Positions 1 through 64,000 are shown, numbered from the stretch's first letter. The stretch is DNA of 64,000 bases from an uncultured Bacteroidales bacterium (GCA_964626855.1 CAZVKJ010000013.1:5482-69481), one strand, 5' to 3'. The notes: generated from the letters alone by a model not told the origin. Numbers and translations are program-made.

Positions 1-1
1 T

Positions 2-3000
2 GCAATAAGGCTTGGGTATCAGAACTCACCCGTAATCAGCGGAAATACTATTTCAACCTCCTCTGCAGGCACCTACTATGGGATATACGCTTATTACTGT
101 GATAATGCACTGAGAATTTTAAAAAATACTATTAACATTACAAATGGCGGATATGGCATTTATGTTTATTATTGTGACGGAGCTTCCGGTAACGAAGGGT
201 GGACTGCAAATAACTTTGTCAGTATTGGAGGGCTTTCCTCAACCTATGGTATATACGATAGTTACAGTTCATTCCAGAATTTCTATTATAACAGTGTAAA
301 TATTTATGCTGATAACACTACGGCAAGGGCAATGTATACAGTTGGAAGTACGACATATCCGAATCACAACTTCCTCAATAACATATTTGCTTATACCGGC
401 GCCAATACCAGTGGTATGGCATTTTATGTCAGCACACCAGCAAACATAATCGTTTGTGATTATAATGATCTTTATTCAACCGGAACCAATCTCGGATACT
501 GGACTTCTAATCAGGCAACCCTTGCAGCATGGCAGACTGCCTCAACAAAAGATACCAACTCTGTATCCGTAGATCCTAATTTTATTAGTCAGGCCGACCT
601 TCATACCTTTTATGCCGGATTAAATGGGCATGGCACTCCAATTACAGGTATCACGGATGATATAGACGGAGAAACGAGAAACCCGGCCACGCCGGATATC
701 GGTGCCGATGAGTTTACTCCGCTGGCCGATGATCTTGGATTATTATCCATAGTAGAGCCAGATCCTATTTCATGCGGGCTGGGAATTTCTGAAAATATTA
801 CGGTAAAACTAAAGAACTTTGGTGGAACACCAATTACTACAGCTGATGTTCATTACACCCTTGACAACGGAACGCCCGTTCATGAAATTTTTAATGGCAA
901 CATAGCACCCAATGCAACATACGATTATACTTTTACACAAACAGCGAATTTATCGGTAATTGGCAATCACACATTCAATTTTTATGTTACATTACCCGGT
1001 GACCTGAATCACTTAAATGATTCTATTCTGAATTATACAGCTTCAAACGGATGGGATTTTATTGCATCACCTTATACAATGGGGTTTGAACCTGGTGAAG
1101 AAATCAGTAACTGGTCAGTGATTAATACCGACGGCAGTTCGTACAAATGGGAACTTCCTTACTCAAGTACCACGTATTCGCATACAGGATCTTATTCTGC
1201 CCGATTTTACAATAATACTACCAATACGGGTGAAGACTGGCTGTTTTCAAGATGTTTCTATCTGGAAGCCGGCAAAACATACTCTGTAAGCTTTTGGTAC
1301 CGTTCATACAGCACATCATACCCGCAAACCATAAACCTGAAATACGGTCAAACGGCCTCCATTGCCGGAATGACTACAACGCTTACAACACTCACCGCAT
1401 TTACAAACGCCACGCATCAGCAATCTGTTTCTCAGTTTATGGTTCCTGTCAGCGGAATTTATTATTTCGGTTGGCAAGGAATTGCCGGCCTTACCAATTA
1501 TGCCTATATTGATGATATCAATATTTCAATGATCCCGGAACAGGAAGCTGCTATTGTCTCTCTGGACACACCCGTTTCGGGTTGCGGACTTTCTGATGCC
1601 GAACCCGTTACCATTAAAATTGTAAATACCGGTGCAGATACAATTGCCGGCAATCTGACCGCCTATTATAAATTCATTGGAAGCATACCGGTCTCACAGG
1701 TAATCACTAATACTATTTTACCCGGAGATACGCTGAATTTTACTTTTACTCAGGCTGCTGATTTATCTGTAACTACTGTGGACTCGACATTTAATATCAC
1801 TTCGTGGATCAGCCTGATCCACGATCCATTTCAGGGCAATGACACATTGAATCAGCAGATTATTTCTCTTCATGTTCCTGCTGTGCCTGTTACTATTGAT
1901 GATACAATACTCTTTGGGCACACGGCCCAGCTCCAGGCACTTTCTCCTGATAATGTTTTTTGGTATATCAATGATACAACTTCTGCATATTTCAATCAGG
2001 GCAATTCTTTCACAACGCCACCGCTTTTTGATACAACCACCTATTATGTTGCTGCTGTAGGCGGATCCCTGGCCCAATATGTAGGCCCTTATGATTACTC
2101 TATCGGAACTTCAAGCAGTTATGCCAATACGACATATTATTTGTATTTTGATGTTTTGGCCCCAAATGGCATTAATATTCAAAGTATTGATATTTTCCCA
2201 TCAACAGCGCCGGGTGCAGCGTACTCCATTCAGCTTTTAAACAATAGCGGTGTTGTTTTGCAAACATATAACGGAATCACAACTGTGGCTTCGGGACAGC
2301 GGGAAACAGCTCCGGTAAATTTTACGGTTCCTTATGGTAATGATTTTCGCGTGAAGTTTGGAGTAAGTTCAGGGTTTTACAGAAATACCACAGGTGCCGC
2401 TTTTCCATATGTAATACCTAATGTAATTTCAATAGATGGCAACAGCTACACAGGATACCCACAATACTATTATTTCTTTTATAACTGGAAAATCGGCGGC
2501 GGCGGATGTGCAAGTTCACGGGTACCGGTTACTGCAAATGTAGTATTGCCGAACAATGAAATCTATGTAAAACAGATAAAAACCCCGGTGGATGGTTGCT
2601 CCTTTGGAACTGAGGTTGTCGGCGCCACATTTATTAATAATGGTACTGCTGCAATAAACACTCCGTTTACTGCCGGGTATTATATTTCCGGAAACCCTGT
2701 TCCTGTTACCGAAACTGTGAACATTACTATTTTGCCCGGAGATTCAATTCTTTATATTTTTACAACTCCTGCTTATATGCCTGTACTTAGCGGCGATTCC
2801 GTTTATACGCTCAAAGTATTTGCTTCCGTTGCCGGAGATCCATACCAGGTTAATGATACCGTATTAAAAAGTGTAACCCTTAATTATTCACCCAATGATC
2901 CTGTGGTTACCGGAGATACCGTTGCTTATGGAACTTCTGCTACATTAACGGCACTTTCTCCTGACCTAATAAATTGGTATGACACTCCTACCGGAGGATC

Positions 3001-6000
3001 AGTGCTTGATACCGGCTCAACCTTTACAACTCCTGTGCTTTACGGTAATACCATATATTATGCTGAAGCCCAGTCCGGAGGTCCTGTACAATTTGTCGGG
3101 CCTGTTGACAATGCTTTTGGAGCAGGTGTTTATGCGGCATATGATTATTATATGATCTTTGATGTTTTAGCCTCTTCCATGACATTGCAAGGTGTGTATG
3201 TATATCCGGAAACCGCTGGTAATGTCATATTATACGTTGCTGACAATGCCGGTACGATATTAAAAACCATTACTTATCCGGTAACAACAGGCGGAGTAAA
3301 AACTTATATCCCTATAGATTATAATTTTCACGCAGGAACAAATTACAGAATAGGATATAATAGTACAAGCGGCGGAGTTGCTATGTATAGAAATTCAGCA
3401 GGAGCATCATATCCATACACATTGGCAAACATTGTTTCTATTACCGGAAACAGCTTCAACAATGCTGCGTACTATTATTATTTCTATGACTGGAAGGTGG
3501 GCTCCGGATCATGCCCGAGCCACAGAGTTCCTGTTACGGCAATGATAACAGGACAGCCCAATGTGGATGCCGGATTGATTAATTTCACAGCACCAGATTC
3601 AGTTGTCTCATTAGGATATCATGAGGTAAAAGTAATTTTGAAGAATTATGGCCTTGACACTTTACATTCTGTGCAGATTGGTTATTCTGTGAATGGAACC
3701 ATCCAGGCACCGTTTAGCTGGACAGGATCACTGCCCACCAATGCCATCGATACTGTTACTATTGCCAATTACAATTTCACATTCATGCCCTTTCCCGGCC
3801 TTAACGACCTGATGGCATGGACAGAAAATCCAAATTCTGTTGCTGATCCGACAACAAATAATGATACAATCAGTACAGTTATTGATGCACACGATCCATT
3901 AAACGGAGTTTATTACATACTAACCAACACTCCCGATTTTAATAGTTTTACTGAAGCCATAACCGTTCTGGGTGCATGGGGCGTAGACGGGCCGGTAACA
4001 ATAATAGCTGATGCCGGAACCTATAACGAGCAAATCGCTATCGGAGAAATACCGGGAGCTTCAGCAACAAATACCGTAACCTTCCGATCTTTAAATAATA
4101 TCAATACGGAGGTATCATTGGAATATGCCGCAACAGGAAGCGCTGATAACTATATCGTACAATTGAATGGAGCTGATTATATCCGTTTTAAAAATATGAC
4201 ACTCCGATCAACTTCAGCATCCACTTATGGAAAAGTTGTCGAGTTAAACAATGCAGCCACCAATAATATTTTCGAGGGAAATATTTTGGAAAGCCTTAAT
4301 ACCACTTCAAGTAATTCTGCCCCGATTTACTGCAACAATGGTGATTGTGATTTTAATACATTTATAGGAAACGAATTGCTGTATGGTTACTACGGGGCCT
4401 ATTTTAATGGTTCATCATCCAACAGGTTCCAGGGCCTTCAATTCATCAATAATATCTTCACCGATTACTACTATTATGGTTTGTATACCAATTATACCGA
4501 CTCCCTTAAGGTGATAGGAAATAATCTTTCAACTAATACTACTTCGGGCACCAATTACTCCGTTTATTCATACTATCCTAACAATAATGCCCGGTTTGAA
4601 AGAAATAAGATTGAATACGGTGGAACTGCGACTTTCTATGGATTGTATTTATATACTGCCAATTCCGGCGCTTCAATCCCGAATTGGGTGGTCAATAATT
4701 TCATCAGTAATACGGGAAGTTCCGGCACAGCCTATGGCATCTATTTATCTGCATGCAATTATGTAAATATTTATTACAATTCCGTGAATATAACCGCAGG
4801 TAGTCTAACAGCTTCACGTTGCCTTTACCAGACGGGCGGGACAAATAATGTGAACATTATGAACAATAATCTGGCTAATGTTGCCGGAGGTTATTCTTTC
4901 TATATTGGAACGACTGCTGCTGTTAATGTATGTGATTATAATAATCTTTATTCTACCGGCACGGCATTGGCTTACTGGGGTGCCGACAGAAGTACTCTTG
5001 CACTGCTACAGGCTGCAAGCGGAAAAGATGTACATTCAAAATCATTACAACCCTTATTTTTATCTGTCACAGATTTACACACCTATCAGTTTGGGCTTTA
5101 TGCAAGTGCAAATCCTGTCACAGAAATTACTACAGACATTGACGGCGATACAAGAAACGTCCTTACACCATGTATTGGTGCTGATGAATTTGATCTTCCT
5201 AAATTGGATGCGGGAGTTAGTATAATCAATGCTCCTGTAAATCCTGCTGTCGGCGGCACACAACCAGTTAAAGTTACAATCAGTAATTATGGTATGGATA
5301 CCATCCACAATGTAACAATCACCTACGAATTAGATGGTGTAGTTGCCGGCACTTATAACTGGACAGGGACTTTATTGTCAAATGATACCATTATGAATGT
5401 GTATGTTGGTGATATTACTCTTGCTGCCGGCAATTCGGTAATACGCGCGTGGACATCAATGCCAAACTTTGTTATGGATACCATTAATTTTAATGACACG
5501 GCCTCAATAAGCGTTATTGTCTGTGCCGGACCATTGGCTGGCAATTATACAATCGGCGGAATGTCACCTGATTATTACACATTCAATGATGCGGTAACTG
5601 CACTGAATTATTGTGGTATCGGCGGACCTGTAGTTTTCAATATTGCCAACGGAACATATACCGAACGCTTCAATATTGATTTTATAACAGGGATGTCTGC
5701 CATAAATACAGTAACATTCCAATCTGCCAGCGGCATAAACACCGACGTAGTGTTGCAGGCCGCAGGTACGGGCAGTGCAAATAACTATGTTGTTCAGTTG
5801 AATGGAGCAAAATACACCATTTTCAAAAATATGACCATAAAATCGATAACCCCATCAACATACGGAAGGGTCATAACGGTATTAAACAATTCGGACAATA
5901 ATGTGTTTGAAGGCAATATAATTGAAAGTATTGTGACTACCAGCTCCAATGCGTCTGCTATATACTCTACCGGTGGAAACATGGATTACAATAAGTTTAT

Positions 6001-8638
6001 TAACAACGAGATCAAAGGAGGATATTATGGTGTTTACTGGTATTCTGTTTCTTCAGCGCTTAATAAATCCAGTGAGTTCAGGAACAACAGCATCACCGAC
6101 TGGTATTATTATGGTATGTACCTGTATTATAATGATTCCATAATTGTTGAAGAAAATACGATCCGTAACGGATCAAACAGCAGTACCGGATATGCCGTTT
6201 ATTCCTATTATGGAGATAATGGTTGCCGTTATGAAAAAAATAATATTTACTGCACCAACACAGGCACTTTCTATGGACTGGGAATTTTATCCAGCGATGG
6301 AACTGCGGCTGAGCCGACCATTATCGCCAACAATATGATCAGCAAAATTTATGGTACAGGAACAGCTTATGGGATATATATTTCTTCGAGTTATTATGCA
6401 GACCTATACTACAATTCGGTTAATATAAAAGGTGGTTCATCTTCGGCGGGCAGATCGCTATACGTAACAGGCGGAGGAAACATCAGTTTGCTGAACAATA
6501 ACCTGGTAAATTCAGGGAGCGGTTACGCCATTTATGTTTCTACAGCAGCAGCTATTGTACAATCAGATCATAATAACTATTTCAGTGTTTCACCAAGCGT
6601 ATTTGGTTATTGGGGTTCAGCTGCCGTAGCCAACCTTGCCGCTTTACAACTGGCTAACAGCATGGATTCAAACTCCATCTCCACCGATCCGATCTTTGTA
6701 TCCGTTTCGGATTTGCATGTGCATGCCGCTAGTATGGATGGCAAAGCAATACCTATTGCCGGGTTTAACGATGATATTGACGGTGACATCAGGGATGCTT
6801 CGACTCCTGACATTGGGGCGGATGAATATGATGCATTACCACTTGATCTTGCACTCATTGGTTTTGTTCAACCCACTAATGTTTATGGTTCGGCTGGAAG
6901 CAATGTAATTGTTGGTGTTAAGATACGTAATTTTGGATCCGATACTGTAAATACCTTTGCTATTTCCTACAAATATGCCAATGAGGCACCGGTCACACAA
7001 ACATGGACAGGTGTTTTACTTCCAAATGAAATAATAACACATACATTTGCTATTCCGTTTAATACCATTGCCGGCCTCAATAGCCTTTGCGCTTATACAG
7101 GGCTTGCCGGTGACGGCGACCTTACCAATGACACCTTGTGTATGAGTTTCACCGGCGTACCCTTATATTATGTACCACACAGTGATAATTTTGAAGGCCT
7201 TATCACATGGTTTGCCACCGGCACAGGTAATATCTGGGAATGGGGTGTACCCTCAGCAACGCTTATCAATACAGCTCACAGTCCTTCTAATGCCTGGGTC
7301 ACCAATCTTGACGGCGCATATACAAACAGCTCAACAGAGTATCTGTATTCACCATACTTTAAATTTACCGGCGTTGACAGCGCATATCTCGAATTCTGGC
7401 ACTGGTATAACACAGAAAGCGGATACGACGGCTGCCGTATTGAATACTCAATAAATGGCGGAACGTGGACAATATTAGGGACTCAGGCTGACCCCAATGC
7501 TGTTAACTGGTATAATTCAACAATATCCAGCTATCCATGCTGGTCGGGAAATTCCAACGGGTATGTATATTCTAAATTCAGGTTGACTTCAATACCTGCT
7601 ATTGTAAATTCTTATTATCCTGTACAGTTCCGGTTCAAGTTTTTCTCAGATGTATCTAATGTTTACGAGGGATGGGCTGTTGATGATTTTGCAATTACTG
7701 TTCCTCCTATACCTAACGATGCGGGTGTCAGCGCCATTCTCCTGCCTAATATCGCAACAGAAACGGGCAGTTCAGTGACAGTGCAGGTAACCATCAAGAA
7801 TTATGGAACAAATAATTTGACTTCTGTGCCTGTAAGATTTGTCATTAATGGTGGAGCAGTTACCGCCGAAACATGGACAGGTCTCATGGCCCCGGGTGCA
7901 ACAGCTAATTATACATTTACCTCGCCCTTTACTTCTCCCGGCACTACTTATGATCTTTGTGCTTTCACCAAACTGGCCGGTGATATTTATACCTTCAACG
8001 ACACTACATGCGCCTCATTTAACACCACACCGGCACCACATGATGTTGGCATATCCGCTATTCTTTCACCGGGCCTGACGACGATATATGGTGAGGCCGA
8101 CACGGTAAAGGTCCGGATAAAAAACTATGGCTACAGCCCTGAGACATCAATACCCCTGGTGTTTTTAAGAAACTCCGTTCAGATAGGTGCCGGGGTATGG
8201 ACAGGTGTGCTGAATGGAAACGATTCTATTGATTATATTTTCACTACATTGAATGTTTCTCCGGTAGGTAATTACAGCCTTTGTGCCAAGACAACTTTTG
8301 TAGGTGATGCTAACCCGTTAAATGATCAGGTCTGCATTTACCCATACGGACAGGTAGGTATTGAAGATTATGATTATACGGCTTTTGCACTGTATCAGAA
8401 TACTCCCAATCCGACAAACGACAAGACCGTTATTGAATTTTATCTCCCTGAGAGTGCGCGGGTGCATTTCGAAATGAATAACATTCTTGGAATGGCAATA
8501 CGGACAGAAGATATTGATGCTGTGAACGGCAAAAACCATATAGCACTTGATGTTAAATCCATGCCTGAAGGAATATATTTATACTCCATTGAATATAAAG
8601 GACAAAAACTGACAAAGCGTTTGGTGGTAAGCAAATAG
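2..8638 (+). CDS. Very large T9SS-secreted surface protein/adhesin (5'-partial, >=2,878 aa) with right-handed parallel beta-helix repeats, CARDB-like Ig repeats, choice-of-anchor J-like and other jelly-roll domains, and a C-terminal T9SS sorting domain
   Basis: The frame is open from nt 2, upstream of the ORF-track Met at 332, so the start lies before the window. Three beta-helix blocks end in DLH...DIDG..R....DIGADE(F/Y). Repeated D.G...I..P...V.V.IKN.G...ND(T/S) units. Ends LYQNTPNP...PEGIYLYSI...TKRLVVSK. Confidence 0.85.
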   Translation, partial: AIRLGYQNSPVISGNTISTSSAGTYYGIYAYYCDNALRILKNTINITNGGYGIYVYYCDGASGNEGWTANNFVSIGGLSSTYGIYDSYSSFQNFYYNSVNIYADNTTARAMYTVGSTTYPNHNFLNNIFAYTGANTSGMAFYVSTPANIIVCDYNDLYSTGTNLGYWTSNQATLAAWQTASTKDTNSVSVDPNFISQADLHTFYAGLNGHGTPITGITDDIDGETRNPATPDIGADEFTPLADDLGLLSIVEPDPISCGLGISENITVKLKNFGGTPITTADVHYTLDNGTPVHEIFNGNIAPNATYDYTFTQTANLSVIGNHTFNFYVTLPGDLNHLNDSILNYTASNGWDFIASPYTMGFEPGEEISNWSVINTDGSSYKWELPYSSTTYSHTGSYSARFYNNTTNTGEDWLFSRCFYLEAGKTYSVSFWYRSYSTSYPQTINLKYGQTASIAGMTTTLTTLTAFTNATHQQSVSQFMVPVSGIYYFGWQGIAGLTNYAYIDDINISMIPEQEAAIVSLDTPVSGCGLSDAEPVTIKIVNTGADTIAGNLTAYYKFIGSIPVSQVITNTILPGDTLNFTFTQAADLSVTTVDSTFNITSWISLIHDPFQGNDTLNQQIISLHVPAVPVTIDDTILFGHTAQLQALSPDNVFWYINDTTSAYFNQGNSFTTPPLFDTTTYYVAAVGGSLAQYVGPYDYSIGTSSSYANTTYYLYFDVLAPNGINIQSIDIFPSTAPGAAYSIQLLNNSGVVLQTYNGITTVASGQRETAPVNFTVPYGNDFRVKFGVSSGFYRNTTGAAFPYVIPNVISIDGNSYTGYPQYYYFFYNWKIGGGGCASSRVPVTANVVLPNNEIYVKQIKTPVDGCSFGTEVVGATFINNGTAAINTPFTAGYYISGNPVPVTETVNITILPGDSILYIFTTPAYMPVLSGDSVYTLKVFASVAGDPYQVNDTVLKSVTLNYSPNDPVVTGDTVAYGTSATLTALSPDLINWYDTPTGGSVLDTGSTFTTPVLYGNTIYYAEAQSGGPVQFVGPVDNAFGAGVYAAYDYYMIFDVLASSMTLQGVYVYPETAGNVILYVADNAGTILKTITYPVTTGGVKTYIPIDYNFHAGTNYRIGYNSTSGGVAMYRNSAGASYPYTLANIVSITGNSFNNAAYYYYFYDWKVGSGSCPSHRVPVTAMITGQPNVDAGLINFTAPDSVVSLGYHEVKVILKNYGLDTLHSVQIGYSVNGTIQAPFSWTGSLPTNAIDTVTIANYNFTFMPFPGLNDLMAWTENPNSVADPTTNNDTISTVIDAHDPLNGVYYILTNTPDFNSFTEAITVLGAWGVDGPVTIIADAGTYNEQIAIGEIPGASATNTVTFRSLNNINTEVSLEYAATGSADNYIVQLNGADYIRFKNMTLRSTSASTYGKVVELNNAATNNIFEGNILESLNTTSSNSAPIYCNNGDCDFNTFIGNELLYGYYGAYFNGSSSNRFQGLQFINNIFTDYYYYGLYTNYTDSLKVIGNNLSTNTTSGTNYSVYSYYPNNNARFERNKIEYGGTATFYGLYLYTANSGASIPNWVVNNFISNTGSSGTAYGIYLSACNYVNIYYNSVNITAGSLTASRCLYQTGGTNNVNIMNNNLANVAGGYSFYIGTTAAVNVCDYNNLYSTGTALAYWGADRSTLALLQAASGKDVHSKSLQPLFLSVTDLHTYQFGLYASANPVTEITTDIDGDTRNVLTPCIGADEFDLPKLDAGVSIINAPVNPAVGGTQPVKVTISNYGMDTIHNVTITYELDGVVAGTYNWTGTLLSNDTIMNVYVGDITLAAGNSVIRAWTSMPNFVMDTINFNDTASISVIVCAGPLAGNYTIGGMSPDYYTFNDAVTALNYCGIGGPVVFNIANGTYTERFNIDFITGMSAINTVTFQSASGINTDVVLQAAGTGSANNYVVQLNGAKYTIFKNMTIKSITPSTYGRVITVLNNSDNNVFEGNIIESIVTTSSNASAIYSTGGNMDYNKFINNEIKGGYYGVYWYSVSSALNKSSEFRNNSITDWYYYGMYLYYNDSIIVEENTIRNGSNSSTGYAVYSYYGDNGCRYEKNNIYCTNTGTFYGLGILSSDGTAAEPTIIANNMISKIYGTGTAYGIYISSSYYADLYYNSVNIKGGSSSAGRSLYVTGGGNISLLNNNLVNSGSGYAIYVSTAAAIVQSDHNNYFSVSPSVFGYWGSAAVANLAALQLANSMDSNSISTDPIFVSVSDLHVHAASMDGKAIPIAGFNDDIDGDIRDASTPDIGADEYDALPLDLALIGFVQPTNVYGSAGSNVIVGVKIRNFGSDTVNTFAISYKYANEAPVTQTWTGVLLPNEIITHTFAIPFNTIAGLNSLCAYTGLAGDGDLTNDTLCMSFTGVPLYYVPHSDNFEGLITWFATGTGNIWEWGVPSATLINTAHSPSNAWVTNLDGAYTNSSTEYLYSPYFKFTGVDSAYLEFWHWYNTESGYDGCRIEYSINGGTWTILGTQADPNAVNWYNSTISSYPCWSGNSNGYVYSKFRLTSIPAIVNSYYPVQFRFKFFSDVSNVYEGWAVDDFAITVPPIPNDAGVSAILLPNIATETGSSVTVQVTIKNYGTNNLTSVPVRFVINGGAVTAETWTGLMAPGATANYTFTSPFTSPGTTYDLCAFTKLAGDIYTFNDTTCASFNTTPAPHDVGISAILSPGLTTIYGEADTVKVRIKNYGYSPETSIPLVFLRNSVQIGAGVWTGVLNGNDSIDYIFTTLNVSPVGNYSLCAKTTFVGDANPLNDQVCIYPYGQVGIEDYDYTAFALYQNTPNPTNDKTVIEFYLPESARVHFEMNNILGMAIRTEDIDAVNGKNHIALDVKSMPEGIYLYSIEYKGQKLTKRLVVSK

Positions 8639-8699
8639 ACACTATGAGTTCTTTATAAAAAATGCAGGGTCAACATGATTACGGATGTTGATAAAAGTA

Positions 8700-8736
8700 A
8701 AAAAAGAGGCAGTTTCAAAATGACTGCCTCTTTTTT
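8700..8736. terminator. Bidirectional intrinsic terminator
   Basis: AAAAAAGAGGCAGT-loop-ACTGCCTCTTTTTT perfect stem between convergent genes. Confidence 0.85.
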
Positions 8737-8788
8737 GTTTTCAATATCTATATCTATAAAATTCTATTGTTACACAAAAATAAAAACA

Positions 8789-9562
8789 TTATTCTGCCGA
8801 TAATATCCCGTACTTATTGGCAATGAAGATTGCTTCCAATGAATTCTCCGCTTGTAATTTTTCAAGTATACGCTGGCGGTGCGTATTCACCGTGTGCACG
8901 CTGATGTATAGCTCATCGGCAATTTGTTTACTCACCAGCCCTTTCGATATCAACTTTAATATTTCAATCTCCCTGTTTGACAGCTTTTCATATTCACCAA
9001 CTTTGGGAAATCTGAATATTTCCCCAGTATCAGACCTTATCAGACGGCTTTCAACAGGCAAATCATGATCCTGTTTGGGTGAGATATCCATGATACCCAT
9101 GGCCAGCCAGGCATTTCCATGTATATCAACTTCAATACATATTTGCTGCTCGATAATACGAATGTATTCATTTTTCTCAGTAAGTATTCTGTACTCACTT
9201 ACCAGTTTGCCGTTTTTCTTCTCGTCACCCGGCAGCGACAATCCATACTTCAAAAAATAAATGCCGGCTTCGGTCAATCCCAGAACATCATCGGGATGTA
9301 TTCTTTTTTCAAAATAGCTATCATCTTTTGAAGCATTCTCAAGACTCAGATTAAAAATCCTTTCAATATTTCCGGAAATATATATATGCTTCTTTTTATA
9401 AAGGTCAAAAATAGTGATTCCGCTATTGCTGTATTCTTCTATCTTTTCAAGGTAAGGAATGATTTTCTGCAAAATGCCGTAATCCAGATCTTCTTCGATG
9501 AACCTCTGGGAGTTCAGAACTTTTAACTGCTCGCTGAAAAGTATTTCAAAACTGCTTTGCAT
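8789..9562 (-). CDS. PAS-domain / LuxR-family HTH transcriptional regulator
   Basis: RIHPDD PAS motif and C-terminal LSNREIEILKLISKGLVSKQIADELYISVHTVNTHRQRI HTH. Start moved to ATG 9562 because the ORF-track start overlaps a TACCTTTG -7 motif at 9614-9621. Confidence 0.9.
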   Translation of the reverse strand: MQSSFEILFSEQLKVLNSQRFIEEDLDYGILQKIIPYLEKIEEYSNSGITIFDLYKKKHIYISGNIERIFNLSLENASKDDSYFEKRIHPDDVLGLTEAGIYFLKYGLSLPGDEKKNGKLVSEYRILTEKNEYIRIIEQQICIEVDIHGNAWLAMGIMDISPKQDHDLPVESRLIRSDTGEIFRFPKVGEYEKLSNREIEILKLISKGLVSKQIADELYISVHTVNTHRQRILEKLQAENSLEAIFIANKYGILSAE

Positions 9563-9638
9563 AAAATACTGATTTTTCAGTATTGTGAACCCTTTTGGAT
9601 TCGTCGATTTTTGCAAAGGTAATTAATTATAAAAAAAT

Positions 9639-11969
9639 ATGAAAATCAGATTATTTTTACTTGCAGTAATGTTACTTTCATTAGAAGTTTTTTCGCAAAC
9701 ACCTGAAAACAACATTACGGGAAGAGTGATAGACCGTGACACAAAAATATCAATACCCGGAGTTAACATTGTCGTACAGGGTTCGCAGCCATTACTTGGC
9801 ACAACTACTGATGTCAACGGGAATTTTATTTTATCAAAACTTAAAGTAGGCCGTTATAATCTGAAAGCAACCTGTCTGGGATATAATCCTGCCGATGTAA
9901 ATGAGGTGCTGGTTTCATCAGGAAAAGAAACCTTTATCACCCTTGAGCTTTCCGAGCAAATTATTACAACCAAAGAGGTTGTCATCTCTGCCAGCCAGGA
10001 CAAAAACAAAACTGTTAATGAGATGGCCGTCATCAGTGCCAGGAGCTTTACTGTTGATGAAACGCGCCGTTATGCCGGAGCCAACGATGATCCTATGCGT
10101 GCTGTTTCAAATTTCGCAGGTGTTTCGGGAGGTTCGGATATAAATAACAACGGTATCATTATTCGTGGCAATTCTCCAAAAGGCCTGCTTTGGCGTGTTG
10201 AAGGGGTCGACATGCCCAATCCCAACCACTTTGGCATGATCGGTCAGTCGGGTGGTGGAATCACGTTATTCAGCTCTCAACTGCTTACCAATTCGGACTT
10301 TTATACTGCGGCTTTCCCCGCCGAATACGGCAATGCAACCTCGGGAGTATTTGATATACATTTCCGTAACGGCAACATCAATAAAAATGAATTTACAGTG
10401 CAGGCCGGACTTCTCGGGCTGGACCTGTCAGCTGAAGGGCCCTTGAAAAAAGGAAGCGGAAGTTCCTTCCTTTTCAACTACCGATATTCGCTATTGGCAC
10501 TGGTATCACTGTTAAACAAAGAAATGAAAAATGACATTCCCTCCTACCAGGATCTATCATTTAAAATAAACATCAACACTAAAAAGGCCGGAGTATTTTC
10601 TGTCTTCGGTATTGGCGGTACCGACAAATCCGGAGCATGCCCCAAAAAAGACAGCAGCGTGTGGAAAACCACAGAAGACCTGCAAAGTACTGTTTTTAAA
10701 ACAAAAGTTTTAGCAGTTGGCATTTCAAATACTTTTTTATTAAGCAAGCGGACATTTATTAAAAACACCCTATCGGGAACTACAAACATCATCAACGGAA
10801 ATAACGGTCTTATTGGAAATGATTATAACATTATCAATCATGATGAATATTCATACCAGAATTACCGTGTAAGCCTTGTATCAACATTGAATCATAAATT
10901 TGGCAAAAAACATTTTAATAAAACAGGCATCATAATCAACTCAATTTTCCTGCGTAGTAACATCAAAACTCAAAATCCGCTGAATGGCATTTTAACTCAA
11001 ATTGTTGATGTCAATTGCAATAATTACTTATTACAATTTTTTTCAGAATCAAAAATTGAATTTTCGGAAAAGCTCAATATTAATGCCGGTTTCCATCTGC
11101 TCTATTTTTCTGCCAATAACAGTTTCTCCCCTGAGCCAAGGGTGGCCATAAAGTGGAATATGACACCGGGACACAGCCTGAGTCTTGGATATGGCCTGCA
11201 CAGCCAGATTGAAGACGCCAGTATATATCAGTTCAAAGACAGCCTTGGAGAACCGGCCAATAACCACCTCACGCCCTGCAAAGCACATCATATAGTGCTA
11301 AGCTACGATTATCTCATCAGAAAAAATCTGAATTTCAGAACAGAAATTTACTATCAGATATTGTTTGATGTGCCGGTTATAAGAAATGATTACTACTCAA
11401 CCATCAATACTTCCGGTGGATATACAAGTTATCCGCTGGTAAACACAGGCAAAGGGAGAAATTATGGTGTTGATCTGACATTGGAACGCTATTTCGACAG
11501 GCGGTTTTATTTTCTGATTACCGCTTCATTCTTTGAATCAAAATATAAGGGTGGCGATGGTATTGAGAGAAATACGCGTTATAATTCCAATTATGTGGGC
11601 AATTTGCTTATAGGAAAAGAGTTTATCATAAAACATAAAAACATACTTGGCCTGAATATGAAGTTCACCTATACCGGCGGAGAATACTATATTCCGGTAG
11701 ACCTGTCAGCATCTGTTGAACAAAATAACGAAGTATTGGATCTGTCGCAGATATACACAAAAAAGCTGACCGACATTACCTATTTAGATTTTACCTTTAC
11801 CTACAGAACTAATTACAGGAAGTTCTCCGGAGTCTTTGCTGTTCAACTGAAAAACTTATTAAATCAGAAAGCCATTATTGGTTATGCCTATAATCCTTAT
11901 ACCCATAACATAGATGCTCAAAAAAACTGGGGAATACTACCGAATATCAGTTATAAATTTGAGTTTTAA
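9639..11969 (+). CDS. TonB-dependent receptor with N-terminal carboxypeptidase-regulatory-like domain
   Basis: Signal peptide; ITGRVID...GTTTDVNGNF; plug motifs NGIIIRGNSP, PNPNHF, AEYGNATSGVFDI; C-terminal YKFEF. Confidence 0.9.
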   Translation: MKIRLFLLAVMLLSLEVFSQTPENNITGRVIDRDTKISIPGVNIVVQGSQPLLGTTTDVNGNFILSKLKVGRYNLKATCLGYNPADVNEVLVSSGKETFITLELSEQIITTKEVVISASQDKNKTVNEMAVISARSFTVDETRRYAGANDDPMRAVSNFAGVSGGSDINNNGIIIRGNSPKGLLWRVEGVDMPNPNHFGMIGQSGGGITLFSSQLLTNSDFYTAAFPAEYGNATSGVFDIHFRNGNINKNEFTVQAGLLGLDLSAEGPLKKGSGSSFLFNYRYSLLALVSLLNKEMKNDIPSYQDLSFKININTKKAGVFSVFGIGGTDKSGACPKKDSSVWKTTEDLQSTVFKTKVLAVGISNTFLLSKRTFIKNTLSGTTNIINGNNGLIGNDYNIINHDEYSYQNYRVSLVSTLNHKFGKKHFNKTGIIINSIFLRSNIKTQNPLNGILTQIVDVNCNNYLLQFFSESKIEFSEKLNINAGFHLLYFSANNSFSPEPRVAIKWNMTPGHSLSLGYGLHSQIEDASIYQFKDSLGEPANNHLTPCKAHHIVLSYDYLIRKNLNFRTEIYYQILFDVPVIRNDYYSTINTSGGYTSYPLVNTGKGRNYGVDLTLERYFDRRFYFLITASFFESKYKGGDGIERNTRYNSNYVGNLLIGKEFIIKHKNILGLNMKFTYTGGEYYIPVDLSASVEQNNEVLDLSQIYTKKLTDITYLDFTFTYRTNYRKFSGVFAVQLKNLLNQKAIIGYAYNPYTHNIDAQKNWGILPNISYKFEF

Positions 11970-12031
11970 AGCTTCTTAAGGAATACACAAAAAACAATTG
12001 CTCTTCGGTTTATCGTTTTGAACGTGGAAAC

Positions 12032-12067
12032 AAAAAAGGTTTCAGAAAATGAATAATCTGAAACCTT
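12032..12067 (-). terminator. Intrinsic terminator downstream of the tRNA
   Basis: AAGGTTTCAGA/TCTGAAACCTT stem with an A-tract giving a U tail on the minus strand. Confidence 0.7.
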
Positions 12068-12077
12068 ATACTTTTTG

Positions 12078-12151
12078 TGGTCCCACCTGGACTTGAACCA
12101 GGGACCACCTGATTATGAGTCAGGTGCTCTAACCAACTGAGCTATAGGACC
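12078..12151 (-). tRNA. tRNA with CAT anticodon, most likely tRNA-Ile2 (lysidine-modified); CCA not encoded
   Basis: Reverse complement GGTCCTATAGCTCAGTTGGTTAGAGCACCTGACTCATAATCAGGTGGTCCCTGGTTCAAGTCCAGGTGGGACCA folds as a cloverleaf. It resembles Ile2 tRNAs and lacks the initiator GGG/CCC anticodon stem. Confidence 0.93.
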
Positions 12152-12230
12152 TATTGCAAATAACGCAACTTTCTTGATTTTGTGGCGGCAAAATTACATC
12201 TTTGCAGGAAATTTTCCAAATAAAATTTTC

Positions 12231-12875
12231 ATGTCCTCTCAAAATATTAAAAACATAATCTTCGATTTCGGTGGTGTTATTATTGATATCGACTACAAAA
12301 GAAGCATCGATGCATTTGTAAAACTCGGCTGCAGCGACTTTGGCAAGATTTATTCCCAGGCCAGCCAAACAGAAATATTTGACAAAATTGATAAAGGGCT
12401 TATCAGCAATGATGAATTCAGGAACGAACTAAAAAAGTATTTTCCGCCGGAAACCACGGTTCAAATGATTGATGATGCCTGGAATGCAATATTGATAGGT
12501 ATCCCCGAACACCGTATTCACCTCCTGGAGCAAATACGGAAAAATTATCAAATCTTCCTGATGAGCAATACCAATGCAATCCATTATATTGAGTACACCA
12601 AAGAGCTTAAAGAAAAATTCGGATATGACGACCTGTCCTGCCTGTTTGAAAAAGTATATTTATCCTTTGAGCTTGGTATGCGCAAACCAGATCAAAACTT
12701 TTTTAAACTGATACTGGAAGAAAATCATCTTTCCCCCAGAGAAACTGCCTTCATTGATGATCTTGACCTGAATCTGATCCCGGCTCAAAACCTTGGCATG
12801 AAAACGATATGGCTTAACAATGGAAATGATGTTACAGACCTCTTCGAAGATGGTTTAATAAAGAAATCTTTGTAA
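12231..12875 (+). CDS. HAD-superfamily phosphatase (YihX-like)
   Basis: IIFDFGGV motif I, MSNTN, MRKPD, FIDD; ATG 12231 preferred as start. Confidence 0.9.
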   Translation: MSSQNIKNIIFDFGGVIIDIDYKRSIDAFVKLGCSDFGKIYSQASQTEIFDKIDKGLISNDEFRNELKKYFPPETTVQMIDDAWNAILIGIPEHRIHLLEQIRKNYQIFLMSNTNAIHYIEYTKELKEKFGYDDLSCLFEKVYLSFELGMRKPDQNFFKLILEENHLSPRETAFIDDLDLNLIPAQNLGMKTIWLNNGNDVTDLFEDGLIKKSL

Positions 12876-12916
12876 TGCACTTTTATCCGAAGCTTTTTGA
12901 TTCTTACTTTTTTACG

Positions 12917-12970
12917 ACACAGACATTTAGGACACAACAGAAAATACTATGTATCCCTATATGTCTGTGT
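12917..12970. repeat. Intergenic inverted repeat/hairpin (REP-like or terminator)
   Basis: Perfect 10-bp ACACAGACAT/ATGTCTGTGT arms with an imperfect inner stem, between convergent genes. Confidence 0.55.
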
Positions 12971-13005
12971 TCTCTCTGATTTATAAAATAAGGTAATTAC
13001 CCCAA

Positions 13006-13548
13006 CTACTTTTTTTCCTTCAACGTCAATGTTGAGGTAAATACTATTTGTGAAGATTCAGAAACCATAAATGAACCGTAGAACGTCACATCTCCGGTAC
13101 CGGCTTTTGGCGCCTGCCATTCAAAAGACCATGAATTGGCGCCATCTTTAGCCTGAGAGCCCTGATCGGTGTGCGTAATGTATTTCCCCTTAGAGATAAG
13201 TCTAGTCCTATCGGAATCAGACAGTATCATAGTTCCTAACAGGGTCCCCATAGAATTTTGCGGTGAAATTTCAAAACCAATACGCTTAACTCCTGCCGTC
13301 CCTTTTGCTGATGCCCGTATTGTATATTTCTTTCCCGGCTCATAAAGATTGTTAGTTGCATTTGAAGTAATTAGTCCTTCCTGGGTTTTTAATGTTGCCT
13401 TATGACACGAAATACATGTATTACCATCCGAAGGAGAACCGCTCTTTCCGGCCGGTGCACCACCGGGAAATGAAAAAAGTTGCAGGCTTACAAACCCTGC
13501 CAAAAATAAAATGGTAATTAAGATAATAAATGCTGATTTTTTATTCAT
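13006..13548 (-). CDS. Exported Reeler-like (choice-of-anchor V-like) protein with a CxxCH motif
   Basis: Signal/TM segment; GGAPAGKSGSPSDGNTCISCH; YITHT...WSFEWQAP..GTGDVTFY; no T9SS CTD. Confidence 0.7.
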   Translation of the reverse strand: MNKKSAFIILITILFLAGFVSLQLFSFPGGAPAGKSGSPSDGNTCISCHKATLKTQEGLITSNATNNLYEPGKKYTIRASAKGTAGVKRIGFEISPQNSMGTLLGTMILSDSDRTRLISKGKYITHTDQGSQAKDGANSWSFEWQAPKAGTGDVTFYGSFMVSESSQIVFTSTLTLKEKK

Positions 13549-13577
13549 AACAATTATTTTTATCAAAGATAACAATG

Positions 13578-14555
13578 TTACGGGTAGAACGCAAGAATCT
13601 CGTTAAAAATACCGGCGACTTCAGCATAGCTGTCTGCCGTTACAAGTTTCATACGAAATTGTTTAAAATCGGGTAATGCCCTGAAAATACAGCTGTAATG
13701 CTTTCTCATTTCCAGCACGGCTAAACGTTCCCCTTTATTATTGATTGAGCTTGTAAGGTGTTGCCGTGCCATGGCTATGCGCTCATCTATTGAAGGCGGT
13801 TCTGATATTTTTCCTGAATCAAGAAACTCTTTTACATCTTTGAATATCCACGGATTTCCAATGGCAGCCCTTCCTATCATCACACCATCGACACCATACA
13901 TCTCTTTTACCTCCAGGGCTCTCTGCGGCGAATCCACATCTCCGTTACCTATAACAGGAATACTTACCCTCGGATTATTTTTTACTTCACCGATCAAAGT
14001 CCAATCGGCACTGCCTTTATACATTTGTGATTTCGTCCTGGCATGTATTGTTAATGCACTGATTCCGGCATCCTGTAATTGTTCGGCAAGCTGGGTTATT
14101 ACAAGGTTTTTTTCGTCCCACCCCAGGCGGGTCTTGGCAAAAACAGGTATACTGGTATTTCTCACAACCGCTGTAGCAATAGAAATCATTTTGGGGATGT
14201 CCTTCAGCAGCGCTGCTCCGCCGCCTTTATCAACAACTTTTTTTACCGGACAGCCAAAGTTCAGATCAAGAAAATCCGGTAATGCCTCCTCTGCAATCTT
14301 TGCAGCAGCAACAATTGAATCAACATTATTACCAAACAATTGTATTCCGATTGGTCTCTCACCCTCATCAAAAAGCAACTTTCTTTTACTTTTCTCAGCA
14401 TTCCTAAGCAAGCCATCCGCAGCAACAAACTCTGTAAATACCATATCGGCGCCATATGATTTGCAGATTTTACGGAAGGCGCTATCAGTTACATCTTCCA
14501 TAGGTGCTAAAGCAAGGATAAAGTCGGGAAAAAGAATATTTCCAATAGTTTTCAA
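13578..14555 (-). CDS. dusB: tRNA dihydrouridine synthase B
   Basis: LAPMEDVTD, IQLFG, DLNFGCPVKKV, TIHART, IGNGD, VMIGRAAIGNPW; TACTTTTG -7 motif at 14600-14607. Confidence 0.95.
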   Translation of the reverse strand: MKTIGNILFPDFILALAPMEDVTDSAFRKICKSYGADMVFTEFVAADGLLRNAEKSKRKLLFDEGERPIGIQLFGNNVDSIVAAAKIAEEALPDFLDLNFGCPVKKVVDKGGGAALLKDIPKMISIATAVVRNTSIPVFAKTRLGWDEKNLVITQLAEQLQDAGISALTIHARTKSQMYKGSADWTLIGEVKNNPRVSIPVIGNGDVDSPQRALEVKEMYGVDGVMIGRAAIGNPWIFKDVKEFLDSGKISEPPSIDERIAMARQHLTSSINNKGERLAVLEMRKHYSCIFRALPDFKQFRMKLVTADSYAEVAGIFNEILAFYP

Positions 14556-14705
14556 AATAAAAATTGATTAAGATATTGCTTGTTAAAAATACAAGTTTGC
14601 AAAAGTATCAAATTTAGCCTAACCAATCATGTCATGTGAATTTTATAGGATGACGATATTGTCAAAAAGGACAACAATAAGGGAAATGATCCGGCACAGC
14701 AAAAA

Positions 14706-15344
14706 CTATTTTTTTTGCATGATCATCAATCCGTCACGAAAAGGCAGTAAAAGATTGTCTACCCTTGAATCATCATGTATATATCTGTTAAACGCTTCTA
14801 TGGCAATGGTTCCCTTGTAATTCCTATCATTTTCGTCAAAAATTTTTTCGTGCCACAACACATTGTCTGCAATGATAAAACCGCCGCTGACGACCTTATC
14901 AAAAACGAGTTCGTATATTTCAAGATAAATTTCCTTGTCACAATCAATGTAAACAAGGTCAAGCGGTTTATCGATGCTTTTAATTACCTCACGTGCATCA
15001 CCTATGATCAGTTCTATTTTACTGCCTAGCCCGCTGTCCGAAATATTTTTCAGGCAATATTCCTCCAATTCGGGATTCGACTCAACGGTTATCAATTTCC
15101 CTTCGTCGCTAAGGCCCTGCGCCAGGCATATAGCCGAATATCCCGTGTATGTGCCTATTTCGAGGGCGTATTTCGGCCTGATCATAGAACTTATAAGGCT
15201 CAATAGCTTTCCCTGCAGGTGTCCCGAAAGCATAATAGGGTTCATGATCTTAAGGTTGGTCTCCCTGTAAATACGCTTCAGAAGCCCGGATTCAGGCTTG
15301 GAAATACTTTCAGCATATTCAATTATCTTCTCTGTATGACTCAT
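14706..15344 (-). CDS. O-methyltransferase (Methyltransf_3, caffeoyl-CoA OMT-like)
   Basis: MLSGHLQG, LEIGTYTGYSA, YIDCDK, IADNVLW, LLPFRDGL. Confidence 0.9.
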   Translation of the reverse strand: MSHTEKIIEYAESISKPESGLLKRIYRETNLKIMNPIMLSGHLQGKLLSLISSMIRPKYALEIGTYTGYSAICLAQGLSDEGKLITVESNPELEEYCLKNISDSGLGSKIELIIGDAREVIKSIDKPLDLVYIDCDKEIYLEIYELVFDKVVSGGFIIADNVLWHEKIFDENDRNYKGTIAIEAFNRYIHDDSRVDNLLLPFRDGLMIMQKK

Positions 15345-16581
15345 TGGACTGATAAATTATCTGCGAAAAAGTATCAACATTAAAAATTTCATTAGCGATA
15401 TCCCATAATTCCTGAGCTGTGATCCTGCCGATCTTATCATTAATCTGCTTAATGGTATCAACTTTATTAAATATCATGTATGCTTTTCCAATCGACATCA
15501 TCTCCGCTATCTTTGATTCATAAGAAAGCGCCACATTGCCAATCAACTGCTGCTTTGCCCTGGAAAGTTGAAGTGTTCCCAATTTATCAGTTCTGAATTT
15601 TTTCAGAACATCATAAATGATATTGATCGTTTTATCCATACTGTCATTCTCAGTACTTACATAAATCCTGAATAAACCCGTATCCGAAAATGAAGTATAA
15701 CCTGATTCGATATTGTAGGTTAACCCGTGTTTTTCCCGTACAGCCATATTGAGGCGTGCATTAGAAGCCGGCCCGCCGAGCATATTATTCAGAAGCACCA
15801 TTCCCAGCCTCCGCTTATTATAAACCGGATAGGCCGTCCTGCCCATCACACAGTGCGACTGGAATATCTTTTTTTCAAATTGCTTTTTCACGGGTTTATA
15901 ACCTTTGAAAGATTTTCGTTTTGAAGGCCTCACATCTCCCAGGTCAGGCTGTTCAAAATATTTTTTTAAAATATTTAAAACCTGAGAATTTTCAATGCCT
16001 CCAACGACACTGATCACCATTTTCTCCGGCACATAATTCCTGTGTATAAAGCCCAGGATATCATCGCGCGTAAACTCTTTTATCCTGGCAGGCTCGCCCA
16101 GAATATTCCATCCTAAAGGATGATTGGGAAAAACAAGTTCATCAAAATCATCGAGGATCACCTCCTCCGGTATGTCCTTATAATAATAATATTCATCAAC
16201 AATGATGTTCTTTTCCTTCTCCAGTTCCTTATCGGGAAATATTGAATTAAAAACAACATCCGAAATGATTTCCGCAGCCTTTTCAAAATGCTCTTTTAGC
16301 ACCGAACAATGAATACAGGTTTCTTCTTTCGCCGTATATGCATTCAGGTCTCCGCCAAGGTTCTCGATTGCATTGAATATCTGGCTTGACTTTCGGGTTT
16401 TAGTTCCTTTGAAAATCACATGTTCAATAAAATGTGCTATTCCCTTTTCTTCCAGGGTTTCGTCACGTGAACCTGCATCAATAAAAAAGCCGATATGAAC
16501 AATAGAGGTGTTGCTGCTCTTATGCACCACGCGAATACCATTGCCCAACGTAAAAAAATTAAATTCCTTTGTATTTTCCAT
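15319..16581 (-). CDS. M16 family (pitrilysin-like) zinc metallopeptidase
   Basis: GIAHFIEHVIFKGT (HxxEH), LNAYTAKEET, REKHGLTY. Start at ATG 16581, just after a TAACTTTG -7 motif (16588-16595). Confidence 0.92.
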   Translation of the reverse strand: MENTKEFNFFTLGNGIRVVHKSSNTSIVHIGFFIDAGSRDETLEEKGIAHFIEHVIFKGTKTRKSSQIFNAIENLGGDLNAYTAKEETCIHCSVLKEHFEKAAEIISDVVFNSIFPDKELEKEKNIIVDEYYYYKDIPEEVILDDFDELVFPNHPLGWNILGEPARIKEFTRDDILGFIHRNYVPEKMVISVVGGIENSQVLNILKKYFEQPDLGDVRPSKRKSFKGYKPVKKQFEKKIFQSHCVMGRTAYPVYNKRRLGMVLLNNMLGGPASNARLNMAVREKHGLTYNIESGYTSFSDTGLFRIYVSTENDSMDKTINIIYDVLKKFRTDKLGTLQLSRAKQQLIGNVALSYESKIAEMMSIGKAYMIFNKVDTIKQINDKIGRITAQELWDIANEIFNVDTFSQIIYQSNESYREDN

Positions 16582-16661
16582 AGGTGGCAAAGTTAGGTTT
16601 AATTTCAGAATTAAAGCCGCAGAATTCCGAAATCCATTAGCTTTGCATAAAATAATAATCG

Positions 16662-17252
16662 ATGAAAAATATTGCTGTTTTTTGCGGCTCGGCAGCAGGA
16701 GGCCGGAGTATTTACGGAGAAAAAGCACGGCAGCTGGGAAAATTATTTGTTAAAAATGATTTCTCGCTGATCTACGGATCTGGAAACATAGGACTGATGG
16801 GCATTCTGGCAGATTCTATCCTGGAGGAAGACGGGGAAGTAATTGGAGTTATCCCGCAACGGCTTGTTGATGTAGAAGTAGCGCACAGGCATATCACGCG
16901 TACACATATTGTAGCTTCGATGAGTGAACGTAAAACATTTATCGAAAAGCTCTCTGACGCATTTATCATCATGCCCGGCGGATTCGGGACACTGGATGAA
17001 TTTTTTGAAATGGTGACCCTGAACCAGCTCGGAATGATGAAGAAACCTATTGGAATTTTCAACATCGACGGTTATTTCAACAAACTTCTGGAACTGTTCG
17101 ATCATTTTGTTGAAGAACGTTTTATACGCACTGAACATAAAGAGCTTTTTTTTGTGTGCGACGATGAAAACCAGCTCATCGAACAGCTGAGAACATTCGA
17201 ACCCAAAGAAACCCACAAATGGCTTGAAAACTTTAAACATACCAAATTCTGA
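16662..17252 (+). CDS. LOG family (TIGR00730) nucleotide phosphoribohydrolase
   Basis: IAVFCGS, GLMG, MSERK, PGGFGTLDE; TAGCTTTG -7 motif at 16638-16645. Confidence 0.92.
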   Translation: MKNIAVFCGSAAGGRSIYGEKARQLGKLFVKNDFSLIYGSGNIGLMGILADSILEEDGEVIGVIPQRLVDVEVAHRHITRTHIVASMSERKTFIEKLSDAFIIMPGGFGTLDEFFEMVTLNQLGMMKKPIGIFNIDGYFNKLLELFDHFVEERFIRTEHKELFFVCDDENQLIEQLRTFEPKETHKWLENFKHTKF

Positions 17253-17253
17253 T

Positions 17254-17721
17254 ATGATCATAACCGACAGAAAACTTCTTGATGAATTATCCGCTAAAGC
17301 CTGCCATACTGAGCGTAAAAGATTAAATCATAATTTTCACAAGGGAAACAGCGACATCTTGCAGCGTATGTTAAATGCACTGGAACCCGGCACCTACGTG
17401 CGCCCGCACAAACATGAGAACCCCGACAAGAACGAAGTATTTATTGTGCTCAGGGGCCGTACCATGGTTATTGAATATAATGATGACGGAAGTATTGCCG
17501 AACATATAATCCTCGACAGGGAAACAGAAATATTCGCGGCTGAAATTCCACCGGGACGTTATCATTCGATGATTTCACTTGAAAAGGGTACCGTAGCTTA
17601 TGAAATCAAAGAAGGTCCCTATCTTCCCGATACGGTAAAAATATTTGCCCCATGGGCGCCCGAAGAAGGAAGCCCCGAAACCATTGACTTTATTAAAGAT
17701 TTAGAACAACTTATTTCGTAA
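17254..17721 (+). CDS. WbuC family cupin-fold metalloprotein
   Basis: RKRLNHNFH, LQRMLNALEPGTYVRPHKH, YEIKEGPY, FAPWAPEE. Confidence 0.88.
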   Translation: MIITDRKLLDELSAKACHTERKRLNHNFHKGNSDILQRMLNALEPGTYVRPHKHENPDKNEVFIVLRGRTMVIEYNDDGSIAEHIILDRETEIFAAEIPPGRYHSMISLEKGTVAYEIKEGPYLPDTVKIFAPWAPEEGSPETIDFIKDLEQLIS

Positions 17722-17727
17722 AGCTGC

Positions 17728-18534
17728 ATGCGCACGTTGCTGCTGATATTATCAATATGTATTATGAATCCTGTTGTTTCACAAAATAATACAAACGTTA
17801 AAACTCTGGTGGTAGCCCATCGCGGCGGAAGCCTGCTGGCGCCGGAAAACACACTGGCGGCTTTTAAAAACGCACTGTCGCTTGGCGTCGACCAGATCGA
17901 ACTTGATGTTCACCTGAGCAAAGACAATGTGGTGGTGGTGATTCATGATGAAACACTGAAAAGAACCACCAGCGGCACAGGTTCTGTTGACGCTTATTCA
18001 TATGATGAATTTTCACAGTTCGATGCAGGCTATAAGTTTTCGGAGAAATATAAAGGAGAGAAAATCCCCTCACTTGAACAGGTGCTGGAACTAGTGGATG
18101 GAAAAGCAAAACTGCTCATTGAAATAAAAAAATCCGGTGATAAAAATCAGGATATCGAAAAAGCAGTGGTTGATCTGATACAAAAGCACCACGCCGGATC
18201 ATGGTGCATTGTGCAATCATTCAGTTATGAAAGCATAGAAAAAGTGCACAAACTAGACGCTTCGATCACATTGGGATTATTATTTGTGAAACCACCTTCC
18301 GAAAAAATTGAGCATGGAAAAATTGATATCAGTTTTATTTCAGAAATTAATTTCTGCCATGTATTTGCCGGAAAACGTACTGTTGAGTTTTTTCATAAGC
18401 TGAATAAAAAGGTTTTTGTGTGGACCGTTAATAAGCCCGAACAAATGCAAAGACTCATAAATCACGACGTTGACGGCATCATCACCGATAATCCTGCAGA
18501 ACTGATAAAAATCATAAATAACTTTAATCAATAA
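17728..18534 (+). CDS. Glycerophosphodiester phosphodiesterase (exported)
   Basis: VAHRGG, APENTLAAF, ELDVHLSKD, IEIK, WTVN, DGIITD; N-terminal signal peptide. Confidence 0.92.
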   Translation: MRTLLLILSICIMNPVVSQNNTNVKTLVVAHRGGSLLAPENTLAAFKNALSLGVDQIELDVHLSKDNVVVVIHDETLKRTTSGTGSVDAYSYDEFSQFDAGYKFSEKYKGEKIPSLEQVLELVDGKAKLLIEIKKSGDKNQDIEKAVVDLIQKHHAGSWCIVQSFSYESIEKVHKLDASITLGLLFVKPPSEKIEHGKIDISFISEINFCHVFAGKRTVEFFHKLNKKVFVWTVNKPEQMQRLINHDVDGIITDNPAELIKIINNFNQ

Positions 18535-18645
18535 GGCATTTCTTAGGGTTTTATAAATAGCGACTTCGGCACTGCTGCTGTTGATTTGTAAATATTTCTT
18601 TACAAATTATATAACCTTTTGTAAAGGAATTATTACAGTGACTCA

Positions 18646-18829
18646 GGGGTTGTTTAAAATTTAGTTTACTGAATTAATAAATGCCACAAAGGCACGATCT
18701 GCCTATGGCGGACACAAAGACACACAAGGTTTATCCATTCATTTTCAAAGCTTTGTGTTTCTTAGTGTCTTTGAGTCTTAGCGGCATAGGTTTTATTGTT
18801 TACTTTTATAATTAATTTTAAACAACTTC
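18646..18829. mobile_element. Putative MITE / palindromic repeat element (~184 bp)
   Basis: Terminal inverted repeats GGGGTTGTTTAAAATT ... AATTTTAAACAACTTC enclose a nested imperfect palindrome (GCCACAAAGGCAC...ACACAAAGACAC / GTGTCTTTGAGTCTTAGCGGC); no ORF. Confidence 0.55.
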
Positions 18830-18942
18830 TTAATTCACTATTTATTTTTTCCGATGACGACCTGATTTTACGAAAGTCATGTTGATCAGATAAAAATAAA
18901 ATACTAAACGCCGAAATAATTAATTTTACAAAAAATTTTGAG

Positions 18943-20334
18943 ATGGCAGTTAATGTTTCAATACCCAAGGGTACACGCGACTTTTCCCCTGTGGAAATGA
19001 TCCGCCGCAATTATATTTTCGACACCATAAAAAATATTTTCCAGTTATACGGTTATGTTTCCATAGAAACACCGGCTTTGGAAAACCTTTCCACATTGCT
19101 CGGAAAATACGGCGAAGAAGGTGATAAGCTGATTTACCAGATACGAAGCAATAAAAACTTACGCGATCTTTTCTCGCATGAGGTAGTAAAAGCCATTGAT
19201 ACATTTTACCCACACTGGCTCCCGCAAAAATCAGAACTCGGCTTACGGTACGATCTCACAGTACCTTTTGCCCGTTTTGTGGTGATGCACCAGAACGAGA
19301 TTACCTTCCCATTTAAGCGTTACCAGATACAACCAGTATGGCGTGCCGACAGGCCACAAAAAGGCCGCTACCGCGAGTTTTTCCAGTGTGATGTCGACAT
19401 CATCGGCAGCAACGCCCTGATCAATGAAGTGGAACTGTTGCAGATCATTGATGATATTTTTCAAAAACTCGGAATCAATATCATCATCAAACTAAACAAC
19501 CGCAAAATCTTAAGCGGCATAGCTGAAATAATCGGTGAACCCAATAGGATCATTGATATTGCTATCGCCCTCGATAAAGCCGATAAGATAGGCTGGGAAA
19601 ATGTTGCAGAAGAACTGAAACAAAGAGAGCTGAATGAAACAAGTATCGCCCGTTTTTTTGATATTTTCAGCTTCATGGAAAAAGCTACCGATCCTGCAAA
19701 CAACGGTGACTTTATACTGAAAAATCTTTCAAAGACACTGGAACATTCCGAAATCGGAAGTAAGGGTATCAGCGAGGTTAATCAGATCTTTAATTCTGTA
19801 ATAGATATAAAACCTGATATTAAAATTGAATTTGATCCGACACTTGCCCGCGGCCTCGATTATTACACGGGGGCCATTATTGAAGTGAAGGCCAAAGATG
19901 TTGCCATGGGCAGCATTTGCGGAGGCGGCCGCTATGATGATCTGACGGGGATTTTCGGGTTGCCCGGCGTTTCCGGCGTCGGTGTTTCATTTGGTGCCGA
20001 CCGAATCTATGATGTGCTGAATGAGTTGAAATTATTTCCGGAAAAAGCAGGAATCTCCACGCAGGTGCTCTTTGTGAATTTCGGGCCGGAAGAAGAAAAA
20101 TATGCCCTGCAGGCCCTGATGAAATTACGTAAAGAAGGCATTAGTGCCGAGCTCTACCCCGACAGCTCCAAGATGAAAAAACAGTTTGCTTACGCCGACG
20201 CCAAACAGATTCCTTATGTTGCAATAGCAGGCACCAACGAAATAGCATCAAACTGCTTCAAAATGAAAAATATGTCCAGCGGTGAAGAAAAAAATGTGAG
20301 TCTGGAAGACATGATGGACATGTTGAAAAAATAA
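18943..20334 (+). CDS. hisS: Histidine--tRNA ligase
   Basis: PKGTRDF, GLRYDLTVPFAR, WRADRPQKGRYREFFQCD, LARGLDYYTG, GGGRYDDL. Confidence 0.97.
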   Translation: MAVNVSIPKGTRDFSPVEMIRRNYIFDTIKNIFQLYGYVSIETPALENLSTLLGKYGEEGDKLIYQIRSNKNLRDLFSHEVVKAIDTFYPHWLPQKSELGLRYDLTVPFARFVVMHQNEITFPFKRYQIQPVWRADRPQKGRYREFFQCDVDIIGSNALINEVELLQIIDDIFQKLGINIIIKLNNRKILSGIAEIIGEPNRIIDIAIALDKADKIGWENVAEELKQRELNETSIARFFDIFSFMEKATDPANNGDFILKNLSKTLEHSEIGSKGISEVNQIFNSVIDIKPDIKIEFDPTLARGLDYYTGAIIEVKAKDVAMGSICGGGRYDDLTGIFGLPGVSGVGVSFGADRIYDVLNELKLFPEKAGISTQVLFVNFGPEEEKYALQALMKLRKEGISAELYPDSSKMKKQFAYADAKQIPYVAIAGTNEIASNCFKMKNMSSGEEKNVSLEDMMDMLKK

Positions 20335-20491
20335 TTATTTTTGACAAGAATTGTCTTGTTTATGCACAACTGGAATTTAAAATTTAAAATAAAAATCAAT
20401 CGCAGCGGCCTCTGCTGATCCTTTTGTGCTTTTCATCATTTTTTTTTACTTTCCTAATAATCGCAAATTATTAATTTAAAATTTATATGCT

Positions 20492-22030
20492 ATGACACTT
20501 ATCATAACAGGAAAAAACCTTAAAATTGAAGATGTTGTAAACGTTGCCCGCAACAATCAAAAAATCGAACTTCATCCAGATGCCGTTGACCGGATAAAAA
20601 AATGCCGCGCCATGCTCGACAAAAAAATCGAAGCGCACGAAATAATGTACGGCATTAATACCGGTATCGGGGAATTTTCGGAAATCGTACTTACCGATGA
20701 CCAGGTTCAGGATTTTCAAAAATATCTGGTGTATAACCACGCTGCTGGTATTGGCGAGCCTATGCCCATTGAGCATGTGCGTGCCGCCATGTTAAGCCGC
20801 ATCAACGTTCATGCACATGGCCACTCCGGTTGCCGCCCGGAGATCACACAAACATATGTGGAAATGCTTAATAAAGGTGTTACGCCTATGGTCTGTGTAA
20901 AAGGTTCCGTAGGTGCCTGCGGCGACCTCGCCCCTATGTCGCAGATAGCTCTGTTGCTGATGGGCGAAGGGCATGCCTATTACCAGGGGGAATTGCTTGA
21001 AGGCAAAGAAGCCATGAAACGTGCCGGCATTCCTGTGCCCGGTCTTCATGCCCGCGACGGGCTGGCAGCCATCAACGGTTCAAACTGCATCACCGGTATT
21101 TCATGCCTCATACTTCATGATGTGAATAATTTCCTGAAACAGGCAGAAATAGCCTGCGCCATGTCGCTCGAAGCGCTTAAAGCCAACCTGAAACCTTACA
21201 ACGGAAAAATTGTCGAAGTGAGGGGATTCCCGGGCGGGATGCGCAGCGCAAAAGCAATACGTACCATTACCGGCGGCGGCGACCTTGCATTGAATAAAAT
21301 TAAAGTAAAAGTCCAGGATGCTTATTCCATGCGCTCTACACCACAGGTGATCGGCGCTGCACACGATGCCGTAGCCTGGGCACGTTCGCAGGTGGAAATA
21401 GAACTCAATGGCGTGGCCGACAATCCTATTTTCTTTGCCGAAGAAAACCTCCAGCTTTCTGGAGCAAACTTCCAGGGCTCACCGGTATCGTTGCCGATGG
21501 ATATGGTGGGTGTTGCAGTGACCATGGTGTGCGTACTTTCGGAACGCCGTATGAACAGGTTGAACAACCCGGCACTGAGCGTTGGCTTACCACCATTTTT
21601 GACCAAAGGGGCCGGAATGTTCTCAGGCTTGATGCTTAGCCAGTACACAGCCGACATGCAGATCGTGGAACAAAGGATTTTATGCAGTCCTTCCAGCGTT
21701 CAGTCAATACCCGCAGCTGCCGACCAGGAAGACTTTGTATCCATGGGTATGAACGGCGTGCTGAAAAACTTGCAAATCATGGACAATGCTTACGGCATTT
21801 TAGGTATTGAATTCTTTGCTGCCGCACAGGCCCTCGACCTGCGCAACAAGCTGGAAACACCTTTTGAATTCGGAAAAGGCACAAAAGTGGCGCATAATAC
21901 AATACGCAAACATGTGGATTATCTTGAAATAGACCGCCCGCTGTATCCCGATCATAACAAGATGAAAGCGCTCGTGAAATCCTGTGAGATTTTACATGAA
22001 GTGGAAAAAGAAGTAGGCAGCCTGGAATAA
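20492..22030 (+). CDS. hutH: Histidine/aromatic amino acid ammonia-lyase (MIO family), Ala-Cys-Gly variant
   Basis: YGINTGIG, YNHAAG, GSVGACGDLAP, DAYSMRSTPQV, DNP, GANF, QEDFVSMG. Confidence 0.85.
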   Translation: MTLIITGKNLKIEDVVNVARNNQKIELHPDAVDRIKKCRAMLDKKIEAHEIMYGINTGIGEFSEIVLTDDQVQDFQKYLVYNHAAGIGEPMPIEHVRAAMLSRINVHAHGHSGCRPEITQTYVEMLNKGVTPMVCVKGSVGACGDLAPMSQIALLLMGEGHAYYQGELLEGKEAMKRAGIPVPGLHARDGLAAINGSNCITGISCLILHDVNNFLKQAEIACAMSLEALKANLKPYNGKIVEVRGFPGGMRSAKAIRTITGGGDLALNKIKVKVQDAYSMRSTPQVIGAAHDAVAWARSQVEIELNGVADNPIFFAEENLQLSGANFQGSPVSLPMDMVGVAVTMVCVLSERRMNRLNNPALSVGLPPFLTKGAGMFSGLMLSQYTADMQIVEQRILCSPSSVQSIPAAADQEDFVSMGMNGVLKNLQIMDNAYGILGIEFFAAAQALDLRNKLETPFEFGKGTKVAHNTIRKHVDYLEIDRPLYPDHNKMKALVKSCEILHEVEKEVGSLE

Positions 22031-22062
22031 AGGATCATGTAATAATCGTAAACATATAATGC

Positions 22063-22095
22063 AAAAAAACTGCCTCGATTCGGGGCAGTTTTTTT
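22063..22095. terminator. Bidirectional intrinsic terminator
   Basis: AAAAAAACTGCC TCGATTCGG GGCAGTTTTTTT hairpin between convergent genes. Confidence 0.85.
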
Positions 22096-22211
22096 ATGGG
22101 TATTAATTACAATTATAAAGTCAGGACACTGCCATTAAACAGGCCACCATTCATATTACAAGCCGGATTGCATAGCCAGCCCGGTTTATGTGTATCCTCT
22201 TGCTTCACGTA

Positions 22212-25200
22212 TTATTTGATCATCTTTAACACGAGGCTCTTTGACGTTTCCTTTCCAATAAACTCAAGCCTGAAAGTATAAATACCCGTCGGAAGGCCTT
22301 TGGTGTTCAATAATACCGTATGGCTGCCTTTGGTTTCATATCTGTTAACCACCACATCAACCAATTCGCCTATCGAATTATATACTTTCAATTCGGCAGA
22401 ACCGGCCTCCGGCAGGTTATAAGCGATAGTAACTTCATCCTTAACGGGATTTGGATAACCTGTGAATTCAAAACCTGCATCAGTATTATTGCCCTGGATG
22501 AATACTTTTGGCATCACAAGATAGTTGCCGCTTTCTTCGCCGAATTTATTAGCAATAACACCCGTACCCGAAAGATTAAAATCCTGCTCGCCAGTTTTCA
22601 TTTCGCTGTCGGACCTGAATCCCAGCCGTATCAGCTCGTCATTGGCGGCAACATTATAACTGTTAATAGTTGCATAGACAACCCTCACAATATTATTTTC
22701 ATCGGTTACCAATAAATCATCATTCTCAGCAATGATTTCGTCCAGTGTGGGGTTGATCTTAACTGTGCCGTTTTTATGATCAGCCCGGGGCATATAAGCG
22801 CTCACGAGCCTGAATCCCTGCGGATAGCTCAGTTCCAATCCCATTGTCGAAAAGTCATCTGATTTAGAATTGATCCTCAATGGCACTTCAAAATAGGTCG
22901 GGTCGGCTGAAGTTATATATTCATCAGATACAACAACAATATCTGTTGGCAGCGATTTCCCCTGTCCCCAGGTGTTCACATCATTCAAATACTTACTGTT
23001 GGAAGCATTATAGTCAGCATAACAAATAGTTTTCAAGTTGGCATTTACATCAGCGCCGGCCACAGTTACCAGCGTGTCAAGAGCTACCCAGTTGCCTTTC
23101 GGGAAATTTCTGCTTGCAGTAGCCGGTGATCCAATCTTTGCCTTGATTCTCGCTATATCAATGGCGTTTACCGACATATTGTTATCAACATCCGCTGCCT
23201 TTTTGTACTTCTTACCAAATGACCTCGATGGATCAATCAGCGTGTCGGTATTTACCAGGAATTTTATTAATGAAACATCTATTGCATTTTCATCATTTCC
23301 CCACTGCATGGTGTCTGCGGAATATTTATCATAGGACAGCAGATAAGTGCCGCTTGAAATATTATTGAACTGATAAGACCCAAGGGCATCACTCGTATCT
23401 CTTGCTAATTCAATCCCTCCGGGATAGGACTTTAAAATCACAACGACCTGGTCAATATTATACAACACCTGGTTATAGGTGGGATAATTACCTGTTGTGC
23501 CGGTGTTGGCCTTAGCGGCATAACGGGTCTTACCGCTTATGGTATATTTATTAATACCGGCCTGTATCGTGACATTCTGTGTGGTAACATCCGAACAATT
23601 GCCGTTGTCGGCGATCAGCGTTACCGTGTATGTCCCTGCTGTGGCGTAGGTATGGCCTGGATTTACATCTGTGCTTGTTGAGCCATCGCCAAAAGCCCAT
23701 AAATAGGAAGTGGCATTGGTTGATGTGTTAGTGAAATTAACGGTGGAAGAAGCCACAGAACTTGTAAATGCAGCAACCGGCTCGCTGAGTATAGTTGCCG
23801 TCACTGGTGTGCGCGCACTGATGCAGTCGGCTGTTTTGATTTGCCAGTTATAGTATGGGCCATACCGGTTGGAGGTAGTGCATCCGGTGATGCTTATTAA
23901 ACCCGAAAGTGTATAAGGGTATGTTGCTGATGAAAGCCTGTACATGCTGGTACTTGAGGGCCCTACAAGACGCAATCCCGTACCGGTGGGAACAGACCAG
24001 TTTAATGTAACCGTGCTTGAACCTGCGGGAACAGCATATGTGCCGGACTGAAGCACCGTACCGCCTGAATTTGTCAACTTGATCAATATACTTCCGGCTG
24101 TTTGTTTGTTAACGGCCACAGATACCAGTGTTACCGGGGTGTAACAATCGAAAATCAAAGAATATACTGAACTTGAATATGAACCTCCGCTGGTGCTGTT
24201 TGTAGGCCCGACAGTCTGGGTTGGCCCTGAAACATTATTCCCGGCATAGTACGTTGTAGTAGCTGTCAATGAAGGTGTTGTAAATGTATTGCCTGTTCCA
24301 AGGTCAGTGCCTGCCACTGGCAGGTCATACCAGTGTATAGTACCTGATGCTGTAGCATTTAATGTTAAGGTTCCGGTTCCGCAACGTGAGCCGTCTGTGG
24401 CAACAGGAATATCAGAACCAACGGTGATGTATGCATTTTTTGTTTCCACATCGCTTCCGCAAATACCGGCGGAAGAAGTCAGGACAACATTGTAAGTTCC
24501 CAGCGCAGTATAACTATGGGTAGGATTAGCATCGGTGCTGGTATTTCCATCACCGAAGTCCCAAACATATGAAGTAGCGTTGGCGCTCGTATTCGTAAAT
24601 GTGACCGACAGGGGGGTGGTGCATGATTGTGTTGCCGAACCCGTGAAATCAGCGGATACAACTAAATTTTCGGCCATAATGGAAACAGACTTGCTGTCAT
24701 TAGTCTGGTTTTGGTCGGCCAACCCGTTAGGTAATGACGTGACGGCTGTAAATGTGCTTGCTCCTGAAGGGACAGTAATTGCAGGCAAATTTATATTTAT
24801 GCTCTGTCCGCTGGCGAGGCTGCCGCTCCAGTTATAAATCTGCTGGCTGCCGCCCGTGATCTGGTATGTGATCCGGAAGTTTGTCAGCGTGGTGGTACCC
24901 GAATTACGGACTGTAACTTGGGGGGCAACACTTATATTACTGCAATTATATGAAGCTTCCGGGCTGTTGATGCTGACCATCTGTGCATCTAACGGAATAC
25001 TGGCGGCTATCACATGCAGCAAACCAATATAAGGCCGTTTGTTTTGTTTTGTCACCACCACATCCAACGTGTCAGCCTGGGTAATCGCGCTGAAATTCAA
25101 TGTAGTAACACCGCCAGCAGGAGCAAGTTCCGCATCCAGTAATACACCGGCATGAGAAATTGCCACATAGGCATCTTCTTCAGTTGTCACCACCAGCGAG

Positions 25201-27071
25201 CTGATACCGACATTCTGCGGGTCGGTATAGGTTACCGTCAACGGATCAGGCACAGAAAAATAATTCATCACTGATGGGTCACCCATGAGATGGTATTCTT
25301 CCCAGTAATACTGCTTCATTGTTGAGGAACTTTGTTCAACAGCAAGTAAGCCGGCATACCTCATCTGATCGTTTGTATAATACCAGGAAGCTTTAGGCTG
25401 GCCTTTATCATGAAAAATGCAGTCGTAGGCTCCTAAAGCGCTTGCATTATATGTAGGATTTGAGGTTATATTACTGCGCGCACCCACACCCCAATAATAA
25501 TCTTCATCCCAATATGAATAGTTTGATGCTCCTATATAGCCTACTGCCCCTTTATTGGAGTAAGCACGTAACAGAGCTTCACCGAAGCATTCCGAATCAT
25601 AAAAGGTATTTGACTGGCAGCAATTTCCTACTAATAATCCATATTTATTGTTATTGTACATGCTTGCAATCTGTGATGTAGAAAATCCCGGTGTGCCCCA
25701 GCCTGAGGAACCGCAATGTGCGGTATAATTTGCATATCCCACACCTTTGTATAAATTTGCCCTCATTGCAGCTCCCGCAATGGCTTCGGTATTATTGGGA
25801 TCCAGATAAGTATAGGAATATATTCCATGTGCCGCATTAAAATAATTATTGGTACCATAATTCAGCTGTCCGTTACCATATGTGGCATCATAACCATAAC
25901 TATCATAGCCGGCAACCATTACCACGGTATCCATATATGTGGCCGATGGCATCTGGTACTTTTCATAGAGCAGTGTTTTGTTTACCTGGTTGGTCACGTG
26001 GGTGGTTGTTGTTGCGCTGAAACGCCCGTAATACATATCGGGAATATAATCACTGCCGCTATCGAACGTAAATGTATAAAGATCGGTCATAGTTGTATTA
26101 TCATCAATGCCCGTATTTGTTCCAATTTGTGCAACATCACCCACAATAAGTGCGAAGGTAGGTGCAGGGTCCAAAGCTGTGCCGGCAGTATAAAGCCCTT
26201 GCAAATAGGTTTTCACAGTGGCAGCCGTTTGTGCTGATGTATAATACTTTTCAATTACATTAAATCCTTTCTGACGTTTCCAGTAAACGAATGGCTGCAA
26301 TGCTACCTGAAAGGTAGTGAGCGATACGATCACATATTTTATGGGATACTTTGAAAGGGCATCTTTTGCTAAAGGTTCCGTATGGTTTATAAGAGCGTTT
26401 AATGAAGATTCAAAATAGGGAGAATAATATTTTTCCTTTATTTGTTCTGTAAGCTGAATATCGGGATGCTTAAAAACAACCTCAAAAACGAGGTCGTTAT
26501 ACACTTTTAATATATTTGTCACCGGATTGTAACGGAATGGCGCTATGGTCAGGTTTGCCATACGCACTCCCCTCATAATGCCCGACATGGCAACGCTTAC
26601 TATATCGTTAGTATTATATGCATTTATCTGGTAAAATGCCTGGTCATAATAAAATGGTATTTCATTTACGTTGGCGCTTTTTGAAATGCTTGGCTGCGAA
26701 GGCATGATCTTTTGAACAATGCCCCGGCCAGCTAAATCAATCGTTTGCTCATTATAGCTGATAATATTCACCTGCATCTCCGCGCCATAAGGCACTTCGA
26801 TCAGCTTATTCAACACAGGCAATTCCGGCCTGCCGTTATTATATATTTTTGTAAAGCCGGGGCAGCCAATTTCAATAAAATTACCCGAAACAGTCGATAC
26901 ATTTATTGTATTTATCTTGTCAAAAGAAGTTTTAACTTTTAATCTATACGAACTCTTTTCAAGTAAATTAAAGTCACTTTTTGCAGAGCTCAATTTGATC
27001 TCCACCTGTGCATAGGTGTTCACAACCATTATGCAAAACAGTAGAGCAAGGATTTTTGGAATTTTTTTCAT
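22212..27071 (-). CDS. C25 (gingipain-like) cysteine peptidase with propeptide, C25_C, CARDB, two PKD domains, an Ig-like module, a dockerin-like/cohesin-like region and a T9SS CTD
   Basis: GRPELP propeptide; LIVGD; PDMYYGRFSA; NYTAHC (catalytic His) and GNCCQS (catalytic Cys); YHLMGDP; two SY.W.FGDG PKD motifs; YPNP...LPTGIYTF CTD. Confidence 0.92.
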   Translation of the reverse strand: MKKIPKILALLFCIMVVNTYAQVEIKLSSAKSDFNLLEKSSYRLKVKTSFDKINTINVSTVSGNFIEIGCPGFTKIYNNGRPELPVLNKLIEVPYGAEMQVNIISYNEQTIDLAGRGIVQKIMPSQPSISKSANVNEIPFYYDQAFYQINAYNTNDIVSVAMSGIMRGVRMANLTIAPFRYNPVTNILKVYNDLVFEVVFKHPDIQLTEQIKEKYYSPYFESSLNALINHTEPLAKDALSKYPIKYVIVSLTTFQVALQPFVYWKRQKGFNVIEKYYTSAQTAATVKTYLQGLYTAGTALDPAPTFALIVGDVAQIGTNTGIDDNTTMTDLYTFTFDSGSDYIPDMYYGRFSATTTTHVTNQVNKTLLYEKYQMPSATYMDTVVMVAGYDSYGYDATYGNGQLNYGTNNYFNAAHGIYSYTYLDPNNTEAIAGAAMRANLYKGVGYANYTAHCGSSGWGTPGFSTSQIASMYNNNKYGLLVGNCCQSNTFYDSECFGEALLRAYSNKGAVGYIGASNYSYWDEDYYWGVGARSNITSNPTYNASALGAYDCIFHDKGQPKASWYYTNDQMRYAGLLAVEQSSSTMKQYYWEEYHLMGDPSVMNYFSVPDPLTVTYTDPQNVGISSLVVTTEEDAYVAISHAGVLLDAELAPAGGVTTLNFSAITQADTLDVVVTKQNKRPYIGLLHVIAASIPLDAQMVSINSPEASYNCSNISVAPQVTVRNSGTTTLTNFRITYQITGGSQQIYNWSGSLASGQSININLPAITVPSGASTFTAVTSLPNGLADQNQTNDSKSVSIMAENLVVSADFTGSATQSCTTPLSVTFTNTSANATSYVWDFGDGNTSTDANPTHSYTALGTYNVVLTSSAGICGSDVETKNAYITVGSDIPVATDGSRCGTGTLTLNATASGTIHWYDLPVAGTDLGTGNTFTTPSLTATTTYYAGNNVSGPTQTVGPTNSTSGGSYSSSVYSLIFDCYTPVTLVSVAVNKQTAGSILIKLTNSGGTVLQSGTYAVPAGSSTVTLNWSVPTGTGLRLVGPSSTSMYRLSSATYPYTLSGLISITGCTTSNRYGPYYNWQIKTADCISARTPVTATILSEPVAAFTSSVASSTVNFTNTSTNATSYLWAFGDGSTSTDVNPGHTYATAGTYTVTLIADNGNCSDVTTQNVTIQAGINKYTISGKTRYAAKANTGTTGNYPTYNQVLYNIDQVVVILKSYPGGIELARDTSDALGSYQFNNISSGTYLLSYDKYSADTMQWGNDENAIDVSLIKFLVNTDTLIDPSRSFGKKYKKAADVDNNMSVNAIDIARIKAKIGSPATASRNFPKGNWVALDTLVTVAGADVNANLKTICYADYNASNSKYLNDVNTWGQGKSLPTDIVVVSDEYITSADPTYFEVPLRINSKSDDFSTMGLELSYPQGFRLVSAYMPRADHKNGTVKINPTLDEIIAENDDLLVTDENNIVRVVYATINSYNVAANDELIRLGFRSDSEMKTGEQDFNLSGTGVIANKFGEESGNYLVMPKVFIQGNNTDAGFEFTGYPNPVKDEVTIAYNLPEAGSAELKVYNSIGELVDVVVNRYETKGSHTVLLNTKGLPTGIYTFRLEFIGKETSKSLVLKMIK

Positions 27072-27371
27072 AACAAAAAACTATTAGTTTTCAATAAATG
27101 TTCAATCTTACTAATAAAGGTGGTTATCATAATGAAATTAAAGTGTCAAAGAAAATGTGTGATTTTCGATAACAAGCAATGAAAATACATTAATCATCGA
27201 TAAGAATTAAAATACTCGGCATATAAATCAATTATTTATTGTAAAAATAGTCAATAATTTAATTATTTAAAGCATTTTACCGAAAATTTTTAATTTTAAT
27301 CAAACAGGCATTTTGAGTAAAACATCATTTTAGTGGTACATTATAATTTCTGCGGATTATTATAAATCAAT

Positions 27372-27379
27372 TATCTTTG
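27372..27379 (+). promoter_or_regulatory. Bacteroidota sigma-A -7 element for yidC
   Basis: TATCTTTG matches TAnnTTTG, 26 nt before the ATG. Confidence 0.65.
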
Positions 27380-27405
27380 CAGGTCAATTAAAGGCCATAC
27401 AAAAC

Positions 27406-29379
27406 ATGAATAAAAGCACAATAAACACTATTATCGGGATAGCTCTGATCTTTGCTATACTTGTCGGCTACAGTTTATTTACTGCCCCATCAAAAGAAGA
27501 TATTCAGAAACTAAAAAAGAAACAAGACTCGACATATAAGGCACAAAAACAACAATTCACCATAGATTCAACAGCCCTTGTCAATGACTCTATCCTAAAA
27601 AAACAAAAACAGGATTCTGTAAGTCAGCTTCCTATAAAAGATACGTTGGCTGTTAAAAAAGCAGACTCTACGGCTATTTTAGATAATAAATACGGAAAGT
27701 TTTCTGCTTCGGCGAAAGGTGAAAACAAGCACTTCATTCTTGAAGACTCACTGGTTAAAATTAAACTTTCTTCCAAAGGAGGTGGTATATCATATGTTGA
27801 AATGAAAACATATAAAACATTTGATGGTAAGCCGCTGATCCTTTTCAATACTGATAGTTCAAATTACGACCTCACCTTTCTTTCAGGCTATAAAGATGTA
27901 AATACCGGCGGCTTGTATTTTGAACCTTTTTACACCGATAAACGTTTTATTGGAAAAGATTCTCTTTATATCCGCGGTAAAGATTCTGTTAGTTTTGCAC
28001 TTCGTTTATATCCCAACAGCGCTGATACATCTGATGCTTTTGGTAAAAACAAATCAAAATATATTGAGTTCCTGTACACACTGAGGGGTGGTGATTATAT
28101 GATGCATTTCAGCATCAACCTGGTAAATATGCAGGATATCATTGATGCCAATAGCTCTTATCTGGCATTTGACTGGAAATTAAATCTGAAGCAACAGGAA
28201 AAAAGCTTATCAAATGAATTGCTGAACACCGGTGTTTATTACAAACCTGTGGACGATAAAGTTGACTATTTAAAGGAAAACAAGGATGATAAAAAGGAAA
28301 AACTTCCCGGCCTGAAGTGGATATCATTCAAACAACAGTTTTTCTCTGCCACACTGATATCAAAAGAGGGATTTAAAGAGTCATCTCTAGAAATAGTACA
28401 GAAAAAAGACACCTTATTCCCGGGCTACCTCAAAACGCTTACGGCCTCCATAACATTTCCTTATAACAACTCACAGAACATGAATTTCCCGATGTCGGTA
28501 TACTTCGGGCCTAATAAATATAAAACATTACGCTCCTACGATCTTGACCTTGAGCGCCAGATACCTTTGGGCTGGGGTTTCTTCTTACTGCAATGGATCA
28601 ACAGATTTGCCGTCATTCCTGTTTTCAACCTGCTCAACCAAACCGGGATGAATTATGGTATTATCATTCTCATTCTTACCATACTATTAAAAATTGTGTT
28701 ATTGCCTATCGCCTATAAAACCTATATTTCATCGGCACGCATGAGGGTTTTAAAGCCTGAGGTCGATGAAATCTCACAAAAATTCCCAAAAAAGGAAGAC
28801 GCCATGAAAAAACAACAGGCAACAATGGCAATGTATAAAAAGGCAGGTATTAATCCAATGGCGGGTTGTGTGCCTATGCTGCTTCAAATGCCTATTCTCA
28901 TTGCTTTGTATCGTTTTTTCCCGGCTTCAATAGAGTTAAGGCAACAGAGCTTCCTATGGGCAACCGACCTTTCTACATATGATTCGATATGGACATTCCC
29001 AAACCATTTCAGCATACCCTTCTATGGCGACCATGTGAGTTTATTCACCTTATTGATGACGATATCTACCATCATTTATACCAAAATGAACAACCAGATG
29101 ATGGCAACTCAATCGCAACCAGGTATGAAATTCATGACATATGCAATGCCGGTCATGTTCCTCGGCTTTTTTAATAACTTTTCTGCTGGATTAAGCTATT
29201 ATTACTTGCTCGCCAACCTGATCACATTCCTCCAGATGTTCCTGTTCAGAAAATTTGTGAATGAAGAAAAGATTCATGCCCGCATCCAGGAAAACAAGAA
29301 AAAACCGGTGAAAGTTTCCGGGTTCCAGAAACGCCTGGAAGATATGGCAAAAAAAAGAGGATACCCTGTAAAAAAATAA
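27406..29379 (+). CDS. yidC: Membrane protein insertase YidC
   Basis: YFGPN, LGWG, NYGIIILILT, GINPMAGCVPMLLQMP, FLWATDLS, AGLSYYY. Confidence 0.96.
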   Translation: MNKSTINTIIGIALIFAILVGYSLFTAPSKEDIQKLKKKQDSTYKAQKQQFTIDSTALVNDSILKKQKQDSVSQLPIKDTLAVKKADSTAILDNKYGKFSASAKGENKHFILEDSLVKIKLSSKGGGISYVEMKTYKTFDGKPLILFNTDSSNYDLTFLSGYKDVNTGGLYFEPFYTDKRFIGKDSLYIRGKDSVSFALRLYPNSADTSDAFGKNKSKYIEFLYTLRGGDYMMHFSINLVNMQDIIDANSSYLAFDWKLNLKQQEKSLSNELLNTGVYYKPVDDKVDYLKENKDDKKEKLPGLKWISFKQQFFSATLISKEGFKESSLEIVQKKDTLFPGYLKTLTASITFPYNNSQNMNFPMSVYFGPNKYKTLRSYDLDLERQIPLGWGFFLLQWINRFAVIPVFNLLNQTGMNYGIIILILTILLKIVLLPIAYKTYISSARMRVLKPEVDEISQKFPKKEDAMKKQQATMAMYKKAGINPMAGCVPMLLQMPILIALYRFFPASIELRQQSFLWATDLSTYDSIWTFPNHFSIPFYGDHVSLFTLLMTISTIIYTKMNNQMMATQSQPGMKFMTYAMPVMFLGFFNNFSAGLSYYYLLANLITFLQMFLFRKFVNEEKIHARIQENKKKPVKVSGFQKRLEDMAKKRGYPVKK

Positions 29380-29482
29380 GAGGGCATCTCGCAATAATCT
29401 GACACATTGGAAGTAATTTCATGTTGAGTAGTCCGGTTTGGAAGATACTTTTATGTAAACACTCCGGGCAGATATTGAAACT

Positions 29483-30385
29483 ATGAGAAAAAGTGCCGCA
29501 ACCAGCCTCCTCGATTGGGGTATATTGTTCCTGCTGGTACTGACATGGGGCAGTTCATTTATATTGATGAAGCGGGGCTTAGAGCATTTTTCCGCCATAC
29601 AGCTTGCCATGCTCAGGCTAAGTTTTGCCGGGATTTTTTTACTTCCTTTTGCCCTGCGTTCACTAAAAAAAGTAAACTGGAAAAAATTGTGGTATATCGC
29701 CCTGGCAGGTATTATAGGCAATGCACTTCCCTCCTTTCTTTTTGCAAAAGCACAAACAGGTATCGACAGTTCCCTTGCGGGAATATTAAACTCGCTAACA
29801 CCGCTGTTTACATTAATAATTGGCTTGTTGTTTTTCAATTACAAAGCACGTTGGATAAATATTCTGGGCATATTTATCGGCCTGGTCGGAACGATAGGTT
29901 TGATGAATATCAGCGGCAATAAGTCGCTGGATTTCAACTTCAGTTACGGAATTTATGTTATTGTAGCAACATTGCTTTATGCTATTAATCTGAACATCAT
30001 CAAATATTTTCTTGATGATACTGATTCTGTTACCATAACAGCTTTTGCATTTCTGATTATTGGCATTCCGGCTGCGGCCATACTTTTCCTTTTCACCGAT
30101 TTTGTAGGTGTTATTGCAACACAGCCTGATGCAATAACCGGGATCGGATATATTGCAATTTTGGGTGTAGTTGGTTCAGGCCTGGCGGTAATTTTATACA
30201 ACAGGCTCATTAAGACATCCGGAGTATTATTTGCCGCATCGATTACCTACATGATGCCTGTGGTGGCCATACTGTGGGGCATTGCCGACGGCGAAATTTT
30301 TGAGCCGGTATACATCTTCTGGATAAGCTTGATATTGCTTGGTGTGTTTTTGGTGAACCGGTCAAATTCTAATGACAAAAGCTAG
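29483..30385 (+). CDS. EamA/DMT family transporter
   Basis: WGSSFILMK, AGILNSLTPLFT; about ten hydrophobic helices. Confidence 0.9.
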   Translation: MRKSAATSLLDWGILFLLVLTWGSSFILMKRGLEHFSAIQLAMLRLSFAGIFLLPFALRSLKKVNWKKLWYIALAGIIGNALPSFLFAKAQTGIDSSLAGILNSLTPLFTLIIGLLFFNYKARWINILGIFIGLVGTIGLMNISGNKSLDFNFSYGIYVIVATLLYAINLNIIKYFLDDTDSVTITAFAFLIIGIPAAAILFLFTDFVGVIATQPDAITGIGYIAILGVVGSGLAVILYNRLIKTSGVLFAASITYMMPVVAILWGIADGEIFEPVYIFWISLILLGVFLVNRSNSNDKS

Positions 30386-30486
30386 TACATCATAATAATT
30401 AACCATGCAAATAAAGCTCTTGTATTTCATTGAAAAACCGGATTATTTAATTTATTTTGCAAAATATTTAACATAATTTCATTTCT

Positions 30487-31629
30487 ATGCCCGACTATAA
30501 AATCTGTAAACGCTGTATCATGGATACATCAGATCCTGAAATAGTATTTGATGAAAATGGTTTTTGTAATCATTGTACAAAAGCGATCGGCCTGCTGAAT
30601 ACGCCACCTGTTTCCCTGAATAATGAAGAAAAAGAGAAAAGTCTCAGGGTGCTTGTTGATAAAATTAAGGCAAAGGGAAAAAATAAAAAATATGACTGCA
30701 TTATCGGAGTCAGTGGAGGTGTTGACAGCACATATGCTGCATATTTCGTAAAAAAAAACGGGCTTAACCCATTAGCTGTTCATCTGGATAATGGCTGGGA
30801 CTCTAAAATAGCTGTTTCAAATATTGAAAAAACTCTAAAAAAACTCAATATCGACCTTTATACTCATGTGATTGACTGGGAAGAATTTAAAGACCTTCAG
30901 CTTTCTTTTTTAAAAGCCTCAACACCCGATTCCGAAGTTCCATCTGACCATGCTATAACCGCACTTTTATATAAAATTGCAGCAAAACACAAAGTAAAAT
31001 ATATTCTCGCCGGTACCAATATTACCTCAGAATCAATATTACCTAAAGCATGGTCGCAAGGCCATAGTGATTGGAAATACATCAAAATGATTCAAAAGAA
31101 GTTTGGTTCAGCGAGATTGAAAACATTTCCACATTTCGGTATTCTCAGGCTTTTCTATTATATTGCAATTTGCAAAATTAAATATATAAGCATATTAAAT
31201 TATACTGACTATGCCAAGGAGGATGCCAAAATAATCCTTGTTAATGATCTGGGATGGGAAGACTACGGCGGGAAACATCATGAATCTATTTACACACATT
31301 TTTATCAGTCATACATACTTCCAAAAAAATTCGGGTTTGATAAACGGAGGGCTCATTTATCCAGCCTTATTATGGCTGATCAAATCAAAAGGGATGAGGC
31401 TCTTCTGGAAATGAATAAGCCGGCAATCAGTGATGAAATGGCCCAATCAGAAAAAGAATATGTAATTAATAAATTCAATCTTAGTAATGAGGCATTCAAC
31501 AGTATCATGAATGCGCCTGTTAAAACATTCCATGATTACCCCTCGTATTTTAACTCATTTTATTATAAGATTTTCTTTAAATTATATAAGACTTTGAGCA
31601 TTGTAGGTGTAAAAAAATCGGATTTTTAG
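30487..31629 (+). CDS. N-acetyl sugar amidotransferase (WbuX/WbpG/PseA family)
   Basis: CKRCIMD...CNHC, YDCIIGVSGGVDS PP-loop, HLDNGW, YGGKHHES, KFGFDKRRAHLS. Confidence 0.92.
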   Translation: MPDYKICKRCIMDTSDPEIVFDENGFCNHCTKAIGLLNTPPVSLNNEEKEKSLRVLVDKIKAKGKNKKYDCIIGVSGGVDSTYAAYFVKKNGLNPLAVHLDNGWDSKIAVSNIEKTLKKLNIDLYTHVIDWEEFKDLQLSFLKASTPDSEVPSDHAITALLYKIAAKHKVKYILAGTNITSESILPKAWSQGHSDWKYIKMIQKKFGSARLKTFPHFGILRLFYYIAICKIKYISILNYTDYAKEDAKIILVNDLGWEDYGGKHHESIYTHFYQSYILPKKFGFDKRRAHLSSLIMADQIKRDEALLEMNKPAISDEMAQSEKEYVINKFNLSNEAFNSIMNAPVKTFHDYPSYFNSFYYKIFFKLYKTLSIVGVKKSDF

Positions 31630-31932
31630 CTCAAATCAGGCAGTTAACCAAAAGAAAACACAACGCATAAATTCTTAACCTAAAAAATTCAAAAGGATAT
31701 TTCACCTTTCAAGCCGTCAAAAGAAAATCAAGTATTATAGAAGTAATTGTCATTTTTAAATTTTTTCTGTGTCGGGATTACCTGACCTGCTGACCAAATT
31801 GCAAATGCTCATTCATAAATTGCATTTCATTCATTTATGAGTAGGTCAGATTAATAAAAGAAATTAAATTTCTTATTGAAAAATTAGTTTTGCTATATTA
31901 CTTTTGTTATAACAATATAAAATACTAAACAT

Positions 31933-33141
31933 ATGAAAAAATTTTTATCCTTGTTATTATTAGCCGTTTGTATAACCACGGCCTTAAATGCTCAGTCATA
32001 CACATGGATACAAAAAGCAAGTCTGCCTGCAGATGGGCGATACGGGGCTGTTTGTTTTACCATTGGAAGCAAGGCATATGTTTGTTGTGGTGTTGGAAAT
32101 GGGAATTTAAATCTGCAGGATTTATGGGAATACGACAACATCTCTAACACATGGACACAAAAGTCAAACGTTCCCGGTGTTTCCAGAAGAAGAACTAATA
32201 TTGAAGTTGTAAATGGAATCGCCTATATGATGGGCGGAGTTCATTGGAATGGGGGCTCTGGAAACAATACTATTTTAAAAGATGTCTGGGCATACAATCC
32301 CACTACGGATTCCTGGACTCAAAAAAACAATTTGCCTTTTGGCCCATTAGGTTCAGCGGCTAGTTCTACAGTAAATGATAAAATATATTTTGGCATCGGA
32401 TTAGACTCCAATCAAAATCAACAAAATATCTGGTGGATGTACAATCCACTCACTGATACATGGACACAAAAAGCAAGTTTCCCCGGCACCTCCAGATTAC
32501 ATGGCGTTAGCTTTAAAAGTAAAGACAGGATTTTCTTTGGATTAGGAATAACAACGTCATATACTCTTTTCGCTGATTTATGGCTATATCAAATATCCAC
32601 GGATACATGGGTTCAAAAATCTGATTTTCCTGGCGGCGCTCGTCAGGATGCAGCTAGCTTTTATGTCGGAGACAATGGTTATATTGTGGGAGGATATTCC
32701 ACGCAATTAAAAAAAGATGTTTGGGAGTATAATTACTTTACTGACACCTGGACAAATGTGGGCGATTTTACTGGTGGATACAGGCGGGACAATACAGGGT
32801 TCTGTATCGGCGATAAAGGATATTGTGGTTTTGGGGTTTCAAATATTTCGGATTATAATTTTGATTTGTGGGAATTTACAGCTTTTACGGATATTAATGA
32901 AAACAATTGCAAATCTGAAGCTTTCATGATTTTTCCTAATCCTGCTTCTTCGATTCTTAATATTCAAAGCAATAACATTCAAAAGATCGAAATATATGAT
33001 GTTTCAGGAAAACAAATTTTGAATGAAAATAAATCCGGTAAGAGTGTTATTTTGAATATAGATAATTATTCAACCGGTATTTATTTCGTTAAAATATATA
33101 CAACTGAAGAAACCTTTATCACAAAACTTTTCAAGAAATAA
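31933..33141 (+). CDS. Kelch-repeat beta-propeller protein with T9SS CTD (copy 1)
   Basis: Signal peptide; six Kelch blades (W.Y.P.TD.WTQK..FPG..R); FPNPA...STGIYFVKI CTD. Confidence 0.9.
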   Translation: MKKFLSLLLLAVCITTALNAQSYTWIQKASLPADGRYGAVCFTIGSKAYVCCGVGNGNLNLQDLWEYDNISNTWTQKSNVPGVSRRRTNIEVVNGIAYMMGGVHWNGGSGNNTILKDVWAYNPTTDSWTQKNNLPFGPLGSAASSTVNDKIYFGIGLDSNQNQQNIWWMYNPLTDTWTQKASFPGTSRLHGVSFKSKDRIFFGLGITTSYTLFADLWLYQISTDTWVQKSDFPGGARQDAASFYVGDNGYIVGGYSTQLKKDVWEYNYFTDTWTNVGDFTGGYRRDNTGFCIGDKGYCGFGVSNISDYNFDLWEFTAFTDINENNCKSEAFMIFPNPASSILNIQSNNIQKIEIYDVSGKQILNENKSGKSVILNIDNYSTGIYFVKIYTTEETFITKLFKK

Positions 33142-33225
33142 AAATATTTGAAGTTATAATTTCTCTTCATTTGTAATTTATTATTGACACTATGCATTAT
33201 AAAAGTCTTGTAATATTTACAACTT

Positions 33226-34023
33226 TTATAGTAATTCACTTTTTACCTCATTATTTTTTTCAAATAAAATAAAAATCCAATAGGGTACTTTGGGTGAAAT
33301 AATCATATTGAAAGCGTCGAAGAGGAACGCCAGCGGGTGGAATTTATAATTATGCACAAACTCATGCTCGCAAAACGGGCACATAGTTTTTTCGTCTTTA
33401 GTCTTTATGGCAAAATACGGAAACCAGGAAGCCGGCGGACAAAGTCTTATCTTTAGTTTTGCCAGGGTTTTATTGTACCGTCGCACAGGTGTGCCATAAT
33501 AAAATGCCTTGCTGATTTTACATCCGGGAAATAACTCCCCGAGTTTTTTCCGCGTAAAACTTTGGAGATGATAGGAATGATTATAATTTTTTCCGCACCG
33601 CGGACAGTGAAGTTTGAATTTATCGAGGTTTTCGTTGTTGGGGACAGTAACTAAAATATATTTTTCCGACAGTCTGGTTAATTCCCCGATAGTTTTTTCC
33701 AGTGTCTCCTGGTCGAGGTGTTCCAGCATTTCGCTCGAAAGCACCATATCGAAAGAGGCATCGGGCAAGGGAATATTATCTGAGGAGGCCTGAAGTTTTT
33801 CGGTTTTAACATGCTGAAGCGCGTGGGCACTGCGATCCACTCCCAGCACGGCAAATTTTTTTCCAAGTTCGTTAGTGATAACACCATTGCCACAACCAAT
33901 GTCAACGATTGAAACCACCTCCGGCGGTATGGTTTCGAGGATTTTTTGTATTTTTCCTGCAAGTCCGGCTTCGTCAATTACATCCCACTGATACTGTTCG
34001 TAATATTTTATATTGTCGATCAT
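33226..34023 (-). CDS. Class I SAM-dependent methyltransferase with two CxxC motifs
   Basis: IVDIGCGNG, FDMVLSSEMLEHL, VTVPN, CPRC, CPFC. Confidence 0.88.
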   Translation of the reverse strand: MIDNIKYYEQYQWDVIDEAGLAGKIQKILETIPPEVVSIVDIGCGNGVITNELGKKFAVLGVDRSAHALQHVKTEKLQASSDNIPLPDASFDMVLSSEMLEHLDQETLEKTIGELTRLSEKYILVTVPNNENLDKFKLHCPRCGKNYNHSYHLQSFTRKKLGELFPGCKISKAFYYGTPVRRYNKTLAKLKIRLCPPASWFPYFAIKTKDEKTMCPFCEHEFVHNYKFHPLAFLFDAFNMIISPKVPYWIFILFEKNNEVKSELL

Positions 34024-34877
34024 CCGAAAACTTTTTTCATTGCATTTTTTATCACCAGTTTACTGATAAACCTTCCCTGCTCCGGTGTTACCGCTTTTTT
34101 TTCTTTACCAAAAAACATCATAAAGTAGGTGCCATAAGCCACAAAAGGACCTATCAACATGGGATTATATTTAATTCTTTTGGCGCATGAAATTCCTGCG
34201 GCTATTGCGTTGAATCCCATAAAATAGCATCCGCGTCCGGTCATTTTGTGGGCTTTCAGGTGTCCTGTTTTCCGGTCGGTAGGCCGGTGATGAAGCACTT
34301 CAAGGGATTGGTCGGCCAGGATAGTGTACTGGTAAAACTTGGCGAGCATTTCATCCACGGCATCCCAGCCGTCAATTTCGCGCAGCCCACCGATATGGTC
34401 GAGAAAAGTTTTCCGGTATGCTTTAATAGCACCACGCACATGATCTTTATTGGTAATCTTTTCGCGTAACCATTCGCCGTTTTTTTCAACCAGGCAGATG
34501 CCGCCGCAAACGGCCAGCTTCTGGTCGGCTGCAAAATGTGCAGCCACCGCTTCAAAATAATTGGGCTTCAGGCTAAGATCTGCATCCAGTTTTACGATAA
34601 AATCAATATCATCAGCTATATACTTTCTATAGCACAAATTAAAAATCCGTGCTATATTGGTTCCGGCCATATGCTTATCCTTTGCCTTATTCTGAATAAG
34701 TTTAATCCATGGATATTCAGCAATATATCCGTTTATGATGGAAGATGTCTTATCTGTTGAACCGTCATCATAAATAATCCATTGAGCCGGCAATGATGTT
34801 TGCTTAATTACAGAATCCAGCAAAATTCCGATGCTTCTTTCCTCATTAAAAACGGGTGTAATAATGGCGTACTTCAT
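34020..34877 (-). CDS. Glycosyltransferase family 2
   Basis: IITPVFNEE, YDDGSTD, KLDAD, GWDAVDE; TACTTTTG -7 motif at 34891-34898; ATGA overlap with the methyltransferase. Confidence 0.92.
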   Translation of the reverse strand: MKYAIITPVFNEERSIGILLDSVIKQTSLPAQWIIYDDGSTDKTSSIINGYIAEYPWIKLIQNKAKDKHMAGTNIARIFNLCYRKYIADDIDFIVKLDADLSLKPNYFEAVAAHFAADQKLAVCGGICLVEKNGEWLREKITNKDHVRGAIKAYRKTFLDHIGGLREIDGWDAVDEMLAKFYQYTILADQSLEVLHHRPTDRKTGHLKAHKMTGRGCYFMGFNAIAAGISCAKRIKYNPMLIGPFVAYGTYFMMFFGKEKKAVTPEQGRFISKLVIKNAMKKVFG

Positions 34878-34969
34878 TAAGTTTTTTTTACAAAAGTATT
34901 GATAAAATTTTATCGTTTGGCTTCAATTTCAATATAAAAAAGTAATATTGTCAGAAATATTTATTATCG

Positions 34970-36184
34970 ATGAAATATATAATCCTGTTTTGCGCATCCT
35001 TTTTATTCATCACAGCGCCTCTCTTTGCACAAGTTTACGGATGGACTCAAAAAGCAAGTTTGCCGGCACCCGGACGTTATGGCGCAGTTAGTTTTGTGAT
35101 CGGCAACAATGCATATGTTTGCAGCGGAACAGGTGACGGTGTCCTTAATTTTCAGGATATGTGGGCCTATGATAAGTTAACTGATACCTGGACTCAAAAA
35201 GCAAATATGCCCGGCACATCCAGAAGAAGAACCAATATTGAAGTAGTAAACGGTATTGCTTATATGATGGGAGGCGTTCACTGGCATGGCGGATCGGGCA
35301 ATAATACCATATTAAGCGATTTTTGGTCGTACGATCCTGCTACTGATGCATGGACACAGAAAGCAGACCTCCCGTTTGGCGCTTTAGGCGGAGGAATAAG
35401 TTTCGCAATAGGTAATGAAATATATTTCGGTATCGGGTTGGATCAATATCAGGTTCAACAAAACATCTGGTGGATGTATAATGCCTCCACGGACTCATGG
35501 ACACAGAAAACAAGTTTTCCGGGAAACACAAGAATACACGGAGTCAGTTTCAGGAGTAAGGACAGGTTTTTCTTTGGATTAGGCATAACGACAGGCTCCG
35601 TGCTATGTGCTGACCTATGGCTGTATAACGCTTCCACGGATACCTGGATTCAAAAAGCTGATTTCCCGGGCGGCGCACGTTATTCCGCGGCAAGTTTTTA
35701 TGTGGGTGATGATGGTTACATCATGGGTGGATATGCTGGGCAACTGAAAAAAGATGTTTGGCAATACAATTATGCAGGTGACAATTGGAACTGGATTGGA
35801 GATTATACGGCCGGATATAGAGATGACAATACGGGTTTTAGCATTACTAACACAGGTTATTGTGGTTTTGGCATATCAAATACCACAAATTTCAACACTG
35901 ATTTGTGGGAATTTACACCAATCAGCACAGGTATTAACGAAAATAATTCAAGATTGGCCAACATCCTTGTGTATCCTAACCCAGCACTTACCTTTATAAA
36001 TATTAAATCAAACGACATCCAAAAAATCGAAATTTATGAGATTTCAGGTAAAAAGATATTGGATGAAAATTATAAAAATGAAACTAATATTTGTTTGAAT
36101 ATTAATTCATTTCCTAAGGGTTTGTACTTTATTAAAGTATATACGGAGGCAGGGATAAAAGTCTCTAAATCTATCAAATACTGA
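34970..36184 (+). CDS. Kelch-repeat beta-propeller protein with T9SS CTD (copy 2)
   Basis: Collinear paralog of 31933..33141 (about 70% identical over the first 120 mature residues, counted by eye); YPNPA...PKGLYFIKV CTD. Confidence 0.9.
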   Translation: MKYIILFCASFLFITAPLFAQVYGWTQKASLPAPGRYGAVSFVIGNNAYVCSGTGDGVLNFQDMWAYDKLTDTWTQKANMPGTSRRRTNIEVVNGIAYMMGGVHWHGGSGNNTILSDFWSYDPATDAWTQKADLPFGALGGGISFAIGNEIYFGIGLDQYQVQQNIWWMYNASTDSWTQKTSFPGNTRIHGVSFRSKDRFFFGLGITTGSVLCADLWLYNASTDTWIQKADFPGGARYSAASFYVGDDGYIMGGYAGQLKKDVWQYNYAGDNWNWIGDYTAGYRDDNTGFSITNTGYCGFGISNTTNFNTDLWEFTPISTGINENNSRLANILVYPNPALTFINIKSNDIQKIEIYEISGKKILDENYKNETNICLNINSFPKGLYFIKVYTEAGIKVSKSIKY

Positions 36185-36205
36185 TCCTTAAGGCCGATAA
36201 TTGCC

Positions 36206-36509
36206 CTAAAATAAAACAAAGATCCAGTAAGGTACTTTTCGGGAAATAATCAAATTGAGGGCATCAATGATAAATGCCAAAAGATTAAACTTGAAGTTAT
36301 GAATAAATTCATGCTCACAAAACGGGCACATGGTCTTTTCATCTTTTGTTTTTTTGCGAAATACGGAAACCACGATGCTGGCGGGCATAACTTCATTTTT
36401 AATTTTGCCAATACAAGTATACCAGCGGACAGGAAATGATGGCTGCAGAAATCCGCCCGGCAGATATTCGTCTTTTAGGATAATTTTTTACTTCGCGTAA
36501 AACTTTCAG
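36206..36509 (-). pseudogene. Decayed 3' remnant of a second copy of the 33226..34023 methyltransferase
   Basis: LAKLKMKLCPPASWFPYFA, then a 1-nt frameshift in a T-tract near 36350, then KTKDEKTMCPFCEHEF...KVPYWIFVLF. Residual similarity reaches CGCGTAAAACTTT near 36494-36506. The 5' two-thirds is missing. Confidence 0.85.
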
Positions 36510-36539
36510 CTATTTTTGTCATAATAATATCCGATATCT

Positions 36540-38045
36540 GTGGGCATAATAATCAGGCAAAGCATTAAAAGCACCATAGTAGTCTATGCAGGATTACTAT
36601 TGGGCTATATTAATATATTACTTCTTTCACCACTGGTTTTATCTCCAGAACAAATAGGCCTGACACGGGTACTTTATGACGGTGGATATATGTTTGCTGT
36701 TCTGGCTCAACTAGGAATATGGAGTGTAGCAACTAAATTTTATAGTTACTTCAGAGATAAAAAAAATAACGATAATGGCTTCCTTTTTTACCTCGTTTCT
36801 ATACCTCTGATTGGTTTTACAATAGTTTGTTTGTTATTACTTATCTTCAAGCAGCAGGTTACCGGACTTTTTATTACTAAATCTCCACTTATTGTAGAAT
36901 ACTATTACTATTTTATACCGTTAATATTTATCACAATGTATTATCAGGTATTTGAAACATACAGCAGCCTGCAACTACGCATTGTTGTTCCGAATATGCT
37001 CAGAGAGGTTTTAACTAAAGTTTTATATTTTCTGATCATTATTTTGCTATTGTATCATTTAATCAATTTCAAAAATTTTATCAATTTTTATGTTCTCACA
37101 TTTGGTATTTCGCTGATTATCCTGATCCTATACCTGAGGTCAATGCGTGAATTTCATTTAAAACCAAACTTTAAATTTCTTAAACCAAAACTCAGAAAAC
37201 AAATTTCTGTCTACTGGGTGTTTGTTTTTTTTGGCAGCCTTGGCGCTTTTGCCCTTGCCCGTATGGATGTTATAATGTTAAGCTCTTTATCCGGTTTATA
37301 TTTTACAGGAATTTATAGTATTTCATATTTATTAGGAAATGTTATTGAAGTCCCACGAAAGGCTATTGCCCAGATATCGGTTCCCATTATTTCTGAGGCA
37401 TGGAAAAATAATGATGTTAATAAAATTGAAGAAATATATAAAAAGACATCTATAAACCAGACCATATTCACTGGTATGATTTTTATGTTAATCTGGATTA
37501 ATATTGATCCTATTTTTTCCTTGATTCCAAACAGTTCTATTTATATTTCAGGCAAATATGTTGCAATATACATTGGCATAGCAAGATTTATTGATGCCTT
37601 GACAGGGGTTAATACCGAAATTCTGATGAATTCGCATAAACATTATAAATTCAATCTGATTCTGCTGTTTCTGACAGGAATGCTCACTATTATTCTGAAT
37701 TTAATACTTATCCCGGTTTTAAATATGTACGGAGCATGTTTATCTGTATTGATTGCCCTTGTTATCTATAATTTGTTTAAATATGTTTTCATTTATTGGA
37801 AATGGAAAATCCAGCCTTTTAGCTGGAATACGCTGAAAGTCATACTACTTCTCGCATCAATCATATTAATTACATACATATTACCACAGCACAAAAACCC
37901 TATATTTCAAATAATTATATTGACCATTCCCACAGTAATGGTATTTCTGATTCTTTGTTATGTATTAAAAGTTTCTGATGATTATCAAAGATTAACAGAC
38001 AATCTTTTCATCAGGATTAAAACTATTCTCAGGTTAAAAAGGTAA
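36540..38045 (+). CDS. Oligosaccharide flippase (Wzx/MOP superfamily)
   Basis: GTG start MGIIIRQSIK; about 12-14 TM helices; D..MLS...TGIYS; LNLILIP...YGA; TATTTTTG -7 motif at 36511-36518. Confidence 0.88.
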   Translation: MGIIIRQSIKSTIVVYAGLLLGYINILLLSPLVLSPEQIGLTRVLYDGGYMFAVLAQLGIWSVATKFYSYFRDKKNNDNGFLFYLVSIPLIGFTIVCLLLLIFKQQVTGLFITKSPLIVEYYYYFIPLIFITMYYQVFETYSSLQLRIVVPNMLREVLTKVLYFLIIILLLYHLINFKNFINFYVLTFGISLIILILYLRSMREFHLKPNFKFLKPKLRKQISVYWVFVFFGSLGAFALARMDVIMLSSLSGLYFTGIYSISYLLGNVIEVPRKAIAQISVPIISEAWKNNDVNKIEEIYKKTSINQTIFTGMIFMLIWINIDPIFSLIPNSSIYISGKYVAIYIGIARFIDALTGVNTEILMNSHKHYKFNLILLFLTGMLTIILNLILIPVLNMYGACLSVLIALVIYNLFKYVFIYWKWKIQPFSWNTLKVILLLASIILITYILPQHKNPIFQIIILTIPTVMVFLILCYVLKVSDDYQRLTDNLFIRIKTILRLKR

Positions 38046-38071
38046 TTGATTATAAATCACAAGAAATTCCT

Positions 38072-38827
38072 TTAAAAAATATCCTTTAAAGATTTTTTTT
38101 CCGGATAAGTAATCAAAACAGCCCTGTGAGGCCCATAAAAAACAAAAAAACTTCCGGCTGCGACAGCTGATGCGCCATTTCTAACCGCATCACCAAAATG
38201 CTGAATATTGCCAGCCCCCCCGGAGGCTATCACCGGAATAGAAACTGCCTGGGAGATTTTTTTAATTAGCCCTGTATCATAACCTAAAAATGTCCCATCC
38301 CGGTCAACGGAATTTAAAAAAATCTCTCCGGCTCCTTTGCTTTCCATAAACTGAGCAAACTCAACAGCATCCAGCGAGGTGACTTTTTGTTGAGTATAAT
38401 CAAAAACACGATATCTACCTAAAATATCCTTTTTAACGTCAATGGATGCAACAACGCTTTGTGAGCCGGCCAATTCAGCTGCTTGCGTAATAATTTCCGG
38501 ATTATTCCGGGCACCGGTATTTATTGATACTTTCTCCACTCCCAGCCTGGTAAGTTTTTTCACCTGTTCAATTGAAGTAATTCCCCCACCATAACCGAAT
38601 GGCATAAACGCTTCGCAACTGATGCGTGAAATCAGGTTATAATTTGGCTCAGCGCCCTTCTTTGTCGCTTCGATATCGATGAAAATCAGTTCATCAACTT
38701 CCTTATCATTAAAGATTTTAACTGCATTTATCGGATCTCCAACATATGTAGGATTCTTAAATTTTACTGATTTCACCAGGCCGTCATTCTTCAGTAGAAG
38801 ACAAGGAATTACACGAATCTTAAGCAT
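38072..38827 (-). CDS. hisF: HisF2/WbuZ/AglZ-type cyclase paralog (acetamidino modification)
   Basis: RVIPCLLL, YVGDPINAVKIFNDKEVDEL, SVDRDGT, HRAVLITYP (glycan-locus type, not the his-operon HisF). Confidence 0.88.
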   Translation of the reverse strand: MLKIRVIPCLLLKNDGLVKSVKFKNPTYVGDPINAVKIFNDKEVDELIFIDIEATKKGAEPNYNLISRISCEAFMPFGYGGGITSIEQVKKLTRLGVEKVSINTGARNNPEIITQAAELAGSQSVVASIDVKKDILGRYRVFDYTQQKVTSLDAVEFAQFMESKGAGEIFLNSVDRDGTFLGYDTGLIKKISQAVSIPVIASGGAGNIQHFGDAVRNGASAVAAGSFFVFYGPHRAVLITYPEKKSLKDIF

Positions 38828-39443
38828 GAACAGCCTCCACAAAATTTTTCATCACTAACAGGCCATATTTGTGGCTTTTTTCAGGATGAAACTGCGTTGC
38901 AAAAATATTCCCGTGATGTATACTTGAGGTAAACTCAAAACCATATTCTGTTGTTGATGCAATGTCATCAGGATTGTTGCATCTTACGTGATACGAATGT
39001 ACAAAATAAAAAGAGGCGTCGTCATACATATTTTTAAAGATTCCGTCCTTCTTTTTAATCTTTACTTCGTTCCATCCCATATGGGGTATCCTTAGAATTT
39101 CATTAGCTCCGGTAAATTTGAATTTAATACAATTTGCATCAATCCATCCCAACCCAGGCAAAACACCCTCCTCGCTGCTTTTGGCCATCAGTTGCATCCC
39201 CAGACAGATTCCAAGAATCGGGACTCCTTCATCAAGCACTTTCCTGTTTAAAACATCTATCAATCCTGAATCATGGAGGTTTTTAATCCCATTATCAAAA
39301 GCTCCCACGCCCGGAATAATAAGTTTTTCAGCATTACCAATCACTTCCACATCTGATGTTACAATACTTTGGCCACCAGCCTTTTTTATCATATTGGCAA
39401 TTGAGCCAATATTACCCATACCATAATCTACAATGACTATCAT
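38820..39443 (-). CDS. hisH: HisH2/WbuY glutamine amidotransferase subunit
   Basis: DYGMGNIGS, PGVGAF, GICLGMQ, PHMGWN, YFVHSY, QFHPEKS. Confidence 0.92.
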   Translation of the reverse strand: MIVIVDYGMGNIGSIANMIKKAGGQSIVTSDVEVIGNAEKLIIPGVGAFDNGIKNLHDSGLIDVLNRKVLDEGVPILGICLGMQLMAKSSEEGVLPGLGWIDANCIKFKFTGANEILRIPHMGWNEVKIKKKDGIFKNMYDDASFYFVHSYHVRCNNPDDIASTTEYGFEFTSSIHHGNIFATQFHPEKSHKYGLLVMKNFVEAVHA

Positions 39444-41968
39444 GGCCTTTTTACAGCAGATGTCTTATTTTTCATATTTTCCTTTCTGTATTCAAAAAAC
39501 AAAGCACCTGCTAATAACAATATTATTACAACTGAGCCGGCTAATGAAACTTTTTCACCGATATAATACGATTTGGGCTCAAATTTAAATTCAATTTTAT
39601 GATCCCCTGCCGGTATCACCATGGCCCGAAGCACATAATCAGCCCGGAAATAGGGAGACTTTTCCCCGTCAATATAAGCATTCCACCCTTTATCATAATA
39701 GATCTCGGAAAAAACGGCAAGCTGGTCAGATTTCAAGCCTTTAGCTTCGTATGTGAGATGATTAGGCTTATAATCCTTTAAAACGATGGTAGATGCCGGA
39801 TCCTTCGGGCCTTTAAACATGGCAACTTCTTTCTCAAAGCGTTTATCCACTACAGCAGTTGCCGCCGGAACAAAATTATCCAATGCACTGATCTCCTCAT
39901 CAGCATTCGCGACCATCTTAACCTGCTCAACAAACCATGCGTTGCCAAGCGCAGCAGGATTTTTTAATGGCCGGGTATCCGGATTATATATATAGTATCT
40001 GGTATTTAACATATTTAATGAAGTCATCCCATATAATGTAGCAACCAGCACCGAATCCGGCACACCTGCCTGTAATGTTTTGACAAGGCGGTCATGCTCC
40101 TTTACCAGACGATGCTCTATCAGATCCTGGTAGCGCCGGAGTTTGGCCGCATGATAACCGCCAATTGATTTATGATAAAATGATGTGGTCGCATCGGTCG
40201 TAAAATTTCCGACAGTTAGATTTAAAACCCTGTAAGAGGCTGATGTATCAGCCAATATGGCTATGTCAGCATTTGATTCAGTAAAAGGATTTTCATTCTT
40301 GCTTTTTGCAATAAAATTATCATTGTTCAGATATTTCTTATCAATAGAAACCATATCAATAAGTACCAGTATTGCAACACCACCATATAGGACATATTTG
40401 CTCATTTTCTTTGCAGAGCTGTACATCCATAACAATCCTGCACCCAAAATGATAAAAGCAAAGCTTCGCAGGCATGACATTTTAAAAATAGAAATACGCG
40501 CAATCTCGAGATTCTTTATAAAATCATCTATCTGGCTTTGATTGGCCCCCTGTTTAATATATTCATTAAATTGTGCTGCCTCGGTATTTTTAATGAAGTC
40601 AAAAAATGTTGTTGGCATCAGTACAAAAAGTAGTGTCAGTCCGGCAGTAAGTCCTAGCGAAACAAAAAAATATGCTTTTTTCTCTTTGATCAGGTTGGGT
40701 GAGTCGACTATTTCTTTTAAGGCCAGAAAAGCAAGTATGGGTATTGTTAATTCAGCTACAATCATTATTGATGAAACCGCCCTGAATTTACTATAGAATG
40801 GGACATAATTGATAAAGAAATCGGTAAGCGGCATAAAGTTATGTCCCCACGACAGCATAATCGTAAGAACAGTAACCCCGAAAAGCGCCCATTTTAGTTT
40901 TCCTTTAACAATGAATAAGCCCAGAATAAACAAAAAGCATACGAAAGCCCCCGCATAAACCGGCCCACCGGTAAAAGGCATATTTCCCCAGTAGTGGTTT
41001 GACTGGCCGACCTGTTGGCGGAATTGTCTGTCGACATTATCCAGTGCTGATTTTGTTTCGCTGATGGGAGCATCACCACCGCCTTTAACATCAGGTATCA
41101 TCAGAGAAAAGGTTTCGCCTATGCCATAACTCCATTGGGTTATATAATCCTTATCCAGCCCCGATGATCTGATTTCTTTATTAGATGTTAATTCGGGCTT
41201 ACCACGTATCGTTTCATTCATATACTCAGATGACGTCCAAAGATTAGAAATATTTGGAATAACAGAAATACCACCGGCTACAATTAAAAATAAGGTTGCT
41301 TTTAAAAAGTTTGCCAGGCTTTTTTGGATAATAGCATAAATAAATTCAAATAACACAACAAACCCCAGGATCATCATGAAATAATATGTCATCTGTATAT
41401 GATTAACAGATATTTCCATAGCAAAAAACAAGGCGGTCAATGCTGCCCCCAAAAGATACCTCCCCCGGTAAGTAAGAATGAGACCGGATAAAATAGCCGG
41501 CATATAGGCGATGGCCATCGTCTTGGCATTATGCCCAACGGCAATGGTAAGGAAAAAATAAGACGAAAAGGCAAATGCCAGCGCACCCACAATTGATAAC
41601 CAGGGATCTAACTTTAATGTAATTAATAAAATAAAAAAACTCAGGAGAAGCACAAACAATATGCTGGCCGGATGCGGAAGCCAAAGTTTAAATATGGTAT
41701 TAAATACTTTAGCGATATTGGTTTTAAAAGACACATCAATCTGGTATGCAGGCATACCTCCAAACATTGAGTTTGTCCAGAGAGCCTCCTCTCCGGTGGC
41801 TTTACGAAAATCCTTTATTTCCTGTGCAGAACCCTTATAATTAACAATATCGCTCTGGTATAGCTGCTTCCCATCAAGCACGGGGCTGAAATATATTAAT
41901 GAAACAGCAATAAAAACAATTATAGCAACAGCATAAGGTAAAAACTTTTTTATATCAAAATTCTTCAT
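39440..41968 (-). CDS. YfhO family membrane protein (GT-C-like)
   Basis: WTNSMFGGMPAY, NHIQMTYY, QWSYG, YWG..PFT.GP.YAG, SIGGYHAAKLRRYQ, GWNAYIDG...RADYVLR. Confidence 0.9.
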   Translation of the reverse strand: MKNFDIKKFLPYAVAIIVFIAVSLIYFSPVLDGKQLYQSDIVNYKGSAQEIKDFRKATGEEALWTNSMFGGMPAYQIDVSFKTNIAKVFNTIFKLWLPHPASILFVLLLSFFILLITLKLDPWLSIVGALAFAFSSYFFLTIAVGHNAKTMAIAYMPAILSGLILTYRGRYLLGAALTALFFAMEISVNHIQMTYYFMMILGFVVLFEFIYAIIQKSLANFLKATLFLIVAGGISVIPNISNLWTSSEYMNETIRGKPELTSNKEIRSSGLDKDYITQWSYGIGETFSLMIPDVKGGGDAPISETKSALDNVDRQFRQQVGQSNHYWGNMPFTGGPVYAGAFVCFLFILGLFIVKGKLKWALFGVTVLTIMLSWGHNFMPLTDFFINYVPFYSKFRAVSSIMIVAELTIPILAFLALKEIVDSPNLIKEKKAYFFVSLGLTAGLTLLFVLMPTTFFDFIKNTEAAQFNEYIKQGANQSQIDDFIKNLEIARISIFKMSCLRSFAFIILGAGLLWMYSSAKKMSKYVLYGGVAILVLIDMVSIDKKYLNNDNFIAKSKNENPFTESNADIAILADTSASYRVLNLTVGNFTTDATTSFYHKSIGGYHAAKLRRYQDLIEHRLVKEHDRLVKTLQAGVPDSVLVATLYGMTSLNMLNTRYYIYNPDTRPLKNPAALGNAWFVEQVKMVANADEEISALDNFVPAATAVVDKRFEKEVAMFKGPKDPASTIVLKDYKPNHLTYEAKGLKSDQLAVFSEIYYDKGWNAYIDGEKSPYFRADYVLRAMVIPAGDHKIEFKFEPKSYYIGEKVSLAGSVVIILLLAGALFFEYRKENMKNKTSAVKRP

Positions 41969-41974
41969 AATGTA

Positions 41975-42220
41975 TTATTTTTCTTTAATTTCTTCAAAAT
42001 CAACATAATCACCAGGAGCTTCTTTTCCATCCTTGTTTTCCGGAATATAATCGATGTTAACCGAACCTTCCTTCTTTTGCGATCGCGTTGCTTGTTCAGC
42101 ATGATTCTCCATTCTTTTAGCCAGCCTTTTCAGGTAATACTTTAGTAAAAATGGAACTACATAAATTATAAGCAGCCAGGAAACAAAAACGATGAGAATA
42201 AACCAAAAAAAAATGCTCAT
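41975..42220 (-). CDS. Small membrane protein, DUF4834-like
   Basis: N-terminal TM helix; C-terminal GDYVDFEEIK; directly upstream of yfhO. Confidence 0.75.
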   Translation of the reverse strand: MSIFFWFILIVFVSWLLIIYVVPFLLKYYLKRLAKRMENHAEQATRSQKKEGSVNIDYIPENKDGKEAPGDYVDFEEIKEK

Positions 42221-42226
42221 GATAAT

Positions 42227-42262
42227 AAAAAAAATGAGGAGACAATTGACTTTGCCTCCTCA
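42227..42262 (-). terminator. Intrinsic terminator after rpmH
   Basis: TGAGGAG/CTCCTCA stem with an A8 tract (U tail on the minus strand). Confidence 0.6.
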
Positions 42263-42303
42263 AAATTAAATGTTTTTATGAAAACTGTATGTTTTCCGTA
42301 AAA

Positions 42304-42462
42304 TTATCTTTTGTGTAATTTTTCGTCAGAAACTGTTAATTTTTTTCTGCCTTCAGCCCTGCGGTTAGCTAAAACCCTTCGACCGTTAGCCGTTTCCATT
42401 TTACTGCGGAATCCATGTGTATTCCTTCTTTTGCGCTGCGATGGCTGAAATGTTCTTTTCAT
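42304..42462 (-). CDS. rpmH: 50S ribosomal protein L34 (absent from the ORF track, 52 aa)
   Basis: Translated by hand: [60 protein letters not shown] -7 motif at 42485-42492. Confidence 0.97.
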
Positions 42463-42577
42463 TACTTTACTTTTTTAGGGAGTGCAAAAGTAAACATATT
42501 TTTCAGTTCTACAAATAATTTAATAAATTTTATTCAAAAAAAAATCAGCCGGACGTAGCAGGTAATAAATTTTTGTA

Positions 42578-42585
42578 TATCTTTG
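42578..42585 (+). promoter_or_regulatory. Bacteroidota -7 element for rplU-rpmA
   Basis: TATCTTTG, 32 nt before the ATG. Confidence 0.65.
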
Positions 42586-42617
42586 CAGTCCATTTTTAAA
42601 AATATAAATTACATACA

Positions 42618-42929
42618 ATGTACGCAATAGTTGATATCGCCGGGCAACAATTCAAAGTAGAAAAAGAACAGGAAATTTTTGTCCACCGCCTTGAAGGTGA
42701 AGAAGGATCGTCCGTTACTTTTGATAAAGTTCTGCTTGTTGAAGATTCGGGAAAAGTTAATGTTGGAACGCCCAATATAGCCGGCGCCAGTATTAATGCC
42801 AAAATATTATCGCACGACAAAGGCGATAAAGTGCTCGTTTTCAAAAAGAAAAGAAGAAAAGGATATCAGAAGTGCAATGGGCACAGACAGTATCTGACCA
42901 AAATCCAGATTGAAAATATAAATCTATAG
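42618..42929 (+). CDS. rplU: 50S ribosomal protein L21
   Basis: MYAIVDIAGQQFKV...KKKRRKGY...GHRQ. Confidence 0.98.
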   Translation: MYAIVDIAGQQFKVEKEQEIFVHRLEGEEGSSVTFDKVLLVEDSGKVNVGTPNIAGASINAKILSHDKGDKVLVFKKKRRKGYQKCNGHRQYLTKIQIENINL

Positions 42930-42952
42930 TATTAAAGTAAAAATATAAAGTT

Positions 42953-43231
42953 ATGGCACATAAGAAAGGTGCTGGAAGTTCGACCAACGGTCGCGAATCG
43001 CACAGTAAACGTTTAGGAATAAAAATATTTGGAGGACAGTTGGCCCTTGCCGGGAACATTATTGTTCGCCAAAGAGGTACTGTTCATCATCCGGGGCTCA
43101 ATGTTGGTATGGGAACCGACCACACCATCTTTGCAACAACTGACGGAATCGTCGAGTTCAAGAAAAAGAAAAACGACCGTTCTTATGTTTCAGTTGTTCC
43201 CTTAGAAACTCAAGATACCGAAAAAAATTAA
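42953..43231 (+). CDS. rpmA: 50S ribosomal protein L27
   Basis: [32 protein letters not shown]. Confidence 0.98.
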
Positions 43232-43253
43232 TTTCAGAAATTAATTGAGAAAT

Positions 43254-43289
43254 ATCTCCGGTTGCGTTTTGTAATCGGAGATTTTTTTT
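43254..43289 (+). terminator. Intrinsic terminator after rpmA
   Basis: ATCTCCGGTTGC/GTAATCGGAGAT stem followed by a T-run. Confidence 0.75.
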
Positions 43290-43321
43290 ATTTATATTAG
43301 ATTTTTTTGAATTAACATACT

Positions 43322-44593
43322 ATGATACAACTTAGCACCCTGCGCAATGATTCTGAAAAAATCATCAGGTCACTGGCAACAAAAAACTTCGATGCTTCTC
43401 AGATTGTTTCTGAAATCCTTACCCGCGATGATGAACGCCGAAGCACACAAAAAATGATGGATGACCTTCTCGCCGAATCAAATAAGCTGGCAAAAGAAAC
43501 AGGCGAACTGTTTAAAAATGGCAAAACCGACGAGGCCAACATCCTGAAAGCAACATCTATTGAAATAAAAAAAACGGTAAAAACCCTGGAAGATAAATTA
43601 AAACTCATTGAGGATCAACTAAATTCATTACTGCTTCAGCTGCCCAATACACCTCATGAATCCATAAAACCCGGAAAATCTTCCGAAGATAATGAAATCG
43701 TTTTCAGCGAGGGCATTATGCCGGATCTTGGCGAAAATGCTTTGCCCCACTGGGATTTGGCCACCAGGTATAAACTGATCGATTTTGAACTGGGAAATAA
43801 AATTACAGGCGCAGGTTTTCCAGTTTACACCGGCAAAGGAGCCCGCCTTCAAAGGGCTTTAATTCAATTCTTTCTTGATTCAGCTGTCAATGCAGGGTAC
43901 AATGAAATTCAGCCGCCTCTAATGGTCAATGAAGCATCGGCTTTCGGCACAGGGCAACTGCCCGACAAAGACGGACAAATGTATTATATCAATGCCGATA
44001 ATCTTTATATGATACCAACGGCAGAAGTTCCGGTAACCAACCTATACCGGGATATGATTCTCAAAGAAAGCGATCTTCCTGTAAAAAATGCCGCTTACTC
44101 AGGATGCTTCCGCCGCGAAGCCGGATCATACGGCAAAGACGTAAGAGGGTTAAACCGCCTGCATCAGTTCGACAAAGTGGAAATAGTCCAGATTCAACAT
44201 CCGGAAAAATCATATGAAACATTGAAAGAAATGTGCGATCATGTTACCGGATTGCTGAGAAAACTGGAACTCCCGTTTCGTATATTGAAATTATGCGGAG
44301 GAGACCTTAGTTTTACTTCAGCCATGACTTATGATTTTGAAGTCTGGTCGGGCGCACAAAAAAGATGGCTTGAAGTCAGCTCGGTTTCAAACTTTGAAAA
44401 CTACCAGGCCAACCGTATGAAACTTCGTTTCAAAAATAAAGAAGGGAAAATAAATTTTGCCCATACACTAAACGGAAGTGCATTAGCGTTACCAAGAATT
44501 GTAGCTGCTCTGCTTGAAAATAATCAAACCGACGGAGGAATCAAAATCCCTGAGGTATTGATTAAATATACAGGATTTGATGTTATTAACTAA
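43322..44593 (+). CDS. serS: Serine--tRNA ligase
   Basis: GTGQLP, IPTAEVP, FRREAGSYG, RLHQFDKVE, EVSSVSN, HTLNGSALALPR. Confidence 0.97.
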   Translation: MIQLSTLRNDSEKIIRSLATKNFDASQIVSEILTRDDERRSTQKMMDDLLAESNKLAKETGELFKNGKTDEANILKATSIEIKKTVKTLEDKLKLIEDQLNSLLLQLPNTPHESIKPGKSSEDNEIVFSEGIMPDLGENALPHWDLATRYKLIDFELGNKITGAGFPVYTGKGARLQRALIQFFLDSAVNAGYNEIQPPLMVNEASAFGTGQLPDKDGQMYYINADNLYMIPTAEVPVTNLYRDMILKESDLPVKNAAYSGCFRREAGSYGKDVRGLNRLHQFDKVEIVQIQHPEKSYETLKEMCDHVTGLLRKLELPFRILKLCGGDLSFTSAMTYDFEVWSGAQKRWLEVSSVSNFENYQANRMKLRFKNKEGKINFAHTLNGSALALPRIVAALLENNQTDGGIKIPEVLIKYTGFDVIN

Positions 44594-44607
44594 AACACTT
44601 TTTAATA

Positions 44608-45162
44608 ATGAAGAGGTTTTTCAATGTTTTTTTAATTCTGGCTATTGTTGCACTTTCTTCATGCAATAACGCTGTCAAGCAAAAGCAACTGGCAAAAATT
44701 GACAGTCTGTCTGTCATCCTTGATTCTGCAAATGTCCAACTAACTAAAATTAATTTAGATACCATAAAGAATATATTTGCCAAATTCGAAGAAACAAACG
44801 AAAAGGCTTCTGAACATTATCAGAAATACCGGACTGAAGAAAACTGGAAATTTGTTTGTGCCTACCAGCAAGTCAAAAAGCCAATTAAGGAAATGATCGA
44901 AAAATATCAATCATTTTCAGAGGATTTAAATACTTCAAAAAAACAGCTTGACGACCTCAGACATGATGTGAACAAAAATCTCATTAATGAAAAAGATTTC
45001 GCTTCATATTTCAATATGGAAGTAAAATCGGCAGGTGATCTAAGCATCAGGATTAAAATGAAAACTGGAAATGCATTAAAACAAATGAAAAATTTCGATA
45101 CGATCCACCCTTACATGTTAAAACTTATCGACAGTTATTCTGAAAACAAAACTAAAAAATAA
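44608..45162 (+). CDS. Hypothetical lipoprotein (helical/coiled-coil)
   Basis: Lipobox LSSC after a hydrophobic signal; co-oriented within the serS operon. Confidence 0.7.
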   Translation: MKRFFNVFLILAIVALSSCNNAVKQKQLAKIDSLSVILDSANVQLTKINLDTIKNIFAKFEETNEKASEHYQKYRTEENWKFVCAYQQVKKPIKEMIEKYQSFSEDLNTSKKQLDDLRHDVNKNLINEKDFASYFNMEVKSAGDLSIRIKMKTGNALKQMKNFDTIHPYMLKLIDSYSENKTKK

Positions 45163-45164
45163 AT

Positions 45165-47036
45165 ATGTTTTTGGGGCATAGACTTGCATACGACACGGTA
45201 AAGCAGCCAATACAAACCAGGGTTGTTGTTTTATTGTTGTTTATGTTATTTGCTGTCGTGCGGGTTTTTGCCCAGTCAGATACGAATGAAAAGCTTGCCA
45301 TACAATATTTTCAGGATAAAGAATATGAAAAAGCCGCAATTCTTTTCGAAGAATTATATAATAAAGCCCCCACCCCTTTCATTTATAACTATTATCTGAA
45401 TTGCCTGACAGAACTGAAAGATTACGATAAAGCAGAGAAATTTGTTAGCAAGGCCATCAGGAAAAACCCGGGAAATTTTGCTTTACTCGTTGACCTGGGT
45501 TATGTTTATAATATGGGAAACGAACCTGAAAAGGCAAAAAAGCAATTTGAAAACACCCTTAAATCAATTTCAGCCGATCCGGAACAGATTACTTCCATTG
45601 CCAATGCTTTTGTATCACGCGACCAGGCCGACTATGCCATAAGAGCATACGAGCAGGGTCAAAAAATTTTAAAAAACGCATATAATTTTAACCTCGAAAT
45701 CGCTGAGATATACCTGAAAAAAAACGATTTTGCCTCAGCTCTGAACCAGTTCCTTGATTATATCGGCACATTTCCGGGATCAACAGATCAGATACAATCA
45801 AAATTACAGGACTTACTGGTGAATGACCCGGAAAACACCAGAAACAACATATTTAAAACCTCCCTCCTGCAGTGCATTAAAAAGGAGCCTGACATTAAAT
45901 CTTACCCCGAACTTTTATTATGGTACTTTATTCAGGAAAAAGAATTCGGAGCAGCCATCATTCAGGCAAAAGCGATTGACAAACGGTTTAATGAAGACGG
46001 GGAAAGGGTATTCAACCTGGCAGCTATCGCGGCTTCCAATGGGTCTTATGATGATGCCATTTCATGTTATGATTATATTCTGAGTCAAAAAGATGTGTAT
46101 TCTGCATATTATCAATCATCGCTGGTGGAAAAACTGAACACCAAATACCTGAAGGTTGTCAATACCCCTGATGTCAAGCCGGAGGAACTTGAATCACTTG
46201 AAAAAGAATATTACGATCTTATTAATAAGAACGGAAAAAATAGCTATGCCGTACAGCTAATTAAAAACCTTGCTCATCTGCAGGCTTTTTATATGGATAA
46301 ATCAAACCAGGCAATTGAAATTCTTCAAAAAGCCATCGAATACATCAACATTCCCGCCGAACTTATTGCTCAGTGTAAAGTTGAACTTGCCGACATCCTG
46401 CTCCTTACGGGTGATGTATGGGAAGCAAGCCTGCTGTATTCACAGGTTGAAAAAGCCTTTAAGAATGATGTAATTGGTTTTGATGCAAAATTCCGAAACG
46501 CAAAACTTTATTATTATATCAACGAGTTTGAGTATGCTAAAGCGCAGCTTGATATTCTTAAAGCAGCCACATCGAAACTGATCGCCAATGATGCAATGGC
46601 GCTATCGCTGCTGATCAGCGACAATCTTGATGAAGACAGTACAACAACAGGTCTGAAATTATATGCGCATGCCGAGCTTCTCATTTTTCAAAACAAAGAT
46701 GAACAGGCCTTTAAAACGCTTGATTCTATAAATATGCTGGGATTGTATCACCCTTTGTTCGATGAGGTTTTTTACAAAAAAGCTCAGATCCGTTTACGCC
46801 AGGGCCGGTATGCCGATGCCGATACCTTGCTCGAAAAGCTGGTAAATATGTATTCTTCTGATATTTTAGCCGATGATGCACTCTTTTTGCTGGGGCAATT
46901 AAATGAACAGCAATTTAAAAATAATACCCGGGCCATGGAATTTTATGAGCGTATCCTGACTGATTATCCGGGCAGCATATATGTAGGGGAAGCACGCAGA
47001 CATTATCGTGTTCTCAGGGGCGATAAAATCAATTGA
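45165..47036 (+). CDS. Tetratricopeptide repeat protein (exported)
   Basis: Many TPR-like helical pairs; LKAATSKLIANDA motif; exact start uncertain. Confidence 0.85.
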   Translation: MFLGHRLAYDTVKQPIQTRVVVLLLFMLFAVVRVFAQSDTNEKLAIQYFQDKEYEKAAILFEELYNKAPTPFIYNYYLNCLTELKDYDKAEKFVSKAIRKNPGNFALLVDLGYVYNMGNEPEKAKKQFENTLKSISADPEQITSIANAFVSRDQADYAIRAYEQGQKILKNAYNFNLEIAEIYLKKNDFASALNQFLDYIGTFPGSTDQIQSKLQDLLVNDPENTRNNIFKTSLLQCIKKEPDIKSYPELLLWYFIQEKEFGAAIIQAKAIDKRFNEDGERVFNLAAIAASNGSYDDAISCYDYILSQKDVYSAYYQSSLVEKLNTKYLKVVNTPDVKPEELESLEKEYYDLINKNGKNSYAVQLIKNLAHLQAFYMDKSNQAIEILQKAIEYINIPAELIAQCKVELADILLLTGDVWEASLLYSQVEKAFKNDVIGFDAKFRNAKLYYYINEFEYAKAQLDILKAATSKLIANDAMALSLLISDNLDEDSTTTGLKLYAHAELLIFQNKDEQAFKTLDSINMLGLYHPLFDEVFYKKAQIRLRQGRYADADTLLEKLVNMYSSDILADDALFLLGQLNEQQFKNNTRAMEFYERILTDYPGSIYVGEARRHYRVLRGDKIN

Positions 47037-47037
47037 A

Positions 47038-47814
47038 ATGCCTTCAGTTCACCCTAAAAAATATTTTGGCCAGCATTTTTTAAAAGATGAAAATATTGCA
47101 GTTAAAATCTGTGAAAGCCTTACGCTTCATGGAAATTATACGCATGTACTCGAAATCGGCCCCGGCACAGGAGTATTAACAAAATATCTTTTTAAATCAG
47201 AGCGTTTTCAAACTACACTTATTGAAGTTGATCGCGATGCGTATCATTATTTAATTGAAAAATATCCGCTTCAGGCATCCAATATTATCTTCGGTGATTT
47301 TCTCGAGATTGATATCCATAAACTATTCAGTGGCCCCTTTGCCATTATTGGAAATTTCCCTTATAACATTTCAACCCAAATTTTGTTCAGGATTTTTGAA
47401 AACAGGGATCAAATTCCGGAAATGGTCGGTATGTTCCAGAAGGAAGTGGCCCAAAGGATTGCATCGCCTCCGGGATCAAAACAATATGGAATATTAAGTG
47501 TGCTGCTGCAAGCATTTTATGATATTGACTATCTTTTTACAGTTGATGAACATGTTTTTTATCCTCCTCCTAAAATAAAATCAGCCGTGATCAGGCTCAG
47601 AAGAAACGAAACCATTGACCTGGGCTGCGATGTAACCATCTTTACCGAAATAATAAAAAAGGCTTTCAACCAAAGGAGAAAAACACTGAGAAATGCACTG
47701 TCAATCTATGGTTCACAAATAGATTTATCGGAGGCACTTTTTAACAAACGCGCTGAACAGCTTGGTGTGGAAGAATTTATAAATATTGCAAAACGTGCAT
47801 ATGACAGACGGTAA
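47038..47814 (+). CDS. rsmA: 16S rRNA m6,2A dimethyltransferase RsmA/KsgA
   Basis: KKYFGQHFL, LEIGPGTG, GNFPYNIS, MFQKEVA, FNQRRKTLRN. Confidence 0.96.
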   Translation: MPSVHPKKYFGQHFLKDENIAVKICESLTLHGNYTHVLEIGPGTGVLTKYLFKSERFQTTLIEVDRDAYHYLIEKYPLQASNIIFGDFLEIDIHKLFSGPFAIIGNFPYNISTQILFRIFENRDQIPEMVGMFQKEVAQRIASPPGSKQYGILSVLLQAFYDIDYLFTVDEHVFYPPPKIKSAVIRLRRNETIDLGCDVTIFTEIIKKAFNQRRKTLRNALSIYGSQIDLSEALFNKRAEQLGVEEFINIAKRAYDRR

Positions 47815-47864
47815 AACATAATTTGTTCCCCGTCCAGTCAAAATTTTTTCAATTAAAAAATCTG

Positions 47865-48473
47865 CTAAATGGCTCCTTCAACATTCTTCATGATGTTGTA
47901 AAGGAATTCCCGTGCACGGAATAACTGGGCTTTAACGGTACCGATAGGAATTGACATTTCTTCGGCAATTTCTTCATAGGAGTATTCGTCAAAGTAACGC
48001 AACTGAACAAGGCGGCGATAGTTAGGTTTAAGCTTTTCCACAACCTCGCGCATCATCATTATTTTCTGCCGTTCAATCATTTTTTCTTCCGGGTCGGGCG
48101 TGTGTGAAGGCAGAATTTGCGACATGTCCGTGCCTTCTTCATCAACAACAGTTTTATTAATGGAAAGTGTTTCCATTTTTTTACGGCGGATGTAATCAAT
48201 ACAGTTGTTTGAAGCTATCTTAAACAACCATGTACTGAATGCATAATCCGGTGTATACTGGTCAAGTTTTTTAAAGGCTTTGCCAAAAGCTTCGATAGTA
48301 AGGTCGTCGGCATCATCAGGATTATTGGTCATTTTCAGTAACAGAAAATAAATGGCATCCCGGTAAAAACCCATAAGCTCGGCATAAGCTTTCTGGTTGC
48401 CTTGCGTTAATGCAAGCTGAACCAGCTTATAATCACGCTGAGCTTTATCGGTCAAATTGGGATTTATTTCCAT
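47865..48473 (-). CDS. ECF-type sigma-70 factor (SigW-like)
   Basis: DADDLTIEAF, FSTWLFKIASNNCIDY, YSYEEIAE...GTVKAQLFRAR. Confidence 0.93.
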   Translation of the reverse strand: MEINPNLTDKAQRDYKLVQLALTQGNQKAYAELMGFYRDAIYFLLLKMTNNPDDADDLTIEAFGKAFKKLDQYTPDYAFSTWLFKIASNNCIDYIRRKKMETLSINKTVVDEEGTDMSQILPSHTPDPEEKMIERQKIMMMREVVEKLKPNYRRLVQLRYFDEYSYEEIAEEMSIPIGTVKAQLFRAREFLYNIMKNVEGAI

Positions 48474-49609
48474 CTGTTTTGCTGTTTTCCGGTATTTGAA
48501 AGCATCAGTAGCGTATTGAAAAAGATAAAATATATCTCATAAAAAGGCGAAAATAATAATAAATTCCTTTCTTTCAACTTTATCATTGCTTTTTTAACGA
48601 TAAATAATTGAGTAATCAACCGTAGAAAAATTACCGAACCTATAATGATCAGGGTCATGAAATTTCGGTAAAACAATAAAATAAAAACAGGTAAGGAATA
48701 GAACCCAAGTGTTGAAAGCGGCAATAATGTCAGCAATGATTTATGCCACCATTTATAATATTTACCGGTGGTCAGATGCCTTTTTTTCTGAAAAAACCAC
48801 TCATTAAAAGTCCTTTTAGATTCAGATATAGTATGGCTTTCAGGAAGAAAAACAATGGCCGTATTTTTACTGGTTGCATTCTGATTTATAAATAAATCAT
48901 CATCTCCGGAATTAACATGGTAATGACTGACAAACCCTTTGGATTTCATGAATAAACTTTTGCGATAGGCAAGGTTTCTGCCCACGCCCATATATGGCAT
49001 TTTGCATTTTGCAAATGAAAAATACTGCAGGGCTATTGATAAAGTATCATACCGGATAAGCTTATCAAGTAATCCTTTTCTCGGTTCATAGGCACCATAA
49101 CCCAAAACAATGTCTGTCGCAGCACGGGAAAACGGGGCCTGCATTTCCTTTATCCAATTTTTACTTACGGGCTGACAATCAGCATCCGTCAGTAAAACAA
49201 TTTCGTGATGTGCCGATTTTATTCCCAAAGAAAGCGAGAATTTCTTACCGTTAAAAAAATTACTGTTTTTCTCGGTATTCAATATAATCAGGTTGGGATA
49301 TTTCCTCGACAGGTCATTAAGAAGTCCGACGGTATCATCATCAGATTCATCATTAACTACAATCACTTCAAAATTCGGATAGTCCTGCTCAAGAATGGCC
49401 GGCAAATTTTTTTCGAGGTTGTAATATTCATTTCGTGCACAGATCACAACAGAAACCGGTAAAGAAGTATCTGAATAACTTTTTTTACGGCTAAAAACAA
49501 ATCCTGAAAAAATCCCCCAGAAAAAAATCATCTGAATGAGAAACAGGCTCAAAAATGCTACATAAAAGTATAATTGATCCTGATCTTGAATTACCTGGCC
49601 AAAGATCAT
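48464..49609 (-). CDS. Membrane glycosyltransferase family 2
   Basis: SVVICARNE, VNDESDD, LTDADC, SGDDDLF, QKKRH. Start moved to ATG 49609 because a TACTTTTG -7 motif occupies 49627-49634. Confidence 0.9.
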   Translation of the reverse strand: MIFGQVIQDQDQLYFYVAFLSLFLIQMIFFWGIFSGFVFSRKKSYSDTSLPVSVVICARNEYYNLEKNLPAILEQDYPNFEVIVVNDESDDDTVGLLNDLSRKYPNLIILNTEKNSNFFNGKKFSLSLGIKSAHHEIVLLTDADCQPVSKNWIKEMQAPFSRAATDIVLGYGAYEPRKGLLDKLIRYDTLSIALQYFSFAKCKMPYMGVGRNLAYRKSLFMKSKGFVSHYHVNSGDDDLFINQNATSKNTAIVFLPESHTISESKRTFNEWFFQKKRHLTTGKYYKWWHKSLLTLLPLSTLGFYSLPVFILLFYRNFMTLIIIGSVIFLRLITQLFIVKKAMIKLKERNLLLFSPFYEIYFIFFNTLLMLSNTGKQQNRWK

Positions 49610-49742
49610 ACAACTGCAATATAGCACAAAAGTAATTCATTATTTATTTTCTTACACTTCACTATCGAAAACTTTTACACCTTTTTATGTTTATTATTAA
49701 AACTGATGATATTAACAATTGCCATGACGTGTTTAAAAAATC

Positions 49743-49750
49743 TATTTTTG
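49743..49750 (+). promoter_or_regulatory. Bacteroidota -7 element for tgt (probably a leaderless transcript)
   Basis: TATTTTTG followed by CACC and the ATG. Confidence 0.6.
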
Positions 49751-49754
49751 CACC

Positions 49755-50885
49755 ATGAAATTTAGAATAAAAACATCAGATCCGGCCTCATCGGCACGTA
49801 CCGGTATTATTGAGACTGATCATGGCGCTATTGAAACGCCGATTTTTATGCCTGTTGGCACAGCAGGAAGCGTTAAAGCCATTCATCAGAAAGACCTGAA
49901 AGATGATATTAATGCTGAAATAATATTGGGCAATACTTACCATTTATATTTACGTCCGGGACTTGATGTTTTACAAAATGCCGGCGGGTTGCATAATTTT
50001 AACGGATGGAACAAGCCCATACTTACCGACAGCGGAGGTTACCAGGTTTATTCCTTAAAAACCATCCGGAAAATAAAAGAAGACGGGGTGGTTTTTCAAT
50101 CGCATATTGATGGATCAAAACACATATTTACCCCTGAGAACAATGTTGACATACAACGCAGAATAGGCGCAGATATCACTATGGCATTTGACGAATGTAC
50201 GCCCTATCCTTGTGAATACAGGTATGCAAAAACGTCGATGGAAATGACTCACAAATGGCTTGCCCGTTGTGTAAAACGCTTTAACGAAACCGAACCTTTA
50301 TATGGTTACCATCAAACATTTTTCCCAATAGTTCAGGGAAGTACATTCAGGGACCTTCGTAAAATATCGGCTGAAACTGTTTCATCCTATGGACTTGAAG
50401 GTAATGCTATTGGCGGATTATCGGTTGGTGAACCCGTCGAAGAAATGTATGAAATTACAGAACTGGTATGCTCAATTCTGCCAAAAGATAAGCCCAGGTA
50501 CCTTATGGGAGTGGGCACTCCGGCAAACATCCTCGAATCCATTGCGCTCGGCGTTGACATGTTCGATTGTGTAATGCCAACCCGTAACGGCCGCAACGGA
50601 TGGTTGTTCACCAAAAACGGACGTATAAATATCCGTAACGAAAAATGGAAAAATAATTTCTCGCCCGTCGACGAAGACGGAAATTCTTTTGTTGATGTTC
50701 AATACAGCCGTGCATACCTCCGGCATCTCTTTGTCTCCAATGAAATTCTGGCTTCGATGATAGCAAGCCAGCATAATCTCGCATTTTATTTGTGGCTCGT
50801 ACGTGAAGCAAGAAAACACATTCATGAAGGAGATTTTTTGCGCTGGAAAAATGAGATGGTTCCAATTCTTGACAAAAAATTATAA
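49755..50885 (+). CDS. tgt: tRNA-guanine(34) transglycosylase
   Basis: TPIFMPVGT, NTYHL, TDSGGYQV, GGLSVGE, YLMGVG, DMFDCVMPTRNGR. Confidence 0.97.
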   Translation: MKFRIKTSDPASSARTGIIETDHGAIETPIFMPVGTAGSVKAIHQKDLKDDINAEIILGNTYHLYLRPGLDVLQNAGGLHNFNGWNKPILTDSGGYQVYSLKTIRKIKEDGVVFQSHIDGSKHIFTPENNVDIQRRIGADITMAFDECTPYPCEYRYAKTSMEMTHKWLARCVKRFNETEPLYGYHQTFFPIVQGSTFRDLRKISAETVSSYGLEGNAIGGLSVGEPVEEMYEITELVCSILPKDKPRYLMGVGTPANILESIALGVDMFDCVMPTRNGRNGWLFTKNGRINIRNEKWKNNFSPVDEDGNSFVDVQYSRAYLRHLFVSNEILASMIASQHNLAFYLWLVREARKHIHEGDFLRWKNEMVPILDKKL

Positions 50886-51188
50886 ATATCACCCTGTTTC
50901 TTTTTACCTCAATAACTCTATTCCAAAACCGGAATTTTAATTAAAAGTCTTGAATAAAACAGAGTTTTTTTTTGGTCAGTGCATTTAAAATTGTACAAAA
51001 CCGGATTTATTCTTTCTGATACATTTTCCCCCTTACGTCATTGATTTTATTTATTTCATGTTGCAATTTTACATTTGTTAAAATAAATAATATCCCCGGA
51101 TTTTTAAAATATTTTTATCTAAATATTCAAACGGCTGTTTTTTTTACTATATTGCATATCGATATTATTAAAAATTACCTTGTAAATA

Positions 51189-53192
51189 TTGGGCACTTAT
51201 AAAAAAATAGTTTTGTTTGTCATAAAAAAATATGCAAAAACGCTGTTGTTCTCCCTTTTGATAATTAATTCAATAAAAGGGTACACACAGTCGGACACTA
51301 CTGATATTTATGATTTAACGCTATCCGAATTATCAAAATTAAAAATAGCTTCTGTCTCAAAGGCTATGCAAAATATCAGTGAAATTCCTTCAACCATATA
51401 CATCATCACTTCTGCAGAGATCAGGGAAAAAGGATATTTTACTTTAGAGGAAGCGCTGTCGGACTTGCCCGGGTTTCAGTTCAGAAATACATTGGGACAA
51501 AATAGCTATGTTTTTCAACGCGGAATTCCAAATCAAAACAACCTGACTTTATTACTTATTGACGGAGTCCAGGTTAATGAGCTAAATTCAGGCGGATTTT
51601 ATGGCGGAGGCCAGTACAACCTGTCAAACGTTGACCATATAGAAGTATTATACGGGCCGGCATCAGTGACTTATGGGACCAATGCTGTATCTGGAATTAT
51701 AAACATCGTTACAAAAAATTGTTTGGAAAAAAAATTAGAACTAAATTCCTGGATTGGAAATTTCAGTACATCAGGCAGTGACTTTTCATATAGCAACGTT
51801 AATAAGAAAAAAACACTCGGTTTTTCAGTTGCCGGGATGTTTAAGAAATCAGATAAGGCTAACTTAAAAAATGATGCCGGGGATAACAACTGGACAGACC
51901 TGATGGACAATTATGAAAATGACTACACGCTTGATATGAAATCGCAGTATAAAGAATTTACATGGGGCATAAATTATATTTTAAAACAGACTTCCCTGGC
52001 TACAAATAACAAATCCATCGGGACTATTTATAAAGATTACGGAACTCAATGGAATATCCAGTTTATTAACAGCTATGGTAAATACCAAAAACAGTTTTCA
52101 AAGAAATTAAGCTTATCGGCTGTTTTATACAACCGAAACGCTACCGTGCTTAGCAACACAGTTTACAATGTGGTTGACACAGCCCAGGTTGGATACTATA
52201 GGCCAAACAACCAGATGGGACTGGAAAATGTATTAAATTATACTCCTGGTAAAATTTTCTCCTTAACAAGCGGCATAACATTAAAATTTGAACAACTTTC
52301 CAAACAAGCCTCATTTTCGCATAGTGATTCACCTGAGATCAAGCCTCCCCGGCCTTCCAACCCTGTTATGGTCAATGGCTATCTGCTGAGTGTCTTTGCC
52401 GAACCACGGCTTACTCTATTTAAAAATCTGTATATATCGGGGGGTCTACGCTACGATCAAAGCAGTGTTTATGAAGAGGTATTTACTCCCTGTGCCGGGA
52501 TAAGCTACCATTTAAAAAAACAGATTATACGAGTTTCTTATTCTGAAGCATTCCGATCTCCCCAACCCTGGGACTTCACCGATGGGCTAGGCAACCCCTC
52601 ACTGAAACCCGAAAAAATGAAATCGCTTGAACTGGCATTTTCTTTTTCAATTATTGATAAAATTAAAATTGAAGTAACCGGATATAAAAACTATCTGATT
52701 AATTCCATCTCAAAAGAAATTCTTGATACCATAGGCCACTACATATGGGCGAATAGTGGAAAAATAAACACCTATGGTTTTGAAGTATTTTTTAAGTTTG
52801 AAACTGGAAAGTTTAAGTCTGCAATAAATTATACATATACCCAAAGTGAAAATGTTCCGGGTAATTTTATTAACGAGATCAGCAAACATTGTGGAAATGC
52901 AAGTCTTACATATGCGTTCAACGATAACTTAAAAATCAACCTCCGCGCCAACTATGTAGGAAAACGGAAAAATCCAAAATTGATAACAGTATCCGATAGC
53001 TATTTTGTAGACCCGTATATTGTATTACAGGGAGCAATTTCTTTTATTAACTATAAAGGATTGACAGCCCAGATTGCCGTGAAAAATTTATTAAACGCCA
53101 AATATTATCACACATCGAACCGTGACGTTTCCCGATACCGGCAACCGCAGGTAACAATTTTTTTTACAATAGGATATTCAATATTTAAATAA
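51189..53192 (+). CDS. TonB-dependent receptor (plug + barrel, no N-terminal extension domain)
   Basis: DIYDLTLSEL...IPSTIYIITS.EI, LLLIDG, IEVLYGPASVTYGTNAVSGIINIVTK, GNPSLKPEK, KNLLN; start codon uncertain (TTG). Confidence 0.88.
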   Translation: MGTYKKIVLFVIKKYAKTLLFSLLIINSIKGYTQSDTTDIYDLTLSELSKLKIASVSKAMQNISEIPSTIYIITSAEIREKGYFTLEEALSDLPGFQFRNTLGQNSYVFQRGIPNQNNLTLLLIDGVQVNELNSGGFYGGGQYNLSNVDHIEVLYGPASVTYGTNAVSGIINIVTKNCLEKKLELNSWIGNFSTSGSDFSYSNVNKKKTLGFSVAGMFKKSDKANLKNDAGDNNWTDLMDNYENDYTLDMKSQYKEFTWGINYILKQTSLATNNKSIGTIYKDYGTQWNIQFINSYGKYQKQFSKKLSLSAVLYNRNATVLSNTVYNVVDTAQVGYYRPNNQMGLENVLNYTPGKIFSLTSGITLKFEQLSKQASFSHSDSPEIKPPRPSNPVMVNGYLLSVFAEPRLTLFKNLYISGGLRYDQSSVYEEVFTPCAGISYHLKKQIIRVSYSEAFRSPQPWDFTDGLGNPSLKPEKMKSLELAFSFSIIDKIKIEVTGYKNYLINSISKEILDTIGHYIWANSGKINTYGFEVFFKFETGKFKSAINYTYTQSENVPGNFINEISKHCGNASLTYAFNDNLKINLRANYVGKRKNPKLITVSDSYFVDPYIVLQGAISFINYKGLTAQIAVKNLLNAKYYHTSNRDVSRYRQPQVTIFFTIGYSIFK

Positions 53193-53280
53193 TTTTTTGA
53201 TTACAATTTTTCGGATAACTTATGTACATTGCAGACATTAAACCAATAAAACCCACTATAAACAATTGAATTACTTTTCG

Positions 53281-55548
53281 ATGAAGAAGTTTGTTTTTGT
53301 CGTATTTGTTTTTTTCTGCAGTTTCATTTTTTGCCATCTTAAATGTTACGCACAACAGATTCAGCGTGATATTGCCATAAGCGCTTATATATATAATTTT
53401 GCTAAAAATGTAAAATGGCAAAATGAGGAAAACATAAAGGAGTTTCACTTTTTGGTTATTGGTGATGACGAAAACATCGTTAAAGAACTTACGACATTAT
53501 CACGTAAAAAATCTCTCCGGAAAAAGCCAATATCAGTAACATCTTCCAGGGTATTTAAAGATGCCGAAGACATTCAACTAATTTTTGTCACAAAAGGGAA
53601 AGAAGAAACCCTGGAAAAAATTTTCGATAAAATCAAAGGCAAAAATACCCTGGTGATAAGCGATAGCTACAAAAACAAAGCTGTCGTCATGATAAATTTT
53701 TTCGATTCGGAAGACGGCAATCTTCTTTTTGAGATAAACCAGGCAAACATTTTAAATCAGAATATTGAAATTTTGCCCGATATGGTTTTGCTTGGCGGCT
53801 CAGTGGTAGACGTTGCGGCATTATATTTTGAAGGGCAAAAAACATTACGTGAAATTCAGAAAGAAATTGGAACACTTTACAGCAACCTTGCCATGCTTGA
53901 AAAAAACATTGATAATAAAACCAGTGAAATTTTATCAAGTAAAGACAGCCTTAATATGCAGACTCAAAAGATACGGGAGCAGCAAGTAATATCAGATGAA
54001 CAGAGGTTGTTAATAGCACAGCAAAAAAAAGAATTACAGCTTCAGATACAAAAATTATTGTTACAACAAAAAATATTTAATGTACAGTCGCAGGAATTAT
54101 TAAAGCAAAAGGCCGAACTCGAAAAAGGAACTAAAGCATTAGTAGATCAAAAAAATGAAATTTCAAAGCAAAAACTGGAAATTGGAAGGCAAAAATCCGC
54201 GATAGCATTACAAACACATTCGATTTATTTGCAAAATATGACAATGCAGCGCCAGCGATACATGTTGCTTTTGTCGGGTATTATTATAATTCTTGTTATT
54301 GTTATCTTATTCACCATATATTATGCTTACCGGAATAAAAAACGACTGAATGTGAATCTTGAAAAAAGAGTTCTTGAACGGACTTTAGATCTGAACAAAT
54401 CAAATAAGCAACTTAAAATTGAACTTTCCGAGAGAAAAATGGCCGAAAAAGCATTACTAAAATCAGAAGAACGGTTCCGCATTACACTTGATAATATGCT
54501 CGAAGGAGGCCAGATCATTGGTAAAGACTGGCGCTACATTTATGTCAATGATGCAGTAGCCATTCAGGGTAACCATTCAAAGGAAAGCCTGATCGGCCGC
54601 ACCATGATGGAAGTTTATCCCGGCATTGAAAATACAGAATTGTTTTCCGTGTTAAAAAAATGCCTGAATGAACAAACATCTGAACATTTGATCAACGAAT
54701 TCAAGTACGGAGATGGAACATCTGCGTGGTTTGAACTAAGTATCCAACCGGTTCCTGAAGGGCTATTTATTCTATCATTTGATATCACAGAACGAAAATT
54801 CATTGAAGACAAAATCAACAAACTTAATGAAGAACTTGAAGAAAAAGTTAACCTGCGTACTGTTCAGCTTGAAAATGCAAATAAAGAACTTGAAGCTTTT
54901 GCTTATTCTGTTTCGCATGACCTGAGAGCACCATTGCGGGCGATAAATGGATTTACGAAAATATTAACGGAAGATTATTCTGACAAGATTGATGAGGAGG
55001 GCCAGCGGGTATGCGGTATCATTCAAAGTGAAGCCATCCGGATGGGACAGCTTATTGATGATTTGCTCGCATTTTCGAGACTTAGCCGATCATCATTGAA
55101 TCTGACAGCAACCGACATGAAAGATATTGTTAAATCCGTTTATAAGGAGGTGCACGAACAATACTCCGGCCACAAAATCAAAATTCATATTGCCAATCTC
55201 TGCGCGGCCAATTCTGACCCAAGCCTGATCAGGCAGGTATGGGTTAATTTAATATCAAATGCATTAAAATTTTCGTCTAAAAAAGAAATTATAGAAATCA
55301 ATATTGGTTGCTATGAAAATCCAGATGAATTTGTTTATTTTGTAAAAGATAACGGTGCCGGTTTTGATATGCAATACGCACATAAACTATTCGGTGTTTT
55401 TCAAAGGCTTCACGGCAATAATGAATTCTATGGAACAGGTGTGGGATTAGCCATTGTGCAGCGTATTATTTCAAGACACGGTGGCCGTGTTTGGGCCGAG
55501 GGAGAAATTGATAAAGGTGCAACTTTTTATTTTTCATTACCTAAATAA
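53281..55548 (+). CDS. YfiR/HmsC (DUF4154)-domain sensor histidine kinase: YfiR, long coiled coil, TM, PAS, HisKA, HATPase
   Basis: AYIYNFAKNVKW and MINF...LFEINQ YfiR motifs; TM RYMLLLSGII...IYYAY; LEAFAYSVSHDLRAPLR; DNGAGF; GTGVGL. Confidence 0.88.
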   Translation: MKKFVFVVFVFFCSFIFCHLKCYAQQIQRDIAISAYIYNFAKNVKWQNEENIKEFHFLVIGDDENIVKELTTLSRKKSLRKKPISVTSSRVFKDAEDIQLIFVTKGKEETLEKIFDKIKGKNTLVISDSYKNKAVVMINFFDSEDGNLLFEINQANILNQNIEILPDMVLLGGSVVDVAALYFEGQKTLREIQKEIGTLYSNLAMLEKNIDNKTSEILSSKDSLNMQTQKIREQQVISDEQRLLIAQQKKELQLQIQKLLLQQKIFNVQSQELLKQKAELEKGTKALVDQKNEISKQKLEIGRQKSAIALQTHSIYLQNMTMQRQRYMLLLSGIIIILVIVILFTIYYAYRNKKRLNVNLEKRVLERTLDLNKSNKQLKIELSERKMAEKALLKSEERFRITLDNMLEGGQIIGKDWRYIYVNDAVAIQGNHSKESLIGRTMMEVYPGIENTELFSVLKKCLNEQTSEHLINEFKYGDGTSAWFELSIQPVPEGLFILSFDITERKFIEDKINKLNEELEEKVNLRTVQLENANKELEAFAYSVSHDLRAPLRAINGFTKILTEDYSDKIDEEGQRVCGIIQSEAIRMGQLIDDLLAFSRLSRSSLNLTATDMKDIVKSVYKEVHEQYSGHKIKIHIANLCAANSDPSLIRQVWVNLISNALKFSSKKEIIEINIGCYENPDEFVYFVKDNGAGFDMQYAHKLFGVFQRLHGNNEFYGTGVGLAIVQRIISRHGGRVWAEGEIDKGATFYFSLPK

Positions 55549-55554
55549 TAAATT

Positions 55555-55998
55555 ATGTACAAAAATATTGTTGATATTTTGCTTATTGAAGACAATGACA
55601 ATGATTCTGAACTAACGATCCGCACTCTTAAAAAACACCATATAGCTAATAGTATATATGTTGTTAAGGATGGTGAAGAAGCAATAAATTATCTATACGG
55701 GAAAGGAAGTTTTTCCGGAATTAAAATACAATTACCGAAGGTCATCCTGCTCGATATAAAACTCCCAAAAATCAATGGCCTGGAAGTTTTAAAAACCATT
55801 AAACAGGATGAAAAACTGAAAGGCATTCCCGTTGTAATGCTTACCTCATCAAGCCAGGATCCCGATATAAAAACAGCTTATGCTTTAGGGGCCAACAGCT
55901 ATGTGGTCAAGCCTGTAAATATTGACAATTTTACCGCTACAATTAATAATCTTGGTATGTATTGGCTGGTTGTCAACCAACCACCTAAATTAGATTAA
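55555..55998 (+). CDS. Single-domain response regulator (Rcp1-like)
   Basis: ILLIEDN, ILLDIKLPKING, MLTSS, AYALGANSYVVKPV. Confidence 0.92.
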   Translation: MYKNIVDILLIEDNDNDSELTIRTLKKHHIANSIYVVKDGEEAINYLYGKGSFSGIKIQLPKVILLDIKLPKINGLEVLKTIKQDEKLKGIPVVMLTSSSQDPDIKTAYALGANSYVVKPVNIDNFTATINNLGMYWLVVNQPPKLD

Positions 55999-56007
55999 AA
56001 AAAAAAT

Positions 56008-59000
56008 ATGAACCCTTACAATAAAATCTTAATCGTTGAAGATAATTTATCTGATGCAGAACTTGCAAAAAGAGAAATCCGGAAAGTATTGCCATCAGCT
56101 GAATTTGCCATAGTATTCACCAGAGAATCCTTTATTGAATCGCTGAAAACTTTTCAGCCTGACATCATCGTTTCTGATTTCAGTATGCCCAACTTTGACG
56201 GGATGGCGGTAATTACCATTGCTAAAGAAACGGCGCCCCTGGTTCCTGTAATAATTTACACGGGATCATTAAATGAAGAAACGGCGGCAGAAACAGTAAA
56301 AGTTGGCGCTGTTGATTATGTCTTAAAAGACAATACCGTCAGGCTTCGGCAAGCCATTCTTCAGGCTATTGAAAAAAAGCAGTTATGGCATGAACGGCTT
56401 GCTGCTCAAGAAAAATTAAAAGCAAGCGAAGAACGCTTCAGGATACTTTTTGAACAGGCTGCCGATGGTATTATGCAGATTGATACTAAGGGCAGGATTA
56501 TCGGGGCTAACACCAGTGCCGCAGAAATTACCGGATTCAATAATGAAGAATTATTAAAGAAGAACATTTCAGAACTTTATGATGCCGAATCATTAAAAAA
56601 TGATCCTATCAGGTATGATTTGCTGAATAATGGAGCAGTACTCTTCAAAGAACGAACCGTTATCCGAAAGGATGGCACCGCCTGTGAAGTTGAAATGCAC
56701 TCTAAAATTCTTCCGGATAAAACCTACCAGACAATTTTCAGGGATGTCACACGCAGAAAAAAAGCCGAAAAAAAATTAAGAGAAAGTGAAGAACGCTTAA
56801 GCACCCTGATCCAGTTACTGCCTGTGGGAATAGCTATTCACAGTGAAGGCAAAATTGTTTTTGCCAATAAAGCTGCAGAAAAAATTATGGAAACCCCTCC
56901 TGAAATGGAAATGGTCGGGCTGAGCATTTATAATTTTATTCATAAGGATTACAGAGAAATCGCCCTTCAAAGAATCAGGCAAATCATGTCGGAAAACAAA
57001 CAATCTGTACAGATTGAAGAAATTTTTGTAACACATACAGGCCGGCCTATTTCTGTTGAGGTTACTACCCTGCCAATGCCCTACCGGGGAATACCTGCCC
57101 TGCTTACTGTTTTTAATGATATTACCGCCCGAAAAGAAGCCGAAGTGCTCTTAAAAGAGTCCGAAGCCAAGTACAGGATGATCTTTGAAAATACAGGAAC
57201 AGCCTCGGTGATTATTGAAGAAGACAAAACGATTTCTTTAGTCAATTCAAAGTTTTTAGAGCTTTCAGGATTACCAAAAAAGGAAGTGGAAAACAAAAGA
57301 AAATGGACAGATTTTGTTATTCAGGAAGATCTGGACATGATGGTCAAAATGCATGACCTTAGAAGAAAAGACCCGTCACAAGCCGCGAGATCTTATGAAT
57401 TCAGATTTATTGACAGCAAGAAAGAGATAAAAAATGTATTACTTTTTATTGATATGGTTCCGGGGACACAGAAAAGCCTGGCCTCCCTGCTCGATTTTAC
57501 CGACCGCAAAAAAGCTGAAGAAGAACTTGAGAAAAACCGTCTGATGCTGCGAAGCATGATTGATTCTATGCCCATGTGGATCTGTGCCGTGGATAAAGAC
57601 ATCAAATATATTATTGCCAATCAACATTATTCAACAACATTCCAAATACCTCTTGATAAAATTGAAAATCATTTTGCACATGAAATTTTTCCCGAACCTC
57701 ACTTTGAACTCCATAAAAATCTAATCAACGAATGCCTTAAAACAGGAAAAACTATTGAATTTTACGACAATATCGAATTTGAAAAAGGAATAATAACAAA
57801 CACCTACGGTAATTATAACCCTTTTTATGATCATCTGGGAAATATCATGGGTGTTACAGGAGCTGCCATTGATATTACCAGGCAAAAGCAAGCCGAAGAA
57901 GAAGTCAGAAATAGCAGGTTGTTATTGAGAACCATGATCGACTCACTTCCAATGTGGCTCTCAGCCCTTGATGTTAATGGCAATTATTTTATTGCAAATA
58001 AATATTATGAAGAAACTTTTAAAATTTCTCTTGACCTGGTGGAGAATCATAATTTCAAAGAATTTTTCCCTGAAAAGCAATATATTGTTCATAAATCCCT
58101 GTTTGATAAGTGTGTTACATCAGGCAAACCCGTTGAAGTTATAGATGAGTTTGAATTTGAAAAAGAAAATATAATGCATATTTTTGGCAGCTATACACCT
58201 TTGTATGATCCGTCGGGTAAAATGTTCGGTGTTAGTGCAGCCATTATTGATGTAAGTAAGCAAAAACAAGCAGAAAATTTACTTAAAGAAAGTGAAAAAC
58301 AATTCCGCACAACTTTTGAAAATGCTCCGATCGGCATGTGCCTCAGTTTTGTTTCAGGGAAATTTATCCAGGTAAATCAGGCTTTTTGTGAGATGCTTGG
58401 TTATTCACAGGAAGAATTGTTAGCAATGAATTTCCTTGATTTTACGCATCCTGATGACATGGAATTCAGTAAGGAATTTATCAAAAATATTATTCATAAA
58501 AAAAATCAAAATTCATCCGTCGAAAAAAGATATGTCAAAAAAGACGGCTCCATAATTTGGGCAATAACCTCTGCTTCACTGTTAAGAGATATAAATAATG
58601 AGCCAAGATTTTTTATTGTACAAGTAGTTAATATTACTGAACAAAAACTGGCAGAACAAAAACTTCAGGAGGCAAAACACCAACTCGAAGTGGTTTTTGA
58701 CAATGGCCCTGATGCCATCTTATTAACCCGTATTGAAGACGGTTTTTACATTGATTCAAATAAGACGTTCACCAAATATACCGGTTATACTCCGGAAGAT
58801 TTAAGGGGAAAATCGACACTCGACATTGACATTTGGGATAATCCCAAAGACAGGGATATACTTTTGCATGAAGTAAAAACCAAAGGATTCTGCCATAATC
58901 TTCAGCTTTTAGTTAAAAACAAAGATGGGTCGTTACGCGATATTGAAATGTCCACAGAAGTTATTTTCTTAAAAGGCATTCCATGCCTGCTCAGTATTTC

Positions 59001-59790
59001 AAGAGACATTGCTGAACGGAAAAAAATGGAAGCTTTGCTGCTAAAGCAGAATAAGGAACTTCACGAACTAAACGCCACTAAAGACAGGTTTTTCTCAATA
59101 ATTGCACATGATTTAAAGGATCCTCATAATGCCATCCTTGGCTTTTCGGATATTCTTAATGGCAGCTATGATATACTTTCCGAACAGGACAAAAAAAATT
59201 ATATAAAAAATATTTATCTTTCATCCCAGTCACTTGCCCGCCTGCTGCAAAATTTACTTGAATGGGCAAATTCACAGACCGGTAAAATGGCTTATCAGCC
59301 CGAACAGTTGGATATTGTAAAAATCATAAAAGAAACCATTGATATATTACAATACCAGGCTAAGATAAAACAAATAAGGTTGATTTCCGACACCGAGCCG
59401 TCACTCATGGTATTTGCAGATGCCAATATGACTAAAACCGTATTACGTAATCTTGTTTCAAACGCAATAAAATTCACACACCGCAACGGTTTTGTAAAAA
59501 TCTCTTCTCTTATTGTAAAAAACAAGAAAGCTCATACAACTTACATTGAAATTTCCGTGACGGACAATGGCGTTGGCATCAGTAAAGAAAATCTTGATAA
59601 ATTATTCAAACTCGATTACAAAATAAAAACCCAGGGTACCGAAGACGAAATGGGCAGCGGTCTTGGCCTTATACTTTGCAAAGAACTTGTTGAAAAAAAC
59701 AAAGGATATATGAATATCACCAGTGAGGAAAACTCCGGCAGCACCGTAACCTTTGCCTTACCTGAAAAAATTTTGAACCATGAGGTATAA
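56008..59790 (+). CDS. Cytoplasmic hybrid histidine kinase: REC, 7 PAS, HisKA, HATPase
   Basis: N-terminal REC (IVSDFSMP); seven PAS/PAC units ending in DIT..K-type motifs; IAHDLKDP; NLVSNAIKF; DNGVG; GSGLGL. Confidence 0.92.
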   Translation: MNPYNKILIVEDNLSDAELAKREIRKVLPSAEFAIVFTRESFIESLKTFQPDIIVSDFSMPNFDGMAVITIAKETAPLVPVIIYTGSLNEETAAETVKVGAVDYVLKDNTVRLRQAILQAIEKKQLWHERLAAQEKLKASEERFRILFEQAADGIMQIDTKGRIIGANTSAAEITGFNNEELLKKNISELYDAESLKNDPIRYDLLNNGAVLFKERTVIRKDGTACEVEMHSKILPDKTYQTIFRDVTRRKKAEKKLRESEERLSTLIQLLPVGIAIHSEGKIVFANKAAEKIMETPPEMEMVGLSIYNFIHKDYREIALQRIRQIMSENKQSVQIEEIFVTHTGRPISVEVTTLPMPYRGIPALLTVFNDITARKEAEVLLKESEAKYRMIFENTGTASVIIEEDKTISLVNSKFLELSGLPKKEVENKRKWTDFVIQEDLDMMVKMHDLRRKDPSQAARSYEFRFIDSKKEIKNVLLFIDMVPGTQKSLASLLDFTDRKKAEEELEKNRLMLRSMIDSMPMWICAVDKDIKYIIANQHYSTTFQIPLDKIENHFAHEIFPEPHFELHKNLINECLKTGKTIEFYDNIEFEKGIITNTYGNYNPFYDHLGNIMGVTGAAIDITRQKQAEEEVRNSRLLLRTMIDSLPMWLSALDVNGNYFIANKYYEETFKISLDLVENHNFKEFFPEKQYIVHKSLFDKCVTSGKPVEVIDEFEFEKENIMHIFGSYTPLYDPSGKMFGVSAAIIDVSKQKQAENLLKESEKQFRTTFENAPIGMCLSFVSGKFIQVNQAFCEMLGYSQEELLAMNFLDFTHPDDMEFSKEFIKNIIHKKNQNSSVEKRYVKKDGSIIWAITSASLLRDINNEPRFFIVQVVNITEQKLAEQKLQEAKHQLEVVFDNGPDAILLTRIEDGFYIDSNKTFTKYTGYTPEDLRGKSTLDIDIWDNPKDRDILLHEVKTKGFCHNLQLLVKNKDGSLRDIEMSTEVIFLKGIPCLLSISRDIAERKKMEALLLKQNKELHELNATKDRFFSIIAHDLKDPHNAILGFSDILNGSYDILSEQDKKNYIKNIYLSSQSLARLLQNLLEWANSQTGKMAYQPEQLDIVKIIKETIDILQYQAKIKQIRLISDTEPSLMVFADANMTKTVLRNLVSNAIKFTHRNGFVKISSLIVKNKKAHTTYIEISVTDNGVGISKENLDKLFKLDYKIKTQGTEDEMGSGLGLILCKELVEKNKGYMNITSEENSGSTVTFALPEKILNHEV

Positions 59791-62700
59791 GTTTTCAAAC
59801 AAAAAAGAATTAGAACTTTTGCTTGATGCATTGAAAAACAACTTAACCAAAGGGCACCTGTTTATTGACGATTCTGATGAGAACAATGGCTCAATTATTT
59901 CTGATCAAAATCTGCCCGGGGAAGTGAAAAAATTCTTCAATGATAATGCTATTAAGCCTTACAAAATTCTTAATGACTTACCCGTACCCTTCTTCATAAA
60001 AGATAAAAACTGCGGCTGGTTTTACATGAATAAAGCCTTCTGTGATTTTTTCGAATTAAATCCGTCTGATATTTATAGAAAAACCAGCCATGCAATTTTC
60101 CCAAAAAACAAGGCTGATTTGTTTTATAAACAGGATTGTAATGTTCTGCAAACAGGAAAAGAGTCTTCTCTTGAAATGGAAATTACAACCCCGGCAGGAA
60201 AAACCAGGTTCATTCAGGCTACCAAATCCTTGTTTAACGATATAAACAATATTCCCTATATAATTGGAACCTTTAATGAAATAACAGGATTTAAAGATAT
60301 TGAATCTGCCATTCAACTCGAAAAGACAGAACTGGAATCACAGGTTAAATCACGCACGGCACTGTTAAGTGCTACTGTTGAAAAACTACGTGAAGAAATC
60401 CTCCAGCGGGAAAAAACCGAACAGGCATTAATCCAGGAAGAAGACAAATTCCGAAGCGTTATTGAACAGGCGACAGATGGTATTGTAATTAATGACAATA
60501 AAGGCCGGATAATTGAATGGAACCAAAGTATGTTTGAGTTGACCGGGGTTAAAAAAGAACAGGCACTGGGAAAAAACAACTGGGATATAGAGTTTCAATT
60601 AATGAAACCCGAAAAAAAAACCGACGATTATTATAAGAACCTGCAAACTAACCTTTTAAAAACCCTTGGAAATGAATATATCCCTAAAAAAGCCCAAAAC
60701 TTTGAGGGTGAAATAATCAGAACAGATGGAAAACGAAAGTTTGTCAATATAACTACATTCCTGATTAAAACATCCAATTCTGTCTATCTTGGCCGAATCG
60801 CCAGAGATGTAAGCGAACAAAAAAAATCTGTCTTAGCCATCCAGCGTTCCGAAGCACAATACCGGGCTATTTTCGAAAGCTTCAGCCTCGCAATCCTGAT
60901 CATAAACCCTGAAAATTATAAAATTATGGCTGCCAATAAAAAAGCAGCTGACATATATAATTATCCTATTGACCAATTTAATGGCATGCTCCTGGAACAA
61001 ATAACAAAAGATTTTATCCTGGATGCCGGCCAGATTGAAATGATCTATAAAAAAAACAATCCAAAAGATCTTGAAACAATTCATCTTAGCCGTAATGGCG
61101 AAGAAATAAACATGATGGTCAACGGCTCTGTGGTTGAATATGGCGGTATTAAAGCCGTAATGACTTTCAACAGAAATATTACCGATCTTAAACAATTAGA
61201 GAAAGCCCGTGAAACCGTTTACAAAATCTCACAGCTTACACATACCGTCACTAACATTGATGATTTGTATAAGTCCATTCATATCATCATCAATGAAATA
61301 CTTCCGGCTAAAAACTTTTATATCGCCCTATATGACGAAACAAAGGATATGGTTTTTTTCCCATATTACGTTGATGAAAAAGACGCTGCCCCGCAAGCAC
61401 GAAGGCTCAGAAGAGGCCTTACCGAATATGTATTGAGGCATGGCAAACCTGTTTTAACAAGCCCGACCTTATTACGTCAGCTTGAAATGTCAGGCGAAAT
61501 AGAAGTTATCGGGTCCGATACTGACATATGGCTTGGTGCCCCATTGATCACCCACAATAAAGTGATCGGTGTCGTTGCCGTTCAAAGCTATTCTGAAGCT
61601 ACCATTTTTACCGAAACCGAAAAAGACATGCTTGTTTATGCTTCTGAACAGATTGCTCATCAGATTTACAAAAGGCAGGCTGAAGAAGAAATACTGCAGG
61701 GTAAGGCAAAAGCTGAAGAATCAGACCGACTGAAAACATCACTAATTGCGAATATGAACCATGACCTGAGAACTCCCATGACAGGTGTCCTCGGCTTTGC
61801 CTCGCTTCTTAAAAACCGTGTCAAGGATCCTGAATCTTTGAATATGATTGACACCATCATTGAGTCGGGTAATAAACTGATGTCAACAATTACTTCCATT
61901 CTACAGTTTTCGCAGATTGAAGCGAGCCAAAAACCTGTTGATTATATTACGGGCAGCCTGAGTAAATATGCTGAAATATCCATAAATCAATTTGAAAACA
62001 GGGCAAAACAAAAAAACTTGTATATCATCAGGCAATGCAATGATCCGGTATTCGCCACATTTAATGAAAATTACCTGATACAGATTCTCAATAATTTAAT
62101 AAGTAATGCGGTATCATATACGGAAAAGGGAGGCATGACTGTTAAAACCGGATATACCAGTTATCTTGAAAATGACTATGCTTTTATAAGCGTGGAAGAC
62201 ACAGGTATCGGGATTTCCGAAAATAATTTCAATTTAATTTTCCAGGAATTCAGGCAGGTAAGTGAAGGCTTGAACCGTAAATATGAAGGCAGCGGATTGG
62301 GATTATCACTCAGTAAAAAAATGGCCGAATCAATGGGCGGAAAAATATTAGTTGAAAGCGCAATTGGAAAAGGTTCGGTTTTTACCTTACTCTTACCTGT
62401 TTCATCTCCGCAATTATCCAGAAAACCCGAAAACGACTACAGCACATCTTACTATAAACTTAACGGGGCAATTAAAACCCGGTATAAAGTTCTCGTTGTT
62501 GAAGACAACAGAATCAACGGGGAATTAATCAGTGCCATGCTGAAGCAGGATTACGAAGTTGATATTGCCAAAACAGGTATTCTTGCTATCGAACTCGTAA
62601 AAAGAGGAAATTACGATATTATTCTGATGGATATCAACCTCGGTGTGGGAATGACCGGAATTCAGGCAGCAAAAGAAATCCACAGATTGAAAGGCGAATT

Positions 62701-62857
62701 ACCCATTGTTGCCATGACAGCCTACTCAACAGAAAAAGAAATTGATCAGATCATGAAGCATTCGTTTATTGGATTTGTCCTGAAACCTATCGACAAAACT
62801 GCTCTTTTTAAAGTTATGGAAAAATCAATAATAAAAAAAACTAACTCCGGCAAATAA
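59780..62857 (+). CDS. Cytoplasmic hybrid histidine kinase: 3 PAS, GAF, HisKA, HATPase, REC
   Basis: [11 protein letters not shown]...WLGAPL...[28 protein letters not shown]-terminal REC ILMDINL. Confidence 0.92.
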
Positions 62858-64000
62858 TAAGATAATAAGACTTTTTACCTTTTTGTACGAGTATATATTT
62901 GTTGTTTAATAAATAAGTGCCGTCAATAATTTTCCCTTCTTCCATTTTCACTTTATTTATTGAAATACAGCCTTCTTTAAATAATCTGCGTGCTTCACTC
63001 CGTGATGGAAGGATATTGGTTTTCGCAGTCAGCATATCGCAGACCTCCATGCCTTTTTGAATTTCACCGGCTTCAATAAAACTTTGCGGGACTCCTTCAA
63101 AAACTGAAAGTATGGTGTCTTCATCCAGGGATCTGAGCATTTCTTCTGTTCCTTTACCGAATAAAATTTCGGATGCTCCTACAGCGGAATTATAATCTTT
63201 TTCGGAGTGCACACGTATAGTTATATCTTTTGCCAGCGCTTTTTGAAGCAGGCGTAAATGCGGCGCTTCCGTATGCTGACGAATCAAATCTTCCACCTCT
63301 TCTTTTGAAAAAAGCGTGAATATTTTTATATATTTCTCAGAATCCTCGTCAGAACAATTTAACCAAAATTGGTAAAATCTGTATGGTGATGTTTTTTGCG
63401 GATCAAGCCAGACATTGCCAGCCTCAGTTTTGCCAAACTTGCTTCCATCGGCCTTGGTGATCAACGGGCAAGTTATGGCAAAAGACTCCGTTCCGCCTTT
63501 ACGCCGGATCAATTCTGTTCCTGTAGTAATATTTCCCCATTGATCAGCTCCGCCCATCTGAAGTTTACAACCCTTATTAATATTCAGCCAGTAAAAATCA
63601 TAGCCCTGAACCAACTGATATGTAAATTCCGTAAAAGATATTCCGCTCCCTGCCTGCATTCTCTTCTGAACAGAATCTTTGGTCATCATATAATTGATGG
63701 TAATATGCTTCCCCACGTCACGTAAAAAACCTAAAAATCCGAAATCTTTCATCCAGTCGTAATTATTTACGATTTCAGCTTTGTTAGCAACATCCGAAAA
63801 ATCCAGAAACCTCTCAAGTTGCCTTTGAATGCCATGCTGGTTAAACCTCAGCGTTTCTTCATCAAGCAGGTTGCGCTCCTCAGATTTTCCCGAAGGATCA
63901 CCGATCATGCCGGTTGCGCCACCCACCAGGGCAATAGGCTTATGTCCGCATAGCTGAAAATGCTTCAGCATCATTATAGAAACCAGATGTCCTATATGTA
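62841..64000 (-). CDS. tyrS: Tyrosine--tRNA ligase (5'-partial)
   Basis: HIGH at 63998-63987, [26 protein letters not shown]-terminal S4-like domain; start lies beyond the window. Confidence 0.97.

Follow-up and report, generated by a model that had tools for sequence, protein, structure and literature searches.

A conserved gene pair encoding a TonB-dependent receptor and a predicted histidine kinase with a YfiR-like head on a long periplasmic stalk in Bacteroidales

In a 64,000-nucleotide stretch of DNA from an uncultured Bacteroidales bacterium (the window), a gene for a TonB-dependent receptor (TBDR) is followed directly by one for a histidine kinase whose ectodomain joins a YfiR-like head to a long helical stalk, and then by one for a stand-alone receiver. 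The architecture of this locus is real and conserved among relatives, and a signalling function is predicted from it: by way of the stalk, the head is likely kept at the outer membrane, within reach of a conserved peptide at the receptor's N-terminus. The features on which this view is built are the following.

51189-53192, plus strand: receptor ORF, 667 aa, BtuB-like plug and barrel, without STN
51303-51347, plus strand: conserved N-terminal peptide of the receptor, aa 39-53; two short helices are predicted, and the segment reaches the expected TonB-box position
53266-55548, plus strand: kinase ORF, likely start ATG 53281
53281-53352, plus strand: kinase signal peptide from hydropathy, aa 6-29, predicted to be cleaved at C-Y-A/Q
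53383-53793, plus strand: YfiR/HmsC-like (DUF4154) head, aa 40-176, no cysteines
53794-53811, plus strand: conserved Gly-Gly hinge between head and stalk (G177 in 91/102 and G178 in 95/102 fused heads)
53812-54258, plus strand: stalk of about 21 heptads in the periplasm, aa 183-331, with Leu/Ile at a and mostly Gln at d
54262-54327, plus strand: single transmembrane helix, about aa 333-354, hydropathy peak 3.25
54514-55548, plus strand: cytoplasmic PAS (aa 417-511), HisKA (H551) and HATPase_c (N, G1 and G2 boxes)
55555-55998, plus strand: stand-alone receiver, 147 aa; acidic pocket, D67, T97, K119
56008-59790, plus strand: REC, seven PAS, histidine kinase, 1260 aa; 9 nt past the receiver, likely the same operon
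59780-62857, plus strand: three PAS, GAF, histidine kinase, REC hybrid, 1025 aa; overlaps the preceding gene by 11 nt, likely the same operon

An earlier note on this DNA had proposed receptor, kinase and receiver as one trans-envelope system (51189..55998). All three genes are present on the plus strand, but the set is incomplete, as two more co-oriented kinase genes lie downstream and the operon likely runs on through these two large PAS kinases to 62857. No DNA-binding output is seen among its five proteins, and the neighbourhood (tgt, receptor, receiver, kinases) includes no YfiB-type OmpA-like lipoprotein. An ECF sigma gene lies 2.7 kb upstream, behind tgt and a glycosyltransferase gene; a tie between it and the operon was ruled out, given its opposite strand and the variable upstream genes at the related loci L001, L002, L035 and L036. 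Promoter and terminator scanning of 50800-56100 returned fewer sites than were found in shuffled sequence. The sole Rfam match in the window is a tRNA (12078-12151), and no riboswitch is found ahead of the receptor at the Rfam gathering threshold, so Rfam offers no clue to the ligand. Two RNA runs contain contigs with short, identical stretches of the receptor and kinase genes at a depth of about 2-4; as contigs cannot show transcription, these are not taken as evidence of expression. The source genome, a MAG that is 86% complete, carries TonB_C and ExbB genes, and it also encodes T9SS sorting domains.

The receptor has Pfam Plug and TonB barrel domains above cut-off and, by the same library, neither an STN nor a carboxypeptidase-like domain; with a kinase rather than SusD encoded by the next gene, its earlier description as a receptor free of STN and of a SusD partner is borne out. 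Its AF2 model (mean pLDDT 85, pTM 0.88) finds its best fold matches in BtuB and FoxA; a best fold match to BtuB is no evidence for B12 as the ligand. The short N-terminal segment that had drawn attention before proves to be strongly conserved. Among 120 homologs this region retains L48 and K58 in all 120 and Y41 in 118, and the same peptide recurs in receptors only ~25-40% alike that adjoin fused or soluble YfiR genes. The AF2 model gives the peptide a pLDDT of 36-55 and places a short strand where the TonB box is expected, TonB-box function and transport being putative. Scored with a 14-column peptide matrix trained on 10 distant receptors only, this receptor reaches 24.7 against at most 14.1 for the 31 other plug proteins of the genome. 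Of 90 receptors from the YfiR-survey loci that were held out, most of them in one subfamily, 86 score at least 16.7. Three of the four low scorers are cut or frameshifted.

Linkage was surveyed starting from the receptor, by scanning metagenomes with a receptor alignment and taking the best 80 of 230 confirmed loci (64 receptor clusters at 90% identity), 19 of which have less than 450 nt downstream and were left out. A YfiR-like gene lies directly after the receptor at 59 of the 61 loci with enough flank: 37 encode a fused stalk kinase, 18 a soluble YfiR-like protein and 4 a cut-off YfiR, leaving two with neither (L159 and L189). The linkage of receptor and YfiR-like gene, on which the idea in the earlier note depends, is conserved. 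A contig scan with one protein as query had given only 2 loci, and 27 contig sizes are common to 120 kinase and 120 receptor database homologs, two of them with consecutive locus tags. Behind the soluble copies, all 10 kinases tested have NF053592 (YfiN-like) as best match, and 7/7 carry CHASE8 and HAMP, a YfiN-type sensor. Soluble heads accompanied by CHASE8, set against fused heads lacking it, indicate one receptor subfamily wired in two ways, split or fused. In a quick tree with an unreliable root, the receptors whose partner is fused group in a single branch (SH-aLRT 98); the fused heads need two label changes, and the outgroup branches are very long.

The association is also visible between genomes. 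In 301 Bacteroidales-level genomes searched with a profile of the 50 N-terminal receptor residues, which also holds plug residues, DUF4154 is present in 63/63 genomes with a strong profile match versus 125/301 overall, in 86/99 at a loose threshold, and in 52/52 strong-match genomes once the 11 that supplied training rows are removed, counts that are confounded by kinship and lifestyle and derive from a first look scoring at most 23 candidates per genome. The fused form is uncommon phylum-wide, occurring in 4/300 other genomes at E up to 1e-25.

In the kinase, the Gln after the predicted cleavage site is nearly invariant, and a small residue plus Gln precedes the head in 167/178 relatives. The head had been called YfiR-like from sequence alone, and this identification now stands on two lines of evidence: a DUF4154 match at aa 40-176 (E 1e-20; Pfam 74.8 bits, cut-off 24.9) and the fold of its AF2 model, which resembles the P. 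aeruginosa YfiR structures (Foldseek E 8e-7, target TM 0.75), the 12 top Foldseek matches all being YfiR crystal structures at E about 1e-6. Residues of YfiR that bind YfiB and YfiN have been reported, including the partner-binding Glu, E163 (PMC4655355, PMC4887326). YfiR E163, F151 and I169 map onto E156, I143 and I162 of the head, and E156 is kept in 84/102 fused heads, though these have no CHASE8 partner in cis, and in 41/42 soluble heads, three of the 42 being cut off. Cysteine is absent from aa 29-180 of the kinase and from 135/178 heads, and disulfide-based redox sensing by the head was set aside as unlikely on this count.

The stalk conforms to the uninterrupted heptad run of ~150 aa described earlier. 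Its 149 residues contain no proline, AF2 models the ectodomain from aa 183 through the membrane segment as one continuous helix with pLDDT >90 over most of its length, and a hydrophobic residue occupies one heptad column in 19 of 20 heptads, compared with a maximum of 15 in 10,000 shuffles. A Fourier test for 3.5-residue periodicity is not above shuffles (333/1000 are as high), since Gln predominates at the second core position. At a helix rise of about 0.15 nm per residue the stalk would span about 22 nm. Among 178 non-redundant relatives, proline occurs in only 3 stalks and a single unbroken heptad register runs through 173. The stalk of this kinase also has, at aa 227, D-S-L, the Bacteroidota O-glycosylation motif, which marks exported parts of proteins (PMC8729774). 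The motif exceeds register-keeping shuffles 3-4 fold in stalks (113 vs 33 and 56 vs 15), Glu and Asn control motifs show no enrichment there, and it is depleted in cytoplasmic parts; enrichment on one side and depletion on the other support a periplasmic stalk. Past the membrane, Pfam identifies PAS_4, HisKA and HATPase_c, with N, G1 and G2 boxes at 661, 695 and 723, so that the one membrane helix, PAS, kinase core and stand-alone REC of the earlier description are all present by hydropathy and Pfam. Kinase and receiver have the classical HisKA and receiver features (H, N, G1 and G2; Asp, Thr and Lys), from which their activity is predicted, and the stalk kinase is assumed to be a dimer, from general knowledge of kinases.

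We favour a reading in which the tethered head docks directly on the N-terminal peptide of the receptor and the state of the receptor changes kinase activity, and judge its chances to be about even; from binding onward, all of its steps are what we infer. The earlier note had the head read the receptor plug. The genes for head and receptor are indeed linked, but the peptide ahead of the TonB box is probably a likelier docking site for the YfiR-like head than is the plug. The TonB-box region of such receptors moves on ligand binding. When a ligand binds or TonB engages, the adjacent peptide would move and heads would be captured or released; by way of stalk, membrane helix and PAS this would alter how the kinase dimer is arranged, and phosphate would pass on to the receiver and the two downstream kinases. 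By analogy with its movement between YfiB and YfiN, YfiR in the split form would shuttle between receptor and CHASE8 domain, and in the fused form the tether would take the place of shuttling. A signal passing down the rod had been proposed before, but between head and stalk lies the Gly-Gly hinge, absent from the earlier account, where pLDDT falls below 50 (aa 176-184); its predicted flexibility weakens mechanical coupling and makes a simple rigid push-rod doubtful. As the proposed independence from sigma and anti-sigma factors would require, the operon has no FecR-like gene, and the ECF sigma gene is on the other strand. On head fold, stalk length and receptor linkage, three of the four grounds on which the idea could have fallen, it is not refuted for this clade.

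Other readings of the same locus must be weighed against direct docking. The receptor could be an ordinary transporter, with the head binding the imported small molecule near the outer membrane and making no protein contact. The receptor's complete plug and barrel and the TonB_C and ExbB genes are as this would require, YfiR resembles small-molecule-binding domains and weakly binds vitamin B6 and Trp in its YfiB pocket (PMC4887326), and genomes with stalk proteins that lack a peptide-bearing receptor would be accommodated. We nevertheless consider it unlikely: the reported YfiR affinities are 35-77 mM (PMC4887326), a diffusible ligand does not account for a stalk of fixed length, and a peptide shared by such dissimilar receptors beside YfiR genes is left unexplained.

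Stalk length bears also on a second alternative. Counted from a conserved Tyr at the stalk top to the membrane in the 178 non-redundant proteins, it has a median of 141 residues and a 5-95% range of 129-151, and 145/178 lengths fall at two adjacent values modulo 7. Between pairs of proteins the lengths differ by a median of 6-7 residues throughout, from 70% down to 10-20% head identity; such flatness with divergence is as expected of stabilising selection, and not of a random walk. In a second sample, from which 24 of 150 proteins without a membrane helix (mostly apparent fragments) were dropped, 116/126 complete cluster representatives measure 125-160. Stalk length, whose conservation the earlier note had put forward as a check, is hence constrained but not fixed, with outliers at 81-117 and 180-243 residues. 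At ~0.15 nm per residue the stalks of relatives span 19-23 nm, about a periplasm in width going by enterobacterial values. Such tight bounds would suit a kinase whose head is anchored constitutively on the receptor and which reads tension or distance between the membranes rather than ligand occupancy. Rcs signalling in E. coli is sensitive to how far apart the membranes lie (PMC5736177), YfiBNR itself is reported to answer envelope stress, and the peptide is borne by many orphan receptors. Two points make this distinctly unlikely in our view: in the split form of this receptor subfamily YfiR is soluble and cannot carry tension, and the peptide lies directly ahead of where the TonB box is expected, a part of the receptor that moves when ligand binds.

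Head-and-stalk proteins are not confined to a pairing with the receptor. Among 32 distant fused proteins picked for having no HisKA match, 28 end in SpoIIE, 3 in an adenylate/guanylate cyclase and 1 in HisKA_3. At 62 distant head-and-stalk loci a receptor is found within 1 kb in 15, within the fetched flanks in 17 and not at all in 45, of which 33 have at least 1 kb fetched on both sides. Conversely, at loci picked for the peptide alone (12 further top rows with already known YfiR neighbours were left out), a YfiR gene adjoins 3/35 and is absent beside 32/35. Receptor-less stalk loci and YfiR-less peptide loci fit binding in trans; they equally fit independence, that is, a head that senses alone or binds some other outer-membrane partner, the receptor being only a co-inherited or co-regulated neighbour. 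This last reading is also suited by one genome, 94% complete (G042), in which at least five head-and-stalk proteins occur while none of 74 candidates matches the peptide, and five genomes selected because they had stalk-type or long-ORF YfiR matches without a peptide match still gave no peptide-bearing receptor when searched again. We hold an independent head to be improbable, as adjacency in this receptor subfamily is nearly complete, the 15/62 distant loci with a receptor within 1 kb compare with about 5% expected from the receptor density of this genome, and the scarcity of head cysteines makes sensing of redox state through a disulfide unlikely. Stalks measure 130-153 residues in peptide-bearing genomes (47 proteins), 136-145 in five with weak matches and 81-152 in genomes without the peptide (10 proteins), where the four shortest of the whole genome set (81-95) all occur, though all in one family. 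Short stalks where the peptide is missing are in the direction expected should the constraint relax without a partner, as these sequences from a single lineage may suggest.

The last alternative keeps the hydrophobic N-terminus as a membrane anchor that is never cleaved off and has the helix fold back, leaving the head near the inner membrane. It draws on the AF2 model being a monomer without membrane and on a topology that rests on prediction, and is very improbable given the conserved small-residue and Gln cleavage pattern, the rarity of proline, the unbroken register and the high-confidence continuous helix.

Direct docking on the peptide may extend beyond this clade. We tentatively suggest, as a possible if doubtful generalisation, that environmental Bacteroidota put the peptide as a tag on many TonB-dependent receptors (up to 23 per genome), to be read by YfiR heads on periplasm-length glycosylated rods wired directly to a kinase, phosphatase or cyclase, with no sigma factor, anti-sigma factor or diffusible relay; a whole set of surface receptors would in this way report to the cytoplasm. 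The peptide is an unannotated feature, found on receptors in 99 of the 301 genomes searched, and the stalk would provide a measure of periplasm width that is encoded in sequence. TonB-dependent receptors signal mainly via anti-sigma factors, or indirectly after ligand import. If the favoured reading is true, a kinase that reaches the receptor by its own ectodomain would be a third signalling route for these receptors, and functions would be assigned both to the receptor peptide and to the very large YfiR-like family outside YfiBNR, of which a profile of the fused heads picks up 10,380 representatives of clusters at E up to 1e-10 and 760 at 1e-30. The split trio is already catalogued in NCBIfam (NF053590-2), whereas no paper describing the fused form turned up in literature searches that did not extend to subscription journals or to bioRxiv supplementary files.

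Among known systems, FecA-FecR-FecI has a receptor that signals across the periplasm by an N-terminal extension to a single-pass inner-membrane protein. The receptor here would do likewise, but it has no STN, its operon has no FecR-like anti-sigma gene, and the output would be a phosphorelay. RcsF-IgaA of the Rcs system resembles the proposed mechanism in transfer between the membranes by a protein reaching across a fixed distance, followed by a phosphorelay (PMC5736177); the proteins are unrelated, and the reach is by a flexible linker on an outer-membrane lipoprotein there and by a helical rod on the kinase here. A TonB-dependent receptor that initiates signalling is also described in Alcanivorax dieselolei, where OmpS is reported to detect a ligand and start a signalling cascade (PMC6304351, PMC5174103); according to the citing paper OmpS is 40% similar to TOL_0244, for which proteomic induction on long alkanes (n-C28) is reported (PMC6304351).

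TOL_0244 gives its name to the receptor family of the NCBIfam trio, NF053590 (TOL_0244 receptor), NF053591 (TOL_0243 YfiR-like) and NF053592 (kinase near YfiR-like), which has the same gene order as the present locus. Receptor N-terminus and head are related to those of the trio, the receptor peptide aligning to NF053590 from model position 1, and close relatives of this receptor occur in the split layout. The barrel-wide best NCBIfam matches of the receptor all lie under cut-off, NF053590 at 115 of 645 bits, and the best family match of the head, NF053591, likewise falls short (61.9 bits, cut-off 125). YfiR and kinase are separate in the trio and one protein here, with the periplasmic sensor of NF053592 replaced by the stalk.

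A close functional parallel would be YfiBNR of Pseudomonas aeruginosa and HmsCDE of Yersinia (PMC3375315, PMC4655355, PMC4887326). As in these systems, a periplasmic domain of YfiR fold that keeps the partner-binding Glu is encoded alongside an outer-membrane partner and serves an inner-membrane signalling enzyme. However, the locus fails membership of YfiBNR on four tested features. YfiR is there a separate soluble protein and is here fused to stalk, membrane helix and kinase; the CHASE8 and HAMP inner-membrane partner is missing from this operon, the only CHASE8 match of the genome lying on another contig (C159) beside a soluble YfiR of its own; and the YfiB-type OmpA lipoprotein and the YfiR disulfide cysteines are both absent. 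A TonB-dependent receptor stands at the outer membrane here, and a histidine kinase provides the output. Malone et al. (PMC3375315) noted homologs of YfiN that have kinase outputs; in their main text and 8 supplement files the term 'TonB' does not appear. The analogy suggests that the system may work like YfiBNR with its outer partner swapped and its relay fused to the kinase.

In one compared genome, G060, the profile of the receptor N-terminus has 23 matches against five for DUF4154, and several further genomes hold between 7 and 13 matches to the receptor profile each. At all six G060 loci examined (L200, L206, L217, L219, L228 and L232) a YfiR gene is absent beside the receptor. A close receptor relative with an intact N-terminal peptide (L159, 5574-7571) likewise has no YfiR neighbour, standing solitary amid housekeeping genes.

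At eight loci (L074, L077, L078, L080, L081, L082, L084 and L091, with tandem copies at L081 and L084) the receptor directly adjoins a soluble YfiR-like gene and carries a longer, repeated-helix version of the peptide; no kinase match was found near the pair at any of the eight. At two other loci (L199, 5631-7226; L088, 2918-4543) the soluble YfiR-like gene is followed not by a kinase but by a methyl-accepting chemotaxis protein, and in L199 two peptide-bearing receptors precede both genes. The genome that holds the window has a second YfiR module, of the split type, on another contig, where the gene upstream of the soluble YfiR-like gene is missing, cut by the contig edge:

C159 (L003), 4-2450: soluble YfiR-like gene, then a CHASE8-HAMP-PAS kinase

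Head-and-stalk proteins at L061, L096 and L104 end in an adenylate/guanylate cyclase domain, and two of these three have short stalks of 88 residues. Tandem YfiR-like heads, three in P0241 and two in P0242, precede the start of a stalk; both proteins are apparently cut off. The fused kinase of L036 (4973-7218) and L123 is read as two overlapping ORFs broken after the membrane helix, probably by a frameshift.

Elsewhere in the window lie two Kelch-repeat proteins of similar size, with two opposite-strand genes between them, and two large T9SS cargo proteins:

1-8638: beta-helix/Ig/MAM protein, T9SS cargo, at least 2,768 aa, open at the window edge
22212-27071: C25 peptidase with PKD domains, T9SS cargo, 1,619 aa
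31933-33141: Kelch-repeat protein with T9SS sorting domain
34970-36184: Kelch-repeat protein with T9SS sorting domain
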